Positions 1 through 64,000 of a DNA stretch of 64,000 nucleotides are shown here, piece after piece. The DNA comes from a bacterium. GTDB lineage: Bacteria > Zhuqueibacterota > Zhuqueibacteria > Residuimicrobiales > Krinioviventaceae. The notes under the pieces were generated by a model that made no database searches, had not been told where the DNA came from, and was given only the letters and a program-made list of their open reading frames with translations. How positions within the stretch are numbered: position 1 is the first letter of the stretch; each line of letters starts with the position of its first letter. The position numbers and the translations under genes were made by a program. The stretch spans positions 288,001-352,000 of the forward strand of contig CAXXFV010000003.1 of NCBI GenBank assembly GCA_963674595.2. The letters run 5' to 3'.

Positions 1-11419: not shown

Positions 11420-11474
11420 TTGACAATTTAACATTGAATTAGTATATTTGTTCTAAGAATTTGAACCGGTTTAA
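11420..11474 (+). promoter_or_regulatory. Sigma70 promoter plus LacI-type operator of the TRAP/hexuronate operon
   Basis: TTGACA(11420)-N17-TATATT(11443); near-palindrome TTGAACCGGTTTAA at 11461-11474. Confidence 0.75.
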
Positions 11475-11493
11475 AAACTCACTGGAGGGCATA

Positions 11494-12483
11494 ATGCAGC
11501 CTATCAAATTATATCTTAAATTGTTTTCGATCTTATTGTTAGCCGTTTTTATTTTGTCAGGTTGCGGCACTAAAAGCAACGTTGTTTCATTAAAAATGGC
11601 TCATGGCCTGGATGTCAGTCATCCGGTTCACAAAGCTATGGTTTTTATGGCAGAGAAAGCCTGGGAAAAATCGGATTCAACATTAAAAGTTGATATCTAT
11701 CCAAGTGAACAATTGGGAAATGAAAAAGAGTGTATTGAACAACTGCAACTGGGAAGCCTGGCAATGACCAAAGTCTCCAGCAGCCCCCTGGAGAGTTTTA
11801 TTCCGAAATTAAAAGTATTGGCCCTCCCCTATTTGTTCCGAGATGCCGAACATAAATGGAACGTATTTAACGGACCGATTGGTAAAGAACTTTTATCTGC
11901 CGGTGAACCCGAAGGTTTAAAAGGATTATGTTTTTATGATGCAGGCGCCAGAAGTTTTTACACAACTTCTAAACCAATCCTGCACCCGGATGATCTGAAA
12001 GGTCTTAAAATAAGAACACAGCAAAGCCCGATGGCTATTAAAATGATCTCCACACTGGGCGGTTCAGCTACACCCATTTCATGGGGCGAACTTTATACCT
12101 CATTACAGCAGGGCGTTGTTGACGGTGCAGAAAACAATCAACCGAGTTTATACACCTCAAATCACTATGAAGTTTGTAAACATTATAGTCTGGATGAACA
12201 CACAATGGTTCCGGATATTGTTATGATCAGTACCATCGTGTGGAATCGTTTATCAGAGGCACATAAAAAAGCATTACAGGAAGCTATTGATGAATCCGTT
12301 CCCTATCAAATCAATCTTTGGAATGAGTTTGTTCGGGATGCAACAGATAAAATGGTGGCAAAAGGATTAAAAATATATAACCCGGATAAAGCCGCTTTTA
12401 TGGAACGAGCAAAAGAGATGTATAAAGAATTTGAAGGAACAGAAATCGGCGAACTGGCAAAACGTATTCAAAAAGTTGAGTAA
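11494..12483 (+). CDS. dctP: TRAP transporter substrate-binding lipoprotein DctP (probably uronate)
   Basis: LSGC lipobox, YPSEQLG, DLKGLKIR, ELYTSLQQGVVDGAEN; ATG at 11494 follows GGAGG. Confidence 0.92.
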   Translation: MQPIKLYLKLFSILLLAVFILSGCGTKSNVVSLKMAHGLDVSHPVHKAMVFMAEKAWEKSDSTLKVDIYPSEQLGNEKECIEQLQLGSLAMTKVSSSPLESFIPKLKVLALPYLFRDAEHKWNVFNGPIGKELLSAGEPEGLKGLCFYDAGARSFYTTSKPILHPDDLKGLKIRTQQSPMAIKMISTLGGSATPISWGELYTSLQQGVVDGAENNQPSLYTSNHYEVCKHYSLDEHTMVPDIVMISTIVWNRLSEAHKKALQEAIDESVPYQINLWNEFVRDATDKMVAKGLKIYNPDKAAFMERAKEMYKEFEGTEIGELAKRIQKVE

Positions 12484-12486
12484 ATT

Positions 12487-13002
12487 ATGTGGATAAAAAT
12501 AAAATCTGCATTGGATAAATCACTGGAATGGTTAACGGCCATCCTCATGGCAGCATTAACCATTGATGTCACATGGCAGGTTATCACCAGATTTATTTTA
12601 AAAAACCCCAGTGACTGGACAGAAGAACTGGCCACGTTTCTTATGATTTGGGTTGGCTTATTGGGTGCAGCAGTTGCATTAAACAGAGGCGCCCACCTTG
12701 GCATAGATTATTTTGTGTCAAAATTCAAACCGGCTAACCGCCTGTTTACAGAGTTGTTTGTTCATCTGTCTGTAGGATTCTTTTCTGTTGGTGTTATGTT
12801 ATTAGGTGGTCTCAAGCTTGTTACTATAACCATGGCACGCGGACAGATTTCTCCGGCATTAAAAATCCCCATGGGATATGTTTATTTAGCAATACCCATT
12901 GCCGGATTTTTCTTAACATACTATAGTCTTGAATTTTTAATAGAAACAATAATAAAATTAAAGGCTAAAAATAAAAATGATGTTCCTTATGTAAAAATAT
13001 AA
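12487..13002 (+). CDS. dctQ: TRAP transporter small permease DctQ
   Basis: Four TM helices, WTEEL, HLGID. Confidence 0.92.
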   Translation: MWIKIKSALDKSLEWLTAILMAALTIDVTWQVITRFILKNPSDWTEELATFLMIWVGLLGAAVALNRGAHLGIDYFVSKFKPANRLFTELFVHLSVGFFSVGVMLLGGLKLVTITMARGQISPALKIPMGYVYLAIPIAGFFLTYYSLEFLIETIIKLKAKNKNDVPYVKI

Positions 13003-13037
13003 TGTAATAACATTGACTCTTTAATAAAGGTTCTTCT

Positions 13038-14333
13038 ATGGATTGGCCTGTTATTGTTTTAATTACAAGTTTTCTTATATTTTTAGTATTAAATGTACCC
13101 ATAGCTGTTTCAATCGGTCTGTCATCGCTGTTGACCATTTTTACAATCGGAGGCATACCGGCATTTTTAACTATTGCACACAAAATTGCAACAGGAATAG
13201 ACAGTTTTGCATTGTTAGCTATACCATTTTTTATCCTGGCAGGACAACTAATGGGCCAGGGCGGAATTGCCAAACGTTTAATCGATTTTGCCAACGTGCT
13301 TGTCGGTAGATTTCCAGGCGGACTGTCCTTTGTCAACATTCTGACCTGCATGCTCTTTGGTGCAATATCCGGCTCTGCTGTTGCGGCCGTTTCGAGTGTT
13401 GGTGGTTTTATGATTCCGCTGATGAATAAAGAAGGTTATCACCGTGACTTTAATGCCTCTGTCACTATTACGGCGGCAACAACCGGTCTTCTTATTCCTC
13501 CGAGCAATGTAATGATTGTTTACTCCCTGGCTACAGGTGGTGCAGTTTCCATTGCCGCCATATTCCTGGCCGGATTTCTGCCGGGAATTTTAATGGGGCT
13601 TGGTTTAATGGTTGTCAGTGGATTCATATCCGTTAAAAATGGCTATGGTAAAGGTGTAACCTTTGGTTTTCAGGAAAGTATTAAAAGATTTCTAATCGCT
13701 ATCCCGGCACTGTTTTTAGTTGTACTGGTCCTTGGCGGTATTCTGGCCGGATATTTCACAGCCACGGAAGCCTCTGCTATTGCCGTTGTTTATGCGCTTA
13801 TTTTATCCGTCTTTGTTTATCGTGAAGTTAAAATAAAAGATTTACCCAAAATTTTCCTTCAGGCAGGAATCACTACCTCTGTTGTATTTCTATTAATTGG
13901 CACATCTATGGCCATGTCCTATGTTCTTGCTTATGAAAATATCCCCCAAAATATTAGCGCTGCGCTGCTGAGTATCACGCAAAACAAAATTATAATTTTA
14001 TTAATTATTAATTTATTATTATTGTTTGTCGGAACTTTTATGGATATGACGCCCGCAGTCCTTATTTTTACCCCTATTTTCCTCCCAATCGTTACAGGGC
14101 TGGGTGTGCATCCTATCCATTTTGGCATTCTGATGATTATGAATTTATGTATAGGCATTTGTACTCCACCTGTAGGTTCATGCCTTTTTGTAGGGTGTGG
14201 TATTGCCGAAACAACAATTACCAAAGTCATTCGCCATATTCTTCCATTTTTTATGGCAATGATAATCGTACTGTTTATAGTTACCTATATCCCTGCTATT
14301 TCTCTGATCGTACCAAAACTTTTTGGATTTTAA
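13038..14333 (+). CDS. dctM: TRAP transporter large permease DctM
   Basis: LLAIPFFILAG, FGAISGS, LLIPPS, FTATE, TPPVG. Confidence 0.95.
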   Translation: MDWPVIVLITSFLIFLVLNVPIAVSIGLSSLLTIFTIGGIPAFLTIAHKIATGIDSFALLAIPFFILAGQLMGQGGIAKRLIDFANVLVGRFPGGLSFVNILTCMLFGAISGSAVAAVSSVGGFMIPLMNKEGYHRDFNASVTITAATTGLLIPPSNVMIVYSLATGGAVSIAAIFLAGFLPGILMGLGLMVVSGFISVKNGYGKGVTFGFQESIKRFLIAIPALFLVVLVLGGILAGYFTATEASAIAVVYALILSVFVYREVKIKDLPKIFLQAGITTSVVFLLIGTSMAMSYVLAYENIPQNISAALLSITQNKIIILLIINLLLLFVGTFMDMTPAVLIFTPIFLPIVTGLGVHPIHFGILMIMNLCIGICTPPVGSCLFVGCGIAETTITKVIRHILPFFMAMIIVLFIVTYIPAISLIVPKLFGF

Positions 14334-14336
14334 AAC

Positions 14337-14368
14337 AAAACGCCGGAATATAAAAACCGGCGTTTTTT
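14337..14368 (+). terminator. Hairpin/terminator between dctM and the LacI gene
   Basis: aaaacgccgg/ccggcgtttttt. Confidence 0.65.
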
Positions 14369-14379
14369 AACTACAAAAA

Positions 14380-14393
14380 TTAAAGCGGTTCAA
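14380..14393. promoter_or_regulatory. Second LacI-type operator, directly before the regulator start codon
   Basis: TTAAAGCGGTTCAA (reverse complement TTGAACCGCTTTAA), one mismatch to the site at 11461. Confidence 0.65.
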
Positions 14394-14396
14394 ATT

Positions 14397-15434
14397 ATGG
14401 CAATTACAATTTCCGACATTGCACGGATTGCAGGTGTCTCTCGTGCAACTGTTTCCGGTGTTCTTAATAACAATCCATCTGTTAGTGAAAAAACCAGGCA
14501 ACGAATACTAACAATTATCAAAGAGCATGATTACAGACCAAATGAAATCGCTCGGGCATTAGCCTTAAATCAAACAGATATTATCGGACTTATTGTTAAA
14601 GATATTTCAAATCCCCTATATAGTAAAATTGCATTGGGTGTTGAAGAGACCTGTGCAAAAATGGGGTATTCAGTCATTATTGGTAACACTCAAAAAGATA
14701 TTCAACGCGAAATTTCACACATAAATCTGCTGAAAAGACGACGTGTAGACGGGCTCATTATTTTTCCATTGCAGCGAGGTGCAGATCTGGGTCATCTTTT
14801 TGAACTCAAAGAAGAAAATTATCCTTTTGTTCTTCTTGCTGAAGTTCCCGGTATAAAAGCAGACCTTGTCCGTTCGGATGATCAACCCGGCGCCTATCAG
14901 GCCACTAAACACCTGATAAATCTGGGTAGAAAACATATCGCTTACATAACAGGGCCGCAAAACGCCCTGGCAAATGACAGAAGACTTGGCTCCTATAAGC
15001 AGGCGCTCAATGATCACAATTTATCTTTAAATGAAGAACTGATACGTCCTGGCGGCTGGAGACGGAGTGACGGCTATAAAGCCGGTAAATTAATGCTAAA
15101 CGAGCTAAAAGAATATCCGGATGGTGCATTTTGTTACAACGATGCGGTTGCAATTGGTTTCATAAGAGCATTAGTTGAACATGGATTACGAATTCCCCAG
15201 GATGTGGCTATCGTCGGGTTTGATGATGCCGGTTCTGCCGCATATTTGGAGACAGCATTAACTACAGTAGAACAGCCCGCCAAAGAAATTGGAAACAAGG
15301 CCGCTCAATTGCTTGTAGAGCGGATTAAAAATAAAAAAGAACAACAGAGAACTAAAAAGATACTTTTACCCACATCATTAGTTATTCGTGAATCATGCGG
15401 TGCCAATGAAAAAGGTTCGGTTAAAGTATTCTAA
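14397..15434 (+). CDS. LacI-family transcriptional regulator
   Basis: TISDIARIAGVSRATVS HTH, YRPNEIARAL hinge, VGFDD, LTTV. Confidence 0.95.
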   Translation: MAITISDIARIAGVSRATVSGVLNNNPSVSEKTRQRILTIIKEHDYRPNEIARALALNQTDIIGLIVKDISNPLYSKIALGVEETCAKMGYSVIIGNTQKDIQREISHINLLKRRRVDGLIIFPLQRGADLGHLFELKEENYPFVLLAEVPGIKADLVRSDDQPGAYQATKHLINLGRKHIAYITGPQNALANDRRLGSYKQALNDHNLSLNEELIRPGGWRRSDGYKAGKLMLNELKEYPDGAFCYNDAVAIGFIRALVEHGLRIPQDVAIVGFDDAGSAAYLETALTTVEQPAKEIGNKAAQLLVERIKNKKEQQRTKKILLPTSLVIRESCGANEKGSVKVF

Positions 15435-15455
15435 GACAACAAAAAGGGTCTATCT

Positions 15456-16997
15456 ATGAAAAGCGATCAACAACTACAAGAATTGATGAATCAAATAAAA
15501 ACTCAATTTGACATCAAAATTGAAAAATATTATGAAACATCTTTGGTCGATAAAGATCAACAGAATTATGTGCTTTTAAAAACTGAAACCAGTAAAAAAT
15601 TGTTGGTATGGGGTCAGGAAGCGGATGCTCAGTTTAAGGGCGAGTCTGTTCAGTTAAAAATAGGTGATGTTGATTATGATGTAAAACTGTGCCCGCTTAC
15701 CCATGAAAATAGTTTAATAATGAGAAAAGTCTTTCCCTGGACAGGTCCAAAAACGGTTGGGTTACAAACGAGTTTCGGTGCCGGAGACAGAATTGGTGTT
15801 GCAACCCCCGGTCATATCAGAGCGCTGAAACAATACAACATCGTTCCGGTAATTGCCCAACAATCCATTCGCGAAATGAACCGAACGGTCCGTACATCAG
15901 AAGAGGTTATGGATGATGTTACCTGGGCTGTTTTTCAGGAAGGATATAAAGATGGATTCGGTTCTGACGCTGATCACCTTAAAACAGAACAGGATATTCA
16001 AAATACATTTGCAGCCGGATTTACAGGCTTTACCGTTGATCCATCCGACCATATAAATAATGAGGCAGACACATTAACTTCGGATGATCTTGAAAAAGCA
16101 TATCTTGGCGTATTTGATTCACCTGAATCAGCACAGGAGTTTTTAAAAAAATATGCTAATAACGAGGTCACGGTAAAAGGTAATGACAGATCATTAACTC
16201 TTTTTATCCCGGAAGAAGAAGTCAAAAGACTGGCCGTAAAATATATGACGGCAATCAAACATACCATCAACTGTTATAACCTTTTAAAGTCTCTTCATGG
16301 TGATAAGGAATTTGATTTTGAAATGTCGGTAGACGAAACAGAAACACCAACAACAGTAGCTGCCCATTATATCGTAGCAAACGAATTAGCCAAAGCTGAG
16401 GTACAGTGCACTTCGTTGGCGCCGAGGTTTATTGGTGAATTTCAAAAAGCAATCGATTATATCGGTGATGTCGATACGTTCCGCCAGCAGCTTATCGATC
16501 ATGTAACAATTTCTCAACATTTTGGCGGCTACAAAATCAGCATCCATTCCGGAAGTGATAAATACTCTATCTTTCCGATTGTTGGTGAAGAAACAAAAGG
16601 CGTATTTCATGAAAAAACAGCCGGCACAAGTTATCTTGAAGCATTACGAATTGTCAGCCGACATGATACAAAGTTGTTCCGTGAGATCGCCGTATTTGCA
16701 CGCGAAAAATTTGAAAAAGAACGTTTTTCCTATCATGTAACAACAGATATGAAAAAAGTTCCGACTGTAGATCAACTGACCGATGCTCAACTGGAATCCA
16801 TGCTGAACGAAGACGATGCAAGACAGGTACTGCATATCACTTTTGGTGGTACGTTGACGGAAAAGGATGCAAACGGTAATTATATTTTCAGAAATCGTAT
16901 TCTGGATGTTTTACACAAACAGGAAGAAGAACATTATAACGTTCTGGAAACTCTTTTTATAAAACATATTGAAGCATTTGGCGTTACAAAAAAATAA
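15456..16997 (+). CDS. uxaE: Tagaturonate/fructuronate epimerase
   Basis: SFGAGDRIG, AQQSIRE, DADHLK, FEMSVDET, APRFIGEFQKAIDY, SIHSGSDK, KTAGTSYLEAL. Confidence 0.92.
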   Translation: MKSDQQLQELMNQIKTQFDIKIEKYYETSLVDKDQQNYVLLKTETSKKLLVWGQEADAQFKGESVQLKIGDVDYDVKLCPLTHENSLIMRKVFPWTGPKTVGLQTSFGAGDRIGVATPGHIRALKQYNIVPVIAQQSIREMNRTVRTSEEVMDDVTWAVFQEGYKDGFGSDADHLKTEQDIQNTFAAGFTGFTVDPSDHINNEADTLTSDDLEKAYLGVFDSPESAQEFLKKYANNEVTVKGNDRSLTLFIPEEEVKRLAVKYMTAIKHTINCYNLLKSLHGDKEFDFEMSVDETETPTTVAAHYIVANELAKAEVQCTSLAPRFIGEFQKAIDYIGDVDTFRQQLIDHVTISQHFGGYKISIHSGSDKYSIFPIVGEETKGVFHEKTAGTSYLEALRIVSRHDTKLFREIAVFAREKFEKERFSYHVTTDMKKVPTVDQLTDAQLESMLNEDDARQVLHITFGGTLTEKDANGNYIFRNRILDVLHKQEEEHYNVLETLFIKHIEAFGVTKK

Positions 16998-17009
16998 CCG
17001 GAGGAAATT

Positions 17010-17789
17010 TTGAGTTATATTGAAAACATTTTTAGTTTAAAAGGTAAAGTTGCAGCGGTTATCGGCGGCGGTGGTGTCTTGGCCGGCGCTATGGCAGAAG
17101 GTTTGGCAAAAGCCGGAGCTGACATAGCCATTCTGGACTTGAACCCGGAAAATGCAAAAAACACAGCGGATAAAATGAGTGCGCATGGTGTAAAATCACT
17201 GCCCATTGCTGTTAATGCAACATCCAAAGAAGAATTGACTAAAGCAGAAGAACAGATCAGAAAAGAGCTGGGTGCCACATCCATTCTTATTAATGCACCC
17301 GGAATCAACTCGTCCACACCGTTTTTCGAAATTGCAGAAGAAGAATGGGACAAAATTATACAGGTAAACCTGAAAAGCATTTTTATGGCCAGTCAAATTT
17401 TCGGTAAAAAAATGATTGAGAATAATTTAAAAGGAAGCATTATAAATATTTCATCAGCTTCCTCAGGACCGCCTCTGTCTAAAGTTTTTACCTATAGCAT
17501 TAGTAAAGCCGGTATAAATAACATGACACAGTTTTTAGCTAAAGAATGGGCAACGCAGGGTATACGCGTTAATGCAATTGCACCCGGATTTTTTCCGGCA
17601 GAACAAAACAGAAAAATCCTGACAAAAGAACGTGTAGCATCCATTATGGGGCATACCCCAATGGACCGTTTCGGTGAAGCTGAAGAGCTTGTCGGCGCAA
17701 CCATTTGGTTGGCCTCTGAAAAGGCCTCCTCATTTGTTACAGGTGCTATTGTCAGAGTCGATGGTGGATTTACAGCAATGACGATATAA
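17010..17789 (+). CDS. SDR oxidoreductase, D-mannonate oxidoreductase/fructuronate reductase-like
   Basis: GGGGVL, YSISKA, NAIAPGFFPAEQNR, HTPMDRFG; directly after uxaE. Confidence 0.8.
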   Translation: MSYIENIFSLKGKVAAVIGGGGVLAGAMAEGLAKAGADIAILDLNPENAKNTADKMSAHGVKSLPIAVNATSKEELTKAEEQIRKELGATSILINAPGINSSTPFFEIAEEEWDKIIQVNLKSIFMASQIFGKKMIENNLKGSIINISSASSGPPLSKVFTYSISKAGINNMTQFLAKEWATQGIRVNAIAPGFFPAEQNRKILTKERVASIMGHTPMDRFGEAEELVGATIWLASEKASSFVTGAIVRVDGGFTAMTI

Positions 17790-17863
17790 TTATTTTAGGA
17801 ATGTCAATAATAATTTATAAAAATAAACAACTAAACTTGAAACAAGAATTTGGAGTCATTTAA

Positions 17864-19318
17864 ATGAGTACTTTTGACATTGGACTTGTCGGGCTCGCCG
17901 TTATGGGTGAGAATTTGGTTTTAAATATGGAAAATCACGGTTTTTCAGTTGCCGTATTCAACAGAACAACAAGCAAGGTTGACAATTTTGTAAACGGCCG
18001 TGCAAAAGGCAAAAACATTAAAGGCTGTTATTCTATTGAAGAGTTGATTGCCAATTTAAAACGACCACGCAAAATCATGTTAATGGTTAAAGCCGGTGCA
18101 GCAGTAGACAGTTTTATAGAAATGCTGCTTCCGCATTTGGAAAAAGGCGACATTATCATTGACGGCGGTAACAGCCATTTTCCGGATACCATGCGACGAA
18201 CAAATTATCTTGAAGAAAAAGGTGTTCTTTTTATCGGTACCGGTGTTTCCGGCGGCGAAGAAGGCGCATTAACCGGTCCTTCAATTATGCCGGGCGGTTC
18301 AACTGAAGCATGGCCGCATGTAAAACCGATTTTTCAGGCAATTGCAGCCAAAGTTTCCGATGGTTCACCCTGCTGCGAATGGGTAGGACGTGATGGTGCA
18401 GGCCATTTTGTTAAAACAGTCCACAATGGCATCGAATACGGTGATATGCAGATGATTTGTGAAGCTTATAATTTGATGAAAAATGTTTTAGGCATGTCTA
18501 CTGAAGAAATGCACAACGTTTTTGGTGAATGGAATAAAGGCGAACTGGACAGTTATTTAATCGAAATTACCCGAGATATTCTGGCTAAAAAAGATGAAGA
18601 AACAAACGAACCGATTGTAGAATTAATTCTTGATACGGCTGGTCAAAAAGGCACCGGTAAATGGACCAGTCAGGCTGCATTGGACCTCGGCATCCCGGCA
18701 CAAACAGTTGCCGAAGCGGTGTTTGCCCGCGCTATGAGTGCTATTAAAGAAGAACGTGTTGCTGCATCCAAAGAGTTAAAAGGACCGGATGCAAAATTTA
18801 CCGGAGATAAAGAAGAATTTGTTGAAATGATCCGTAAAGCATTATACGCTTCAAAAATTTGTTCCTATGCTCAGGGTTACCAGCTCATGCGCGCAGCCGC
18901 AGCAGAATATAACTGGGACCTGAAATATGGTGAAATCGCACTGATGTGGCGCGGCGGATGTATTATTCGCGCTCACTTTTTGGAAAAAATTAAAGCAGCT
19001 TTTGATAAAAAACCGGACCTGGCAAATCTGCTGCTCGATCCGTACTTTAACAATATTATCGAACAAAATCAAAAGGCATGGCGGGCCGTTATTTCCAAAG
19101 CTGTTGAAATTGGTATTCCGGTTCCTGCATTTAACAGCGCCCTGGCTTATTATGACAGTTACCGAAACGAACGTTTACCGGCGAATCTGCTTCAAGCCCA
19201 AAGAGATTACTTTGGCGCACACACTTATGAAAGAATCGACAAACCTAGAGGTGAGTTCTTCCATACAAATTGGACAGGACGCGGTGGCACTACTTCAGCA
19301 ACAACCTATAACGCTTAG
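17864..19318 (+). CDS. gnd: 6-phosphogluconate dehydrogenase (NADP+, decarboxylating)
   Basis: [52 protein letters not shown]. Confidence 0.98.
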
Positions 19319-19335
19319 TGTCTGTTCACTGAATG

Positions 19336-19370
19336 ATTCGGCCCGTTCGATTACGGGCCGAATATTATTT
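19336..19370 (+). terminator. Hairpin after gnd
   Basis: attcggcccgt/acgggccgaat 11-bp stem, weak T tail. Confidence 0.55.
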
Positions 19371-19389
19371 TATATATTATGTGAGAAAA

Positions 19390-20157
19390 ATGAATACCAA
19401 TTTTAATTTAGAAAATAAAACAGCTCTGATAACAGGAGCCAGCCGTGGTTTGGGTAAAGCTGTTTCACTGGCTTTTGCCGACGCAGGTGCAGACATTGTT
19501 CTGGTTTCGCGAGGTGAAAAAGCTTTGCTCAAAGTGAAAGCAGAAATTGAATTAAAAAACAAAAAAGCCTGGATATTTACGCACGATTTTTCAGATACGC
19601 AGGCCATCCCTGAACTTTATGACAGAATTTTAGAACAAACAAAATCCATTGACATTATTGTCAATGCAGCCGGAATGATCTTCAGGACCGATGCAGCCGA
19701 TTTTCCGTTGGAAGAATGGAATAAAATTCTGGCCGTTAACCTGACGGCCCCTTTTGTCCTGAGCCAGTGTTTTGCAAAATCCTGTATGAAACAACAAAAA
19801 CCAGGAAAAATCATCAACTTTGCTTCTCTGCTCAGCAGAGCGGCGCGACCGTCTCTTCCGGCATATACGGCGAGCAAGGGCGGTATTGTTCAGTTAACAG
19901 CAGCGCTGGCTGTTGAATGGGCGGAGCATCGTATTAATGTCAATGCCATCGGCCCCGGATATTTTGAAACAGAAATGACACGGCCGTTGTCTGAAGATAA
20001 AGAATTTTCAGAATGGGTCAAACAACGTACGCCCATGAATCGTTGGGGACAGCCGTCCGAGCTGACAGGTACGGCCGTCTTTTTAGCATCCGAAGCATCA
20101 AATTTTATTACCGGACAGACGATTTATGTAGACGGCGGCTGGCTGGCCAATTTATAA
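19390..20157 (+). CDS. SDR oxidoreductase, gluconate 5-dehydrogenase (IdnO/Gno)/KduD-like
   Basis: TGASRGLG, YTASKGG, NAIGPGYFETEMT, RTPMNRWG, YVDGGW. Confidence 0.82.
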   Translation: MNTNFNLENKTALITGASRGLGKAVSLAFADAGADIVLVSRGEKALLKVKAEIELKNKKAWIFTHDFSDTQAIPELYDRILEQTKSIDIIVNAAGMIFRTDAADFPLEEWNKILAVNLTAPFVLSQCFAKSCMKQQKPGKIINFASLLSRAARPSLPAYTASKGGIVQLTAALAVEWAEHRINVNAIGPGYFETEMTRPLSEDKEFSEWVKQRTPMNRWGQPSELTGTAVFLASEASNFITGQTIYVDGGWLANL

Positions 20158-20181
20158 ACATATATTTCAGGAAAAAATATA

Positions 20182-21450
20182 ATGATCGGACAAGGATTCA
20201 CAGATAAAAATTTAAATGAACAGCAGGTTCAGGAACTTTGCCGACAGGCTTTTGAAGAGAATAAAAACCTGCTTGAAGGGAAAAAAGTATTGGCCATTAT
20301 TCCGGACCATTCCCGAACCGCGCCAATTGATATAATGTTTCGCACTTTTTATAACCTGTTGGCAGATAAAGTTAAAAATCTTGATTTTATCATTGCCTTA
20401 GGGACCCATCCGCCTATGACGGAAGAAATGATTTATCAGCGTGTGGGTATAACCGCAGAACAGCATCAAAACGTGTACTCAAAAGCACGTTTTTTCAATC
20501 ATCACTGGGACGACCCCGCGCAACTGGCGAATATCGGGACAATTTCAGCAAAACAAGTTGCCGAAATATCCAACGGACTTTTGAATGAAAAAGTTGATGT
20601 AACAATCAATAAAATGGTGCTGGATTATGATGTTCTCTTCATCATTGGCCCGACGTTCCCGCACGAAGTTGTGGGATTTTCAGGCGGAAATAAATATTTA
20701 TTTCCGGGTATCGGCGGAAAAGAAATTATCGACATGTTTCACTGGCTGGGCGCTTTAATAACCAATCCGGCAATTATAGGGACAAAATACACACCCGTCC
20801 GTAAAGTTGTGGACATCGCCGCTGCATTTTTACCGGTTCCTCGCTTATGTGCAAGTCTGGTTGTGAAGGGAACCGACCTTGCCGGTTTATATATCGGTAC
20901 CCCGGAAGAGGCCTGGGCTTCCGCATCAAATTTATCAGATAAATTACATATTGTATATAAGGACCATCCTTTTAAAAGTGTTTTATCATGTGCACCTGCC
21001 ATGTACGATGAAATATGGACAGGCGGTAAATGCATGTACAAGCTGGAACCCGTTGTAGCAGATGGCGGGGAACTGATTATTTATGCTCCTCATATCAGCG
21101 AGGTTTCCATCACACATGGAAAAATTATCGAACAAATCGGTTACCATGTTCGAGATTATTTTACAAAACAGCCTGAAAAATTTGCCGATATTCCGGGCGG
21201 TGTTAAAGCACATTCAACACATGTCAGGGGTGTCGGTACATTTGAAAATGGCATAGAAAAACCCAGGGTGCAGGTGACGCTGGCCACAAAAATACCGGAA
21301 GAAACTTGTAAAAAGATTAATCTGGGTTATCGTGATCCGGATTCGATTGACGTTTCCGAGTGGCAGGACCGGGAAGATGAAGGTTATTTATATGTTAAAA
21401 AAGCAGGTGAAATGCTGTATCGGTTAAAAAATGATCCGTTTAAATTATAA
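20182..21450 (+). CDS. LarA-family nickel-pincer-dependent alpha-hydroxyacid racemase/epimerase
   Basis: PDHSRT, IALGTHPPM, NHHW, PHEVVGFSGGNKY, GGKCMYK, GGELII. Confidence 0.88.
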   Translation: MIGQGFTDKNLNEQQVQELCRQAFEENKNLLEGKKVLAIIPDHSRTAPIDIMFRTFYNLLADKVKNLDFIIALGTHPPMTEEMIYQRVGITAEQHQNVYSKARFFNHHWDDPAQLANIGTISAKQVAEISNGLLNEKVDVTINKMVLDYDVLFIIGPTFPHEVVGFSGGNKYLFPGIGGKEIIDMFHWLGALITNPAIIGTKYTPVRKVVDIAAAFLPVPRLCASLVVKGTDLAGLYIGTPEEAWASASNLSDKLHIVYKDHPFKSVLSCAPAMYDEIWTGGKCMYKLEPVVADGGELIIYAPHISEVSITHGKIIEQIGYHVRDYFTKQPEKFADIPGGVKAHSTHVRGVGTFENGIEKPRVQVTLATKIPEETCKKINLGYRDPDSIDVSEWQDREDEGYLYVKKAGEMLYRLKNDPFKL

Positions 21451-21483
21451 TTATATATAGATACGATTATTTCGGAGGATAAA

Positions 21484-22776
21484 ATGGCGTTAAATAAAAA
21501 TGTTGTGGTTGCACAATCCGGTGGTCCATCGCCGGTCATTAATAATACCCTTCGCGGTATTATTGAAACGTGCAAAATGTTTCCAGATAAATTTGACAAA
21601 ATCTATGGCGGATGGCATGGTATTGAAGGCGTTCTGAAAGAAGAACTACTGGATATTACCGCACAAACAGAAGAAGAAATCAGTTTATTAAGAACAACAC
21701 CCGCCGCCGGTTCCATCGGTACATGTCGTTACAAACTGAAAGCAAACCAACAGGAAGATTTTGAACGGGTTGTAGAGGTTTTAAAGGCCCATAATATCGG
21801 CTACTTTTTCTACATCGGTGGTAATGATTCCATGGACACGGCAAACAAAATTGCACAAATAGCCCATGAAAAAGGATTGGACCTGATTGCTGTCGGTGGT
21901 TCCAAAACAATCGATAACGACGTAGGTGATTCCGAATTTAAGCTTGTCGATCACACACCCGGTTATGGTTCTGTCGCCAAATACTGGGCCATGAATGTGC
22001 AAAATGCCAATGAAGAAAACATGGGATCCTGCCCGGCTGATCCTGTGCTTGTTATGCAGGTGATGGGACGAAAAATAGGATTTATTCCCGCCGCAGCTCG
22101 TTTGGCAGATGTAAAACGTGAATTACCATTGCAAATTTATATGCCGGAATCAAACCTTACCCTGGATGAACTGACCGACAATGTAAATGACGAATTAGCC
22201 AAAAGCGGCCGTTGTATTGTTGTTGTTAGTGAAGGATTTGACGTTGGTGATCTTGGTGAAATGAAAGACGGATTCGGTCATACCGAATTCAGCGCCAGCA
22301 TGTTTACCGCGCAGCAGATTATCGTTAACCACCTTAATAAAGTGGGTATCAAAGCAAAAGGCGCTGCCAGAGGTCAGGTTGTTGGAACAGACCAGCGTGA
22401 TACAATGATTTACGCTTCAACGGTTGATTTGGATGAAGCCTACAAAGTCGGACAAAATGCCGTTGTTATCGCTGTTGAACACGGATCCGGTTACATGTCA
22501 ACAATCTTGCGCCGACCTGGATTGATTTACAATGTTGATTTTGACAAGGTCCCGCTTGATGAAGTTGCCAATTCTGAACGGGAATTCCCGAAAAACTGGA
22601 TTACGGAAAATAAAATTGACGTAACAGATGATTTTGTAAAATATGCCCGTCCCTTAATCGGAGAAGAATGGGTCAGCGTACCTGTGATAAACGGTATTCA
22701 ACGTTTTGCACGATTTGCACCCATATTTGCAGACAAAAAACTGCCGGCCTATGTGCCGCAAACAGAACGAAAATAA
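21484..22776 (+). CDS. PfkA-family kinase with PPi-dependent signature (Pfp-like, divergent)
   Basis: AQSGGPSPVINN, GTCRYKL, GGNDS, KTIDND, MGR, VVSEG. Confidence 0.85.
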   Translation: MALNKNVVVAQSGGPSPVINNTLRGIIETCKMFPDKFDKIYGGWHGIEGVLKEELLDITAQTEEEISLLRTTPAAGSIGTCRYKLKANQQEDFERVVEVLKAHNIGYFFYIGGNDSMDTANKIAQIAHEKGLDLIAVGGSKTIDNDVGDSEFKLVDHTPGYGSVAKYWAMNVQNANEENMGSCPADPVLVMQVMGRKIGFIPAAARLADVKRELPLQIYMPESNLTLDELTDNVNDELAKSGRCIVVVSEGFDVGDLGEMKDGFGHTEFSASMFTAQQIIVNHLNKVGIKAKGAARGQVVGTDQRDTMIYASTVDLDEAYKVGQNAVVIAVEHGSGYMSTILRRPGLIYNVDFDKVPLDEVANSEREFPKNWITENKIDVTDDFVKYARPLIGEEWVSVPVINGIQRFARFAPIFADKKLPAYVPQTERK

Positions 22777-22817
22777 AATAACATTTAATATAAGAATTTA
22801 TAAAAAAGGAAAAATAT

Positions 22818-23702
22818 ATGTCAGATCCCCAAGCACCCTTGAAAGATTTGCAGCCAAAACATGAATATTTGGTAGCGATCGACTCGGATGGTTGTGCCTT
22901 TGATACAATGGAAATCAAACACAAAGAATGTTTTATCCCCAATATTATTAAATATTGGGATCTTCAAAGCGTATCCAAATACGCCAGAATGGCGGCCGAA
23001 TTTGTTAACCTGTATTCAAAATGGCGCGGTATTAACCGTTTTCCGGCGTTGACCATGGTTTTTGATCTGCTGCAGGAATGGCCGGATGTTCAAAAACGAC
23101 ATGTTAAAATACCACAGGCACAAGCCGTGCGTGACTGGATAGAACGGGAAACAAAACTGGGAAACCCGGCATTAAAGGCACTTGTTGAAAAAACCAGTGA
23201 TCCGGTACTAACACAAGCCCTTGACTGGAGTGAAGCTGTAAATGCAACCGTAACCGATATGGTGCACGGAGTCCCTCCTTTTCCGTTCGTTAAAGAAAGC
23301 CTGGAAAAAATTTCAGAATGGGCGGACATTATCGTTTGTTCGGCAACCCCAAATGAAGCTTTACAGCGTGAATGGGAAGAACACGACATTGCCAAATACA
23401 CGCGTGTTATTGCAGGCCAGGAAATGGGTAGTAAAAAAGAACATTTAGCTTTTATGACCCAAAATAAATATAAAAGTGATCATGTTCTTATGATTGGCGA
23501 TGCACCGGGAGACCGGAAAGCAGCGGAAGCCAACAATACCCTCTTTTTTCCAATCAAACCCGGTCACGAAGATGAAAGCTGGGAATTCTTTTTAAACAAT
23601 GCCTCGGACAAGTTTAAAAACGGAGCATATACGGCCGAGTATCAGGCAGGGTTAATCAAGGAATTTGAAGCCCTGTTGCCGACGACACCTCCCTGGAAAT
23701 AA
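22818..23702 (+). CDS. HAD-superfamily hydrolase
   Basis: IDSDGCAFD (motif I), CSAT (II), K (III), MIGDAPGD (IV). Confidence 0.85.
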   Translation: MSDPQAPLKDLQPKHEYLVAIDSDGCAFDTMEIKHKECFIPNIIKYWDLQSVSKYARMAAEFVNLYSKWRGINRFPALTMVFDLLQEWPDVQKRHVKIPQAQAVRDWIERETKLGNPALKALVEKTSDPVLTQALDWSEAVNATVTDMVHGVPPFPFVKESLEKISEWADIIVCSATPNEALQREWEEHDIAKYTRVIAGQEMGSKKEHLAFMTQNKYKSDHVLMIGDAPGDRKAAEANNTLFFPIKPGHEDESWEFFLNNASDKFKNGAYTAEYQAGLIKEFEALLPTTPPWK

Positions 23703-23711
23703 TGTTTTATT

Positions 23712-23746
23712 AAAAGCCTTTTCATAATTAATGAAAAGGCTTTTTC
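23712..23746 (+). terminator. Intrinsic terminator closing the hexuronate cluster
   Basis: aaaagccttttcat/atgaaaaggcttttt perfect inverted repeat. Confidence 0.8.
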
Positions 23747-23827
23747 ATTTTAATAATCTTTGTAACTAGAGAAAATTTTGTTATATTTTCCATATATCAC
23801 AAAAATATAACTTTTTTAGGACTCATT

Positions 23828-24553
23828 ATGCAAGATACAATTCTTCCGATTACAGTAAAATCCTACGACTGTTCCCAGGACAAATACCTGACGTTCTATA
23901 ATCTTTTGCAGTACATGCAGGAAGCAGCCTATATCAATGCAAATATATTGGGACTTGGTTTTAAAGAACTCTTACAACAAAATAAATATTGGGTTTTGTC
24001 AAATATAAAACTCGAAATAAAAAAAATGCCGAAATGGGACGACGACATCAAGCTTCAAACCTGGTCCTGTGGCGCCAATAAACTTGTGGCTTTTAGGGAT
24101 TTTTTCATTAAAGACAACAATGACGATATTTTGATCAAAGCTGCCAGTGAATGGCTGACAATAGATGCAACAACACGCAGGCCTCGCCGTTTACAGGAAT
24201 TAAATCTTCCTATTATAACAAGCGACAAACGAGCCATTGATGAAAAACTGCAACGTATAAATCCTTCAACGCTGGAGAATTTGCAAAAAATTTATGAAAT
24301 ATCCGTTCCTTACAGTTCAATCGATGAAAACGGACATGTGAATAATGCGGAATATATTAAATGGGCATTTGACGCATTATATAACAAGCAGATAAAAACC
24401 GAAAACATCGAATCGATTCAAATATCCTATTTAAACGAATTATTAATCAATCAGACAATGGATATCTATTACACTCAGCAGGAAACCTCTGTTGTTCTGG
24501 TCGGGAAAAATGCTGATGACCAAGCCAATATTTTTGCTTTAAAAGTAAATTAA
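23828..24553 (+). CDS. Acyl-ACP thioesterase (FatA/FatB-like double hotdog)
   Basis: YMQEAA, WLTIDATTRRP, SIDENGHVNNAEY. Confidence 0.88.
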   Translation: MQDTILPITVKSYDCSQDKYLTFYNLLQYMQEAAYINANILGLGFKELLQQNKYWVLSNIKLEIKKMPKWDDDIKLQTWSCGANKLVAFRDFFIKDNNDDILIKAASEWLTIDATTRRPRRLQELNLPIITSDKRAIDEKLQRINPSTLENLQKIYEISVPYSSIDENGHVNNAEYIKWAFDALYNKQIKTENIESIQISYLNELLINQTMDIYYTQQETSVVLVGKNADDQANIFALKVN

Positions 24554-24565
24554 AATAAACAGGGT

Positions 24566-26185
24566 ATGCTTCAAAACAGCTTTTTAAAAACTGTCTTTCT
24601 AATGCTCGTTTTTTCGGCCGGGATAATGCTGAGAATGTTGAATATTCAGGCAGATCCACCGGCCGGTGACATCTCTCGGTCCGGTTCCTTTCTTGGTGAT
24701 GAAGGTATTTATACACACAATGCACAGAACTTTTATCTAACGGGACACTGGTATCTTGAGGACAGTTTTAATGCGGCTGTAAACACGCCGTTTTATTTTC
24801 TGTATAACAGCTTTCTTTTTAAAAACTTTGGACAGAGTTTAAAAACTGCACGTATGGGCAGTATTATTACCAGCATTATTTTTATTCTTTGCCTGTTTCT
24901 GTTTGTCAAAAAAATTGAAAATTCTTTTTCATATCTCATACTTTTACTTTTTCTGTTAAATTTTCCACTTTATATCTATAGCAGACTCGCTTTAATGGAA
25001 AATATGCTGCTTCTCTTTAGCTGCATTGCAATACTGGTATTATTTTATTTACACCGGTCTGTTTGGTTCACCATTCTATTTTGGGTAGTGGTTATTACAG
25101 GATATTTGACAAAATCCCTGATTATTTTTCTCGTTCCTGTTTATTTTATCTATCTCTGGTTCGGCTCCATACCCAAAAAACGAAAACATCTATTCATGAC
25201 ATTTTTTGTAATATTGTTATTTATTCCATTGTATTATTTATTTTGGATTCATCCTTATGCAGCGGATTGGCATTATTTCGAACAACTCAATATCGCTTCT
25301 CGGATGTCGTTTTCCATTGTGGAGATTATAAAGAATGTCGCGAGATCAATTATACATTTAAAATTCTATGAATTTATGCCGGTCCTATATACAATCGGTT
25401 TGTATACATTATTTGCACCCGTTACTTTGAAATCCCCAAACATGAAAAAATTTATACTAATCAACCGGATTTGGTTTTTCACAGCATTTGTTTTTCTTGC
25501 CCTGTTCCCCTATTCTCCACCGAGATACTGGCTTGTTGCGATTCCACCTGTAATTATACTTGCTGTGTTGTTTTTACATCAATTCGCAGATCTTTATAGT
25601 AATAATTCAAAAAAAACAGTCTTTATTGTTGCGATGATCGCCCTTTTACAAATATTTTTTGGATTGTACAGGTTTTTCTTTTTAAACCAGCATTATATTA
25701 GTTGTTTTTTGCCGGTGTTAGCATTTTTGCCCCTCTATATCCTTTTTCAAAAAGATTTTTTGAAAAAGCCGGCTTTAAAAAAATTCATTCTAATCAGCGC
25801 TGTCATTCTAATTGCAGGTTTTCAAATTATCTATTATCAATCAACCGTAAAATATTCATTGTTTAATGCGATGAAATCGGTTGAAAATATTATTAAAAAC
25901 GATCCCCAATACCCCAATATTGTCATCGCAGGAGATAATGCATCTTTATTTTCACTTGAATTAAAAACGAAAGCAGTAGATACATTTTACAGACCCAATC
26001 TGTTATCAAAACGTTTTTTGAAAAACAAGCCCGATTATTTAATACTTGAAGATCCGTCGTCACTACCAGATATAAAAAATCGCCTGGGCAGTGATTCCTG
26101 CAAATTTCAAAAGCTGGCTTTATTCACAATTATGAAAAATTATAAACACGGCAAGAACACCCTGTTTTTTAAAATTGTCAATTAA
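24566..26185 (+). CDS. GT-C (ArnT/PMT, family 39-like) membrane glycosyltransferase
   Basis: N-terminal TM then DE motif (GDEGIY), P-x-Y, many TM helices, YSRLALME, PPRY. Confidence 0.7.
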   Translation: MLQNSFLKTVFLMLVFSAGIMLRMLNIQADPPAGDISRSGSFLGDEGIYTHNAQNFYLTGHWYLEDSFNAAVNTPFYFLYNSFLFKNFGQSLKTARMGSIITSIIFILCLFLFVKKIENSFSYLILLLFLLNFPLYIYSRLALMENMLLLFSCIAILVLFYLHRSVWFTILFWVVVITGYLTKSLIIFLVPVYFIYLWFGSIPKKRKHLFMTFFVILLFIPLYYLFWIHPYAADWHYFEQLNIASRMSFSIVEIIKNVARSIIHLKFYEFMPVLYTIGLYTLFAPVTLKSPNMKKFILINRIWFFTAFVFLALFPYSPPRYWLVAIPPVIILAVLFLHQFADLYSNNSKKTVFIVAMIALLQIFFGLYRFFFLNQHYISCFLPVLAFLPLYILFQKDFLKKPALKKFILISAVILIAGFQIIYYQSTVKYSLFNAMKSVENIIKNDPQYPNIVIAGDNASLFSLELKTKAVDTFYRPNLLSKRFLKNKPDYLILEDPSSLPDIKNRLGSDSCKFQKLALFTIMKNYKHGKNTLFFKIVN

Positions 26186-26216
26186 AAAAAATGGCAACTC
26201 TTGAGAGTTGCCATTT
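26184..26216. terminator. Bidirectional intrinsic terminator (stronger U tail on minus strand)
   Basis: aaatggcaactc-ttga-gagttgccattt preceded by an A8 run. Confidence 0.75.
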
Positions 26217-26352
26217 CCTTACCCTTGAAAATTTTGGGATTAGTGAAGGCTTGAAATAATCGGTATTTATTTATAAAACACCTAAAGGAGGAGAGCTTTT
26301 CATTTTAAGAACGAATTTTGTGCAAATATCAAATTACATGCTTGTAAATATC

Positions 26353-26590
26353 AAAAAAAATATGGAAAGGAGCCGCCATATCAACGGCTCCTACCTTGAC
26401 TCAGGTAACGATAATAATTTTGCGCTCAATTAAAATACGAACCTGAAATCCTTCTGCAAAATCTCTTCTCAAACAATATGCACAGCTTTTTAAATTGTTC
26501 AAGGTGATTTTGCATTTCTCCTTATGGCCTCCCGCCTAGAATTCTATTTTTAATATCGTTTGCATTAACGATATACCTAAACCGTTTTAG
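26353..26590 (-). ncRNA. Candidate sRNA or small-ORF transcript
   Basis: TTGACC (26616-26621), extended -10 TGTTAATTT, operator-like CTAAAACGGTTTAG at the start, internal hairpins, terminator aggagccg/cggctcct with U tail. Confidence 0.45.
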
Positions 26591-26666
26591 TAAATTAACA
26601 AAAAATTTTTCTCAAGGTCAAGTAAAAAATGAAAAAAATTTTATTTATTTTTAAATAGTAACAAAC

Positions 26667-27746
26667 TTAGGGGGCTTGACAGGAATTTCTCATAACCAAT
26701 TCCGGTTTCAGGTAGATTTTATCAGATAAATCAGACAAATCCTTTTTTTCAATCTTGTCAATAAGTAACTGAGCCGCCTGAGATCCAATCCGGTCAAGCG
26801 GTTCCCGAACGGTTGTTAATGAAGGTCTGGAATATTCAGCTAAAACGACATCCCCAAATCCGATAACAGACATATCATTTGGGACTTTAATTTTGTTTGC
26901 AGAAAGTATATTAATAACATTTATAGCCATTGGATCATCGAGAACAAACAAAGCCGTGGGACGCTCCTGCAAGGCCAAAATTCGTTTAACCAAATCTTGA
27001 TCAATGTTTGGATGTATATCATTGAATAATATTGCTTCCTCCGGTAATTCAATTCCATGGGATTTTAACGCCTTTAGAGCGCCTTGCAATCGTTCTCGAC
27101 TACTGAACGATTTCAATCCCCGTGCGATAATTGCAATTTTACGATGCCCAAGAGACACTAAATAGTCAATAGCTAATTTAGCGCCGGAAATGTTATCCGT
27201 ACCGACAATCGGTCCTTCCACATTCATGGCTTGACGCCAAATATTAACAAATTCCATTTTTCGTTCTTTAAGTTCCCGGACTTTTTGTGCTAATTTTTCA
27301 TCAAGATAATCGGCAGTAAATATCACAACACCATCAACATGGCGCTCGGAAATTAAATGCGCATACGAATCGGATAAACGCGGATCTGTGATAATTTCCT
27401 CATTAAATATCATCAGGTTGTATGATTTTTTTTGTGCCATTTCAACAATCCCCTTCATGACGCCAAAGGAATAGGCACTGTCGAACAAATCAACGGCACT
27501 GGGTGTAATTATTCCGATGGCAAAGGCACGGTTCAGGGAAAAAGCTCTTGCCAGCCTGTTCGGCACATAATTTAATTCTTTGGCAGCAGCAATGACCCGT
27601 TCACGAGTGGCTTCACTTATCCGTATAGGACTTTTTCGCTGGTTAAGAATGATAGAGACGGTTGCTTTACTGACGTTCGCTTTTTCAGCAATATCAGCCA
27701 GGGTTGGCAGAATACCATGGCCTTCATTTTTTCTGTTATTTCTCAT
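26667..27746 (-). CDS. LacI-family transcriptional regulator
   Basis: TLADIAEKANVSKATVS, YVPNRLARAF, LGHRKIA, PSLTTV. Confidence 0.95.
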   Translation of the reverse strand: MRNNRKNEGHGILPTLADIAEKANVSKATVSIILNQRKSPIRISEATRERVIAAAKELNYVPNRLARAFSLNRAFAIGIITPSAVDLFDSAYSFGVMKGIVEMAQKKSYNLMIFNEEIITDPRLSDSYAHLISERHVDGVVIFTADYLDEKLAQKVRELKERKMEFVNIWRQAMNVEGPIVGTDNISGAKLAIDYLVSLGHRKIAIIARGLKSFSSRERLQGALKALKSHGIELPEEAILFNDIHPNIDQDLVKRILALQERPTALFVLDDPMAINVINILSANKIKVPNDMSVIGFGDVVLAEYSRPSLTTVREPLDRIGSQAAQLLIDKIEKKDLSDLSDKIYLKPELVMRNSCQAP

Positions 27747-28049
27747 TTCCCTCCTGCTACTTAAGAATTCATATACCTCCTATATTGGTGATACTTTTTT
27801 TTCACAATACAGGTCATATCTATTTATTCTCAGCATGAATTAAAATAACGTTAATTAAAGCACAAAAACAAGAGTTTCTGTTTTGCCGTACTATGTAAAA
27901 CGTCAAGTAACTAAATTTAATTAAAAAAATTAAATTGAATAATTCAATCTTTTTTTAAAATAGTTACTGAAAATATCATTCATGACGAAACGTGCATCCG
28001 CGGACGCGAAATAGTTATTAATTATAGTATTTTTTTTATAAATTATCGA

Positions 28050-29879
28050 ATGGACAATGATAAACAAAAAATAGAACTTTTGGCGCCTGCCAAAGATCTG
28101 GATACCGGCATAGCAGCCATTAATTGCGGAGCAGATGCTGTTTATGTCGGTGCACCACAATTTAGTGCACGTGAGAAGGCCGGTAATTCCATTGAAAATA
28201 TCGAAAAACTGGTAAACTATGCGCATCAATATTACGCCAGGGTATACATAACACTTAATACGATCCTTAATGACAGCGAGTTACTACAGGCGGTTCAGCT
28301 TGTACATAATTTGTATAATATTGGGGTTGATGCGATAATTATTCAAGATATGGGATTTTTGGAGCATAATTTACCACCAATTCCCTTATTTGCCAGCACT
28401 CAAACACACAATATATCAGCAGAAAAAATTTCCTTTCTGCACAAAGTCGGTTTTCAGCGTGTCATTCTGGGCCGTGAGTTAAGCCTTGAGGAAATTAAAA
28501 ACATCCATTCCATAACAGACATTGAGCTGGAGTGTTTTGTCCACGGTGCAGTGTGCGTCTCCTACAGCGGTCAATGTTACATGAGTTACGCAATCGGCGG
28601 TCGCAGCGGCAATCGCGGACAATGCGCTCAACCCTGCCGTAAAAAATACAGTTTACGCGACAGCACCGGTCAAATACTCGTAAATAACAGTCATCTGTTA
28701 TCGCTGAAAGATATGAACCGGTCCAATCACCTGCGAGAGCTTGTTGACTCCGGTATCACTTCGTTTAAAATTGAAGGGCGCCTGAAAGATAAACAATATG
28801 TGATGAATATCGTCAGTTTTTACCGCAACGAGTTGGATAAAATATTACACCAAATCGGAAAAGAAAAAAGTTCTTCAGGCATATCACATCCTGATTTCAG
28901 GGCACACCCGGATAAAACATTTAACCGTCAGTATTCGGACTATTTTCTAAACGGCCGGACAAAATCACTTGCCAATTTCAGTACACCAAAATCCATGGGA
29001 GAAAAAATAGGTACGGTAAAAGGCATCACTAAAGAATATTTTACCTTAAAAGAAAAGCACGATCTGGACAAGGGAGATGGCATTTGTTTTATTGATTCCA
29101 GTGGAGACCTCTGCGGCACGACCATCAATAAAATCGACGGTGAAAAGGTGTTTCCGCAAAAAATATCAGAACTGGCACAAAATCTGACAATTTACCGAAA
29201 CTATAACCATGAGTTCGCCACACAACTTGGAAAAAGTCGTACCATCAGAAAAATTTCTACCACTTTATACTGTGAAATAAATGAAAAAAATATAATTTTT
29301 AAAGCCCGGGATGAGGATAATAATCAGGTATCGCTGACTTTTAAGAACAATTTCGAAACCGCCAAAAATCAACAGGGCGTTTTGGATACAATTAGAAAAC
29401 AATTTTTAAAATCCGGAAATACAATTTTTGAAACAACAATAGAAATAACAGCAACTCCCCCCTATCCGTTCATCCCTGTTAAAATTTTAAACGATATGAG
29501 ACGTTCACTGTTGGAGGAGCTGTTAAAAACAAGGATGGAAAGCTATTCGCAGCAAATCCGAATTAAAAAAACGATGCCTGTTGATTATCCGGAGAAAAAT
29601 TTATCCTACCGTGCAAATATTTTTAATGAAAAAGCCAAAGCTTTTTATAAAAATCATGGTGTGCAAAATATTGAACCGGCAGCAGAAACAGGCTTGTTAT
29701 TAAATGGCAAAAAGGTCATGACCACAAAATATTGCTTACGTTATGAACTGGGACTATGTGGTCAAAAACTAAATGAACCGTTATATCTGGTTGATGAAAA
29801 AGGACAACCTTTTGAGTTGTCCTTTGACTGTAAAAAATGCGAAATGAATATTTACTTTGGCGATAAAAACGACTCATGA
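28050..29879 (+). CDS. U32-family protein with DUF3656, RlhA-like (23S rRNA hydroxylation)
   Basis: ELLAPA, GADAVYVG, HGAVCVSYSGQC, NRGQCAQPCR, FKIEGRLK; ~600-aa length. Confidence 0.85.
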   Translation: MDNDKQKIELLAPAKDLDTGIAAINCGADAVYVGAPQFSAREKAGNSIENIEKLVNYAHQYYARVYITLNTILNDSELLQAVQLVHNLYNIGVDAIIIQDMGFLEHNLPPIPLFASTQTHNISAEKISFLHKVGFQRVILGRELSLEEIKNIHSITDIELECFVHGAVCVSYSGQCYMSYAIGGRSGNRGQCAQPCRKKYSLRDSTGQILVNNSHLLSLKDMNRSNHLRELVDSGITSFKIEGRLKDKQYVMNIVSFYRNELDKILHQIGKEKSSSGISHPDFRAHPDKTFNRQYSDYFLNGRTKSLANFSTPKSMGEKIGTVKGITKEYFTLKEKHDLDKGDGICFIDSSGDLCGTTINKIDGEKVFPQKISELAQNLTIYRNYNHEFATQLGKSRTIRKISTTLYCEINEKNIIFKARDEDNNQVSLTFKNNFETAKNQQGVLDTIRKQFLKSGNTIFETTIEITATPPYPFIPVKILNDMRRSLLEELLKTRMESYSQQIRIKKTMPVDYPEKNLSYRANIFNEKAKAFYKNHGVQNIEPAAETGLLLNGKKVMTTKYCLRYELGLCGQKLNEPLYLVDEKGQPFELSFDCKKCEMNIYFGDKNDS

Positions 29880-29889
29880 CATAAAACAA

Positions 29890-31338
29890 TCATGACCAGG
29901 TTATAATCGCGCCTGCTTTTTCCAATTCATTTTTCAACTCAGTAATATTGACCTGAGAAAATCCAATATTTTTAGAAATAACCTGCGCAGCCGCTTTGCC
30001 GGCCGCCTCGCCCATGGCCATACAAGGCGCCATGACACGAAGAGGTCCCATGACCGGACGTTCAACACTGACAGCCCGCCCCGGACAGATTAAATTTTTT
30101 ACAGGCTGGGGGACCAGAATTCGATAAGGAATCGACGTCACCTCTTTTCTTTGCCCATGTTCCGGATTCACGCTGGGCTTTTTGGGGTCCGGCAGGTCCC
30201 AGCAGTAAGCAGAAAAACCGATGGTATCTTTAAACTCTTTACCCGTGTTTAAATCTTTTACTGTCAATATATAATTTCCAATAATACGCCGGGTTTCACG
30301 AACACCCAGCACAGGGGCTACAGCTCTGATTTTAGCGTTTTTGAATCCGGGAAAATGTTTTTTCATTTTTTCCAAAAGCAGAAATGTTTCTTCCCGCCCC
30401 TTAACCAGGGCTTCCGAAACAGACCGGCCGTCAGTACCATCCACACCGACAAGCCTGGACGTATTGATCATCATCGTACCTTTTTCATGCAGTTGGACAC
30501 TGATAAAAATGTCATAAGGAAAAGGCCATTCACCCATTTTACGCAACTGTTTAATTTTTTCCCGAAATCGCCGGGAATTATTTTCATGGATATAATCGGA
30601 TAGCGCATCCTGATCAACATTGTATACGTGAAATTGCAACGTAGCCGCCGCCATTAAATGGTCCTCATCACGTCCCTTGACGTATTGACAATTGCTTTTG
30701 GCTGCAATATCGCCATCGCCGGTCGCATCGATAAAAGCATCAGCCGGTACAGCGGCAAAACCGCTTTTGTTATAAATTATAACATATTTAATAAGGTCAT
30801 TTTCCAAAACGACATCAACAACATTTGTGGATAATAGAAAGTCAATTTTTTCGTTATTAATTTTTTCATCTAAAAACCTGGCCATTGCAAAAGGATCGAA
30901 CGGCACCCCGGCTGTCAGTTGACCGGCATGGCTCCATCCATGGGCTGAAAGTCTGCCGTTTTTTAAAGGTTTTGGTAATAATGCAATTTTAGCGTCCGCT
31001 GCTTCGGTGGCCATTTCTTTAAAAATTCCGCCTACCACCCATCGTTGACAGTCATCCGTCCTGCCGCCCAGCCAATGGGAAACAAGTGCAGAAACACCCA
31101 CACCGCCAAATTGCCCCTGAGCCTCAACCAGCAAAACGTTTAAACCGCTTCTCTTTGCCGAAATGGCAGCCGCAACCCCGGATGGTCCGGCGCCGCAAAC
31201 AACGACATCATATTTTTCGGAAACAGGAACATTCCTTTGAAAATTCAATCCATTGGATGATTTTGAACGGGAACATGAATTAAAAGTGAGTAAACTTCCA
31301 ACTCCGGCAGATGCATATAAAAACTGTCTTCGATTCAT
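29890..31338 (-). CDS. Tat-exported FAD-dependent oxidoreductase (lipoprotein)
   Basis: MNRRQFL twin-arginine signal with FNSC, GAGPSG, DATGDGD, GVRETRRI, RVMAPCMAMGEAAG. Confidence 0.85.
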   Translation of the reverse strand: MNRRQFLYASAGVGSLLTFNSCSRSKSSNGLNFQRNVPVSEKYDVVVCGAGPSGVAAAISAKRSGLNVLLVEAQGQFGGVGVSALVSHWLGGRTDDCQRWVVGGIFKEMATEAADAKIALLPKPLKNGRLSAHGWSHAGQLTAGVPFDPFAMARFLDEKINNEKIDFLLSTNVVDVVLENDLIKYVIIYNKSGFAAVPADAFIDATGDGDIAAKSNCQYVKGRDEDHLMAAATLQFHVYNVDQDALSDYIHENNSRRFREKIKQLRKMGEWPFPYDIFISVQLHEKGTMMINTSRLVGVDGTDGRSVSEALVKGREETFLLLEKMKKHFPGFKNAKIRAVAPVLGVRETRRIIGNYILTVKDLNTGKEFKDTIGFSAYCWDLPDPKKPSVNPEHGQRKEVTSIPYRILVPQPVKNLICPGRAVSVERPVMGPLRVMAPCMAMGEAAGKAAAQVISKNIGFSQVNITELKNELEKAGAIITWS

Positions 31339-31426
31339 TTCACACTTTCCGTTATTTTTTTCTTTTATTACATTAATTTTTATATCTTTTAAGTTAAAAA
31401 AAATATCAAACAATACCAGCAAAATT

Positions 31427-31452
31427 TGAAACACTTTTACAACTCATACGTA
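31427..31452 (+). promoter_or_regulatory. ECF sigma (SigW-like) promoter of the TonB receptor operon
   Basis: TGAAAC-N16-CGTA, 47 bp upstream of the ATG. Confidence 0.55.
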
Positions 31453-31499
31453 CTCATACAATTCGGTGAATAAATAAAAATATTATATAGAGGAGTTTT

Positions 31500-33836
31500 A
31501 TGAAAAATTTTATCAGGATTGTGCTGTTATTTCTTCCGCTATTTACCTTTACAAATGCCATGACAGCACCATTCGGCTCAATTAACGGATATGTTTATGA
31601 TAAAAGTGATGGCGAATGTTTAATCGGTGCTAATGTTTTCCTTCAGGGAACTAATATAGGTTCAGGCACAAATCTTAACGGTTACTTTTCAATACCGAAA
31701 ATCCCGGCCGGACAATATACGCTCGTTTGCCATTATATCGGATATAAAAAATATACATATGATCTGAAAATCACACCCAATTCAACATTAAAACTTGATA
31801 TTTTTTTAGATATGGAAGCAGTACAGGCCCAGGAAATTGTTGTAACAGCAGACTCTGTGCGAACAAGTAAAAAATTATTTAACAAATCTATTTCACAAAT
31901 CGACATTGGACCGAGACAAATCAAACAGGCGCCCCAGGTTGTTGAATCTGATCTTTTACGCTCTTTACAAACGCTGCCGGGGATTTTACCTATCTCAGAT
32001 TTTTCTTCGGAACTGTATGTCAGAGGCGGCACACCGGACCAAAACCTGTACTTAATCGATGGGGCAGATGTCTATAATCCGGAACATTTTTTCGGGCTTT
32101 TTTCAACATTTAATACGGATGCCATTAAAAACGTGGAAATTTCCAAGGGAGGATTCGGAGCGGAATATGGCGGCCGGCTTTCCTCCATCTTACACGTCAC
32201 CAATCTCGATGGAAATCGTGAAGAGTTTGAAGGAAACGCATCTGTTAGTTTTTTATCGGCAAGAACCACACTGCAAATGCCGATTGGTAAAAAAGGTTCC
32301 ATTTCCGGTTCTTTCCGCAGAACATATTTCGACCAGACCCTTGCCAAATTTATTGACGAAATTCCGGACTATTATTTTTATGACGGCCATGTAAAGGCAT
32401 TTTTTGAAATTGATCCCAATAATAAATTGACAATCAGTACCTATATCGGCAGAGATGATCTGGATTTTAAATTTGATTCCGATTCGGATAATTCCGAAAC
32501 CATGGATTATGACTGGGGCAACTCGACGGCCAGCGTCCGCTGGACTCATATTTTTTCACCCCGTTTATTCAGCAACTTTTGGGTAACAGGCAGCGCCTTT
32601 CGTTCTGATTTTGGTTTTGAACTGGCCAGCGAAAAAAATGAGATCAACGATATTACGTTCAAAAGCGACCTGGAGTTTTATGCTACAAATGAATTGAGCA
32701 CTAAATTCGGAATAGAATATAAACATCTGGATGGTTTCCTTAAACAAGAGTTTCCAGGCGGTCTTGTGGATGTTTCCAGCCAGGCAAAACACATTGCCGG
32801 GTATATGCAGACCAACTGGCGTCCCAATCCATTATGGGATATTAATGCGGGACTGCGATTAAATATCTTTTCAGCGGCAAAAACATATTATAATCTGGCC
32901 CCTCGAATATCGGCCAAGTATAGGCTCTCCGAAACCATGAATTTAAAAGCAGCTTTTGGAACCTATAATCAATACCTGTTTAAAATCCCGAGAACTTTTA
33001 TTGTGGATATATGGACAACGGCCGACGAGTATTACAAAGGCGCAAAAGCAAATCATTATATCCTCGGATTTCAAAAAGAAATTGCTAAAAACATAGAATT
33101 TGAGGTAGAGACATACTATAAAGATTATAAAAATATTTACAGCTATGATTACTTTTTTTATGCTGATCTGGAACCAACAAAATTTACCGATGCCGGCGAA
33201 CCGGTGTATGGAACGACAAAAGGTATTTTTGATACAGGTATGGGGCATTCCTATGGACTTGAATTTCTGCTCCGCAAAGACATTGGTTGCGTAACCGGCT
33301 GGATGTCCTATTCATTGGGAAAAACAAAATACAAACTGGAAGACGTTAATAATAACCGGTATTTCCCGCCGCGTCACGACAGAGCGTCTACAATAAACCT
33401 GGTTGGTAATATCGATATTAAAAACAGCATTCGAAAATTAAAAGGCAAAGCTGTTAAAAACGATAAATCAAAATGGCGTTTAGGAATTGGGTTTGTTTAT
33501 GCATCCGGCCAACCGCTGACAACCACAAGTTCTCTTTATGTCACCGCTCCTTTGCCGGACCAGCTTTACGACGATGGTTTGAATTTATATCCGACAACTC
33601 GAAACAACTTTCGTCTTCCGGCCTATATGCGGCTTGATCTGAGTTTAACCTATGAAAAGAAATATACGAATTGGACATTGGCACCCTATTTACAGGTATT
33701 TAATGCCGGAAATCGAAAAAACGTCTGGTATATAACTTATGACCGCGAAATCAAAGATGACATGTTGTACCAGGAAATTGAAACGGTCAATATGTTTCCC
33801 ATTTTACCGACTCTTGGCGTCAATATTAATTTTTAA
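31500..33836 (+). CDS. TonB-dependent receptor with N-terminal carboxypeptidase-regulatory-like domain
   Basis: Signal peptide, LIGANV, plug motif LYVRGG.PDQNL, YGGRLSS, RLPAYMRLD, C-terminal Phe. Confidence 0.9.
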   Translation: MKNFIRIVLLFLPLFTFTNAMTAPFGSINGYVYDKSDGECLIGANVFLQGTNIGSGTNLNGYFSIPKIPAGQYTLVCHYIGYKKYTYDLKITPNSTLKLDIFLDMEAVQAQEIVVTADSVRTSKKLFNKSISQIDIGPRQIKQAPQVVESDLLRSLQTLPGILPISDFSSELYVRGGTPDQNLYLIDGADVYNPEHFFGLFSTFNTDAIKNVEISKGGFGAEYGGRLSSILHVTNLDGNREEFEGNASVSFLSARTTLQMPIGKKGSISGSFRRTYFDQTLAKFIDEIPDYYFYDGHVKAFFEIDPNNKLTISTYIGRDDLDFKFDSDSDNSETMDYDWGNSTASVRWTHIFSPRLFSNFWVTGSAFRSDFGFELASEKNEINDITFKSDLEFYATNELSTKFGIEYKHLDGFLKQEFPGGLVDVSSQAKHIAGYMQTNWRPNPLWDINAGLRLNIFSAAKTYYNLAPRISAKYRLSETMNLKAAFGTYNQYLFKIPRTFIVDIWTTADEYYKGAKANHYILGFQKEIAKNIEFEVETYYKDYKNIYSYDYFFYADLEPTKFTDAGEPVYGTTKGIFDTGMGHSYGLEFLLRKDIGCVTGWMSYSLGKTKYKLEDVNNNRYFPPRHDRASTINLVGNIDIKNSIRKLKGKAVKNDKSKWRLGIGFVYASGQPLTTTSSLYVTAPLPDQLYDDGLNLYPTTRNNFRLPAYMRLDLSLTYEKKYTNWTLAPYLQVFNAGNRKNVWYITYDREIKDDMLYQEIETVNMFPILPTLGVNINF

Positions 33837-33847
33837 CGGAGAATACA

Positions 33848-34750
33848 GTGAATATATATAAAAAATTATCAACCATAATAATAGCACTGCTTTTTATTTC
33901 ATGCGGTGAAGCTGTTGTTAATGTTGATCAAAAAGATTACGAACCAAAAATCGTGATTGATGGATATATTTATCCGCATAAAAAAATTGAAAATATTCGG
34001 CTATCCCGAAATTTTCCTCTTAACACGAAAATCAATATCAGTGATTTTCCATTGTCTCAGGCAGAGGTTTCACTAACAGATTTAGAGTCCGATAAGACCA
34101 TAGAATTAACTTATAATCCGTTTAAAATCTCTTTTGAATATAACGGGTCAGATTTTAATATAGATTATGAAAAAAGTTATCGGTTGGATATTACCGCAGA
34201 GATTGAAGGACAAACCTTATCCGCAAGTTCAACAACAACCACTCCGGTAGAAGGTTTTAAAATCAATTTGGAAGGGTCTCATCTGGATTCTATGAAATAC
34301 CGGGAAACAGATACACAGGGTAATGTTAAAACATTCGACATTCAATTTCTGCAAAGCGAATCGACAGATTTTTATGTGTTATCAATTATCGCACTCGATG
34401 CTCATGAATCGACATTTGTAGAGGATAATCCCTATGGTCTGGAAAAGGACGACCTTGATGATGAATTAATGGATCTGCTAAAATATGAAAGCCGCTGGGT
34501 TCAGACATCAGCAGAGGGACAAGCAGCAGCAAATATAGAAATTCCCTGGCTGGACACATGGTTTTACGGTGATTACAGGGCCATTTTATATGCGGGCGAT
34601 GAAAATTTTGAAATGTATTACATAACACATGACGCCGTGCAGGATATTGACGGAAACCTGTATGAACCGAAATTTAATATATCTGGGGACGGCATTGGTG
34701 TTTTCGGTTCCGCTATTACCGACACAGTCTATTTCAAAATTTTAAAATAA
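33848..34750 (+). CDS. DUF4249-like lipoprotein
   Basis: FISC lipobox, KIVIDGYI, C-terminal NISGDGIGVFGS; follows the TonB receptor. Confidence 0.75.
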   Translation: MNIYKKLSTIIIALLFISCGEAVVNVDQKDYEPKIVIDGYIYPHKKIENIRLSRNFPLNTKINISDFPLSQAEVSLTDLESDKTIELTYNPFKISFEYNGSDFNIDYEKSYRLDITAEIEGQTLSASSTTTTPVEGFKINLEGSHLDSMKYRETDTQGNVKTFDIQFLQSESTDFYVLSIIALDAHESTFVEDNPYGLEKDDLDDELMDLLKYESRWVQTSAEGQAAANIEIPWLDTWFYGDYRAILYAGDENFEMYYITHDAVQDIDGNLYEPKFNISGDGIGVFGSAITDTVYFKILK

Positions 34751-34756
34751 ATAATA

Positions 34757-34780
34757 AAGCCCCGAAAAATTTCGGGGCTT
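34757..34780. terminator. Bidirectional intrinsic terminator
   Basis: aagccccgaaa/tttcggggctt between convergent units. Confidence 0.8.
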
Positions 34781-34984
34781 ATAATCTAGGGAGTCCAAAA
34801 GACCTGGTGCTAGCAGGTCCATTCGGAGGCTCCTATCAGACTTTTATTTCTAATAGTATCACCTCCTTCAAACAGGGAACAGAGTTTCGCGCCAACAGCA
34901 TCCCTTGTTAAACTGCCAACGCAGCCGGGATTTAATATTTTAACATCTTTACTATTTAGAATGTTCCCGTATTTCCATTTTAAT

Positions 34985-35611
34985 TTAATTTTTTTTCGTA
35001 TCGCTGAAATCAACTTTTGGCGCTTTTTGGGCCTCTGCATCAGCCTCAAAATAGGGCCGTTGTTGAAAGCCAAACATACCGGCAATCATAACAGAGGGAA
35101 AGGTCCGTAATTTTTTATTATAAGCCTGAACAGACTCGTTAAACCGTCGTCTTTCCACTGCAATTCTGTTTTCCGTTCCGGCGAGTTCATCCTGCAATCT
35201 TATAAAATTCTCGTTTGCTTTTAATTCCGGATAACGTTCAACAACAACCATCAATCGGCCCAAAGCGGCAGACAAACCGTTCTGCGCATTCATAAATTTT
35301 GACAATTGCTGCGGATCATTCATCAGGTCCTGTGCATTCACCTGCATACGCGTTGCATTGGCACGTGCCTGAATAACACCTTCCAATGTTTCGCGTTCGT
35401 GAGAGGCATAACCCTTGACGGTTTCAACAAGGTTTGGAATAAGGTCCATTCGTCTTTGCAGCACATTCTGGACCTGGGCCCAGCTTGTATTTACGTTTTC
35501 ATCCAGGTTAACGAGATTATTGTATGTGTTTTTAAAAAAACTAAAACCTATAATAGCGATAACAACCAGTACTAAAATGATGCCAAGTGTAATTTTTAAT
35601 CCTTTTGACAT
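34985..35611 (-). CDS. lemA: LemA family protein
   Basis: YNNLV, QRRMDLIPNLVETVKGY, ERYPELKAN, ENRIAVERRRFN. Confidence 0.95.
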   Translation of the reverse strand: MSKGLKITLGIILVLVVIAIIGFSFFKNTYNNLVNLDENVNTSWAQVQNVLQRRMDLIPNLVETVKGYASHERETLEGVIQARANATRMQVNAQDLMNDPQQLSKFMNAQNGLSAALGRLMVVVERYPELKANENFIRLQDELAGTENRIAVERRRFNESVQAYNKKLRTFPSVMIAGMFGFQQRPYFEADAEAQKAPKVDFSDTKKN

Positions 35612-35646
35612 ATAATCCTCCTAAATAAATAGGTTATAAAATGGCC

Positions 35647-36372
35647 TTACCATTGATCAATTATTGCTGCTAATTTTCTTATTTCCTGAATATAGTCTTC
35701 GGTTAATTGTAATAGTTTTTCCTCCGGTAATTTTAAAGTTTTTTCGCGTATGGCGAGTATTTTCTCAAAAATCAAACGATCCAGTTCAAAAGCCTTACAT
35801 GTTTCAGCAAAAATATTATGTTTGTTTTTTGGTGGTTCAATTCCTTTTAAAAATAACATTGCTGTAAACAATGAAATAAAAGACGGAATTGTCCGACCCA
35901 GCAAGGCTTCCAGGTTTTTCTTTTGACCTAACGTTAATAAAAATTCACTCCGCAAATGTAGTAAATTCCCTTTTATACGGGCTTCACATTGTAACCGAAG
36001 GTCTTTGGGATCAATTTCTATCTCGTCCAGATAATCATGTCCGGAGATATGTTTATGCTGTTGTTTCATACTCAAAAATTCAATAGGAAAACTATCTAAA
36101 GAAGATTGGATATAACTTTCGGTAACGAATAATGGCACAGCAACATTTCGTTTTTTCCAGTTTTTAACAAAATCAAACGACTTGGCCAAATCCTGAATAC
36201 CATGCTCAGTTAAAACAACAAGAAAGTTTATGTCCGATTTTTTATAAACATATTCACCAATTGCACCACTGCCATACATGGCGATGGACAACAGGTCTTT
36301 GCCATAAATTTGTGTCAATTCACTCGTAAATTCACCTACAATATCAAGGGGCGATTCAGGTATTTTCGCCAT
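35647..36372 (-). CDS. Nucleotidyltransferase-fold protein
   Basis: MYGSGA..EY...SDINFLVV (GS...DxN), D.FPIEF; GGAGG RBS before ATG at 36372. Confidence 0.7.
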   Translation of the reverse strand: MAKIPESPLDIVGEFTSELTQIYGKDLLSIAMYGSGAIGEYVYKKSDINFLVVLTEHGIQDLAKSFDFVKNWKKRNVAVPLFVTESYIQSSLDSFPIEFLSMKQQHKHISGHDYLDEIEIDPKDLRLQCEARIKGNLLHLRSEFLLTLGQKKNLEALLGRTIPSFISLFTAMLFLKGIEPPKNKHNIFAETCKAFELDRLIFEKILAIREKTLKLPEEKLLQLTEDYIQEIRKLAAIIDQW

Positions 36373-36403
36373 AATAACCTCCAAAATCTATATTAATAAA
36401 TAT

Positions 36404-37177
36404 TTAATAACCACCGCTGGCGCCGCCGCCGCCGCTCATACCGCCGCCGAAACCACCGCCAAAGCCGCCGCCGCCAAAACCACCGCCAAAACTACCGCCG
36501 CCGAATCCACCGCCGCGGCCGCCGCCAAGAAATGATCCCAATAATATCATGGGAAGAACGCCTCCACGACGCATTAAAGCGAAAAAGATAATTAATCCGA
36601 GAATGGTACAGATTGGAGACGATTTTGATTTTGCCGATTTTTGTGACGGTTGAGCGCGAAGAGGAACAGAGCTGAATGTAACATTATATTCCTTACCAAT
36701 AATATTGGCAAAAGCCATGGTTCCGGCCAAAAAACCCTGACCATAATCATTCTGTTTCAAATAGCGTAAAATATATTCCCTCAAAACATCGCCGGCTTTT
36801 GCATCATTAATAATTCCTTCAAGACCATAGCCTACTTCAATTCTTACACGTCTTATATCCGTCACATTAAAAATTAAAAGACCATTATCTTTCCCTTTTT
36901 GGCCGATGCCCCAGTTTTCAAACAACCGGTTGGCATAACTGTCCACATCGTCGTCACCGATCGTGGGCATGGTGCAAACGACAATCGCTACACCGGTTTT
37001 TTTGAATACATCTGTTGCAAGGGCTGTAATGTCCCGTTCATATTGCGCCGGGATGACATTTGCAAAATCATTTACAGCGCCTACAGGTTTGGGAAAAGGG
37101 ACCTCTGCATAAGATATTGTGCAAATAAACAAAAAAACTGTAATACTTTTTAAAAACTTGTTCATTCGTTCTTCCAT
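36404..37177 (-). CDS. TPM-domain (YgcG-like) membrane protein with Gly-rich tail
   Basis: VNDFANVI, WGIGQKGKDNG, RIEVGYGLEG, GGGFGGG repeats; start may be 37165. Confidence 0.9.
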   Translation of the reverse strand: MEERMNKFLKSITVFLFICTISYAEVPFPKPVGAVNDFANVIPAQYERDITALATDVFKKTGVAIVVCTMPTIGDDDVDSYANRLFENWGIGQKGKDNGLLIFNVTDIRRVRIEVGYGLEGIINDAKAGDVLREYILRYLKQNDYGQGFLAGTMAFANIIGKEYNVTFSSVPLRAQPSQKSAKSKSSPICTILGLIIFFALMRRGGVLPMILLGSFLGGGRGGGFGGGSFGGGFGGGGFGGGFGGGMSGGGGASGGY

Positions 37178-37258
37178 ATTTATTCAACCAACATAACTAT
37201 TATTACAAGGTAATAAATTCCATTGCATATTAAAACGTTAAAATCGCTCAGTTGTTTC

Positions 37259-37672
37259 TTAAATTATTTTAACTGATTTTTGAAAAGATTCCGGAATGCG
37301 ACAAGGCTTTCCGGTTTTGTAATTAAATCCTGCCAACACAGTATATCCGGTAGCGGTAAGCTGATCTGTTGTCTTGTTTCTCATCTCATAAACAACCTTG
37401 AACCGGGTCCGGGATATAATTTCAATATGTAACGCGATAACCAAACGATCTGCCAGAAACACCTGGCTTTTATATTCAATATGGGCCTCAACCTGAGTGA
37501 GGGAGACGCCTTCACCAATGTCCATTTCTGAAAGTCCGATTGAATCAAGGAACCGTACACGCGCTTCGTGAAAGTATAATAAAAATTTATCATTTGCCAA
37601 ATGAGCGCCATAGTTTAAATCGCCAACACGGACGGCCATCTCTGTTTCATATAAAAATTTATTATGTGTCAT
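37259..37672 (-). CDS. 4HBT-family (hotdog) thioesterase
   Basis: VRVGDLNYGAHLAN...HEAR. Confidence 0.8.
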   Translation of the reverse strand: MTHNKFLYETEMAVRVGDLNYGAHLANDKFLLYFHEARVRFLDSIGLSEMDIGEGVSLTQVEAHIEYKSQVFLADRLVIALHIEIISRTRFKVVYEMRNKTTDQLTATGYTVLAGFNYKTGKPCRIPESFQKSVKII

Positions 37673-37825
37673 TTATATCTCCAACATTTTAATTATCAAT
37701 GTAGCTATGAAGTTCCAGAGAAGCAATAACAATTTTTTGTTGGCTTTTTTAAACATTTTTCTCATATTTAAATAATAATAAATGCAAAAATTCAAATCAA
37801 AATTCCCCCGAAAAGAGGATATTCT

Positions 37826-38911
37826 ATGAAAACCAAAACCTATCCAATTCAGGTTCTCCATGAATTTTGTTCCAACGTATTTCAACATTTTGGTGTTCCA
37901 ACACAAGACGCCAACCTGGCAGCAGATGTACTGGCAGCTTCCGATCTGAGGGGCATTACCTCACACGGCGTTGCGCGGCTGCATACTTATTTTGACATGC
38001 TTTCGCTGGGACGTATTAATCCCAAACCGGAAATTAAAATAGTACGAGAAACACCGAGCACAGCCACCATAGACGGCGATAATGGCTTGGGCCTGGTTGT
38101 CGGTCCCAAATCAAATCAAATTGCTATGGAAAAGGCCGAAAAGGTCGGTACGGGCTGGGTGAGCGTATGCAATACAAATCATTTTGGAATTGCCGGATAT
38201 TATGTTCTAAGAGCGCTGGAAAAAGATTTGATAGGATGGTCCATGACAAATACGACCAAGCTCGTTGCGCCGTTATGGGGCGGTGAAAGAAGATTGGGCA
38301 CAAACCCTATTTCAATCGCTTTTCCGGGTAAAGAAGAACCACCGATTGTTATTGATATGGCGACCTGCGCAGCCGCATACGGTAAAATTGAAATGGCAAG
38401 GCGTCAGGGCGATCAAATCCCGACGGGCTGGGCAATCGACGCCGAGGGGAATATGACCCAGGACCCGAATAAAATGATCCAGGGCGGCGCACTTTCACCA
38501 CTGGGTTCTGAACGGGAACGCGGTGGGCACAAGGGTTATTGTCTGGCTATGATGGTGGATGTTTTATGTGCTGTTCTCAGCGGCGCCAACTGGGGCCCGT
38601 TTACTCCGCCTTTTGCCTTGCGCCAGGAAATTCCGGAACGAAGTGTGGGTAAAGGTATCGGACACTTTTTCGGAGCCATGCAAATTGAGGGATTTGTTGA
38701 TGTGGATGAATTTAAGAAACAAATTGATGATTATATACGTACATTACGGACAACAAAACCTGCTCCCGGCACTAACGGACCACTCATCCCCGGTGATCCG
38801 GAAAGAGAAGCAGAAGAAATCCGTTCAAAAGAAGGTATTCCGCTTATCAGGCCGGTTATTGAAGAATTATTGGATATTTCACAAAAAACCGGTATTGCAT
38901 TTGAAGGTTAA
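37826..38911 (+). CDS. Ldh_2 (AllD/ComC/YiaK-type) 2-hydroxyacid dehydrogenase
   Basis: DLRGITSHG, NHFG, GTNPI, DMAT, GHKGY, PGDPE. Confidence 0.9.
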   Translation: MKTKTYPIQVLHEFCSNVFQHFGVPTQDANLAADVLAASDLRGITSHGVARLHTYFDMLSLGRINPKPEIKIVRETPSTATIDGDNGLGLVVGPKSNQIAMEKAEKVGTGWVSVCNTNHFGIAGYYVLRALEKDLIGWSMTNTTKLVAPLWGGERRLGTNPISIAFPGKEEPPIVIDMATCAAAYGKIEMARRQGDQIPTGWAIDAEGNMTQDPNKMIQGGALSPLGSERERGGHKGYCLAMMVDVLCAVLSGANWGPFTPPFALRQEIPERSVGKGIGHFFGAMQIEGFVDVDEFKKQIDDYIRTLRTTKPAPGTNGPLIPGDPEREAEEIRSKEGIPLIRPVIEELLDISQKTGIAFEG

Positions 38912-38916
38912 TTTAT

Positions 38917-38945
38917 AAAACGGGATTTTCAAATCCCGTTTTTTT
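38917..38945 (+). terminator. Intrinsic terminator
   Basis: aaaacgggattt/aaatcccgttttttt. Confidence 0.8.
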
Positions 38946-38996
38946 AAACAATTCACTCGAAAATTGATTTGTTTAATTTTTAAACGGAGTCATATC

Positions 38997-40082
38997 ATGG
39001 ACAAAACAACCTCAGATACCATCATTAGAAACAGCCGGTTTATAATGGCGTTATTGGCAATTATTTGTGTTATTGCCATCGGGGCTGTACTGTCACAAGT
39101 TCGCTCTGTTATACTCCCTTTGGCATTGGCAGTATTCCTAAGTTTTCTCATTAATCCGCTTATTACTATCTTTGAAAAACTAAAAATTCCATCCTGGCTT
39201 GCAACGATATTGGCTGTTGTTTCCACCCTGTTGATATTGTTCATTTTGGTCGTATTTATTACCAACAGCATCCAGTCATTTACCGATGAATTCCCAAAAT
39301 ATCAGGAACGAGTCAACAAACGTGGTGAATCACTGTTAAAACTGTTAAACGTACGACCTGATTATTTTACAATGACAGAAGAATGGAAAGATAATCCTCA
39401 AATTTCTGCACTGCTGGACAGATTTTCTGTTACCGGTATTATCATGACAATCCTCGGTTCCTTTAGTACATTGCTGTCAAACATTGTTATGGTCCTTTTA
39501 TTTCTGCTCTTTATTTTGCTGGGCAGAAATCAACTTGCCCCCAAATTGCTGAATGCTTTTAATTCAGAAACCTCAACCAAAATGTCTGAAATAATAGTCA
39601 ATATAAAACATCAAATTCAAAAGTACATCCTGACCAAAACATTGATCAGCCTGTTGACTGCGGGAGTGGCAATGATCATATTGTCTTTATTCGGCATTCC
39701 CTTTGTCCTGATCTGGGGTTTCCTGACATTTTTATTAAATTTTATTCCTAATATAGGTTCCATAATAGCGACATTATTACCGTTGACCATTGCCATTATC
39801 CAGTTTGACAATTTAATAATGCTGTTATGGCTGGGACTGAGTTTGGCTGCGGTTCAGGTTGTTGTGGGCAATTTTCTGGATCCGAAACTTGTCGGAAAAA
39901 GTGTTAATCTAAGCCCGGTTGTGGTTTTGTTTTCATTGATTTTTTGGGGATATTTATGGGGTATCATCGGTATGTTTTTATCTGTCCCTATTTCAGTAAT
40001 TATAAAAATTATTTTTGAAAACATACCCGAACTGCGTTTTATCAGTGTATTAATGAGCGGGTATGTTGAAGAGAGCCGATGA
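38997..40082 (+). CDS. AI-2E family transporter
   Basis: LLNFIPNIGS, P..VG..VNLSP, WGIIGMFLSVP. Confidence 0.9.
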   Translation: MDKTTSDTIIRNSRFIMALLAIICVIAIGAVLSQVRSVILPLALAVFLSFLINPLITIFEKLKIPSWLATILAVVSTLLILFILVVFITNSIQSFTDEFPKYQERVNKRGESLLKLLNVRPDYFTMTEEWKDNPQISALLDRFSVTGIIMTILGSFSTLLSNIVMVLLFLLFILLGRNQLAPKLLNAFNSETSTKMSEIIVNIKHQIQKYILTKTLISLLTAGVAMIILSLFGIPFVLIWGFLTFLLNFIPNIGSIIATLLPLTIAIIQFDNLIMLLWLGLSLAAVQVVVGNFLDPKLVGKSVNLSPVVVLFSLIFWGYLWGIIGMFLSVPISVIIKIIFENIPELRFISVLMSGYVEESR

Positions 40083-41146
40083 AAAAAATATTCAATAGTT
40101 TAAAAAAAGCTGTAAAAAACAGCGGCATACCTGATTTTATTAAAAAATATAAACAGGATTTAAAGGACATTTACCAATTTTATCTGGACAAACAAGCCAG
40201 AGAAAAACTGGCGTCCATGAATCCTTTTAAAAGATTTTTTCTGATTGTATGGTGGCTATTAAAAAGCCTGTTTTTAAAACTGTCTCCAATACGCCGGATT
40301 ATTTTTATCCTGGCCGTATTTTTTCACCAGTCAACTCAAAACAACCAATCCAATTCATCACTCGGATTTTTATTAATTTTATCCATATTAATGCTGGAAT
40401 TAAAAGACAAGCTGTTAGCCAAAGATGAACTGAAAGCGGGGCGCGCTGTTCAAAAGAGTCTTATGCCGGAACCTTCACCGCAATTTCATGATTGGGACAT
40501 TTGGCTGTTCACACGTCCGGCCAATGATGTGGGCGGTGATCTTGTCGATTATATTCGCATAAATGAAAATAAAATGGGGCTCACTTTGGCGGATGTTTCC
40601 GGGAAAGGATTGCCGGCGGCGCTTTTTATGTCCAAAATACAATCTACGTTGCGGGCCCTTATCCCGCATTGCACATCTTTACCGGATTTGGCACAGCAAA
40701 TGAACAAAATATTTTGCCGAGATTGTGTGCCGCAATATTTTGCCACACTCGTTTACCTGGAAATAGACAGGTCACCTCAAATCCGTTATTTTAACGCCGG
40801 GCACCTGCCCCCTCTTATTTTAAAAGACAGGAAAACAGAACAAGTAAAAGAACGTGACCCGGCACTAGGGTTGGCCGAACATATTGAATACCATGAACAC
40901 AGCTTTGATCTTTTACCGGGCGAAACGCTGTTTATTTATTCAGACGGCATCACCGATGCTATGGATGTATCAAAAAACTTTTTTACCGAAGAACGCTTTA
41001 AAGAAATGCTGCCGAATTTGGAAGACAAACCGTCAAAAGAAATGGGCAAAGAGATCATCCGCCAAATCGACAACTTTAGCAAAAACCAACCTCAAACCGA
41101 TGATATGTCGCTAATGATCATTAAACGTCCTGCCATAAAAAAATAA
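40079..41146 (+). CDS. PP2C/SpoIIE-family (RsbU-like) phosphatase with N-terminal membrane segment
   Basis: VGGD, ADVSGKG, NAGH, YSDGITD, DDMS. Confidence 0.9.
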   Translation: MKKIFNSLKKAVKNSGIPDFIKKYKQDLKDIYQFYLDKQAREKLASMNPFKRFFLIVWWLLKSLFLKLSPIRRIIFILAVFFHQSTQNNQSNSSLGFLLILSILMLELKDKLLAKDELKAGRAVQKSLMPEPSPQFHDWDIWLFTRPANDVGGDLVDYIRINENKMGLTLADVSGKGLPAALFMSKIQSTLRALIPHCTSLPDLAQQMNKIFCRDCVPQYFATLVYLEIDRSPQIRYFNAGHLPPLILKDRKTEQVKERDPALGLAEHIEYHEHSFDLLPGETLFIYSDGITDAMDVSKNFFTEERFKEMLPNLEDKPSKEMGKEIIRQIDNFSKNQPQTDDMSLMIIKRPAIKK

Positions 41147-41155
41147 TCAAAAACA

Positions 41156-43506
41156 TCAGCTAAATTCCAGCCGAAAACCGATATTAAACACCCTGCCGCC
41201 CATATAGTTAAACACACGTCGATTAAATGAAAAACCATACCCCAAAACATTTACATGATTAAACAAGTTCAGTATCTCTTCACGCATGGAAAGATGAATA
41301 CGATTTGCAAGTTTAAAATTTTGAGAAAAACCAATATCAAAACGGCCATAAGCACTTGTTCTGAATTTGTTTCTTTCTCCTTTGCTTAATTCATATTGAT
41401 TGGCAGTTTCATTAAATTTATAGGACTGCCAGGTATATGGAAAGCCGCTGCCGAACACATATCTTACAAATATTTTAGAATTATTAAATTTTTCCATTTT
41501 ATCTTCCATATAAACCGAAAAAGTATGGCTTCTGTCAGAGGGACGCGGCACATAAACTTCTGTCCCGTTAATTTGTTCACGGGCCTTCAGGTAACTGTAA
41601 CTTATCCAGTTTTCCGTTCCTTTGGTAAAACTTCCATAAATTCGCAAATCTAATCCATAGGCATAGCCTTTTGCATCATTCATCCCGGAGTAATACAGAC
41701 GTACATCTTTAACATCATAGGAAACAAGGTTGGACAACTTTTTAAAATAAGACTCTGCTTTAAAAAACAAATTCTCCCTGAGTTTCAGATTGCTGCCGAC
41801 GGCATACTGGGTTGCCTGTTGAGCATCAAGCTGACCGCTTGAAGAGAACTGTATCTCTTTAAACAATGCCGGTTGTGCATATTTCCCGGATGCCAGATAT
41901 AGCTCCAAATCCGGTTTTGGGTACCAAACAAATTGTATACGCGGCAAATAAAGATGTTCGGCATTACCATTGCAATAGGTATATCGAAGACCGGCAGTGA
42001 TCTTCAATTTTTCATCCATCTTGAAGTGGCCGGAAAGATAATATCCTGTTAACCAGTTTTTAATATCCTGAAAATTGCTATTGTTTGAATAAAGATTATA
42101 ATAAACGTCTCCGGAAGCGGTAAAGGCGTTTTCACGTTCATTAACATGAGATGTGATTGTATATTTTTTCACGTCCATACCGGCATGAAAACTCAAATAC
42201 TTTTTTATCTTCCAGTTGAGTTGTAATTTGGAAAAATAATAACGTGTGTCAATATCATTATTCACATCAGTCTGCCGCAAATAAAGCTCATCATATTCGT
42301 ATGGTGAAGGTTCTTTCATAAAGTCTGATGAATAATATAAATCTTCTGAAATATGTGTGTTTTCCTGTTCTTTCTGTTCATAAACGGAAATAACGGATTC
42401 GAATTCCAGACCGGAAAGAACACGATAACGTGTATTTAAACCGCTGACAAATGTATGATATGAAAACTTTTCATCCCCTGAAAAAACAGACTTGTAAAAA
42501 CCCTCATTAACACGCCAGTATTTCCAGTCACCAGGTTCTGCCTGGTAATCACTTTTTGCATATACCGTCAGCAGCATAAATTTTAACCGGTCATTTGGAA
42601 AATAATGAAACACACTTTGAATGTCCCAAAACCGTGGTGAATAGTGTCCGCTTCTGTTTTCAATATTTTTATGAAATAGCGAATAATCCACACTGCGACC
42701 GGCAGCAACAAATGATGTTTTTTCTCCGGGTTTTAACAGGAGTGAAGCATTATATCCTGTCAGACTCGCTTCAAAATGACTTTCAATGTTTTTAACAGGT
42801 TTGTCAAAATATTCGATATCCAAAACAGATGATAAACGGTCGCCATACGACACAGGAAAGGCGCTGCTGTACAGGTTGATTTTTTTTACAAGGACCGGAT
42901 TGATCAGGGAAGGATTTTCCATCATCCCTTTTCTAACAATATGGGGCTGGTAAATTTCTATACCATTTATATAGATCAAATTTTCATCATAACTACCGCC
43001 CCGGACCTGATAAAAACCGGTTTGATCATTCAGTGACGTAACGCCCGGCAGGGTTTTAAGCGTTTGCAAAACATCCGGGACAGGATTGGCAATGTTTTTT
43101 AATTCCCGGGCCTTTATTTCATTATTTAATATTTTTGGCTGAATGGCCTCGGCTGTTACTGAAATTTCTTTACCGGATAAAACAACAGAATTGAGAAAAA
43201 AATCCATCCGTTTTGACCCAATTTAATTTCAATGCTCTCTTCCAGTTTTTCAAATCCGACATAAGAAATGACAATCGTCTTTTCCCCTGGATCAAGTTTA
43301 ATTATATAATGTCCATTTTCATCTGTTGTTGTTCCCCGTGATGTTCCTTTTATCCAGATATTGGCGCCGATTAAAACCTCTTTGGTTTTGGCACAGCGCA
43401 CCAAACCTTCAAGTGTGCTTTTCTCATTTTCTCGTGAAAACAATAAAGAAGAAAAAACAAACAACCCGATAAAAACAGAATAGAATAACAATGTTCGTTG
43501 ATACAT
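41156..43506 (-). CDS. TonB-dependent receptor with N-terminal carboxypeptidase-regulatory-like domain; frameshifted near 43211-43214
   Basis: ORF 43156-43506 gives signal peptide and LIGANI...SYVGF domain; ORF 41156-43207 gives plug (VRGG..DENL, YGDRLSS) and barrel; one added A joins them. Confidence 0.85.
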
Positions 43507-43600
43507 AAAAATAACCTTTCCGGAATTTCATTTCAAATTCGTATCAACTATCGCTATTCTTTTCTCCTTAAAAATTATTCCAATGATTAATCTACTTGTA

Positions 43601-43625
43601 AACGTTGTTGAAAGGAACAAGTTCC
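43601..43625 (-). promoter_or_regulatory. ECF sigma-type promoter of the second TonB receptor
   Basis: GGAAC-N16-CGTT on minus strand, ~95 bp upstream of ATG 43506. Confidence 0.5.
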
Positions 43626-43650
43626 CAATATTTGCTATGCCCCCATTTTT

Positions 43651-44850
43651 TTAGGCAATATCAGAACAAGTGCCTTTTCTGAGAACGATTAAAGGCGCTT
43701 CCGGCGGGCAGCCCAGACGGAACGGAAACCAGTGTCCCATGCCTGATGACGTGTATAAATAGGAATCGTTTTGATGATATAGTCCCCAAATATATTCGTT
43801 ATCGCCAAACTTTTCAAACAAACTTTTATTATTAAAACCAACCTGACCGCCATGCGTATGACCAGCCAAGGTGAGTGGTATATTATGTTTAACGGCCGCA
43901 TCAAATCCTTTTGGGCGATGACTCAGCAAAACACGAAAGGCATCTTCAGGGGCATTATACATGGCTGTTTGCACGGTCCGTTCCAGAAAATGTGAAATAT
44001 CCGAATGCATAGACACCGGATCACTGGCCCCACCGATGTAAATTTTCGCTCCATTTTTTTCCACAGTTGCTCCTTTTTCCACCAATAACGGAAAAGGGCT
44101 GGTTTGAAAGGTTTTAAAAACCCTTTCAAGACCGCGATAAAACTCGTGATTTCCCAAAGAAGCAAATCCGCCTAACGGTGTTTTTAACTGGTTGATAAGT
44201 TTTAACGTATCGTCCAATTGGTCCAGGTCATCAGCAATATCTCCCGTCACAACAAAAATATCCGGCTTTTGGGCGGACAACGAATCAAGGGTGTTTTCCA
44301 GATCGTTCAGCGTAAAATAATATCCAACGTGTAGATCGCTGAGATGAGCAATGGTAAATCCATCCAGCTCTTCCGGTAAATTCGGATAAAAGACATCAAC
44401 CTTTGGAATTCGTACTTTTTCAAACGAACCGGCAATTCCGGCGCTGGTCGTCCCCAAAGTTACAAGCGGAACAGTTGTAAGTGATAATTTTAAAAATCTT
44501 CGGCGATCCGGATCAACATTTGTATATCGTGACAAATAATTTTTAACATGTTTTACCGCAAAATTGAAAAAATTTACAACCAGCATGGAAAAAACAACCG
44601 ATGCGGATATTAGAAACAAAATTGAACCTGCAGTAACACTTGCAACCTGAAGAAAAGATAATTCATTTAAAAACGCATAAACCCAAACGCCAATCGCAAA
44701 AGCACTTAAAATCGGTAATATATATCCAATTTTTCCGAGTCTCTTTATTTTCCATACCTTGCCGCCAAACTTTTTAGTCAAATAAACTGCCAAAAAGCTG
44801 CTGATAATCAAAACAATAAAACTCACCACAACAGAAAAATAATGTCGCAT
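43651..44850 (-). CDS. Membrane-anchored metallophosphoesterase (YkuE/YaeI-like)
   Basis: SDLH, TGD, GNHE, LSHRP, GHTHGGQ. Confidence 0.9.
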   Translation of the reverse strand: MRHYFSVVVSFIVLIISSFLAVYLTKKFGGKVWKIKRLGKIGYILPILSAFAIGVWVYAFLNELSFLQVASVTAGSILFLISASVVFSMLVVNFFNFAVKHVKNYLSRYTNVDPDRRRFLKLSLTTVPLVTLGTTSAGIAGSFEKVRIPKVDVFYPNLPEELDGFTIAHLSDLHVGYYFTLNDLENTLDSLSAQKPDIFVVTGDIADDLDQLDDTLKLINQLKTPLGGFASLGNHEFYRGLERVFKTFQTSPFPLLVEKGATVEKNGAKIYIGGASDPVSMHSDISHFLERTVQTAMYNAPEDAFRVLLSHRPKGFDAAVKHNIPLTLAGHTHGGQVGFNNKSLFEKFGDNEYIWGLYHQNDSYLYTSSGMGHWFPFRLGCPPEAPLIVLRKGTCSDIA

Positions 44851-44904
44851 TCCCTGTCATTCCTCAATGTTAAATCCAACAAAAAAACAAATGGCCATAG
44901 TGAA

Positions 44905-45291
44905 TCAGCTTTCCTTAACCTCATACTTGGAAGGACACTTTAAAAAGATTTTATTAGCCTGGAGAGTTCCGGAACTATCAATAGTTCCTTCGGCAACAAC
45001 CTGCTGTGCATCAGCAAGTTGGTCCGGCATAATCCCCTTGTAAAAAATATTCAGAGTATCCTGCTGTTCTGCCATACTAAAATGGAGTTCAACGGTATCG
45101 GCATCCCACTGAATGGATTCAGGCACAACATGCCCGCTAATACGTACACCCTGCCCAATCGGTAAATTTTCTTTCGAATAAAGTTCAGGTACAGTCATAT
45201 AATACACAGCAGATTCTTTAACACCATCAAAAATTAGATAAACCAAAGCCAAAACAATAATAATAACGCCAATAATAATTTTTGGTTTCAT
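44905..45291 (-). CDS. ccmE: Cytochrome c maturation heme chaperone CcmE (CxxxY type)
   Basis: N-terminal TM, YYMTV, Y.GIMPD, VVAEG, KCPSKY. Confidence 0.85.
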   Translation of the reverse strand: MKPKIIIGVIIIVLALVYLIFDGVKESAVYYMTVPELYSKENLPIGQGVRISGHVVPESIQWDADTVELHFSMAEQQDTLNIFYKGIMPDQLADAQQVVAEGTIDSSGTLQANKIFLKCPSKYEVKES

Positions 45292-45374
45292 TTAAACTCC
45301 ATATCAGGAATAATTAATTAGAATAATCACAAAAACAGTAAAAATATTCCCGTTTTAGTAAATTATTAGCTAAC

Positions 45375-45403
45375 AAGTTAAAAAATCCTGATATGCATGT
45401 CAA
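45375..45403 (-). promoter_or_regulatory. Putative sigma70 promoter of ccmE
   Basis: TTGACA-N17-TAACTT. Confidence 0.5.
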
Positions 45404-45521
45404 GCAAACATTTCGTATAACACGACAACTGTCTTGTCTAACGGCAGTTGGTAAATAATTGAATTTTCTGTTGCATGGAGTATTGAATTTTTGTATTCTT
45501 GTATAATTTACAGGAGTATAT

Positions 45522-45794
45522 ATGAAATCATTACTTTTTAAATTTTCACTGCTGGCGTTTTTTGTTTTTGCCGTAACGGTTTTGGCAGGCAAACATTTGA
45601 ATCCGGTTTATGAATTATTCGGCAATGTTAATGAAATACGTTCCATCGTTACCTCCGGTTCACTGGTAGCCGGCATTGCTGCAATAGGACTCATCATTGT
45701 CCGAACCATACTCGGAATTATAGCTATTATCATTTTAGCGCTGGCTATTTATTTTGTCCTAAAATTTGGCTTGTTACAACACTTTTTCAAGTAA
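45522..45794 (+). CDS. Small hypothetical membrane protein
   Basis: AGGAG RBS; 90 aa with about three hydrophobic segments. Confidence 0.7.
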   Translation: MKSLLFKFSLLAFFVFAVTVLAGKHLNPVYELFGNVNEIRSIVTSGSLVAGIAAIGLIIVRTILGIIAIIILALAIYFVLKFGLLQHFFK

Positions 45795-45829
45795 ATAAAC
45801 AATATATTTTCCATAAAGGAGAAACACCT

Positions 45830-46840
45830 ATGGTCCGCTTTGCTGTGGTCGGATTCGGAATGATTGGTGCTGTTCATGCACAAACCATAAAAAAAAATAA
45901 AAATGCAAAACTCGTCGCAATTGTGGAAAACGATCCCAAAAAACTGGATTCCGTTGTTAAAGGAAATATCGACACAGGTCAGGATGACAATGTTCTTGCC
46001 GGTGTACAGACATTTGGTTCCATTGACGAGATGTTAGCCCAAACCGACGTGGACTGCGTCAGTGTTTGTTTGCCGACATATATTCATCGTGAATTTGCTG
46101 TAAAAGCGCTTCAAGCGGGCAAACGTGTTGTGTGTGAAAAACCAATGGCTCTGAGCATCGAGGATTGTGACGCGATGATTAAAGCAGCAAAAGAAACCAA
46201 TAAAAAACTGTTCATTGCACAGTGCATTCGATTTTGGCCCGAATATACAATTTTAAAAAAATACATTGATTCTAAAGAACTGGGGAATCCAACATCCATT
46301 GTGCTGCGGCGAATAAGCGGATCACCATTTTGGGCCGGACCTCAGAGTTGGTTTGCCAACCCGCAAAAAAGCGGCGGTTGTTTGTTTGATTTGCATGTGC
46401 ACGATCTTGATTTTATACAATACCTGTTCGGTCGCCCAAAAGCTGTTTATGCCCAGGGCATTACAGGAAAAAGCGGCGGTAATGAGTCTGTTATCGCACA
46501 GTATCACTTTAAAGACAACCTGATTTGTATGGCTGAAGGAAGCTGGGCCTATCCGGCCGGATTTAAAATGTCCTATACCGCGCTCTTTGAAAAAGGCAAA
46601 CTGGAATTTGACAGTTCAGCCTCACCAACCCTGACATTACAACACATGGGAAAAGAAGAAACACAGCCGATTCCGGTACCGCAAGGTGACGGTTATCAGA
46701 ATGAATATGAATATTTTATAAACTGTATTATAAATGATCAAACACCGGTTGAAATTTTACCGGAAAGCGCCAGACAAAGTATTGAAATAGCCCTGGCGGA
46801 AAAACAATCCATAGAACAAAACGACCTGATACAATTTTGA
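45830..46840 (+). CDS. Gfo/Idh/MocA-family oxidoreductase
   Basis: GFGMIG, CEKPMA, SGG.LFDLHVHD. Confidence 0.92.
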   Translation: MVRFAVVGFGMIGAVHAQTIKKNKNAKLVAIVENDPKKLDSVVKGNIDTGQDDNVLAGVQTFGSIDEMLAQTDVDCVSVCLPTYIHREFAVKALQAGKRVVCEKPMALSIEDCDAMIKAAKETNKKLFIAQCIRFWPEYTILKKYIDSKELGNPTSIVLRRISGSPFWAGPQSWFANPQKSGGCLFDLHVHDLDFIQYLFGRPKAVYAQGITGKSGGNESVIAQYHFKDNLICMAEGSWAYPAGFKMSYTALFEKGKLEFDSSASPTLTLQHMGKEETQPIPVPQGDGYQNEYEYFINCIINDQTPVEILPESARQSIEIALAEKQSIEQNDLIQF

Positions 46841-46861
46841 TTTATAAATAAAACCGTTTAC

Positions 46862-47524
46862 ATGCAAACTGGCTATCAAATTATTCCACAGGTTTCCGTC
46901 ATACTGCCGGTATTTAACCGGAAGCATTTAATCATGCGGGCCATACAATCCGTAGAGGCACAAACTTTTACGGATTGGGAATTGTTGATTATTGATGACG
47001 GCAGCACCGACGGCCTGGAAGAAATGATCATCAACAAAATCCATGAAAAAAAAAGATGGCGATATATGAAGCATGCACAACGGCGTTTAGCGGCAACACG
47101 CAACATCGGCATTCATGCGGCCCTGGGTGAATTTATAACATTTCTGGATTCAGATGATGAATATAAACCAAACCACCTGGCCCTTCGTATGGAATATTTT
47201 AAAACACATCCGCAGGTTGATATTATACATGGCGGTGTCGAATTGGTTGGGCCGGAAGAGACCCACTATGTTCAGGACGTTGATAATCCGGCCAAAAAGA
47301 TCCATATTTCAGAATGTTGTGTCGGGGCCACTTTTTTGGGAAAAAAACAGGCTTTTATTAAAAGCGGCGGATTTAAAATTCTCCCCTATTCAGCCGAATC
47401 GGAATTATTGCCCAGACTGGAAAAACAGTTTCATGTTGAAAAAGTTGATTTTCCGACCTATCGTTATTATACCGGTCTGGAAGACAGTATTTGTTCACAA
47501 ATAAAACAGAAAAATACAATATGA
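46862..47524 (+). CDS. Glycosyltransferase family 2
   Basis: VSVILPVFNR, IIDDGSTD, RNIGI, FLDSDD. Confidence 0.9.
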   Translation: MQTGYQIIPQVSVILPVFNRKHLIMRAIQSVEAQTFTDWELLIIDDGSTDGLEEMIINKIHEKKRWRYMKHAQRRLAATRNIGIHAALGEFITFLDSDDEYKPNHLALRMEYFKTHPQVDIIHGGVELVGPEETHYVQDVDNPAKKIHISECCVGATFLGKKQAFIKSGGFKILPYSAESELLPRLEKQFHVEKVDFPTYRYYTGLEDSICSQIKQKNTI

Positions 47525-48696
47525 AAGATACATTTTCTCAAAACATTTACCGTCCTTCCTGGATAGAAATAGATCTGGATGCCATCGCTCATAATACAAA
47601 AGCAGTCAAGAATTATTTAAAGGACAAAAAGTTACTAGCTGTTGTTAAAGCGAATGCCTACGGTCATGGTGTCTATCCGACTGCTTCCGTCATATATGAA
47701 AACGGCGCCGATTATCTTGGCGTGGTTATGCTGGATGAAGCGATTGAATGCCGGCAGTCCGGCATTGAAGCGCCGATTTTGAATTTGGGCGGTATTCTCC
47801 CGGAACAGGCTGAAATAGTTGTGCACTATAATCTGCAACAGATGGTTTATGAATTCGAAACAGCAAAAGCACTTTCAGAGGCGGCAGGATCACTACAAAA
47901 AACCGTGACAATTCATTTTAAGGTTGATACCGGAATGAGCCGCTACGGTGTCCGTTATGATCAGGCCGTTGAACGGCTGGTGCAAATATCATCCCTGCCG
48001 AATCTAGAAGTTAAAGGCATCATGACGCATTTCCCCATGTCCGACGCACTGGATAAAAGTTTTGCGCTTTTACAAATTGATAGAATGAACCACATCAAAA
48101 AATTGCTGGACCAAAAAGGGATTAAAATTCCACTTTGGCATGCCTGCAACAGCGGCGGTATCCTTGACCTTCCTGATGCACACTATAACCTGGTGCGGTC
48201 CGGACTTTTGCTATACGGTTATTTTCCTTCATCTCATGTCAACCGTCCTTTTGAACTCAAACCGGCCATGAGTTTAAAATCCAAAATTATTGCTGTCAGA
48301 GATATTTACCGAGGAGATACAGTCGGCTACGGACGAAGGTTTATGGCAGAGAAAAATGAACGTATTGCGGTGTTGCCGATTGGTTATGCCGACGGCTACA
48401 GCCGGAAACTCGGCGGCATCGGTAATGTGCTTATTAACGGCAAGAGCGTGTCAATTGTCGGCGGTCTTTGTATGGATGCGGCATTTATCAAAATCACGGA
48501 TTTCCCGGACATAAAAGTTGGCGACACGGCCATTTTAATGGGTAAAGACGGCGAGCAATGCATATCTCCGCACGATATTGCCGAAAAAATGGGCTCAGTT
48601 TCCTATGATGTTATTTCAAATTTCAGCAAAAGACTGCCGCTCGTTTATTTACAGAACAATAAAATTATTCATATTCGAAATAATCTTGTTTCATAA
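47521..48696 (+). CDS. alr: Alanine racemase
   Basis: AVVKANAYGHG, KVDTGMSRYG, NSGG, VGYG, IGYADGY, CMD. Confidence 0.96.
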   Translation: MKDTFSQNIYRPSWIEIDLDAIAHNTKAVKNYLKDKKLLAVVKANAYGHGVYPTASVIYENGADYLGVVMLDEAIECRQSGIEAPILNLGGILPEQAEIVVHYNLQQMVYEFETAKALSEAAGSLQKTVTIHFKVDTGMSRYGVRYDQAVERLVQISSLPNLEVKGIMTHFPMSDALDKSFALLQIDRMNHIKKLLDQKGIKIPLWHACNSGGILDLPDAHYNLVRSGLLLYGYFPSSHVNRPFELKPAMSLKSKIIAVRDIYRGDTVGYGRRFMAEKNERIAVLPIGYADGYSRKLGGIGNVLINGKSVSIVGGLCMDAAFIKITDFPDIKVGDTAILMGKDGEQCISPHDIAEKMGSVSYDVISNFSKRLPLVYLQNNKIIHIRNNLVS

Positions 48697-48761
48697 AAAA
48701 CCGAAACATTTTCCCCAAAGCTTGGTATTATTAGGAGAGCTTGAGAAAATCCGGAGGAAAA

Positions 48762-49871
48762 ATGAAAAAAATAAAACGAGTTGGAATTCTTACAGGCGGT
48801 GGTGATTGTCCCGGTTTAAACGCAGTTATTCGCGCTGTCAGCAAATCGCTGATTAACAACTGTGGTATTGAAGTTATTGGTATTGAAGACGGTTTTTTGG
48901 GGCTTATTGAAAAGAACATGCACAAACTGGGCTGGAATGATGTTTCCGGTATTTTGCAGCGGGGCGGCACAATTTTAGGAACGTCCAACAAGGCAAATCC
49001 CTTTCACCATCCATTTAAAGTAAATGGCGAAACACAATTTGTTGATTATTCCGATCAAACCATACAGAATATTAATGATATGGGCATAGACGCACTTGTT
49101 TGTATTGGCGGAGACGGCACCATGACCATTGCCAATCAATTAATTGAAAAGGGACTGAAAATCGTTGGTGTGCCCAAGACCATAGACAATGATCTCTATG
49201 GAACAGACTTTACATTTGGTTATGATACAGCCGTATCCATTGCGGCGGAAGCAATAGACAGAATTCATACAACAGCTTCTTCACATCATCGTGTTATGAT
49301 TGTAGAAGTTATGGGAAGATACGCCGGCTGGCTGACATTGGGCGCCGGTTTGGCAAGCGGTGCAGACATCATTCTTATTCCCGAAATTGAATATGATCTT
49401 GATATGATTTGCCAAAAAGTGCTGGAGCGCAGCAAAAAAGGACGGCGGTTCAGTATTATTGCCGTTGCCGAAGGTGCAAAACCTGAAGACGGAGAATTGA
49501 CAGTCAGCCGGGTAATTGAAGACAGCCCGGACCAGCTCAGGTTGGGAGGCATCAGTATTAAACTCGGTAATCAAATTGAAGACAAAACAGGGCTGGAAAC
49601 CAGGGCCACGGTTTTGGGGCATTTACAACGAGGCGGCACACCCACCGCTTTTGACAGAATACTTGCAACGAGATATGGCGTGGCAGCAGCACAACTGGTG
49701 GCAACCAATAAATTCGACAGAATGGTAGCCCTTCAGGGAAATGAAATTACATCCGTGCCGATTAAAGACATCGGCGGAAAAACACGAACCGTACCGCTCG
49801 ATTCCCCTCTTATCTGGGTTGCGGAATCTGTTGGTGTCAGTCTCGGTAACAACACCCAAACTTTGGAATAA
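48762..49871 (+). CDS. pfkA: 6-phosphofructokinase (group III, G104/K124 type)
   Basis: TGGGDCPGLN, GGDGT, PKTIDND, EVMGR, LGHLQRGG. Confidence 0.93.
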   Translation: MKKIKRVGILTGGGDCPGLNAVIRAVSKSLINNCGIEVIGIEDGFLGLIEKNMHKLGWNDVSGILQRGGTILGTSNKANPFHHPFKVNGETQFVDYSDQTIQNINDMGIDALVCIGGDGTMTIANQLIEKGLKIVGVPKTIDNDLYGTDFTFGYDTAVSIAAEAIDRIHTTASSHHRVMIVEVMGRYAGWLTLGAGLASGADIILIPEIEYDLDMICQKVLERSKKGRRFSIIAVAEGAKPEDGELTVSRVIEDSPDQLRLGGISIKLGNQIEDKTGLETRATVLGHLQRGGTPTAFDRILATRYGVAAAQLVATNKFDRMVALQGNEITSVPIKDIGGKTRTVPLDSPLIWVAESVGVSLGNNTQTLE

Positions 49872-49880
49872 ATTTTCTAT

Positions 49881-49919
49881 TAAAGCGGATTGTTTCTTAC
49901 ACCTTCCGCTTTATTTTTT
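49881..49919 (+). terminator. Intrinsic terminator after pfkA
   Basis: taaagcgga/tccgcttta with T tail. Confidence 0.55.
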
Positions 49920-49969
49920 CTCATTTTAAACAAACCCTGACCGTATTTTACCAGGTATCGGCAAATTTT

Positions 49970-50287
49970 TTAATCAATAAATATTGCACCAGCAAAACCG
50001 ATCCCGGCGCCAAGTATTAACGAAAACACAATCATGGGAACGATTGCTTTTTTGTCTTTCGGATAAACGATGATCATAACCGGAACAGCCGTCATCAATG
50101 AAATAAAAATACCGGAAACCCATAAGGGAATGCCCCAATTTACAAAAGGGATTATCAAACCAAGCACAAAATAATGCATAAAAGCAGAAACACAGGCCGA
50201 ACGGTCTAATTTTTGAACAATCATAGGAACGGCATCGATCAATCCGGCGACAATCCCTATGATTACGGCTATAAAAAAATTATTCAT
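49970..50287 (-). CDS. Small hypothetical membrane protein
   Basis: 105 aa, about four TM segments, GLID..PM. Confidence 0.7.
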   Translation of the reverse strand: MNNFFIAVIIGIVAGLIDAVPMIVQKLDRSACVSAFMHYFVLGLIIPFVNWGIPLWVSGIFISLMTAVPVMIIVYPKDKKAIVPMIVFSLILGAGIGFAGAIFID

Positions 50288-50322
50288 CGAAATAATATTT
50301 TTCCTTTTAATTGAGTCAATTT

Positions 50323-51785
50323 TTATTCTTTATAAGCTTTCAGAATTTTACTGATAATATTGCTCGTTGACATACCATCGATGCCGGCCAAAAGCGCAAT
50401 TTCACCGCCATAGCCTTCCACCAGTTTTCTTTCTTTCTGATTAAGCGAATCAAGTGTATAATCGCCGCCTTTGGCAAAAATATCGGGCTCAATCAGTTCG
50501 ATCAATTTCATCGGACTCGGTTCGTCAAAAATAACAACATAATCCACACATGTCATAGCAGATAATAGTTTTGCCCGCTGGCTTTCCTGAACAATCGGTC
50601 TCAACGGCCCTTTAAATGCCCGCACCGAAGCATCACTGTTTAATCCTACAACCATAACATCACCCAATGATCTGGCCTTTTCCAGATATAATATATGACC
50701 CACATGCATAATATCATAGCAACCGTTTGTCCAAACAACTTTTTTTCCGGCGGCCTTTAATCGGGTTGTAATTGTTTTAATTGTGCCGGTGTAACCAGTT
50801 TTTCTGCCAAAACTTCCACATCCAACTGTTTTTCCTGCTCAATAACATCCTGAACAGTAACGGAAACAAGTCCCGGACGCGACACAGCAACACCGGCCGT
50901 TGTATTTGTAAACCTGGCAATTTCCTGCGCATCGATTTGGGCCAATAAACCGGCTGTCACAGAAGCAACTACGGTTTCTCCGGCCCCGGTAACATCAAAA
51001 ATTTTAAATGTTCGAGTTGGAACGTGATAGTAATTTTCGGTTTGAAAAACATAAATACCTTCAGACCCGCACGTTAAAAACACATGATCACACTTTAATT
51101 TTTTTTGCAGCGTTTTTCCCAGCTTTTCGATGTTATCCTCATCCTGCTCGACAACCGTTCTGCTTTCCTGCTCGTTTGGTGTCACGGCTGTAAATCCGGC
51201 AAACAAACCAAGTTGTTTTTCAGAATCTCCGATACAGATCTTGCCGTCAAAAAAAGATTTCACAGCCTGAATAAATTCTTTATGGATAAAACATTCCGTT
51301 TTATCCATTACAACAAGTGCGTCCATTTTTGCAGAATGTTTTTTAATTTTCGATAATATCTTTTCCTGCAAAATTTGGGGAATGTTTTGGTTTCCGGGGG
51401 TGTCAATTCTTAAAATATCATGATCAGGGTAATGTGCACCTTTTACTGAAATCCGTGTTTGACAATTGGTAAAAACTGATTTATCCTGCATAATTATATC
51501 GGTATTAATCCCCTGTTTCGAAATTTGCCGTAACAGTTCATGTCCGTTTGCATCATCACCAACAAATCCTGCGAGCACCACATGGCAGCCGAAATTTTTA
51601 AGCAAAACCGCCACATGTGCCGCACCGCCGGGTTCCTGTGAACGCTGTTTACTGTGCACAATAGGTATAGGACTTTCTTCAGAAAGCGAATACATGGAAC
51701 CGCGTATATTTTCATTCATAAAAATATCACCAACCACCATCACATTTTTATCTTTTATCTTTTCAAAAACAGACATGTCATTCAT
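50323..51785 (-). CDS. hldE: HldE/RfaE-like bifunctional protein (PfkB-type kinase plus heptose-1-P adenylyltransferase); frameshifted near 50775-50778
   Basis: VVGD, PGGAAHVA, TPNE, DVTGAGET; one added A continues as KKVVWTNGCYDIMHVGH...GLNSDAS...KGGDY...STS. Confidence 0.8.
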
Positions 51786-51978
51786 TTTTAATCCTGTATG
51801 TATTTTAAATTTATGTTTAAAATTTTAAATTAACACTTTCTTTTAAAATATCAACATCTATTTCAGCAAACATCAAAGCACAACTCTCATGTTATTGAAA
51901 TTATAAACATTAACATTGTATTCAACCAACTGATTTCGTATATTCAACACACCAAAATTATGATACGGAGAGAAAAAC

Positions 51979-52935
51979 GTGAAGTATTTAATTACAGGTG
52001 GAGCCGGCTTTATAGGCTCCAATCTTGCAGAAGCACTTTTACAAAAAGGTGAACAGGTTGTTGTTTTGGACAACTTTTCAACAGGAAATCGCCATAATTT
52101 ATCAAGTTTTAAGAAAAACACGCAACAGTTCAAACTTATTGAAGGCGACATTCGTGATCAGGAAACATGCCATGAAGCTTGTCAAGGTGTGGATTATGTG
52201 CTGCACCAGGGTGCTTTGGGTTCAATTCCGCGTTCTATTGCACACCCGGTGACAACGAATGCAAACAATGTTGACGGCACACTAAACATTCTGGTGGCTG
52301 CCAGAGACGCAAATGTAAAAAGACTCGTTTTTGCTTCGTCTTCTTCGGTTTATGGAAGTAATAAAACATTGCCGAAAGAAGAATCCATGATTGTTAAACC
52401 CATCTCCCCATATGCGGCTTCAAAATATATCGGAGAAATGTATTGCCGGATTTTTCAGGAACTTTATGGCTTGAAAACAATTGCATTAAGATATTTTAAT
52501 GTTTTCGGCCGCCGACAGGACCCGAATTCTGCCTATGCCGCTGTTATTCCTCTTTTTGTCAAAAGTTTATTGTCCGATTCAGCCCCGGTTATTTTTGGTG
52601 ATGGATTGCAAAGCCGTGATTTCAGCTATATTGACAACGTAATCCAGGCCAATTTACTGGCCTGTGAAGCGCCTGATGAAGCATGTGGACAGGTATATAA
52701 TATTGCCTGTGGAGAACGGACGACCGTTAACGATTTATATTATAAAATTTGCGAACTATTGGGGATAAAGATTGAACCTCGCTATGAGTCGAACAGAAAG
52801 GGAGATGTTAAGCACTCCCTGGCAGACATATCAAAAGCAAAATCATTGTTGAATTATAATCCTAAATATAACGTATTTGACGGATTAACCGAAGCGATGA
52901 ACTGGTATAAAGATCATATTAATGAGTGGTTATAG
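51979..52935 (+). CDS. NAD-dependent UDP-sugar 4-epimerase (WbpP/TviC-like SDR)
   Basis: TGGAGFIGS, HQGALGSIPRS, SSSSVYG, YAASK, LRYFNVFG..QDP. Confidence 0.9.
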   Translation: MKYLITGGAGFIGSNLAEALLQKGEQVVVLDNFSTGNRHNLSSFKKNTQQFKLIEGDIRDQETCHEACQGVDYVLHQGALGSIPRSIAHPVTTNANNVDGTLNILVAARDANVKRLVFASSSSVYGSNKTLPKEESMIVKPISPYAASKYIGEMYCRIFQELYGLKTIALRYFNVFGRRQDPNSAYAAVIPLFVKSLLSDSAPVIFGDGLQSRDFSYIDNVIQANLLACEAPDEACGQVYNIACGERTTVNDLYYKICELLGIKIEPRYESNRKGDVKHSLADISKAKSLLNYNPKYNVFDGLTEAMNWYKDHINEWL

Positions 52936-52944
52936 GGCCATATA

Positions 52945-55572
52945 ATGACAAACACGCTGCAATCCCAACAAATTATATCAATGATTATGGCGGCGGGGAA
53001 AGGGTCCCGCATGAAAACGCCGGGAACACACAAAGTTTGCCACAAAATTAATGGTAAAACCGTTATTCACAATACACTTGAAACACTGCAACAGTGCGGC
53101 ATCCAAACAAACGTCATTATCGTTGGCGATAATTCGGAACAGGTTATTCAGGCCGCTTCCGGGATAGACAATTGTGAAAACTATTACTGTCTTCAAAACG
53201 AACAAAGAGGGACCGGTCACGCGGCAAAAATAGGCGCACACTGGCTCGACATGATGGATTACCAGGGAGCCGTTCTCATTTTAGCCGGAGATAAAATCAT
53301 TGATCCGGACACGCTTTTAAATTTTGTTGACAATTTTAAACAGTCCGGTGCCGACCTGTCGTTTATGATCGGTCATGCAAAACATTATCCCAGTGCCGGA
53401 CGCGTTGTCATGAATGATCAAGGACAGGCTGCAGGAATTGTCGAAATTTTTGACCTTAAAAAAGCGTTGTTTGTTAAATATCTTGAAAAAGATTTATCAC
53501 AAAAAAATTTAGACCCAGAATCAATAATTACACGTGCCAGGAAAACATTTGGAAATGAAAAGAAAGCCCAAAAAGCGTTGGGCGCTTTATGGAATTTCCT
53601 CAAAAAAAACACCAAGGTAACAAAAACAGACCTTGGTAAACACCTTAAAAAAACGGCAACAATCTCTTTAGGGAAAACAGATTTTTCTGTAGAACATGTA
53701 AAAAATTCTGAATATACTAACCAATCTGTTTACCTGGTTAAAGCACAGGCCCTGCAGTATGCACTGGGCAAACTCTCGTCAGACAATGCCCAGAATGAAC
53801 TGTATCTGCCGGATATTATTCATATTTTAAATTCTGATAGTTATAAACTCAAAACGTTCCTGGTTGAAGAACCGGAAAAAATTATGGCCTTTAATACAAT
53901 TGAAGAGCTTGAACAAATAAGAGTTGTTTTATCAAAACAGGAAATTAAAATCATAGAACCGAAAAAAGACAGCAGAAAAGTTAGTGAATGGCTAAATATA
54001 ATCGAATCAAACAACAGTGATTTGAATTCGTTTTTTAATGAAACCTATGGCTATTGTCACGACCTTATTCCCGAAAAAAAGCAGCGTCTCAAACAAATGC
54101 TTGAGCATTACAAAAACAAATTTGGTGATGCACAGGTAGTAATTGCCAGAACACCGGGACGTGTAAATTTAATGGGACGGCATATTGAGCATCAGGGTGG
54201 ACATTGTAACATGATTGCAATTGACAGGGACTTGTTTCTTGTCGCCGGCACACGCAATGACCACATGATTCACATAGAAAATACAGACCGTCGTCATTTT
54301 AAAAACCGGATATTTTCCTATAGTGAGTTATTGGCTTCCCCAAAAATGAATCAACCCTGGATTGATATTGTTAACAGTCAGAGAATAAAAAACATTTTAT
54401 CAAAAAATCCAGGCGATTGGTCGCATTATGTCAAAGCAGCAGCAGCACGTTTTCAATATGAATATCAGGACCGGCTTTTAAAAGGAATGAACATTGTTGT
54501 ATCCGGGGACATTCCTATTGCTTCAGGGCTCAGTTCATCCTCAGCGCTTGTTGTTGCGACTTCAGAAGTCATTGCCTCTTTAAATTCCATCAAATTGTCA
54601 AAACAAAAATTTGTAGAATTATGCGGCGAAGGCGAATGGTTTGTCGGCACACGCGGAGGCGCCGGTGATCAGGCAGCCATGAAATTCAGTCAAAAAGGTT
54701 ATGTAACCAAAATAGCATTTTTTCCAATCAAAGTTGAAGATTCGGTTCGACTGGCTGATGATTATACGGTATTGATTTGCAATTCCCAAATAAAAGCGCA
54801 AAAAACAGCCGGGGCCAAAGACACTTTTAATCATCGGGTAGCCTGTTATCATTTGGCACGGGAATATATCAAATTAAAATTTCCACAACATTCCGAAAAA
54901 ATTATTCATTTAAGAGACATCAACACAGAAAATTTAAATATTAACAACCAGGAACTATTAAATCTTGTTAAATCCTGTCCGGAAAAATTGACAAGAAAAC
55001 AAATTATAAAATTATTTTCAGATGATATATGCAGCAAATATCTCAGTACTCATTCGGAAAACTATAACGAATATCCGTTACGTAATGTATTGATGTATGG
55101 TTTGTCGGAATGTCAGCGCAGTAAAAAAAGTGCCGAACTTATTCAGGAAAATAAAATAAAGGAATTTGGAAACCTGATAAACATTTCACACAACGGTGAC
55201 CGGATTGTATCTCATTCTGCCGATGGCACACAAAAGGCTTTTTTAGCGGATTATTCCGATAACCGTTTGGATGAACTGATCAATGTATCACAAACAAACG
55301 GCACATTCTGTTTATCAAACCATTCCGGTTCCTACAGTTGCAGCATTCCCAAAATCGATTATATGGTTGATCTGGCAAATTCTGTTGACGGTGTTTGCGG
55401 TGCCCAGATTCTTGGGGCCGGATTAGGCGGCTGTATCATGGTACTGGTGCAAAAAAATGCCAGTGAACAGTTACAATCAAAGCTAATTGAAAATTATTAT
55501 CAGCCAAACAACCTGGAACCGCAAATGCTAATATGCGTTCCGGTTGCCGGTAGTGGGACAATATCCATCTAA
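52945..55572 (+). CDS. Fusion of GlmU-like sugar-1-phosphate nucleotidyltransferase and GalK-like GHMP sugar kinase
   Basis: AAGKGSRMK, EQRGTGHA, NAQNELYLPD; PGRVNLMGRHIEHQGG, GLSSSSA, GDQ, GAGLGGC. Confidence 0.85.
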   Translation: MTNTLQSQQIISMIMAAGKGSRMKTPGTHKVCHKINGKTVIHNTLETLQQCGIQTNVIIVGDNSEQVIQAASGIDNCENYYCLQNEQRGTGHAAKIGAHWLDMMDYQGAVLILAGDKIIDPDTLLNFVDNFKQSGADLSFMIGHAKHYPSAGRVVMNDQGQAAGIVEIFDLKKALFVKYLEKDLSQKNLDPESIITRARKTFGNEKKAQKALGALWNFLKKNTKVTKTDLGKHLKKTATISLGKTDFSVEHVKNSEYTNQSVYLVKAQALQYALGKLSSDNAQNELYLPDIIHILNSDSYKLKTFLVEEPEKIMAFNTIEELEQIRVVLSKQEIKIIEPKKDSRKVSEWLNIIESNNSDLNSFFNETYGYCHDLIPEKKQRLKQMLEHYKNKFGDAQVVIARTPGRVNLMGRHIEHQGGHCNMIAIDRDLFLVAGTRNDHMIHIENTDRRHFKNRIFSYSELLASPKMNQPWIDIVNSQRIKNILSKNPGDWSHYVKAAAARFQYEYQDRLLKGMNIVVSGDIPIASGLSSSSALVVATSEVIASLNSIKLSKQKFVELCGEGEWFVGTRGGAGDQAAMKFSQKGYVTKIAFFPIKVEDSVRLADDYTVLICNSQIKAQKTAGAKDTFNHRVACYHLAREYIKLKFPQHSEKIIHLRDINTENLNINNQELLNLVKSCPEKLTRKQIIKLFSDDICSKYLSTHSENYNEYPLRNVLMYGLSECQRSKKSAELIQENKIKEFGNLINISHNGDRIVSHSADGTQKAFLADYSDNRLDELINVSQTNGTFCLSNHSGSYSCSIPKIDYMVDLANSVDGVCGAQILGAGLGGCIMVLVQKNASEQLQSKLIENYYQPNNLEPQMLICVPVAGSGTISI

Positions 55573-55599
55573 GTAAATATATTCTAAATAGAGTTCTGC

Positions 55600-57012
55600 T
55601 TGAACAGATTAGAGAAAAATAATTTTACAGATACTTTTTTAAACAGATTTTTACAATACAATTCTATATACCAGTTGTTTGAAAAAAGAGATACGATTCT
55701 GATTGGTGTATCGGGTGGGGCCGATTCTGTTGTTTTACTTGATATTTTTAACAGGATTTCAGAACAGTGGGAACTCAAAATCATCGCAGCCCATCTTAAT
55801 CACCAGTTACGGGGTCCGGATGCCGACAAGGATGCCGAGTTTGTTCAAGAACTTTTGAAAAACAAATCCATTCCTTTGGTCCTTGAAAAATACGATGTAA
55901 AAGCCTGGTGTCGTGAAAACAATGTCAGTGTGGAAACCGGTGCCAGGCAGGTCCGATATAATTTTTATAAAAAAACAGCAGAACAACACTGTTGCCGCAG
56001 GGTTGCCACCGGCCATCATTTGGATGATCAGGCAGAAACAATATTATACCGGCTAATGCGCGGTGCCGGAACGTTGGGTTTGTCCGGTATTCGGCAGAAA
56101 AGAGGGATTTACATCAGACCATTGTTGTTTGCCGACCGCCGGTCTATAATTAAATATGCCGACGAAAACAATATTAGCTTTCGTAATGACGCAACAAACC
56201 AGGATATTTCCTATCGCCGTAACCGGATACGACACAATTTAATACCGGAAATTCAAACCCACTTTAATCCCAACATCTCCCAAACTCTTTCAAATTTGGG
56301 AACCATTATGGCGGAAACCGAAGAATATCTCAACCATCAGGCAAATATAGCATTAAATGACTGTTCCAGGTTTCAGGATGAAAACAAAATTATCCTTGAT
56401 ATTAAAGAGTTTTTACTGTACTTTAGGGCTTTACAAAAACATATAATTCGGAACGCCATTAAAAAGGTAGGGACAAGGACCTATAATCCGGATTATATTA
56501 CATTAGGAAAAATCCTGCAATTGTGCCGCAAACAAAAAAGCGGACGCTCTTTACCCATTTATGATGATATTTCCATTAAAATCAGCCGAGATGAACTTGT
56601 CATTCAAAAAACTGAGAAACAAGTTAAAGAGATCGTCGTAGACGAAATACCTGCGAATATAGAATTGTGGGACAATCAAATTTTAGAAATAAATAGAAAC
56701 TTAAAATCGTTAGATCAGATAATAAAAGCAAGTACGTCGACAAAAATTTGGATTGACGAAGAACGGATATCGACACCATTAAAAATCAGAACAGCAAGAC
56801 ACGGAGATCGTTTTTATCCGCTCAACATGAAGGGATCAAAAAAATTATCCGATTTTTTTATCGACGAAAAAATACCAAATTACAAGCGAGATCGGATTCC
56901 TGTTCTGGAATGCGGGAATAAAATAGTCTGGATTTGTGGCTACAGGCTCGATGATCGTTTTAAAATAACTTTAAACACAACAAAAAGCCTGAAACTTGAA
57001 ATAAAAGGTTGA
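55600..57012 (+). CDS. tilS: tRNA(Ile)-lysidine synthetase
   Basis: SGGADS, HLNHQLR, GHHLDDQAET, IRPLL, RNRIR, KKLSDFFID. Confidence 0.96.
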   Translation: MNRLEKNNFTDTFLNRFLQYNSIYQLFEKRDTILIGVSGGADSVVLLDIFNRISEQWELKIIAAHLNHQLRGPDADKDAEFVQELLKNKSIPLVLEKYDVKAWCRENNVSVETGARQVRYNFYKKTAEQHCCRRVATGHHLDDQAETILYRLMRGAGTLGLSGIRQKRGIYIRPLLFADRRSIIKYADENNISFRNDATNQDISYRRNRIRHNLIPEIQTHFNPNISQTLSNLGTIMAETEEYLNHQANIALNDCSRFQDENKIILDIKEFLLYFRALQKHIIRNAIKKVGTRTYNPDYITLGKILQLCRKQKSGRSLPIYDDISIKISRDELVIQKTEKQVKEIVVDEIPANIELWDNQILEINRNLKSLDQIIKASTSTKIWIDEERISTPLKIRTARHGDRFYPLNMKGSKKLSDFFIDEKIPNYKRDRIPVLECGNKIVWICGYRLDDRFKITLNTTKSLKLEIKG

Positions 57013-57566
57013 TATTGCACAATAAATCAGAATTTGAAAAAGCCGTTTACGATAAAAAATTCAGAGTTTTAATAACGGCAGAACAAATTCAAACCCGAAT
57101 AAAGGAACTTGGAAAACAGATTACAAAAGACTATCGCGAAAAGAACCCCATAATGATTGGGATATTAAACGGCAGTTTTATTTTTTTTGCAGACCTTGTT
57201 CGGAATATTGAAACAGATATTGAAATTGATTTTATGAAAATATCCAGCTATGGAGACGAAAAAATTTCTTCAGGCCGGATCAACGAATTAAAAACAATTG
57301 ATGCCGACATTACAAACCGGCATGTTTTAATAGTAGAGGATATTGTCGATACAGGTTTATCCTTAAAATATATCGAAAAAAAGCTGACAGAACAAAACCC
57401 GGCATCCTGTAAATTTGTTTCGCTTCTTTATAAAAAAGAAGCTGTCAAAGTCGACGTGAATATAGATTATCTCGGTTTTGAAATTAAAAACGAGTTTGTT
57501 GTTGGGTATGGATTGGATCACAAACAAATTTTACGCAATCTTTCGGAAATCTATGTATTAGATTAA
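57009..57566 (+). CDS. hpt: Hypoxanthine phosphoribosyltransferase
   Basis: GILNGS, IVEDIVDTG, FVVGYGLD. Confidence 0.95.
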   Translation: MILHNKSEFEKAVYDKKFRVLITAEQIQTRIKELGKQITKDYREKNPIMIGILNGSFIFFADLVRNIETDIEIDFMKISSYGDEKISSGRINELKTIDADITNRHVLIVEDIVDTGLSLKYIEKKLTEQNPASCKFVSLLYKKEAVKVDVNIDYLGFEIKNEFVVGYGLDHKQILRNLSEIYVLD

Positions 57567-57604
57567 TAATAAATCAAGTATTTATATAAGGATTAAAGAA
57601 TATT

Positions 57605-59671
57605 TTGATGATGAAACAGAATAAAAAAGAAACGAAATATTTGAGAACGCCAAACTCAAAGAAACCGGACATGAAAAATAATCCCCGAAACAATGGCTCT
57701 TCAGGTCAACGACCGGATGGCCCGCAATGGAAAAAAGCATCCCGAACCTTAATTTTCTGGATCGGCCTTTTTACTGTTGCCTTGCTTATATCTCAACAAT
57801 TTTCAAGTAACCGTCAAAGAGACGATGTTGTGAAATTCGACAAATTCATGGAACTTTTGGAAAATGGCGATGTGAAAAGTATTGCCGTCCAAAATCTGCT
57901 TTTAAAAGGAGAATATACGCCGAGTTCTCAGCATGCAGGTCAGACCACATTCCGCGTGGTTTTACCAAACAGACTGGATTTTGAAACCCTTGAAAAATGG
58001 CGGACAAAATATAACCTGGAAATGAATTTTAAAGAAGACTCGCCGGGTTTATGGGATATTTTTGTGTCTATACTGCCCTGGTTGTTACTGGTTGGATTTT
58101 GGATATATTTATTACGCCGGATGCAAGGTGGCGGCGGTTCAAAAGGAATTTTTAATTTTGGCAAATCGCGTGCACGCATGTGGACGGAAAATATGCCCAA
58201 AGTAACATTTAATGATGTTGCCGGCGCAGTGGAAGCAAAGACAGAACTATATGAAATTATAGAATTTTTAAAAGAACCTGAAAAATTTCAACGTCTCGGC
58301 GGTAAAATACCAAAAGGCGCGTTGCTGTTAGGACCTCCGGGAACAGGAAAAACCCTGTTGGCCAAAGCTGTTGCCGGTGAAGCTGGCGTACCCTTTTTCA
58401 GCATGTCGGGCGCCGATTTTGTGGAAATGTTTGTAGGTGTTGGTGCATCACGGGTCCGTGACCTGTTTGAGCAGGGCAAAAAAAATGCACCGTGTATTAT
58501 TTTCATCGATGAATTGGATGCTGTCGGACGACATCGCGGCGCCGGATTAGGCGGCGGGCATGACGAACGCGAGCAGACGCTAAATCAGCTTTTGGTTGAA
58601 ATGGATGGTTTTGAATTTAATGAGGGTGTTATCCTTATTGCAGCAACCAACAGACCGGATGTACTGGATTCTGCATTGCTGCGCCCCGGACGATTTGACC
58701 GGCAGATTGTCGTCGATATTCCGGATGTACGCGGACGCGAAGGCATTCTCAAGGTCCATACCCGCAAAATACCTATGGCAAAATCCGTTAATCTGTCAAT
58801 ATTAGCCAAAGGGACTCCCGGATTTTCAGGTGCAGACCTGGCCAACCTGGTCAACGAAGCTGCTCTATTAGCGGCCAGAAAAAACAAACAGCGTGTTGAA
58901 TTAAGCGATCTTGAAGAAGCTAAAGATAAAGTTATGATGGGTACTGAACGAAAAAGTATGCTCATCAGCGAAGAAGAGAAAAAAACCACAGCTTACCACG
59001 AAGCCGGGCACGTATTGACAGGGAAATTAACACCAGGCGCTGATCCGGTCCATAAAGTAACAATTATTCCGCGTGGACGCGCTTTGGGTGTGACAACGAT
59101 CCTGCCTATCGATGAAAAACACACCTATTCCAAAAATTATTGTTTGGCCCATTTACGTCGCCTGTTAGGCGGCCGGGCTGCGGAAAAAATAGTTTTCCAA
59201 GACATTACAAACGGCGCTTATGATGATATTAAACGCGCTACAGACCTGGCACGCAAAATGGTCTGTGAATGGGGTATGAGCGAAATTCTTGGACCTATGA
59301 CCTTTGGAGAAAAACAGGAAGAAATCTTTTTAGGAAGAGAAATTGCTCAACATCGTGATTATAGTGAAAAAACGGCCCAACTCATTGACAAAGAAATCAA
59401 AAAAATCGTTGAAGATGCTGCTTCATCTGCTGAACAGCTCTTAAGCGAAAACATTGACTTGCTCCACGCAGTTTCAGAAGCACTCCTTGAGCGAGAAATT
59501 CTGGATGGAGAGGAAATCGAAAAAATTATAAAAGGTGAAAAACTACCTCCGTTTAACGGACATAAAAAATCACCAAAACGTAAAAGTCGCAGATATACAA
59601 AGAAAAAACCAACTAAAAAAGATGAAAAACAGGGAAATTCAAAAGAAAACAGGAACCCAAAAACTGAATAA
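57605..59671 (+). CDS. ftsH: ATP-dependent zinc metalloprotease FtsH
   Basis: Two TM segments, [27 protein letters not shown]. Confidence 0.98.
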
Positions 59672-59689
59672 ATATGGAGTTTAATTAAT

Positions 59690-61237
59690 GTGATCTCATC
59701 AGGAATATCGTTAACCATAACTTTAATAGTTGCCTTTTTTCTTTTTCTGGTTTTTCTTTTTACATATTTAAAACTGACATCAGAATTTTTTCAAAGAGCA
59801 AGATTCAAGCGAGTATTACTCGCCTTGCTTGCTCTTTTTTTATTCTCCTTATTGATCGTGTATCTTTTTATTCCCCCAAAACTGATTAAAGCCAGAATTG
59901 TCATCTTTCCCTTTAACGAACAAGACGCTGCAACCGAACTTTCACTAGAGGGTTTGGCACTTGCCGATTATATTGCCACAAATATTAAGGTAAATTTTAC
60001 ACTGGATACACTCGTTTATCCGGTTGAATGGCTTTTGGAGGCAATTGACAAAGATTCCCTTTCCTCGTCAAACTATTTATCTTCTTTTGCCAAAAAGATA
60101 AATGCGGATATTATGATTTATGGAACGCTGGAGCGGGCTGTAAATAATGAGCAGGTTTTGAACTGTAATATTTATAATTTTAAAAATAAAGAAAGACAAC
60201 AAAACTCGACAACCGTCTTATCCAAATCTTTAAAATATAACGACGAGATGCTCGTTAATATCCTGAATTCATTTGGCAAAACAACAAATTTAAAAAAATC
60301 AAATATAGAAATTTCACCGAAAAATCAAATTCTTTATGCAAAAGCAATCGATACATTTTATAAAAAAGATTATAAAAACACGATTGACATTGCAGAAAAT
60401 ATCATAGAACAGGATTCTTCAAACGTACGGTGGCGCAATCTCCTGGCACGGGCGCAAATGGAATACGGCATACAGCTTGATAATGACGGCAAACCCGGAG
60501 GCATCAACCAAATTGCAGCACTTAAAATATGCGAACAAACACTGATAAAATATGATTCGTTAAATGCAGCCGCCCATGGTATTATTGGGAAATTTTATAT
60601 TCTGGAAAAAATGTGGGGGAAAGCAGAAGAACATCTTGTAAAATCTCTGAGTTATAATCCATTTAATGCCCAGGTATTTGTTGATTTTGCTTCGCTACAC
60701 CCTTCCCGAATCAAAAAACTTGGTTATCGCAATGAAGAAGAACTTTTAAGAAAAGCTATTTTTATTAATCCCTGTTCTGAAAAGGCCCGAATAATTTTAA
60801 CGGATTATCTGTTTTTCAACAAATATCCCTCAATGGCAGACGATGAAATTGCCAACCTACTGGAAATAAATCCACGTTCCATAGAAGGACTTTTATATTT
60901 GGGAAAAATGTCAGTTGCGGCCCGGGACAGCCAAAGAACCCTGGATACATTTAACAGACTTTTATCTATTGATCCAAACAACACAATAGCCTATTATAAT
61001 TTGGGTGTTTTTTATTTCAACAACGGCAATATGGAAGAGGCAAAAGAAAATTTTCTGAATGCGGTGCAAAAAGGAAATGATATTGATTCCCACCTGTATC
61101 TTGGCTATATCTATGAAAGCCGGGGCGAAAAAGACAAAGCAATTGAGGAATATCGAATCCGGATACGACATAAAAAAGGATTTGATGATGAATATGCCAA
61201 GGAAGCAATGGACCGACTATACAAGCTTACACATTAA
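59690..61237 (+). CDS. Membrane-anchored tetratricopeptide-repeat protein
   Basis: Two N-terminal TM segments; TPR motifs such as AYYNLG...A...F..AV. Confidence 0.8.
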   Translation: MISSGISLTITLIVAFFLFLVFLFTYLKLTSEFFQRARFKRVLLALLALFLFSLLIVYLFIPPKLIKARIVIFPFNEQDAATELSLEGLALADYIATNIKVNFTLDTLVYPVEWLLEAIDKDSLSSSNYLSSFAKKINADIMIYGTLERAVNNEQVLNCNIYNFKNKERQQNSTTVLSKSLKYNDEMLVNILNSFGKTTNLKKSNIEISPKNQILYAKAIDTFYKKDYKNTIDIAENIIEQDSSNVRWRNLLARAQMEYGIQLDNDGKPGGINQIAALKICEQTLIKYDSLNAAAHGIIGKFYILEKMWGKAEEHLVKSLSYNPFNAQVFVDFASLHPSRIKKLGYRNEEELLRKAIFINPCSEKARIILTDYLFFNKYPSMADDEIANLLEINPRSIEGLLYLGKMSVAARDSQRTLDTFNRLLSIDPNNTIAYYNLGVFYFNNGNMEEAKENFLNAVQKGNDIDSHLYLGYIYESRGEKDKAIEEYRIRIRHKKGFDDEYAKEAMDRLYKLTH

Positions 61238-61251
61238 CAATATAAAAAAAT

Positions 61252-62094
61252 ATGAATTTCAATTGGCAGTGTAAAGACAGGCAATTAGAACTGGGGCAAC
61301 GGACTTTGATCATGGGGATCCTGAACGTAACACCGGATTCCTTTTCTGATGGCGGGAAATTTAACAACTCTAATGCAGCATTTGATTATGCCATGAATAT
61401 GATTAAAGAGGGCGCCGATATTATTGATGTCGGCGGCGAATCCACACGTCCTGGTTCAGACTCTGTTTCTGAGGACGAGGAATTAAACCGTGTTATTCCG
61501 GTCATTAATAAGATTGCACAACATAGCAGCATCCCCATATCTATAGACACATGTAAAAGCAGTGTCGCACAACAGGCATTGGAATCAGGCGCAGTTATTG
61601 TCAATGACATCAGCGGACTTGCATTTGATGAAAAAATGGCGCATATTGTCAGCCGCACCAAAGCAGGCGTTATTATAATGCATATCAAAGGCACCCCTAA
61701 AACAATGCAGAATGATCCGCATTATAATAATGTAGTAAGAGAAATTCAAAATGTTTTGGAAAATCGAATCACTTTTGCGTTAAATAATGGCATTGATAAA
61801 ACGCAAATAGTGTTGGACCCCGGCATCGGATTTGGAAAAACTGTTGAAGATAATTTTGTTATTTTACGTGAGCTCAAAAAATTACAAACTCTCTCCTGCC
61901 CCATACTTATCGGACCTTCCCGAAAATCATTTATCGGCAATACGCTGAATTTGCCTGTAAATGAAAGAATAGAAGGTACTGCCGCTGCCGTAACAGCGGG
62001 CATATTAAATGGTGCACATATTATACGAGTGCATGACGTAAAAGAAATGAAAAGAGTTGCTGTTATAACTGACGCAATTGCAGGAAAAAATTAA
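61252..62094 (+). CDS. folP: Dihydropteroate synthase
   Basis: MGILNVTPDSFSDGG, GGESTRPG, DPGIGFGK, SRKS, RVHDV. Confidence 0.97.
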   Translation: MNFNWQCKDRQLELGQRTLIMGILNVTPDSFSDGGKFNNSNAAFDYAMNMIKEGADIIDVGGESTRPGSDSVSEDEELNRVIPVINKIAQHSSIPISIDTCKSSVAQQALESGAVIVNDISGLAFDEKMAHIVSRTKAGVIIMHIKGTPKTMQNDPHYNNVVREIQNVLENRITFALNNGIDKTQIVLDPGIGFGKTVEDNFVILRELKKLQTLSCPILIGPSRKSFIGNTLNLPVNERIEGTAAAVTAGILNGAHIIRVHDVKEMKRVAVITDAIAGKN

Positions 62095-62100
62095 ACCTCT

Positions 62101-62886
62101 ATGAACTTTACTATATTTAAAATCGGTTTTTTACCCGTCACGATCATCGATGTGCTTGATATAGCGGTCATGTCCTATCTTATTTACCGTGTATATAAAT
62201 TCCTGCGTGGAACACGCGGCGCACAAATGATGGTTGGGCTTATTATTATTTTACTTTTTTCATCAATTGCCCCGGTTTTTCAGATGAAAGGCATGTCCTG
62301 GATTTTTGAAAACCTGAGAACGGTTTTTCTTATTGCATTTGTTATCTTGTTCCAACCCGAATTACGACGAATTTTAATATACATCGGACAAAGCCGATTT
62401 ATTCGATTTTTCGTAAAAATGTCTGAAAGTAAGGTTATTACCGAAGTTGTCAAAGCCACACTTGAACTGCGCGACCGTGGTTATGGTGCACTTATTGTTA
62501 TGGCCAGGGAAACCGGATTAAAAAATGTGGCAGAAACCGGTGTAAAAATACAGGCGGAAATATCCAATCCGTTAATTTTGTCAATCTTTAATCCACGTTC
62601 TCCCTTGCACGATGGCGCCGTTATTGTTCAAAACGATCTTATCGAAGCGGCCAAGTGCATCCTCCCTATTTCAGAAGATATTGATGCTGAACATGATTTT
62701 GGCACCCGTCACAAGGCGGCTTTGACATTGTCAGCAGAAACAGATGCGATGATAATTGTTGTTTCTGAAGAAAGAGGAACAATTTCTCTTGCCATTAACG
62801 GGGAACTCTTGTTTGATCTGGCTGAAAATGAATTAAAAAAGATAATCACCGAAGGTTACAGATACGGTGACACATCTCTAAAATGA
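62101..62886 (+). CDS. cdaA: Diadenylate cyclase CdaA (DacA)
   Basis: Three TM segments, FQPELRR, SPLHDGA, GTRHKAA, VSEE. Confidence 0.93.
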   Translation: MNFTIFKIGFLPVTIIDVLDIAVMSYLIYRVYKFLRGTRGAQMMVGLIIILLFSSIAPVFQMKGMSWIFENLRTVFLIAFVILFQPELRRILIYIGQSRFIRFFVKMSESKVITEVVKATLELRDRGYGALIVMARETGLKNVAETGVKIQAEISNPLILSIFNPRSPLHDGAVIVQNDLIEAAKCILPISEDIDAEHDFGTRHKAALTLSAETDAMIIVVSEERGTISLAINGELLFDLAENELKKIITEGYRYGDTSLK

Positions 62887-64000
62887 GCTTTCATAGATTA
62901 AAACATTTTGTTTTCGCTCTCATATCCGGGTTATTTTTCTTTTCAACGGGTTATGCCTCCATTCCCCCGTCCGGTATCATGGCTGTTATAGACCCCGGCA
63001 TAACATCAGACAACAGGCCTTTATTGTGGTTGAATTTCCAGCAGGAAAATTCAGAACCGTTTGTAAAATTTATCAAAGGTAAGCAATATGATTACCTCAC
63101 GGTGCTTACAGCACCGGATACAACATTTATATTCGGAATAAATACGGCAGGATTTGCCTGTTGTATGACCTTTTCCCCTGATTTGCCGGGAAATAGTTCG
63201 GGGATGGAACGCCAGTTATTGTCTTTTGCTTTGAGCAACCTGAATCGCATTGATGATTTGGAAAAATATCTCAGATATACAAATAAATCCGGACGCGCAG
63301 TAAAAGCTAATTTTGCCTGTTTGGATGCATCCGGGAAATGTGCCGTTTTTGAAATCAGCAACAACTCTTTAGTACTATTTGAACCAACCCAATATCAGGA
63401 TACATTACCGGCGCTTGTCAGGTCGAATTTTGCTATTTCAGCGACAGACCCAAATGATTGCAGCGTATGGCAATATCACCGTACATTAAAATTACTAAAA
63501 CACGCGGCAGCGCAAAATATTCTCGACTATAAATTTATGCTGCAAACCGTTTCTCGCGATATTTTACCGGAAAACAACGATACAACACGTTGGAACAAGG
63601 ACACCGATAAAAAGTACAATACAACAGCAGCCATCAATCAACACACAACACAAGCAGCAATTGTTGTACAGGGCGTTCATAAGAACGAATCACCGACATT
63701 AACAACGTTGTGGCTGATTTTGGGCGAACCCATTACAGGCGTTGCCATTCCCTTATGGGCGAGTGCGGGAAATCCAACAGACAAAATTAACGATTTTATC
63801 AAATACGCAAACAAAACTAAACGAGAATTTCGCCCTTTTAAAAACGAACCCTTTTTGCTGGATATTGATAAATTTTTAAAAGATGAAAATGGTAAAAGGT
63901 CCAAACTTGTCAACTATGAGAATGAAAATTTTCTCAAAACACGGCAGATGCTGGAACAATGGAACGGAGAGAAACCGGATTTTAACAGCCTTTTAAAATT
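62883..64000 (+). CDS. Secreted Ntn-hydrolase-like protein (C45/C69-like, degenerate); runs off the window end
   Basis: ATG at 62883 overlaps the cdaA stop and the frame is open to 64000; signal peptide, D.RPLLW, GINTAGF, ANFACLDA, VRSNF, IVVQGV, LWLILGEP..GVAIPLW. Confidence 0.75.
   Translation, partial: MSFHRLKHFVFALISGLFFFSTGYASIPPSGIMAVIDPGITSDNRPLLWLNFQQENSEPFVKFIKGKQYDYLTVLTAPDTTFIFGINTAGFACCMTFSPDLPGNSSGMERQLLSFALSNLNRIDDLEKYLRYTNKSGRAVKANFACLDASGKCAVFEISNNSLVLFEPTQYQDTLPALVRSNFAISATDPNDCSVWQYHRTLKLLKHAAAQNILDYKFMLQTVSRDILPENNDTTRWNKDTDKKYNTTAAINQHTTQAAIVVQGVHKNESPTLTTLWLILGEPITGVAIPLWASAGNPTDKINDFIKYANKTKREFRPFKNEPFLLDIDKFLKDENGKRSKLVNYENENFLKTRQMLEQWNGEKPDFNSLLK

Follow-up and report, generated by a model that had tools for sequence, protein, structure and literature searches.

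A predicted hexuronate gene cluster with a PFK-family candidate in the place of gluconate kinase

Introduction

How hexuronates may reach the pentose phosphate pathway when no recognisable gluconate kinase is encoded beside the other genes is a question raised by an eleven-gene cluster of a Krinioviventaceae bacterium, located within a stretch of 64,000 nucleotides that was analysed as a whole (the window). An earlier note on this DNA had proposed that the cluster bypasses the Entner-Doudoroff pathway and feeds 6-phosphogluconate dehydrogenase (Gnd). Homology, gene context and gene absence make it moderately probable that the cluster serves a hexuronate catabolism bypassing the Entner-Doudoroff-type lower branch, in which pfkL, encoding a PFK-family protein, would stand in the place of GntK.

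Gene cluster and proposed pathway

All eleven genes are present and co-oriented, in the families named by the earlier note (Table 1): dctPQM, lacI, uxaE, SDR1, gnd, SDR2, the LarA/GntE homologue, pfkL and HADL, the last coding for a HAD protein. As also stated there, uxuA, kdgK, eda and gntK are all missing inside the cluster. The start of dctP is most likely the ATG at 11494, behind a GGAGG and with a lipoprotein signal, in favour of which a TTG at 11461 was set aside; that of SDR2 is most likely the ATG at 19391.

Table 1. Genes and sequence elements of the cluster, with positions in the window
Feature	Positions	Strand	Evidence or remark
Sigma-70-like promoter TTGACA-17-TATATT	11420..11448	+	11/12 positions matched, best site of region; consensus match only
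Candidate LacI-family operator, palindrome TGAACCGGTTTA	11462..11473		between -10 box and dctP ribosome-binding site
dctP, TRAP solute-binding lipoprotein, predicted hexuronate binder	11494..12483	+	PF03480, 283 bits
dctQ, TRAP small permease	12487..13002	+	PF04290, 114 bits
dctM, TRAP large permease	13038..14333	+	PF06808, 398 bits; TIGR00786, 434 bits
Second operator-like palindrome	14381..14392		reads TGAACCGCTTTA on - strand; one mismatch to 11462 site; directly upstream of lacI
lacI, predicted LacI-family repressor of cluster	14397..15434	+	LacI HTH and Peripla_BP_3; no equivalog cut-off reached
uxaE, tagaturonate/fructuronate 3-epimerase	15456..16997	+	PF16257, 579 bits, 473/475 profile positions
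SDR1, predicted fructuronate reductase (SDR-type D-mannonate oxidoreductase, UxaD-like)	17010..17789	+	NF006132
gnd, decarboxylating NADP-type 6-phosphogluconate dehydrogenase, cluster copy	17864..19318	+	TIGR00873, 787 bits (cut-off 427)
GC-rich hairpin and T run between gnd and SDR2	19336..19373	+	11-pair stem, 7 G-C pairs, then ATTATTTTAT
SDR2, KduD/gluconate-5-dehydrogenase-like reductase	19391..20157	+	TIGR01832, NF006070, both below cut-off
LarA-superfamily homologue, predicted hexonate (or 6-phosphohexonate) 2-epimerase, GntE-like	20182..21450	+	Lar_N, 83 bits
pfkL, PFK-family protein with PPi-type signature, candidate sugar-acid 6-kinase replacing GntK	21484..22776	+	NF010675
HADL, C1-cap HAD phosphohydrolase-type protein	22818..23702	+	HAD_2, 34 bits
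Intrinsic-terminator-like hairpin closing cluster	23712..23744	+	14 pairs, loop of 5, T-run tail TCATTTTAAT

The best solved relatives of DctP are 4X8R (E 1e-77), 4N8Y, 4MHF and 4N91, which the available parts of the literature describe as glucuronate- or galacturonate-bound (PMC11668362, PMC7660916). SDR1 scores 273.4 bits against NF006132 (D-mannonate oxidoreductase), below the cut-off of 281, and SDR2 scores 264 bits with TIGR01832 (cut-off 339) and 254 bits with NF006070 (cut-off 279), being present in just 15 of the 55 pfkL loci compared. UxaC is encoded on contig C6 beside a GH78 rhamnosidase (NF002794, 549 bits), unlinked to the cluster.

The genome is 97.56% complete, and UxuA, UxaA and KduI were not found in it; ManD is absent as well (best score 96 bits against a cut-off of 550). 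Since both dehydratases are missing, mannonate or altronate cannot reach KDG. No SKI-type GntK was found in the genome, and its four FGGY kinases, with at most 145 bits against a gntK_FGGY cut-off of 649, include no recognisable GntK. A complete uxuA-kdgK-eda route, which would have spoken against the earlier note, is absent also outside the cluster: uxaC, a KdgK-like PfkB kinase and eda are present, the latter two together on another contig, while uxuA and a recognisable gntK are missing. A second gnd copy, 50% identical to that of the cluster, lies on contig C23. The missing mannonate and altronate dehydratases, together with the uronate-type relatives of DctP, back the reading of the cluster as a hexuronate catabolic unit ending at 6-phosphogluconate dehydrogenase.

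In the proposed mechanism, glucuronate or galacturonate would be imported by the TRAP system and isomerised to fructuronate or tagaturonate by the unlinked UxaC; UxaE would provide the conversion to fructuronate, which SDR1 may reduce to D-mannonate. The GntE-like LarA homologue would invert C2 and pfkL would phosphorylate C6, yielding 6-phosphogluconate, which the cluster Gnd would oxidise and decarboxylate to ribulose-5-phosphate, CO2 and NADPH. The order may be epimerisation first, as in Thermotoga, or phosphorylation first, as in Lactobacillus suebicus. If this route is true, C6 of the uronate is lost as CO2, whereas it goes into pyruvate by the classical route.

Comparison with known pathways

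The UxaR regulon operon of Thermotoga maritima was reportedly treated by Rodionova in 2012. The available text of Rodionov 2013 (PMC3750489) gives it as aldH-pelB-gnd-uxaR-uxaE-uxaD-gntE-gntK; it shares with the window's cluster a core of gnd, uxaE, an SDR-type fructuronate reductase and a LarA-family GntE, with a TRAP uptake system in other Thermotoga species, and follows the same logic, from hexuronate through mannonate, gluconate and 6-phosphogluconate to the pentose phosphate pathway. Thus, the view of the earlier note that this is a variant not recognised as described is not supported for the route as such, which is already described; what stands of it is the hexuronate unit feeding Gnd, the gene absences and the conservation. 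The two systems differ in the kinase (a PFK-family protein here, the FGGY kinase GntK in Thermotoga), in the repressor (LacI family here, GntR family there), and in the extra HAD protein and second SDR of the window's cluster.

In the hybrid isomerase/phosphoketolase pathway of L. suebicus, as far as the available text of Valk 2020 goes (PMC6978723), UxaC, UxaE and a fructuronate reductase likewise feed a conversion of mannonate to 6-phosphogluconate and then Gnd; both routes are redox-neutral up to ribulose-5-phosphate, and the mannonate conversion was obtained with L. suebicus extracts, whereas the window's route is predicted from genes. The classical UxaC-UxaB-UxaA / UxuB-UxuA-KdgK-Eda route has its upper part, UxaC and keto-uronate reduction, in common with the cluster, and the host genome encodes a KdgK-like kinase and Eda outside the cluster; both dehydratases of that route are missing.

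It is the PFK-family kinase candidate and the HAD protein that are truly unrecognised. What is new is a PPi-type PFK-family protein apparently in GntK's place, a catalytically intact HAD protein that stays with gnd and the LarA homologue even in clusters devoid of pfkL, and LarA homologues that keep every nickel-pincer-cofactor (NPN) residue, although most host genomes are without larB and larC and lack NPN biosynthesis.

The LarA homologue and its cofactor

The best solved relative of the LarA homologue is 4NAR (E 3.8e-69), the T. maritima GntE2, which acts on unphosphorylated mannonate; GntE activity is biochemically proven (PMC7583248). Compared with GntE (LarAH19 and LarAH20) and group 18 of Desguin 2020 (PMC7583248), the protein belongs to the same fold family and retains all NPN-binding and catalytic residues named there, which correspond to its invariant set in 14 sequences (D42, R45, H76, H161-E-V, K171, H187, W279 and K283), including the E-V loop and the W of helix alpha-11 that are the signature of groups 18-20. 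Its scores stay below every equivalog cut-off (186 bits against 500 for NF052594), and it falls between group 20 and group 18, whose substrate was untested in that study. In the available part of the supplement, the context table places group 18 with SDR, Gnd, a ribokinase-family kinase, MFS, UxaC and KduI, and group 20 with an FGGY kinase; unlike the window's cluster, it has neither PFK nor HAD.

The check for larB, larC and larE, which the first reading had foreseen, gave an unexpected negative result: none of them was found in the host genome, whereas the T. maritima control genome scores for LarC, LarB and LarE. Because of this absence, no known way is left for the proposed epimerase to obtain its cofactor.

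Conservation across genomes

The expected conservation was borne out: the gene set occurs together across phyla and recurs in dozens of genomes, far beyond chance. The 55 pfkL loci (68-87% identity) come from KSB1, Calditrichota, Ignavibacteria, Bacteroidota, Planctomycetota, Elusimicrobia, Hydrogenedentota and Clostridiales MAGs, the genomes being mutually related and many of them incomplete MAGs. HADL is a neighbour in 53, the LarA homologue in 45, gnd in 41, an SDR1-like gene in 39 and a uxaE-like gene in 24; of the 32 loci flanked by 5 kb or more on each side, all have HADL, 29 have gnd, and 28 each have the LarA homologue and the SDR1-like gene. The order in locus L069 is uxaC-SDR-pfkL-HADL-larAH-gnd-MFS-LacI.

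UxuA was above cut-off in just 7 of 30 pfkL genomes, SKI-type GntK in one and FGGY GntK in none. An FGGY match at E <= 1e-60 occurs in 7 of these 30 and in 7 of the 8 genomes that have the gnd/HADL cluster without pfkL; pfkL and GntK show a complementary distribution, against which stand the 7 pfkL genomes that also have such a GntK-like FGGY kinase. Also speaking against the proposed role of pfkL, it is missing from 27 of 49 HADL-positive genomes in the phylum sample, and the complete-looking clusters of L078, L079, L085 and L088 (SDR1-gnd-larAH-HADL) contain no kinase whatever, which makes the kinase a dispensable add-on to the module. A KdgK-like PfkB kinase, 77-81% identical to the eda-adjacent kinase of this genome, occupies the pfkL position in L080 and L084, a finding that could have other meanings.

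The PFK-family protein

The route requires a sugar-acid kinase, for which the cluster offers no candidate but pfkL. Its sequences form a tight group, full-length cluster representatives being at least 51% identical and scoring 397-594 bits, with the next relatives at 262 bits or less. The protein carries the database name diphosphate-fructose-6-phosphate phosphotransferase. The motifs GGND and SKTIDND contain the Asp and Lys that are PPi signatures in the available part of a 2025 review of the PFK superfamily (PMC12203962), and pyrophosphate is predicted to be the phosphoryl donor; 'gluconate' and 'uronate' occur nowhere in that review. With the PPi-PFKs of the PRK14072 group (3K2Q, 3HNO), pfkL has in common the Asp of GG(D/N/G)D, the Lys of (P/S)KTIDND, the MGR and the catalytic Asp residues; unlike them, it has its own insertions, of 5-11 residues after the catalytic TIDND loop and of 3 residues before R296, and always sits in a sugar-acid cluster.

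It is improbable, in our judgement, that pfkL is instead a genuine PPi-dependent phosphofructokinase or a sedoheptulose-7-phosphate kinase, co-expressed to process the pentose phosphates of Gnd, with the sugar-acid kinase encoded elsewhere, for example as a KdgK-like PfkB. The HMM score does count against a sugar-acid kinase, being that of an ordinary PRK14072 PPi-PFK subfamily member (NF010675, 375 bits, above the cut-off of 273), as does the identity of about 40% over the full length to proteins deposited as PPi-PFK, 3K2Q (E 1e-72) and 3HNO (E 1e-68). pfkL retains its catalytic residues and most of those at the sugar site: sequence comparison found no clean loss of fructose-6-phosphate-binding residues, since the equivalents of MGR, E250, R296 and Q304-R305 are all conserved, and that of R162 is variable throughout the wider subfamily. 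However, at the active-site loop the group shows insertions of its own, the near-obligate companions of pfkL are HADL, gnd and a LarA homologue rather than glycolytic or pentose-phosphate genes, and the genome has four other PFK-family genes, which indicates that pfkL, the fifth, is not the housekeeping PFK. According to the available text of the review (PMC12203962), some PPi-dependent PFKs also have sedoheptulose-7-phosphate as a physiological substrate and thereby replace transaldolase; a TAL_FSA match was not found in this genome, but transaldolase is present in all six searched family relatives carrying pfkL. The kinase-free clusters would agree with a kinase encoded elsewhere, while a recognisable gluconate kinase is rare in pfkL genomes.

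Somewhat less unlikely, though still doubtful, is the same pathway with the L. suebicus order or an even earlier phosphorylation: pfkL would act on D-mannonate or already on D-fructuronate, the LarA homologue would epimerise the 6-phosphorylated acid to 6-phosphogluconate, and HADL would remove wrongly phosphorylated epimers. The active site of PFK enzymes is suited to a 2-ketofuranose that bears an anionic group at C6, and fructuronate is an isostere of fructose-6-phosphate, with a carboxylate for the phosphate ester. In L. suebicus extracts, mannonate is phosphorylated first, and epimerisation follows at the stage of 6-phosphomannonate (PMC6978723, available part). Between HADL and the LarA homologue, L046 and L055 have a homologue of PdxB-type 4-phosphoerythronate dehydrogenase (438.9 and 423.9 bits against a cut-off of 434), which hints at phosphorylated 2-hydroxy acids as intermediates; moreover, 24 of the 45 LarA homologues adjoining pfkL are of a second type, whose one scanned representative (L069) is NF052594, 'group 18', with 647 bits. 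On the other hand, the window's own LarA homologue is closest to the GntE2 active on unphosphorylated mannonate, and the minimal loci L050 and L073, with gnd-pfkL-HADL beside a TRAP system and without SDR or LarA homologue, better fit a direct phosphorylation of gluconate; the sequences do not discriminate between the two orders.

The HAD protein

HADL is, judging from its motifs, a catalytically intact phosphatase-type enzyme attached to the module: all of 31 sequences keep D22-x-D24, S175/T177, K206 and G227-D228-x-x-x-D232. Among solved structures there was no sequence match at E <= 1; the predicted structure (pLDDT 94.5) has as nearest folds phosphoglycolate phosphatase, the MtlD phosphatase domain, CbbY and beta-phosphoglucomutase. 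It shares with the phosphatases and mutases of HAD subfamily IA the Rossmann-like core, the C1 helical cap and all four catalytic motifs, but the identity is just 11-17%, with TM-scores of 0.33-0.49 on the HADL query, and, unlike those enzymes, HADL has an enlarged cap with many invariant basic residues. Its most likely task is the dephosphorylation of phosphorylated sugar acids, for relief or proof-reading.

Boundaries and regulatory sites

Jointly with the whole of the preferred explanation, and with the same moderate confidence, the cluster is predicted to serve hexuronate catabolism as one operon under LacI repression or as two transcription units side by side. The promoter-like site, the operator-like palindrome and the closing hairpin are seen as proposed before, but just 4 of the 14 pairs of the terminator are G-C. 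Promoter-like sites number 38 in the region against 35.4 +/- 5.5 in shuffles, i.e. no excess. The hairpin between the gnd stop (19318) and the SDR2 start is a possible internal terminator, attenuator or processing site.

The 11462 site is the only exact copy of its palindrome in the window, and 16 matches with at most two mismatches were counted against 7.8 +/- 3.3 expected. The degenerate form TRAACCGSTTYA was found in 9 of 96 loci; it is placed away from the dctP and lacI starts in L037 and L082, and adjoins one of these starts of the homologous cluster in the other seven (L020, L026, L031, L078, L084, L085 and L088).

The Gene Cluster and Its Signals

The ORF listing and the profile scans of the window give eleven genes of the same orientation at 11.4-23.7 kb, in agreement with the gene set described in the earlier note; they include pfkL, a gene of the phosphofructokinase (PFK) family, and HADL, a gene of the HAD family (see the table). 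The association of uxaE, an SDR-type fructuronate reductase gene, a gntE-like gene and gnd in one regulated cluster is the same as in the Thermotoga-type pathway. By its equivalog score, the gnd product is predicted to be a decarboxylating 6-phosphogluconate dehydrogenase; a second gnd, 50% identical to that of the cluster, is found on contig C23 of the same genome. SDR2 is unlikely to be a classical KduD, since KduI is absent from the genome.

Features of the cluster, their positions in the window and the number of pfkL loci, out of 55, with a homologous neighbor
Feature	Position	Description	pfkL loci (of 55)
Promoter	11420-11448	Near-consensus	
Palindrome TGAACCGGTTTA	11462-11473	Downstream of the promoter	
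dctP, dctQ, dctM	Likely ATG of dctP 11494 (corrected start)	TRAP uptake genes; GGAGG ahead of the dctP start; lipoprotein signal encoded by dctP	11
Palindrome copy	14381-14392	One mismatch to TGAACCGGTTTA; immediately ahead of lacI	
lacI		LacI-family regulator	14
uxaE		PF16257, 579 bits (gathering cut-off 27); profile positions 1-473 of 475, full-length	24 (UxaE-family)
SDR1		Nearest to SDR-type D-mannonate oxidoreductase; NF006132, 273 bits (cut-off 281)	39 (SDR1-like)
gnd		TIGR00873, 787 bits (equivalog cut-off 427); NAD_binding_2 and 6PGD domains both present	41
Hairpin and T run	19336-19373	GC-rich, 11 pairs; between the gnd stop and the SDR2 ATG	
SDR2	Likely ATG 19391 (corrected start)	KduD/gluconate-5-dehydrogenase-like	15 (SDR2-like)
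LarA homologue	20182-21450	LarA-superfamily protein	45
pfkL	21484-22776	PFK-family protein	
HADL	22818-23702	HAD-family protein	53
Hairpin and T run	23712-23744	Closes the cluster	

Of the 96 loci compared, 9 have a degenerate form of the palindrome, and in seven of these it stands beside the dctP or lacI start of a homologous cluster; this recurrence makes the palindrome a credible candidate operator of the LacI protein. The GC-richer hairpin with its T run between gnd and SDR2 makes two transcription units possible, and it may split the cluster in two as an internal terminator or attenuator, or as an element that stabilises the mRNA.

Just upstream of the cluster promoter lies a gene for a 61-residue 4Fe-4S ferredoxin (11115-11300), followed by a hairpin of its own at about 11322-11355. 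The genes in the rest of the window are unrelated to the cluster, and no pectinolytic enzymes are encoded there. One of these genes, a Rho-like ORF at 3284-4012, has only 242 residues, which cover the RNA-binding domain and a portion of the ATPase domain; truncation, a frameshift or wrong delimitation may explain its length.

Uronate Entry and Exits

Among solved structures, mature DctP has matches to TRAP binding proteins with E values of 1e-77 to 1e-58; for these relatives, passages of PMC11668362 and PMC7660916 give glucuronate as the ligand of 4X8R and 4N91, galacturonate as that of 4N8Y, and both sugars for 4MHF. The genome, G000, with a completeness of 97.56%, comprises 6.6 Mb in 37 contigs, of which C3 contains the window. 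It encodes a single UxaC, on contig C6 and adjoining a GH78 rhamnosidase; this UxaC passes the glucuronate isomerase equivalog with 549 bits against a cut-off of 387.

Possible exits were sought by whole-genome profile searches, each of which scored in the expected control genomes. In the 97.56% complete genome neither UxuA, nor ManD, nor the altronate dehydratase UxaA was found, that is, none of the dehydratases that an Entner-Doudoroff-type exit requires, and KduI was also missing; the enolase-superfamily members present are dipeptide-epimerase-like or enolase. A complete uxuA-kdgK-eda route elsewhere in the genome, which the earlier note would have counted against its proposed bypass, was thus not recovered: Eda and a KdgK-like PfkB kinase are encoded together on contig C8, and among the genes found nothing converts mannonate or altronate to KDG. 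The genome-wide search for gntK that the same note proposed returned neither the SKI nor the FGGY type above cut-off; the best of four FGGY kinases in the genome reaches 145 bits against the gntK_FGGY cut-off of 649, and none of the FGGY type, as used in Thermotoga, is located within the cluster.

The central idea of the earlier note, that hexuronates are led to Gnd with no Entner-Doudoroff-type exit, therefore stands, while its claim to novelty does not, since the route is of the type described for Thermotoga and L. suebicus. Unlike the Thermotoga-type operon, the cluster carries a PFK-family, PPi-type candidate kinase in the place of GntK. What is new is this candidate kinase, together with the conserved HAD enzyme and the missing cofactor pathway of the LarA homologue. 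Among the gene contexts tabulated in 2020 for the LarA groups (PMC7583248) there is neither a PFK nor a HAD protein, and Valk 2020 (PMC6978723) stresses that the kinase and epimerase genes of the redox-neutral route are unknown.

Conservation Across Loci

Relatives of pfkL were sought in one genome per prokaryote species, yielding 55 loci with 68-87% identity, whose record labels include KSB1, Calditrichota, Ignavibacteria, Bacteroidetes/Bacteroidales, Planctomycetia, Elusimicrobia, Hydrogenedentota and Clostridiales, besides others. Neighbors were counted by tblastn of the window's proteins against the loci (E <= 1e-10, query coverage of one half or more), and the cluster genes recur together, as a gene-neighborhood analysis suggested in the earlier note was meant to establish; HADL, the LarA homologue and gnd are the most frequent companions. 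In 51 loci HADL is directly downstream of pfkL, at 21-288 bp, and in two it is elsewhere in the cluster; the two loci lacking it are contigs that end at pfkL. When the count is restricted to the 32 loci flanked by 5 kb or more on each side, HADL is present in all 32, gnd in 29, the LarA homologue and an SDR1-like gene in 28 each and a UxaE-family gene in 17. This conservation indicates Gnd as the constant end point of the module, so that 6-phosphogluconate, or a very close analogue, would be the product of the preceding steps.

The LarA homologues of these loci are of two types: 21 belong with that of the window, and 24 form a second type at about 30% identity. The representative of the latter, from locus L069 (gene order uxaC-SDR-pfkL-HADL-larA homologue-gnd-MFS-LacI), scores 647 bits with NF052594, “group 18 putative hexonate epimerase”. 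Some loci contain further enzymes. The pfkL/HADL/LarA cluster of L021 includes an IolO 5-keto-l-gluconate epimerase equivalog (4462-5283, 365 bits) and an ABC sugar transporter; IolO supplies tagaturonate in the Thermotoga inositol route, and its presence suggests that in this organism inositol-derived tagaturonate joins the same route. Homologues of the PdxB-type 4-phosphoerythronate dehydrogenase, located between HADL and the LarA homologue in L046 (6108-7307) and L055 (12735-13898), hint at phosphorylated 2-hydroxy acid intermediates or at an NAD-dependent C2 inversion.

The PFK-Family Protein as Candidate Kinase

The pfkL product is the sole kinase-fold protein within the cluster. It belongs to the PPi-PFK subfamily according to the NCBI model NF010675 (375 bits, cut-off 273), and it shares about 40% identity with 3K2Q and 3HNO. 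Its donor motifs are GGND, with the discriminating Asp at the fourth position, and SKTIDND, with the Lys present; the PPi-donor signatures are given as GGDD and PKTIDXD in a passage of a 2025 PFK review (PMC12203962). At 50% clustering, the full-length representatives of the pfkL family are 51-62% identical (397-594 bits), while the next full-length relatives outside it reach at most 41% identity and 262 bits. The family has insertions of its own, one of 5-11 residues immediately following the catalytic TIDND loop and one of 3 residues ahead of R296. Since four further PFK-family genes are present in the genome, one of them within the window at 48741-49871, pfkL is a fifth, divergent copy. A PfkB-family sugar kinase of 342 residues is also encoded in the window (50757-51785, - strand), 27 kb downstream of the cluster.

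Where a name is given, the database entries of the pfkL family are called diphosphate-fructose-6-phosphate phosphotransferase or 6-phosphofructokinase. The alignable equivalents of the fructose-6-phosphate site are indeed conserved, and for this reason the pfkL sequence is no proof of a changed substrate; the gene context, on the other hand, argues against fructose-6-phosphate as the physiological one. A Pro at the position equivalent to E. coli R162 was considered as a sign that the 6-phosphate site had been lost, and this argument was dropped because a wider alignment shows a non-basic residue there for most members of the PRK14072 group. A role of pfkL as a substitute for transaldolase would agree with the lack of any PF00923 match in the 97.56%-complete G000; it is weakened by the six pfkL-bearing family relatives searched, all of which carry transaldolase (one to three matches each). 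In G000, either the transaldolase gene lies in the unassembled part or the strain uses another route.

The distribution of gluconate kinases provides indirect support for pfkL as the kinase of the module. Among 30 pfkL genomes, a SKI-type GntK above cut-off is found in one and an FGGY GntK in none, with an FGGY match at E <= 1e-60 in seven; UxuA is above cut-off in 7 of the 30. Conversely, genomes having the gnd/HADL cluster without pfkL show such an FGGY match in 7 of 8 cases and a SKI GntK in none; no statistic is attached to these counts, since the genomes are interrelated and many are MAGs. As for precedents, terms for sugar-acid substrates do not occur in PMC12203962, and no description of a PFK-type sugar-acid kinase was found in the literature searched, which mostly excluded subscription journals.

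The LarA Homologue and Its Cofactor

The LarA homologue of the window does not reach the GntE equivalog cut-off (best NF052594, 186 bits against 500); by pairwise match it is nearest to GntE2 (237 bits), and the E-V loop and W signatures are present. Its residues D42, R45, H76, H161, K171, H187 and K283 show no variation among 14 cluster homologues and align with GntE2 residues. In LarA numbering, a passage of PMC7583248 assigns R75, K184 and H200 to NPN binding and D72, H108, H174 and K298 to catalysis, and every residue listed there is conserved in both LarA types.

The larBCE genes, for which the earlier note had also proposed a genome-wide search, did not turn up in the window's genome: LarC gave no match, and the best LarE and LarB scores, 46 and 43 bits, are below the respective cut-offs of 150 and 175. 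The same holds more widely. Of 30 pfkL genomes, 11 have LarC; 25 of the 30 have a LarA homologue in the fetched locus, and LarC occurs in 7 of these. From the window's phylum 121 genomes were sampled evenly, the window's genome and one unpublished genome (G118) among them; of the 24 sample genomes that bear the cluster, 23 with a completeness of 90% or more, two have LarC. LarB exceeds its cut-off in exactly these two, where it adjoins LarC and so acts as an internal positive control. On the closed 6.5 Mb chromosome carrying locus L020, too, a LarA homologue is encoded and neither LarC nor LarB. The literature consulted mentions genomes with larBCE and no larA, and does not mention the reverse case. 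If LarA-type epimerases do function in cells incapable of NPN synthesis, the cofactor would have to be scavenged, made by some undescribed route or replaced by another one; homologues with intact cofactor residues in genomes devoid of larBCE represent a testable puzzle for the nickel-pincer field.

The HAD-Family Protein

In 31 HADL sequences the HAD motifs I-IV (DxD, S/T, K and GDxxxD) are invariant, as are many Lys and Arg residues of the long cap. The structure model (pLDDT 94.5) displays the Rossmannoid core with a cap that is typical of HAD proteins. Its Foldseek neighbors are C1-cap HAD phosphatases and mutases, none of them a close match; of its 160 PDB matches at E <= 0.001, all those with a functional name among the matches listed are HAD-type. 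At the sequence level no solved structure is matched at E <= 1, and the ESM Atlas returns “HAD family” clusters only. The best reading is that of a phosphatase for phosphorylated sugar acids, protecting or proof-reading the branch, whose target may be a wrong epimer, an excess of 6-phosphogluconate or KDPG, or a Gnd inhibitor; HADL could still be a mutase or a phosphotransferase.

HADL is not an obligate partner of pfkL. In the phylum sample it occurs at E <= 1e-30 in 49 of 121 genomes (48 of 120 when G118 is left out), and it accompanies pfkL in all 22 genomes having the latter at E <= 1e-100; the other 27 of the 49 lack pfkL, and pfkL-negative genomes still keep HADL beside gnd and the LarA homologue, on which grounds the idea was rejected. 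A complex prediction for the two proteins, made from alignments, gave scores of 0.00 and no verdict on binding. Among 14 loci from HADL-positive, pfkL-negative genomes, gnd is beside HADL in eight, six of which also have a LarA homologue, and four loci appear complete without any kinase (L078, L079, L085 and L088). In four loci, L077, L080, L083 and L084, HADL adjoins a KdgK-like PfkB kinase; that of L080 and L084 shares 77-81% identity with the contig C8 kinase that neighbors eda and occupies exactly the usual place of pfkL, in the order gnd-kinase-HADL.

Taken jointly, these data allow a tentative proposal, rather doubtful as a whole: the pfkL family would be the first PfkA-fold sugar-acid kinase, a PPi-dependent 6-kinase for gluconate, mannonate or fructuronate and the non-orthologous counterpart, in these lineages, of the gene-less mannonate kinase step, accompanied by a dedicated HAD phosphatase for phosphorylated sugar acids and by LarA-type epimerases working in cells unable to make the nickel-pincer cofactor. 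In sediments, soils and guts, much of the carbon supply comes from pectin and other polymers rich in uronates, and a redox-neutral route through 6-phosphogluconate, which alters both what is formed in fermentation and where the carboxyl carbon ends up, is sought for engineering. The pfkL/HADL pair and the two LarA groups are candidates for its gene-less kinase and epimerase steps and, judging from record titles, span at least eight phylum-level groups of anaerobes that degrade polysaccharides. If the pfkL product does act as a sugar-acid kinase, many database entries for PPi-phosphofructokinases are misnamed, and metabolic reconstructions for these MAG lineages would miss a uronate pathway and overcount glycolytic PFKs.

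Five pfkL-negative HADL loci have other contexts, and three of the four examined (L075, L081, L082 and L083) contain genes linked to uronate polymers (alginate lyase, heparinase, sulfatase). In L075, L076, L081 and L083, HADL homologues are located beside genes for alginate lyase, heparinase-like and sulfatase enzymes, an SSF transporter and DUF2264 proteins, that is, in other uronate-polymer contexts.

What the first reader, a model, noticed from the sequence alone, without database searches (positions are those of the whole stretch)
21484..22776. PPi-signature PFK homologue as candidate pyrophosphate-dependent gluconate (sugar-acid) kinase
Seen: GGNDS and KTIDND give the Asp104/Lys124 pair of PPi-dependent PFKs, but the C-terminal fructose-6-P-binding motif (LGHxQR/GYxQR) reads VVGTDQRD. 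A conventional pfkA (GGDGT, LGHLQRGG) lies at 48762. The gene follows the LarA homologue, and the route to Gnd needs a gluconate kinase that is absent from the cluster. Inference: a PFK-fold enzyme repurposed to phosphorylate an aldonate at C6 with PPi. Alternative: it is a PPi-PFK acting on F6P/S7P to recycle pentose phosphates without transaldolase.
Basis: partly seen in the sequence, partly recalled or inferred. Interest (0 to 1): 0.78.

Follow-up and report, generated by a model that had tools for sequence, protein, structure and literature searches.

The report
PFK-like kinase in hexuronate cluster
A gene that databases call a pyrophosphate-dependent phosphofructokinase sits, always beside an uncharacterised phosphatase-like partner, in a widely conserved sugar-acid breakdown cluster at the place where a gluconate kinase is expected, so it probably has a new job.

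Summary
The ORF 21484-22776 (+) is real. Those motifs do not set it apart: GGNDS, KTIDND and a variable residue before QR are also usual in generic group-III PFKs.

What sets it apart is clade and context. PFKx forms its own, very conserved clade. In 55 loci from many phyla it is followed by a novel HAD-fold protein (54 of 55) and accompanied by Gnd (49), a LarA epimerase homologue (45), an SDR (41) and often UxaE or a TRAP transporter.

- Known gluconate kinases are missing from 49 of 50 such genomes.
- All 50 carry other PFKs, and 44 of 50 have a transaldolase-family gene.
- In relatives without PFKx, a KdgK-like PfkB sugar-acid kinase occupies the same slot upstream of the HAD gene.

Best reading: a PPi-dependent hexonate kinase feeding 6-phosphogluconate to Gnd in a hexuronate pathway. 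This is inferred, not assayed. The acceptor (gluconate, mannonate, keto-uronate or KDG) and the HAD partner's role remain open. It is a new variant of a known kind, and I rate the interest as fairly high.

The parts
11420..11448 (+). best promoter-like site of the region (TTGACA-17-TATATT), just upstream of dctP
   Evidence: 11 of 12 matches. The number of such sites in the region is not above shuffles (52 against a mean of 46), so only its position is suggestive.
11461..14333 (+). TRAP transporter DctP (11461-12483), DctQ (12487-13002), DctM (13038-14333); hexuronate-type binding protein
   Evidence: The best solved relatives of DctP are 4x8r (E 1.1e-77) and 4n8y (E 6.7e-75), described as bound to glucuronate and galacturonate in PMC11668362 (passage).
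14397..15434 (+). LacI-family regulator
15456..16997 (+). UxaE-family tagaturonate/fructuronate epimerase
   Evidence: Pfam PF16257, 579 bits
17010..17789 (+). SDR, D-mannonate oxidoreductase-like (candidate fructuronate reductase)
   Evidence: NF006132 scores 273.4 bits, just under its cut-off of 281
17864..19318 (+). Gnd, decarboxylating 6-phosphogluconate dehydrogenase (extra copy; a second gnd lies on contig C23)
   Evidence: TIGR00873 scores 787 bits against a cut-off of 426.7; second copy found
19333..20157 (+). second SDR, KduD / gluconate 5-dehydrogenase-like
   Evidence: all hits below equivalog cut-offs
20182..21450 (+). LarA homologue of the GntE (D-gluconate/D-mannonate 2-epimerase) type
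   Evidence: Best solved relative is 4NAR, E 3.8e-69, which is T. maritima GntE2 (PMC7583248 passage). The GTH, PHE..GFSGGNK and FHW stretches align with LarA's. NF052594 scores 186 bits, below its cut-off of 500.
21484..22776 (+). PFKx: PFK-fold kinase of a distinct clade of the short PPi-type PFK subfamily; candidate PPi-dependent hexonate kinase (the finding)
22818..23702 (+). HAD-fold protein (294 aa) with intact catalytic motifs and an enlarged, basic cap; constant downstream partner of PFKx; function unknown
23712..23744 (+). terminator-like hairpin (14 pairs, T-rich tail) 10 nt after the HAD stop; likely end of the transcription unit
   Evidence: 19 terminator-like sites in the region against 15.6 in shuffles; only its position is suggestive

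Best explanation
PFKx is the kinase of a hexuronate-to-pentose-phosphate pathway.

Proposed route, with each step inferred from family assignment:
1. Glucuronate or galacturonate is taken up by the TRAP system.
2. It is isomerised by UxaC, which is encoded elsewhere on contig C6.
3. Tagaturonate is epimerised to fructuronate by UxaE.
4. Fructuronate is reduced to D-mannonate by the SDR.
5. D-mannonate is epimerised at C2 to D-gluconate by the GntE-type LarA homologue.
6. Gluconate is phosphorylated on O6 by PFKx, giving 6-phosphogluconate.
7. The cluster's own Gnd decarboxylates 6-phosphogluconate to ribulose 5-phosphate.

PFKx keeps the catalytic machinery of PFKs (Asp144/Asp146 of KTIDND, Met-Gly-Arg 194-196, Glu250). 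It also keeps the Asp115/Lys141 pair typical of PPi-dependent enzymes, so the donor is most likely PPi. The carboxylate of the acid would take the place of the 6-phosphate of fructose 6-phosphate, at Arg296 and Arg305.

Shown: fold, family, clade, conserved residues, synteny, distribution. Inferred: acceptor, donor, and the order of the epimerase and kinase steps. The adjacent HAD protein belongs to the same module, but its reaction is unknown. My best guess is a phosphatase for a phospho-sugar acid, acting as overflow valve or proofreader.
For: Family and fold.
- PF00365 and NF010675 score above their cut-offs.
- The best solved relatives are the PPi-PFKs 3k2q and 3hno (E 2.5e-72 and 9.3e-69).
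- The AlphaFold model has pLDDT 96.2, with TM 0.87 to 3hno.

Residues. All catalytic and phosphate-binding positions are kept in 32-34 of 34 clade members.

Own clade.
- Full-length representatives at 52-63% identity score 397-594 bits. The next full-length hit has 43% identity and 262 bits.
- The 34 PFKx rows form one branch: SH-aLRT 61 for all 34, and 95 for the core 30.
- Clade-specific residues sit next to the active-site motifs: a 5-residue insert after DND, Gln192 for Glu, Lys197 for Asp/Asn/His, and Asp303 before QR.

Synteny.
- In 55 loci (68-87% identity; MAGs labelled KSB1, Calditrichota, Ignavibacteria, Bacteroidales, Elusimicrobia, Planctomycetes, Hydrogenedentota and others), the counts are HAD 54, HAD directly downstream 52, Gnd 49, LarA 45, SDR 41, UxaE 24, TRAP 12.
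- Among the 35 loci with at least 4 kb on both sides: HAD 35, Gnd 33, LarA 30.
- Minimal forms are Gnd-PFKx-HAD plus TRAP (L033, L064) and PFKx-HAD-Gnd-SDR (L057, L058).

Missing kinase.
- The own genome (97.6% complete) has no TIGR01313 match, and its FGGY genes are GlpK, ribulokinase and two XylB-like genes.
- Across 50 PFKx genomes, TIGR01313 is over its cut-off in 1 and TIGR01314 in 0.
- In the own phylum, SKI-type GntK is in 11 of 167 genomes, in none of the 30 with PFKx and none of the 67 with the HAD gene.

Not the glycolytic PFK. The own genome has 4 other PFK genes, and all 50 PFKx genomes have 2-8 PFK-family matches.

Not a general transaldolase substitute. PF00923 is found in 44 of 50 genomes.

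Replacement in the same slot.
- In PFKx-less genomes of the phylum, the gene next to the HAD gene is a PfkB kinase. It is KDG-kinase/IolC-like, 273-342 bits to the kinase part of NF041633, below all cut-offs.
- This holds in 11 of 19 fetched loci and in 15 of 37 genomes by coordinates, mostly in the order kinase then HAD.
- Orthologues of that kinase (49% identity or more) occur in 29 of 37 HAD-positive, PFKx-negative genomes but in only 4 of 30 PFKx-positive genomes.
- The own genome keeps a copy next to an Eda homologue on contig C8. KDG phosphorylation is therefore covered there, and PFKx is left for the Gnd branch.

Precedent.
- A GntE-GntK-Gnd branch was proposed for T. maritima, and GntE activity on free mannonate has been shown (PMC7583248, passages).
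- A mannonate kinase plus a 6-phosphomannonate 2-epimerase were shown in L. suebicus extracts, with the genes unknown (PMC6978723, passages).
Against: - No biochemical datum exists.
- PFKx keeps every residue that generic relatives use for the sugar phosphate (Arg296, Gln304-Arg305, Glu250, Met194-Arg196). Sequence alone therefore cannot exclude F6P or S7P.
- The own genome has no transaldolase-family gene, so an S7P kinase would be useful there.
- Silence of the GntK models is weak evidence. Three PFKx-less genomes with SDR-Gnd-LarAH18 clusters also show no GntK over the cut-offs.
- One FGGY kinase of the own genome is unassigned (XylB model 236 bits). FGGY genes scoring 272-323 bits to the GntK model occur in 28 of 167 genomes of the phylum.
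- The PfkB kinase that replaces PFKx looks like a KDG kinase and is paired with Eda in some genomes. The shared activity could be KDG phosphorylation rather than gluconate phosphorylation. Eda also lies in 7 of the 55 PFKx loci.
- In 8 of 19 HAD loci from PFKx-less genomes no kinase is adjacent. Five of these have LarA next to the HAD gene.
- A phosphatase-like partner next to a kinase is not explained by the simple pathway.
- LarC (nickel insertion for the LarA cofactor) was not found in the own genome and is present in only 18 of 50 PFKx genomes, so the epimerase step itself is uncertain.
- Kin are not independent, and all close relatives are metagenome-assembled genomes.
Confidence: 0.45

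Rival explanations
1. PFKx is a sugar-acid kinase, but the acceptor is not gluconate. One option is a 5-keto-hexonate: fructuronate, tagaturonate or 5-ketogluconate. These are carboxylate analogues of ketose 6-phosphates and carry the same CH2OH next to the keto carbon that PFKs phosphorylate. The other options are D-mannonate or 2-keto-3-deoxygluconate. The SDR and the LarA homologue would then act on the phosphorylated acid (6-phospho-5-keto-mannonate to 6-phosphomannonate to 6-phosphogluconate) before Gnd.
For: - PFKx keeps the complete ketose-binding set of PFKs.
- L. suebicus extracts phosphorylate mannonate first and then epimerise 6-phosphomannonate (PMC6978723 passages).
- The kinase that replaces PFKx is KdgK/IolC-like. 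IolC phosphorylates a 5-keto acid at C6 (recalled).
- An SDR lies directly upstream of PFKx in most Bacteroidota-type loci, and Eda lies in 7 of 55 loci.
Against: - Minimal clusters without SDR and LarA (L033, L064: Gnd-PFKx-HAD plus TRAP) or without LarA (L057, L058) still end in Gnd. This is simplest if gluconate itself is phosphorylated.
- T. maritima GntE2, the closest solved relative of the window's LarA, works on free mannonate.
- The own genome has a separate KdgK-like/Eda pair.
Confidence: 0.25
2. PFKx is an ordinary reversible PPi-PFK acting on fructose 6-phosphate and/or sedoheptulose 7-phosphate. It is placed in the cluster to process the pentose phosphates made by Gnd (the sedoheptulose-bisphosphate route without transaldolase, or PPi-driven glycolysis). 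The kinase that makes 6-phosphogluconate would be an unrecognised enzyme elsewhere.
For: - It scores above the cut-off of the PPi-PFK subfamily model.
- All F6P-site residues are kept.
- No transaldolase-family gene was found in the own genome.
- The M. capsulatus enzyme of the same broad group prefers S7P, as cited in PMC5673643 (passage).
- PFKx-less Gnd/LarAH18 clusters also lack any recognised gluconate kinase, so unknown kinases do exist.
Against: - 44 of 50 PFKx genomes have a transaldolase-family gene.
- Every one of the 50 has at least one other PFK, and the own genome has four.
- PFKx is a separate, tightly conserved clade with changes beside the active-site motifs.
- Its slot is taken by a KdgK-like sugar-acid kinase, not by a Pfk-2 or 1-PFK-like one, in relatives (pfkB/1-PFK models score only 22-33 bits).
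- It leaves the cluster without a kinase, and it leaves the constant HAD partner unexplained.
Confidence: 0.15
3. Phosphoryl relay. PFKx still makes a ketose bisphosphate (FBP or SBP) from PPi. The HAD protein, working as a phosphotransferase through its aspartyl-phosphate, passes that phosphate to the sugar acid. The pair together would form the PPi:gluconate phosphotransferase.
For: - PFKx and the HAD gene are on one strand within 634 nt in 28 of 28 genomes of the phylum that have both (coordinates), and adjacent in 52 of 55 loci.
- The HAD protein has intact nucleophile and acid/base aspartates and a basic cap (Lys34, Lys36, Arg57, Arg70, Arg74 invariant in 47 sequences).
- Five Gnd/LarA clusters hold the HAD gene but no kinase.
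- The HAD gene and SKI-type GntK never co-occur in 167 genomes.
- FBP can phosphorylate a HAD mutase (beta-phosphoglucomutase; recalled, not checked).
Against: - The HAD gene equally accompanies a KdgK-like PfkB kinase that is not expected to make FBP.
- No HAD enzyme is known to work as a net kinase.
- No structural relative closer than generic sugar-phosphate phosphatases was found (TM 0.5 or less).
Confidence: 0.05

Closest known systems
Short (group III, PRK14072/NF010675) PPi-dependent phosphofructokinases, e.g. the solved Nitrosospira (3hno) and Marinobacter (3k2q) proteins and the M. capsulatus enzyme
   Same: Same fold (TM 0.87), length and model hit above cut-off. Same GGNDS, KTIDND, MGR, SEG and R..QR positions. 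The PPi signature Asp/Lys is shared.
   Different: Only 34-43% identity, and a separate clade. A 5-residue insert after the catalytic DND, a 6-residue insert before Arg296 and a shorter loop after SEG. Gln192, Lys197/Ile198, Arg206/Asp209/Arg212 and Asp303 are clade-specific. The context is a sugar-acid/Gnd cluster with a HAD partner rather than glycolysis.
T. maritima hexuronate branch GntE-GntK-Gnd (proposed by Rodionova et al. 2012, which was not readable here; GntE activity shown in PMC7583248)
   Same: UxaE, a mannonate oxidoreductase-type SDR, a GntE-type LarA homologue (4NAR, E 3.8e-69) and Gnd lie in one cluster. The logic is the same: mannonate to gluconate to 6-phosphogluconate to ribulose 5-phosphate.
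   Different: No FGGY or SKI gluconate kinase is present. Its place is taken by PFKx plus a HAD protein. The donor is probably PPi rather than ATP. LarC was not found in this genome.
L. suebicus galacturonate route (mannonate kinase plus 6-phosphomannonate 2-epimerase; PMC6978723)
   Same: Hexuronate is funnelled to 6-phosphogluconate and Gnd. The kinase gene is not identified there either.
   Different: There the activity is ATP-dependent in extracts, and phosphorylation comes before epimerisation. The order is unknown here, and no PFK-family candidate was proposed there (passages read).
PfkB-family sugar-acid kinases (KdgK, IolC, KguK)
   Same: A member of this group occupies the PFKx slot upstream of the HAD gene in PFKx-less relatives. 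It is the likely functional equivalent.
   Different: Unrelated fold (ribokinase-like), and ATP-dependent.
HAD-IA sugar-phosphate phosphatases and mutases (phosphoglycolate phosphatase, YniC, CbbY, beta-phosphoglucomutase, BT2127 pyrophosphatase)
   Same: The partner protein has the four HAD motifs (Asp22, Asp24, Ser175/Thr177, Lys206, Asp228, Asp232) and a C1-type cap.
   Different: No sequence match to any solved chain at E up to 1. TM is 0.5 or less. The cap is about 140 residues long and strongly basic. No NCBIfam model is reached.

Membership tests
Phosphofructokinase family (Pfam PF00365) | profile match above the gathering score | tested here: met
   123.4 bits against 30.9, but only profile positions 1-228 of 277 are matched
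Phosphofructokinase family (Pfam PF00365) | PFK fold | tested here: met
   Model pLDDT 96.2. Foldseek: 3hno TM 0.87, 1pfk TM 0.66.
Phosphofructokinase family (Pfam PF00365) | catalytic Asp pair of TIDND, the MGR loop, Glu of SEG | tested here: met
   D144, D146, M194-G195-R196 and E250 are invariant in 34 of 34 clade members
PPi-dependent PFK, short group III (NCBIfam NF010675) | subfamily model above cut-off | tested here: met
   375.5 bits against 273
PPi-dependent PFK, short group III (NCBIfam NF010675) | Asp at the E. coli Gly104 position and Lys at the Gly124 position (the PPi signature; its meaning is recalled from the literature) | tested here: met
   D115 and K141, aligned against the own genome's GGDGT-type PFK
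PPi-dependent PFK, short group III (NCBIfam NF010675) | groups with members of proven F6P/S7P activity | tested here: inconclusive
   PFKx is a separate clade at 43% identity or less to all other representatives. No sequence of a characterised enzyme other than the two structural-genomics entries was at hand.
PPi-dependent PFK, short group III (NCBIfam NF010675) | phosphorylates fructose 6-phosphate with PPi | not testable with these tools
   needs an enzyme assay
Gluconate kinase (EC 2.7.1.12), known families (SKI-type TIGR01313; FGGY-type TIGR01314) | sequence membership | tested here: not met
   PFKx is PFK-fold, and neither model appears among its hits. If it is a gluconate kinase, it is a third, analogous type.
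Gluconate kinase (EC 2.7.1.12), known families (SKI-type TIGR01313; FGGY-type TIGR01314) | gluconate to 6-phosphogluconate activity | not testable with these tools
   Inferred only from context.
GntE-GntK-Gnd hexuronate branch (T. maritima type) | GntE-type LarA homologue next to Gnd | tested here: met
   4NAR at E 3.8e-69; Gnd TIGR00873 at 787 bits
GntE-GntK-Gnd hexuronate branch (T. maritima type) | UxaE and fructuronate/mannonate oxidoreductase | tested here: inconclusive
   UxaE is clear (579 bits). The SDR scores 273.4 against a cut-off of 281 for NF006132.
GntE-GntK-Gnd hexuronate branch (T. maritima type) | FGGY gluconate kinase in the cluster | tested here: not met
GntE-GntK-Gnd hexuronate branch (T. 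maritima type) | NPN cofactor synthesis (LarC) present | tested here: not met
   PF01969 was not found in the own genome (97.6% complete). It is present in 18 of 50 PFKx genomes.
HAD superfamily (the partner protein) | motifs I-IV with nucleophile Asp and Asp+2 | tested here: met
   D22, D24, S175/T177, K206, D228 and D232 are invariant in 47 sequences. HAD_2 scores 34 bits against 23.8.

The most novel reading that the evidence does not exclude
A whole clade of proteins annotated as diphosphate--fructose-6-phosphate 1-phosphotransferase is in fact a PPi-driven sugar-acid kinase. The search returned 8000 candidates, its cap, and the 120 listed relatives share 78-89% identity, with source labels from six or more phyla. 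The clade works as an obligate pair with a new HAD-family enzyme.

Together they would form an unrecognised, ATP-free entry of hexuronates and gluconate into the pentose phosphate pathway. That entry replaces GntK in many uncultured anaerobe-rich phyla.

In the boldest form, the HAD partner is not a mere phosphatase but part of the phosphoryl-transfer chemistry (a relay or a mutase). That would explain why it stays when the kinase fold is exchanged (PFK-type for PfkB-type).
Probability: 0.5. Interest if true: 0.8.

Novelty: new variant of a known kind. Interest (0 to 1): 0.72.

Why it matters
The PfkA-type PFK family is treated as a marker of glycolysis. To my knowledge, its accepted acceptors are ketose phosphates (F6P, S7P). 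My literature searches found no paper that proposes a sugar-acid acceptor or that links a PFK homologue to the GntE/Gnd hexuronate branch.

If PFKx is a sugar-acid kinase, several things follow:
- Thousands of database entries are misnamed, and metabolic reconstructions of KSB1, Calditrichota, Ignavibacteria, Bacteroidales, Planctomycetes and other MAGs over-count PPi-PFKs and miss a hexuronate/gluconate route. PMC5673643 shows how such genes are currently read as S7P kinases.
- The redox-neutral galacturonate-to-pentose-phosphate pathway, whose kinase gene is still unknown in L. suebicus, gains a PPi-dependent and therefore ATP-saving version of interest for pectin conversion.
- The constant HAD partner, which stays when the kinase fold is swapped, points to a step of sugar-acid metabolism that is not yet understood.

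Tried and rejected
- **Motif argument.** I expected the altered C-terminal motif and a lost Lys before MGR (seen against 3k2q/3hno) to mark loss of the 6-phosphate site. The wider alignment showed that both positions vary among generic group-III PFKs, so I dropped the argument.
- **Complex prediction of PFKx with the HAD protein.** No verdict (score 0.00 against a mark of 0.32). This is no evidence either way.
- **RNA evidence.** No RNA holder was listed.
- **Rodionova et al. 2012 (PMC4505799).** Not held. What I say of it comes from passages in PMC7583248 and PMC6978723.
- **Partner protein searches.** The HAD protein against solved sequences gave no match at E up to 1. NCBIfam gave nothing above cut-off. 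The ESM Atlas returned only unnamed HAD clusters. Foldseek returned only generic HAD-IA phosphatases.
- **GntK complementarity control in another phylum.** Only 3 of 401 genomes had a LarA relative at E up to 1e-40. These three lack PFKx but also lack any GntK above the cut-offs, so the control did not support a simple either/or pattern. It did reveal a LarAH18-HAD operon (G322).
- **Literature searches.** For a PFK-like sugar-acid kinase: searches found nothing relevant. For ligands of the TRAP relatives: which was useful through PMC11668362.
- **Idea that the HAD protein serves the LarA cofactor.** Rejected, because the HAD gene is also present in clusters without LarA (L033, L056, L057, L058, L064).
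- **Caps and closed material.** Eda/KdgK status of the PFKx genomes outside my loci, and LarB/LarE, could therefore not be checked. Supplementary tables were closed. Table S1 of PMC7583248 (gene contexts of LarAH groups 18-20) and the expression tables of PMC5673643 may bear directly on this.
Full report
**1. What is there**

The ORF at 21484-22776 (+) starts with ATG and encodes 430 residues.
- It matches Pfam PFK (123 bits) and the NCBIfam subfamily model for short PPi-dependent PFKs (NF010675, 375.5 bits, cut-off 273).
- Its best solved relatives are the structural-genomics PPi-PFKs 3k2q and 3hno (E 2.5e-72 and 9.3e-69).
- An AlphaFold model built on a 114-row alignment has pLDDT 96.2 and superposes on 3hno with TM 0.87.
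- The conventional PFK with GGDGT and LGHLQRGG lies at 48741-49871.

**2. The motif argument does not hold, but the protein is still special**

I aligned two groups:
- 34 PFKx sequences: the window's own, 29 of the 51 full-length ones recovered from related loci, and 4 distant representatives.
- 80 generic group-III PFKs: 80 of the 89 representatives of 380-470 aa.

In generic members GGNDS and KTIDND are the norm (N 76, D 69, K 78 of 80). Arg296 (67/80) and Gln304-Arg305 (66 and 73/80) are kept in both groups. The Lys before MGR that I first thought was lost is not conserved in generic members either.

What is specific to PFKx lies beside the active-site motifs:
- a 5-residue insert right after the catalytic DND;
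- NEEN at 176-179;
- Gln192 where 72 of 80 generic members have Glu;
- Lys197-Ile198 after MGR, where generic members have Asp/Asn/His-Ala;
- Arg206, Asp209 and Arg212;
- a 6-residue insert before Arg296;
- Asp303 before QR, where generic members have Leu.

In a scan of 1.84 billion representatives, full-length relatives fall into two sets. One has 52-63% identity (397-594 bits). The next starts at 43% identity (262 bits). In a maximum-likelihood tree the 34 PFKx rows form one branch: SH-aLRT 61 for all 34, and 95 for the core 30. Close relatives share 78-89% identity with the window protein, although their source labels span KSB1, Ignavibacteriaceae, Calditrichia, Acidobacteriota, Marinimicrobia and others.

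**3. The cluster in the window**

From a strong promoter-like site at 11420 to a 14-pair terminator-like hairpin at 23712, the + strand carries the following genes:
- a TRAP transporter;
- a LacI regulator;
- UxaE (579 bits);
- an SDR just under the D-mannonate oxidoreductase cut-off (273 against 281);
- Gnd (787 bits);
- a KduD/gluconate-5-dehydrogenase-like SDR;
- a LarA homologue;
- PFKx;
- a 294-aa HAD-fold protein.

The TRAP binding protein is closest to 4x8r and 4n8y, which hold glucuronate and galacturonate according to PMC11668362 (passage).

The LarA homologue is closest to 4NAR (E 3.8e-69). 4NAR is T. maritima GntE2, shown to epimerise D-mannonate to D-gluconate (PMC7583248 passages).

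Elsewhere in the genome (6.6 Mb, 97.6% complete):
- UxaC lies on contig C6.
- No UxuA-type mannonate dehydratase was found.
- A second gnd and a zwf exist.

The cluster therefore reads as hexuronate to fructuronate, to mannonate, to gluconate, to 6-phosphogluconate, to ribulose 5-phosphate. That is the branch proposed for T. maritima, and one shown in a variant order in L. suebicus extracts (PMC6978723 passages). Here it has no recognisable gluconate kinase: TIGR01313 gave no match, and the FGGY genes are GlpK, ribulokinase and two XylB-like genes, one of them unassigned.

**4. Conservation of the context**

A scan of one genome per species returned 55 loci with a PFKx relative (68-87% identity), all from MAGs of many phyla. 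I scored them by tblastn with the window's proteins, requiring E up to 1e-8 and at least 60 aligned residues:

| Neighbour | All 55 loci | 35 loci with at least 4 kb on both sides |
|---|---|---|
| HAD | 54 (the miss ends 2 bp after PFKx) | 35 |
| HAD directly downstream | 52 | 33 |
| Gnd | 49 | 33 |
| LarA homologue | 45 | 30 |
| SDR | 41 | 31 |
| UxaE | 24 | 18 |
| TRAP | 12 | 12 |

The LarA homologues are of two kinds, about 70% and about 30% identical to the window's. Minimal forms are Gnd-PFKx-HAD beside a TRAP system (L033, L064), PFKx-HAD-Gnd-SDR (L057, L058) and PFKx-HAD-Gnd (L056). The core is therefore kinase, HAD protein and Gnd.

**5. Tests of the rivals at genome level**

- SKI-type GntK is over its cut-off in 1 genome, and FGGY-type GntK in 0 (best 318 bits against 648).
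- A transaldolase-family gene is present in 44.
- All 50 have 2-8 PFK-family matches, so PFKx is never the only PFK. The own genome has four others.

The own genome, however, has no transaldolase-family gene. The S7P reading stays possible for it.

A control went against a simple either/or pattern. Of 401 genomes of another phylum, 3 had a LarA relative. Two carry UxaC-like-LacI-mannonate oxidoreductase-Gnd-LarAH18 clusters. None has PFKx, and none has a GntK above the cut-offs. Absence of the curated GntK models is therefore weak evidence by itself.

**6. The partner and the swap of kinase fold**

The HAD protein:
- It is as conserved as PFKx. In the 47-row alignment (the window's protein plus 46 of 49 full-length locus copies), the others are 50-83% identical to the window's.
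- All HAD catalytic residues and five basic cap residues are invariant.
- Its model (pLDDT 94.7) resembles only generic sugar-phosphate phosphatases and mutases (TM 0.5 or less).
- It has no sequence relative among solved chains.

In the own phylum (167 genomes), the HAD gene is present in 67 and PFKx in 30. The 67 include two genomes flagged unpublished, G608 and G612.
- 28 of the 30 PFKx genomes have both genes, always on one strand, within 634 nt, with the kinase first (coordinates).
- The two exceptions (one genus) have an aldo-keto-reductase-like gene after PFKx.
- 39 genomes have the HAD gene without PFKx.

I fetched 19 such loci, chosen for contig length and spread over families, so they are not a random sample. 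Results:
- 10 of them lie in UxaC/UxaE/SDR/Gnd clusters.
- 8 have LarA.
- In 11 the gene next to the HAD gene is a PfkB-family kinase.

By coordinates, 15 of 37 genomes show this adjacency. In 14 of those 15 the kinase is upstream, the same order as PFKx then HAD.

This kinase is KDG-kinase/IolC-like: 273-342 bits to the kinase half of NF041633 and 141-208 bits to KDG kinase models, all below their cut-offs. The Pfk-2 and 1-PFK models score only 22-33 bits.

Orthologues at 49% identity or more occur in 29 of 37 HAD-positive, PFKx-negative genomes, but in only 4 of 30 PFKx-positive ones. One of the four is the own genome, where the copy sits next to an Eda homologue on contig C8.

SKI-type GntK occurs in 11 of the 167 genomes and never together with the HAD gene or PFKx. 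FGGY genes scoring 272-323 bits to the GntK model occur as follows (G612 is among the 14):

| Genome group | With such an FGGY gene |
|---|---|
| PFKx-positive | 1 of 30 |
| HAD-positive, PFKx-negative | 14 of 39 |
| The rest | 13 of 98 |

Kin are not independent, so these are patterns, not statistics.

**7. Reading**

The same slot, upstream of the same HAD gene in the same Gnd/LarA/SDR cluster, is filled either by PFKx or by a ribokinase-fold sugar-acid kinase. That is the signature of non-orthologous displacement. It is the strongest argument that PFKx phosphorylates a sugar acid rather than F6P.

- **Donor.** It is inferred to be PPi from the Asp115/Lys141 pair and the lack of an ATP-type GGDG motif. 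The meaning of these residues is recalled from the PFK literature.
- **Acceptor: gluconate.** It gives the simplest account of the minimal clusters and of a GntE that acts on free mannonate.
- **Acceptor: keto-uronates.** They are the closest chemical mimics of F6P.
- **Acceptor: mannonate.** It is phosphorylated first in L. suebicus.
- **Acceptor: KDG.** The KdgK-like nature of the replacement, and Eda in 7 of 55 PFKx loci, keep it in play.

The HAD partner is not explained by any simple pathway. My working guess is an overflow or proofreading phosphatase for a phospho-sugar acid. A mutase or relay role is the bolder option. The complex prediction gave no verdict.

**8. Loose end that bears on the pathway**

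LarC, needed to make the nickel-pincer cofactor of LarA enzymes, was not found in the own genome. It is present in only 18 of 50 PFKx genomes. Yet the LarA homologue keeps the residues that align with LarA's cofactor and catalytic positions. Either the cofactor is obtained otherwise, or these homologues work differently.

**9. Novelty**

The pathway idea is known, and so are the fold and family. What would be new:
- a sugar-acid acceptor for a PfkA-type PFK;
- PPi as the donor for this step;
- the HAD partner.

Three full-text searches found no paper proposing this. PMC5673643 shows such genes being read as S7P kinases.

Noticed in passing
window 20182-21450 and whole genome G000: The GntE-type LarA homologue keeps the residues that align with LarA's cofactor-binding and catalytic positions. 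Yet no LarC (PF01969) was found in the own genome (97.6% complete), and only 18 of 50 PFKx-bearing genomes have one. Among those lacking it is a single-chromosome assembly whose LarA is 74% identical to the window's.
   Followed up: partly
L074:8131-10386 (genome G322): A LarAH18 hexonate-epimerase gene is followed 21 nt later by an orthologue of the HAD partner (55% identity over 287 residues). This genome has no PFKx match and no Gnd nearby, so the HAD family is also tied to LarA-type epimerases on their own.
   Followed up: partly
L084, L085, L089, L095 (genomes G522, G523, G567, G521): The pair of KdgK-like PfkB kinase followed by the HAD gene also occurs as a two-gene unit outside any Gnd/LarA cluster.
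   Followed up: no
L100:7998-10307 (genome G545; also G546): This is the only genus where PFKx lacks the HAD partner. There the gene after PFKx is a 291-aa protein with weak aldo-keto-reductase (DkgA/DkgB-like) matches.
   Followed up: no
whole genome G000: The genome has five PFK-family genes, no transaldolase-family gene and no UxuA-type mannonate dehydratase. A KdgK-like/Eda pair lies on contig C8. One of the other PPi-type PFKs may serve a sedoheptulose-bisphosphate route.
   Followed up: partly
L007:1495-2913 (G000 contig C23): An unassigned FGGY kinase (XylB model 236 bits against a cut-off of 380; GntK model 146 bits) lies next to a sodium:solute symporter. It is a possible alternative sugar or sugar-acid kinase of this genome.
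   Followed up: no
L072:3984-5357 and L073:6793-7428: A 458-aa protein with no Pfam or NCBIfam hit, but with an amidohydrolase-like DIHTHL motif, lies upstream of LacI-SDR-Gnd-LarAH18 in two genomes. It may be a divergent uronate isomerase.
   Followed up: no
window 52945-55572: An 875-aa fusion of a nucleotidyltransferase domain with a GHMP/galactokinase-like kinase lies next to an NAD-dependent epimerase/dehydratase gene.
   Followed up: no
window 3284-4012: A short (242 aa) ORF has a Rho RNA-binding domain and only part of the ATPase domain. It is possibly a truncated or mis-started rho.
   Followed up: no
window 24566-26185 and 7864-9675: Two ORFs of 539 and 603 aa have no Pfam or NCBIfam match. 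The first lies just beyond the terminator-like hairpin that ends the cluster.
   Followed up: no
literature lead (Thermogutta terrifontis R1): PMC5673643 lists a PPi-PFK, THTE_2629, three locus tags from an SDR, THTE_2632, and reports that the genome has no gluconokinase and no transaldolase. This resembles the Planctomycete PFKx-HAD-Gnd-SDR loci L057/L058 and could offer a cultured model. It is not verified, because no sequence was at hand.
   Followed up: no

Follow-up and report, generated by a model that had tools for sequence, protein, structure and literature searches.

What reaction is catalyzed by a protein that joins a sugar-1-phosphate nucleotidyltransferase to a sugar kinase, and on which sugar does it act? 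The question is raised by a single ORF of 875 aa (P0001, ATG start) at positions 52945 to 55572 of the 64,000-nucleotide stretch of bacterial DNA analyzed here, termed the window (all features given below with window positions lie on the + strand). The initial annotation had proposed that this protein salvages a free (amino)uronic acid to a UDP-sugar. From the sequence, we propose a bifunctional free-sugar kinase/uridylyltransferase acting on a galacto- or gluco-configured 2-acetamido sugar, possibly with an anionic C6, a reading to which we assign a probability of roughly 0.65.

We looked into the domain architecture of the protein. As annotated, a GlmU-type N terminus lacking the acetyltransferase beta-helix is joined to a C-terminal GalK-type kinase. 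Pfam matched NTP_transferase (residues 12 to 167, E = 5.8e-13) and NTP_transf_3 (residues 13 to 140) in the first half, and GalKase_gal_bdg (PF10509; residues 388 to 434, E = 2.2e-13, 50 bits against a cut-off of 23.1), GHMP_kinases_N (PF00288; residues 494 to 581, E = 2.1e-16, 60.4 bits against 22.3), and GHMP_kinases_C (PF08544; residues 775 to 852, E = 5e-9, 36.9 bits against 21) in the second. These matches are far beyond chance, and no hexapeptide/LbH acetyltransferase domain was matched by Pfam at E ≤ 0.01. The AlphaFold2 model (mean pLDDT, 90.4; pTM, 0.64) consists of two domains and a flexible linker (residues 332 to 395; positions 53938 to 54129), in which helices are predicted at residues 346 to 354, 358 to 368, and 374 to 393, while residues 333 to 339 are disordered (pLDDT below 50). 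Conservation was evaluated in an alignment of 36 family members from many phyla, and W349 of the linker is invariant among them. At six family loci the ORF is extended at its N terminus by sequence without any Pfam domain, and these extensions are probably start-codon artefacts of the ORF caller. A "Rosetta stone" search for still larger fusions containing the protein returned none at E ≤ 0.001, which is weak evidence.

The nucleotidyltransferase domain covers about residues 8 to 331 (positions 52966 to 53937), as delimited by Pfam, the GlmU profile, and structure-sequence alignments. GlmU is a bifunctional GlcN-1-P acetyltransferase/GlcNAc-1-P uridylyltransferase, and the fusion shares with its pyrophosphorylase domain the AAGKG(S/T)RM, Q..(L/R)GTGHA, GD, and NAQ.E.Y motifs as well as E167 and N259. 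The nucleotide-binding signature AAGKGSRM (residues 16 to 23; positions 52990 to 53013) aligns with LAAGKGTRM of GlmU, and its G18, G20, R22, and M23 are found in 36/36 sequences, as are K30, Q84, G89, T90, G115, D116, E167, N259, N281, E285, and Y287 elsewhere in the domain. Unlike GlmU, the fusion has no LbH acetyltransferase domain, scores below every GlmU cut-off (best NCBIfam model at 127 bits over residues 12 to 171, with cut-offs of 367 to 725), and carries a family-specific, mostly helical insertion of ∼85 residues in the sugar-binding lobe (residues 168 to 255; positions 53446 to 53709). The GlmU alignments stop at residue 173 and resume at 257 to 261 (GlmU 9dqf aligns to residues 12 to 173 and 261 to 326), and AlphaFold2 places helices in this block at residues 168 to 186, 191 to 202, 205 to 212, 214 to 221, and 227 to 233, with a pLDDT of 75 to 92. 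The protein therefore has the signature residues of a GlmU pyrophosphorylase, without the beta-helix domain or the score that define GlmU membership. The same genome encodes a separate archaeal-type GlmU (TIGR03992, 456 bits, above cut-off), which, together with the absence of the fusion from 22/30 relatives, rules out that the fusion is the only GlmU of the cell. Since only 8/30 relatives possess the fusion and the archaeal-type GlmU accounts for UDP-GlcNAc made de novo, the fusion is an accessory rather than a core function.

The C-terminal domain (residues 396 to 875; positions 54130 to 55569) corresponds to a GalK/GALK2-type GHMP sugar kinase according to Pfam, NCBIfam, sequence, and Foldseek matches. 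GHMP motif II, the phosphate-binding loop PIASGLSSSS (residues 524 to 533; positions 54514 to 54543), lies in PF00288 with P524, G528, and S530 to S533 invariant, and motif III, GAGLGG (residues 824 to 829; positions 55414 to 55431), lies in PF08544 with G824, G826, L827, G828, and G829 invariant. D575 (positions 54667 to 54669) aligns with the catalytic Asp of the galactokinase GxxDQ motif, under the D of GGMDQ in GALK2 and of GIMDQ in GALK1; it is found in 36/36 sequences, and so is its partner R406 in PGRVN. We take the catalytic roles of this Arg/Asp pair and of motif II to be those described for galactokinases. Three Pfam domains above cut-off and the match of R406, D575, and S530 to S533 to both GALK1 and GALK2 place the domain in the GalK-type GHMP superfamily. 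It falls outside the galactokinases proper, with 175.6 bits for TIGR00131 against a cut-off of 226.65 and an Arg in place of the sugar-binding Glu. Because neither domain reaches any of the curated NCBIfam cut-offs, a function cannot be transferred from either GalK or GlmU.

A one-protein conversion of a free sugar to its 1-phosphate and then to a UDP-sugar, as the initial annotation had suggested, is the natural reading of two fused domains that look intact. With ATP as donor, the GHMP kinase would phosphorylate the free sugar at its anomeric hydroxyl, and the GlmU-type domain would transfer UMP, presumably from UTP, onto the sugar-1-phosphate. This predicted two-step reaction is well supported, because none of the catalytic residues in either domain varies among the 36 aligned members and the Arg of the sugar loop (see below) is found in 120/120. 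Such a route would bypass de novo synthesis and would thus serve either salvage or the activation of a free sugar that the cell itself produces. We considered it very improbable that one domain is noncatalytic, either decayed or acting as a sensor like yeast Gal3p, so that the protein would be a single-activity enzyme or a regulator. The scores below curated cut-offs, the presence of Gal3p among the Foldseek matches, and the faster divergence and split frame described at the end of this analysis are in line with this idea; against it, every catalytic residue that can be mapped is invariant across many phyla, Pfam found no DNA-binding or signaling domain, and at least 561 species genomes encode a protein with this architecture.

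We then analyzed the sugar-binding loop, which bears most directly on the substrate. It was correctly read as GRHIEHQGG instead of the galactokinase GEHTDY (residues 411 to 419; positions 54175 to 54201), and when the protein is aligned with human GALK1 and GALK2 by HMMER, R412 falls under the Glu of GEHTDY/GEHIDY. That Glu is presumably the C6-OH binder, and we likewise assume the roles of E43, H44, D46, D186, and Y236 in the sugar contacts of GALK1; a literature search for residue-level work on sugar contacts in GlmU and GALK1 returned nothing usable. R412, H413, G418, and G419 are invariant in 36/36 sequences, and a check of 120 full-length family members found Arg at this position in all of them and Glu in none. 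The Arg may therefore indicate an anionic C6, as in GalNAcA or GlcNAcA; a hydrogen bond from Arg to an uncharged hydroxyl is also possible. Plant galacturonokinase (GalAK) reportedly lacks the Glu, shares the H..HQGG loop, and feeds the UDP-uronic acid pool (Yang et al. 2009). Its motif, as quoted in the initial annotation, is GAHIDHQGG, with Ala where the fusion family has Arg, and it is a stand-alone enzyme that works with the UDP-sugar pyrophosphorylase USP. The resemblance of the HxxH[QR]GG loop to this motif and the invariant Arg speak for a strict galacturonokinase/glucuronokinase, which would convert nonacetylated GalA or GlcA to UDP-GalA or UDP-GlcA in the manner of plant GalAK with USP or of zebrafish DrGKUP, and kinases apparently serving Gal, GalNAc, and Ara are already encoded in the same genome. 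We nevertheless regard it as unlikely, since the nearest solved homologue is a GalNAc kinase and not a uronate kinase, and since the nucleotidyltransferase is of the GlmU type (HexNAc-1-P) and neither USP nor GalU-type.

The annotation had called for an alignment with GalK and GalNAc kinase, and the kinase domain matched human GalNAc kinase GALK2 (2a2c; 131 bits), its closest solved homologue, better than GALK1 (∼71 bits). The best Foldseek matches were also 2a2c/2a2d (E = 2e-30; target TM, 0.84). Features shared with GALK2 include the PGRVN...H..D loop framework, motif II, GxxDQ, an FNxRV segment, and motif III, and in our own reading of the alignments F628 lines up with a Phe in GALK2 that is replaced by Tyr in GALK1. 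The two proteins differ in that the loop is GEHIDY in GALK2 and GRH[VI][DE]H in the fusion family, identity is 23%, the fusion kinase carries additional sequence around residues 450 to 482, and GALK2 lacks an attached pyrophosphorylase. Among the 120 relatives listed, 26 bear the JGI name N-acetylgalactosamine kinase and none is named galacturonokinase. The earlier label "galacturonokinase-like" is not supported by these comparisons. This evidence speaks for salvage of neutral HexNAc, in which GalNAc (or GlcNAc) would be converted to HexNAc-1-P and UDP-HexNAc by a one-protein bacterial counterpart of human GALK2 plus AGX1 or of Bifidobacterium NahK plus GlmU. We hold this reading only tentatively, because the Glu kept in both GALK2 and GalK is missing throughout the fusion family. 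In addition, the genome encodes a separate GALK2-like kinase with the Glu (GEHTDYNGY), besides a canonical GalK (GEHTDYNDG; TIGR00131, 372 bits) and an ARA1-like kinase, and Glu-type GALK2-like paralogues occur alongside the fusion in four further genomes, so that the two kinases are probably not redundant. In a quick tree, the Arg family forms a clade separate from these Glu-type paralogues (100% SH-aLRT) on a long branch, which also argues against the neutral sugar; the family is thus nearest to GALK2 in homology without sharing its Glu loop or its clade. Stand-alone relatives nested in the Arg clade carry M, T, or V at the Arg position.

Directly upstream of the fusion lies a gene for an NAD-dependent UDP-sugar 4-epimerase of the WbpP/WbgU/TviC type (318 aa; positions 51979 to 52935), identified by NCBIfam and PDB matches. 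Its TAG occupies positions 52933 to 52935 and is followed by nine bases and the ATG at 52945, in agreement with the annotated spacing of 9 bp. A promoter and terminator scan gave nothing above shuffled sequences and found no + strand terminator between the epimerase gene, the fusion, and tilS. The epimerase scored 346 bits with the TviC model, short of its cut-off of 760, and 197 bits with GalE; among solved structures, WbpP (1sb8) gave 359 bits (E = 1.7e-106) and WbgU 337 bits, against 161 for the UDP-GlcA 4-epimerase 6zl6 and ∼124 for E. coli GalE. Judged by sequence, the neighboring epimerase is of the UDP-HexNAc-acting WbpP/WbgU type and not of the UDP-GlcA 4-epimerase type, which argues against GalA/GlcA as a substrate. 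The apparently cotranscribed enzyme would interconvert the UDP-sugar with its C4 epimer; in the case of neutral HexNAc salvage, it would balance UDP-GalNAc and UDP-GlcNAc. Orthologues of the epimerase (71% and 69% identical) immediately precede the fusion in two genomes of the same family. The link therefore holds in 2/2 own-family relatives having the fusion, and an epimerase homologue is present at 5/80 other loci. An SDR-family gene adjoins the fusion in the lineage of the window and in three others, namely a WbpP/TviC-type epimerase in Clostridia and below-cut-off SDRs at two Planctomycetota loci.

Evaluation of the 131 immediate neighbors revealed a heterogeneous set without any conserved neighbor of the fusion; 78 additional neighbors were chosen from loci that already looked sugar related and are thus a biased sample. 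At one locus (L056), a WecB-like gene, the fusion, and a TviC-like epimerase gene follow each other within a polysaccharide cluster, and at another (L022) the fusion is preceded by an epimerase and a TviB-like UDP-GlcNAc 6-dehydrogenase (502 bits). Other amino-sugar neighbors are NagA-like, AGE-like (2 loci), PIG-L deacetylase (3 loci), and ROK proteins, which together with the JGI naming are compatible with neutral HexNAc. Neighbors with a uronate or pectin flavor, present at some loci, are KduI (L034), UxaE (L028), an MR_MLE dehydratase-like protein (L036), a TRAP DctP binding protein (L021), and GH127 and apiosidase-like genes; DcuC is also encoded near the fusion at some loci. The uronate or pectin set would suit GalA/GlcA, but the amino-sugar neighbors (TviB-like, NagA-like, PIG-L, AGE-like, and WecB-like) are at least as frequent. 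GH127, together with the arabinofuranosidase and GH172 also found among the family neighbors, raised L-arabinose as a candidate substrate. We down-weighted it because the same genome has a separate ARA1-like kinase whose gene shares an operon with that of a GalU-like transferase, and because both partners of the kinase studied here, transferase and epimerase, are of the HexNAc type.

Taken together, the GALK2-like kinase, the transferase with GlmU as its best match, the WbpP/WbgU-type epimerase, and the amino-sugar neighbors point to a galacto- or gluco-configured sugar with a 2-acetamido group, of the GalNAc/GlcNAc type. An anionic C6 is suggested by the invariant Arg, by the coexistence of the fusion with GalK and GALK2-like paralogues of the Glu type, and by neighbors at some loci that are TviB/TviC-like, that belong to carboxylate transporters (TRAP DctP and DcuC), or that are KduI and UxaE. 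Both sets of signals, N-acetyl (kinase, transferase, TviB-like, PIG-L) and anionic (Arg, paralogues, TRAP), would be reconciled by a dedicated 1-kinase/uridylyltransferase for GalNAcA/GlcNAcA (2-acetamido-2-deoxy-hexuronic acid). In such an enzyme, Arg412 would be the partner of the C6 carboxylate, with the TviC/WbpP-type epimerase turning UDP-GalNAcA into UDP-GlcNAcA and back. This is a possible reading that we put on a par with GalNAc/GlcNAc; GalA/GlcA and any other sugar are each somewhat less probable. The uronic-acid substrate of the initial annotation thus gains from the invariant Arg and loses from GALK2 as nearest homologue and from the type of the epimerase, so that an "(amino)uronic acid" is as likely as neutral GalNAc. 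We know of no precedent for the salvage of N-acetylhexosaminuronic acids, and the GalNAcA/GlcNAcA reading, if true, would provide the first such route.

The concept of a fused sugar kinase/pyrophosphorylase already has precedents in Fkp and zebrafish DrGKUP. Fkp is described as an N-terminal sugar-1-phosphate nucleotidyltransferase followed by a C-terminal GHMP sugar-1-kinase that convert a free sugar to a nucleotide sugar (PMC11982464, PMC6468028). The analogy drawn in the annotation is sound in that Pfam and AlphaFold2 show the same order, pyrophosphorylase and then GHMP kinase, in one chain. Fkp differs in using GTP and L-fucose, whereas the fusion combines a nucleotidyltransferase of the GlmU (uridine) type with a GalK/GALK2-type kinase that bears the galactose-binding signature; no fucokinase-family domain was matched by Pfam at E ≤ 0.01, and no FKP structure was among the Foldseek matches listed. 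The claim of "other families" than Fkp is therefore valid for the subfamilies, but both proteins belong to the same two superfamilies. According to its description in PMC3938481, DrGKUP, a glucuronokinase/putative UDP-GlcA pyrophosphorylase, combines an N-terminal ∼260-aa bacterial-type nucleotidyltransferase with a C-terminal GHMP uronic-acid 1-kinase and consumes ATP and UTP in turning GlcA into UDP-GlcA. Homologues of its nucleotidyltransferase in bacteria are described there as stand-alone. DrGKUP is a direct precedent for one-protein uronic-acid salvage and, by demonstrating such a fusion (PMC3938481), adds to the case for GalA/GlcA. Compared by description, it is eukaryotic and its kinase belongs to the glucuronokinase subfamily, whereas that of the fusion is GalK-type.

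If both activities are real, an unstudied and phylogenetically broad family would convert a free sugar to a UDP-sugar in one polypeptide, adding a bacterial UDP-sugar salvage route to those that lead to GDP-fucose (Fkp) and UDP-MurNAc (AmgK/MurU). The family would then be part of the explanation of how bacteria that degrade glycans recycle the sugars into their own envelopes, and replacement of Glu by Arg in the sugar loop of a galactokinase fold would act as a simple specificity determinant. The protein would also be a compact candidate biocatalyst for one-pot UDP-sugar synthesis, of highest value should it act on a uronic or N-acetyl-uronic acid, the UDP derivatives of which are costly to make.

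The survey of this architecture recommended in the annotation yielded hundreds of full-length relatives, in the species genomes counted above, which span many phyla. Their hosts are mostly uncultured members of the Planctomycetota, Armatimonadota, Chloroflexota, KSB1, Spirochaetota, Verrucomicrobiota, and Clostridia. Literature searches found no paper on the fusion family and no trace of "AbGHMP" (PDB 9ulx), a weak match to the fusion. Between same-family genomes the fusion is 45% identical and the adjacent epimerase about 70%, and in one of these genomes (G022) the two halves of the fusion lie in two adjacent frames, with the break assigned to the linker in one reading and to the inside of the kinase domain in another. 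The faster divergence and the broken frame could mean relaxed constraint. A search for shorter homologues returned fragments of the fusion family and some short relatives, none of them a plant protein. Stand-alone kinase clusters of 538 to 553 aa also exist and, like the two separate frames in G022, speak for a modular protein; the protein atlas clusters are exclusively bacterial.

The fusion is encoded by a single 875-aa ORF (52945 to 55572, + strand) directly downstream of the 318-aa epimerase ORF (51979 to 52935, + strand). As described in the initial annotation, nine bases separate the TAG stop codon of the epimerase gene from the start of the fusion gene; beyond the fusion, 27 bases lead to tilS (starting at 55600), which is followed on the same strand by hpt and ftsH. 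A site scan found no + strand terminator-like site separating the epimerase, fusion, and tilS genes, promoter-like sites were not above those in shuffled sequences, and the GC content (0.38 to 0.40) is similar to that of the remaining window. Divergent from the epimerase-fusion operon, two separate adjacent genes (50323 to 50709 and 50757 to 51785, both - strand) encode the halves of HldE, an rfaE domain II adenylyltransferase and a domain I heptose-7-P kinase, both under curated cut-offs. Envelope-sugar genes also lie a few kilobases upstream of the fusion (45830 to 47524, + strand): a Gfo/Idh/MocA oxidoreductase gene, with best matches to inositol 2-dehydrogenase and archaeal UDP-GlcNAc 3-dehydrogenase (both under cut-off), then a TuaG-like GT2 glycosyltransferase gene, then alr and pfk. 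Gfo/Idh/MocA genes adjoin the fusion again in four other loci (L029, L050, L058, and L021).

Pfam assigns residues 12 to 167 of the fusion to a nucleotidyltransferase domain, 388 to 434 to the galactokinase galactose-binding signature, 494 to 581 to GHMP N, and 775 to 852 to GHMP C, and the scan detected no hexapeptide repeats. Among NCBIfam models, those of GlmU match residues 12 to 171 with at most 127 bits, every one far under cut-off, and galactokinase TIGR00131 gives 175.6 bits, short of its cut-off of 226.65. The initial annotation was therefore correct in describing a GlmU-type domain without the acetyltransferase beta-helix, joined to a C-terminal GalK-fold kinase with the sugar loop GRHIEHQGG (residues 411 to 419).

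We then looked at the fold and at the key residues. In an AlphaFold2 model based on 36 members of the family (mean pLDDT 90.4, pTM 0.64), an alpha/beta nucleotidyltransferase domain (residues ~8 to 331) is followed by a disordered hinge (333 to 339), three linker helices, and, from residue ~396 onward, the kinase domain. Alignments to GlmU break off at residue 173 and restart at 257 to 261, and the stretch in between is a family-specific insertion, mostly helical in the model (helices 168 to 233). The top Foldseek match is human GalNAc kinase, GALK2 (PDB 2a2c and 2a2d; E values of 2e-30 and 3e-28, target TM 0.84), ahead of yeast Gal1p/Gal3p and human galactokinase, GALK1, in agreement with phmmer (131 bits for GALK2 versus ~71 bits for GALK1). 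In GALK1, the sugar is contacted at O1 by Arg37 and Asp186, at O6 by Glu43 and His44, and at O3/O4 by Asp46. Sequence alignment pairs these residues with R406, D575, R412, H413, and E415 of the fusion, respectively, which places the previously noted Arg-for-Glu replacement at R412. F628 aligns with a Phe of GALK2 (FNIRV), at a locally ambiguous position where GALK1 has Tyr236.

A word-indexed protein search (8000 candidates scored) yielded at least 203 relatives at an E value of ≤0.001. The 120 that were listed have 751 to 935 aa and 34 to 46% identity to the fusion, cover at least 97% of it in all but three cases, and all contain both nucleotidyltransferase and GHMP Pfam domains. By hand count, 26 of them are named "N-acetylgalactosamine kinase" (JGI) and 8 "NTP transferase domain-containing protein" (NCBI); none of the 120 is named galacturonokinase. 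The survey of this architecture that had been proposed earlier, carried out by scanning 185,579 species genomes for a sequence pattern, returned at least 578 stretches, of which at least 561 encode a relative; the 80 loci that were kept represent Armatimonadota, KSB1, Planctomycetota (including a Kuenenia MAG), Chloroflexota, Spirochaetota, Verrucomicrobiota, Clostridia, Acidobacteriota, and others. The homologue search found no longer fused forms, which is weak evidence.

In the 36-member alignment, invariant or nearly invariant residues are G18, G20, R22, K30, Q84, G89, T90, G115, D116, E167, N259, N281, E285, and Y287 in the nucleotidyltransferase and P404, R406, N408, G411, R412, H413, G418, G419, P524, G528, S530 to S533, D575, and G824 to G829 in the kinase. 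The loop Arg is present in all 120 listed relatives (one pattern caught 103, another 16 more, and P0113, with the loop SRHIDHQGG, was recognised by eye), and the family consensus is G-R-H-[VI]-[DE]-x-[QR]-G-G. M, T, or V replaces the Arg in a few relatives that are short or stand-alone; in a quick maximum-likelihood tree, these nest within the fusion clade, which a long branch (SH-aLRT, 100%) sets apart from the Glu-type kinases (GalK and GALK2-like) encoded in the same and related genomes.

The fusion occurs in just 8 of 30 relatives (six intact, two in two pieces) and is therefore an accessory gene: it was found in 2/18 genomes of the window's own family, in 5/5 of another family, in the single genome of a third, and in none of the 6 genomes from the two remaining families. 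The two-frame genes, with frames of 254 and 528 aa broken at the interdomain linker in G022 (C282, L107) and of 638 and 297 aa broken inside the kinase domain in G001 (C214, L106), may be frameshifts, assembly errors, or true split genes. In both same-family genomes, the epimerase gene is directly upstream (71% and 69% identity to the window's epimerase), and tilS is downstream in the only one of the two loci that extends far enough. Identity of the fusion to the same-family copies (L100 and L106) is only ~45%, compared to ~70% for the adjoining epimerase, so that the fusion has either evolved much faster or been replaced.

The epimerase matches the solved UDP-GlcNAc/GalNAc 4-epimerases WbpP (359 bits) and WbgU (337 bits) much better than a UDP-GlcA 4-epimerase (161 bits) or GalE (~124 bits), and its best NCBIfam model is TviC, under cut-off. 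A homologue lies within the fetched flanks, which are often short, in 5 of 80 other loci (directly adjacent in 3). A simple ORF caller gave an intact fusion in 74 of the 80 loci, the other 6 being dropped, and among the 131 immediate neighbours no conserved partner gene was found. About one-third are carbohydrate related: glycoside hydrolases (two GH127, two GH172/DUF2961, an alpha-L-arabinofuranosidase, a fucosidase, and an apiosidase-like protein), Gfo/Idh/MocA oxidoreductases, epimerases, a TviB-like dehydrogenase, KduI, a TRAP DctP binding protein, DcuC, and NagA-like, ROK, and AGE-like proteins. Wider flanks (78 ORFs) were surveyed in 17 loci picked as already sugar-looking, a biased sample, in which two Clostridia MAGs have the fusion inside surface-polysaccharide clusters. 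The gene order is PglD-like, FnlA/B-like, WecB-like, fusion, TviC-like epimerase (307 bits), two GT1 genes, and acetyltransferase in L056 and WecB-like, epimerase, TviB-like UDP-GlcNAc 6-dehydrogenase (502 bits), and fusion in L022. In two Spirochaetaceae MAGs, PIG-L deacetylase and Amidohydro_2 genes precede the fusion, and the gene ends overlap or touch; one of these loci (L021) also has an AGE-like gene upstream and a DctP binding protein gene downstream. An SDR gene lies directly upstream of the fusion in two Planctomycetota loci, with LegB/RmlB/UXS-like matches, all under cut-off.

The window's assembly (6.6 Mb, 37 contigs, 97.6% complete) also encodes a canonical GalK (372 bits, loop GEHTDYNDG), a GALK2-like kinase of ~490 aa (C23:503588-505072, 303 bits, loop GEHTDYNGY(PV)), and an ARA1-like GHMP kinase of 474 aa (160 bits, loop GGIADYSGS). 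The fusion thus brings the number of distinct GalK-type kinases to four and probably does not repeat a galactose, GalNAc-like, or arabinose phosphorylation. Across this order, the ~490-aa GALK2-like kinase (GEHTDYNGYPV) is common, whether or not the fusion is there too: of 9 relatives' loci examined, 7 confirmed this Glu-type paralogue (L108 to L110 and L113 to L116), 4 of them from fusion-bearing genomes, and the other 2 were cut at contig ends.

A likely two-step route is the best explanation of the fusion, given its architecture, its intact catalytic sets, and the SDR genes that recur next to it, among them a UDP-sugar 4-epimerase both in the window's lineage and in L056. The kinase would phosphorylate the anomeric position of a free sugar with ATP, and the transferase would then transfer a uridylyl group from UTP onto the sugar-1-phosphate; we infer the uridine specificity from the GlmU-type Q84/G89-T90 segment. 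As to the sugar, the signals pull in different directions. The similarity to GALK2, the GlmU-type domain, and the WbpP/WbgU/TviC-type epimerase suggest a 2-acetamido sugar, as do the TviB-like, NagA-like, PIG-L, and AGE-like neighbours, whereas an anionic C6 is suggested by the Arg that invariably replaces Glu, by the Glu-type paralogues that coexist with the fusion, and by neighbours related to uronates or carboxylate transport. Plant GalAK reportedly loses activity with A41E and admits GlcA with Y250F (Yang et al. 2009), mutant effects that would be consistent with a uronic substrate going along with loss of the Glu. Neutral GalNAc or GlcNAc, in line with the first set of signals and at odds with the second, is a possible substrate, and GalNAcA or GlcNAcA, which would combine both, is equally possible. 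The initial annotation had proposed that a free (amino)uronic acid is converted into a UDP-sugar, which is partly supported: the two-step mechanism of that proposal is likely, but GalA or GlcA as the substrate is somewhat less probable than either of these pairs, as is a sugar of another kind. An N-acetylated sugar is at least as well supported as plain GalA.

Known bifunctional kinase/pyrophosphorylases have the same two superfamilies and domain order as the fusion. Fkp/FKGP is described as such an enzyme with GDP-fucose as its product (PMC11982464, PMC6468028), and zebrafish DrGKUP, described as converting GlcA into UDP-GlcA in one protein, is a direct precedent for one-protein uronic-acid salvage (PMC3938481). 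No paper on a bacterial fusion of GlmU-type and GalK-type domains turned up in literature searches; the family is widespread and uncharacterised, and the general enzyme type is already known from the descriptions of Fkp and DrGKUP.

Further sugar-activating genes lie outside the window. The ARA1-like kinase belongs to an operon (C4:32562-35961; L096 4563-7962, - strand) with a 339-aa protein weakly matching inositol monophosphatase and a GalU-like nucleotidyltransferase (174 bits, under cut-off); the operon looks like a split, two-gene version of the fusion that acts on another sugar, perhaps L-arabinose. A 466-aa pyrophosphorylase of the eukaryote-type UDPGP family (PF01704; C4:416340-417275; L098 2080-3480), a family without a match in 14 control genomes, fits no NCBIfam model and, together with the GalK, GALK2-like, and ARA1-like kinases, equips this bacterium with a plant-like toolkit for sugar salvage. 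No canonical bacterial GlmU reaches cut-off in this genome, and the sole GlmU over a curated cut-off is an archaeal-type bifunctional enzyme (C19:25933-27144; L001 1501-2712; TIGR03992, 456 bits for a cut-off of 292), which covers de novo UDP-GlcNAc synthesis. A weaker second paralogue of 458 aa is located on C16 (L004 742-2118).
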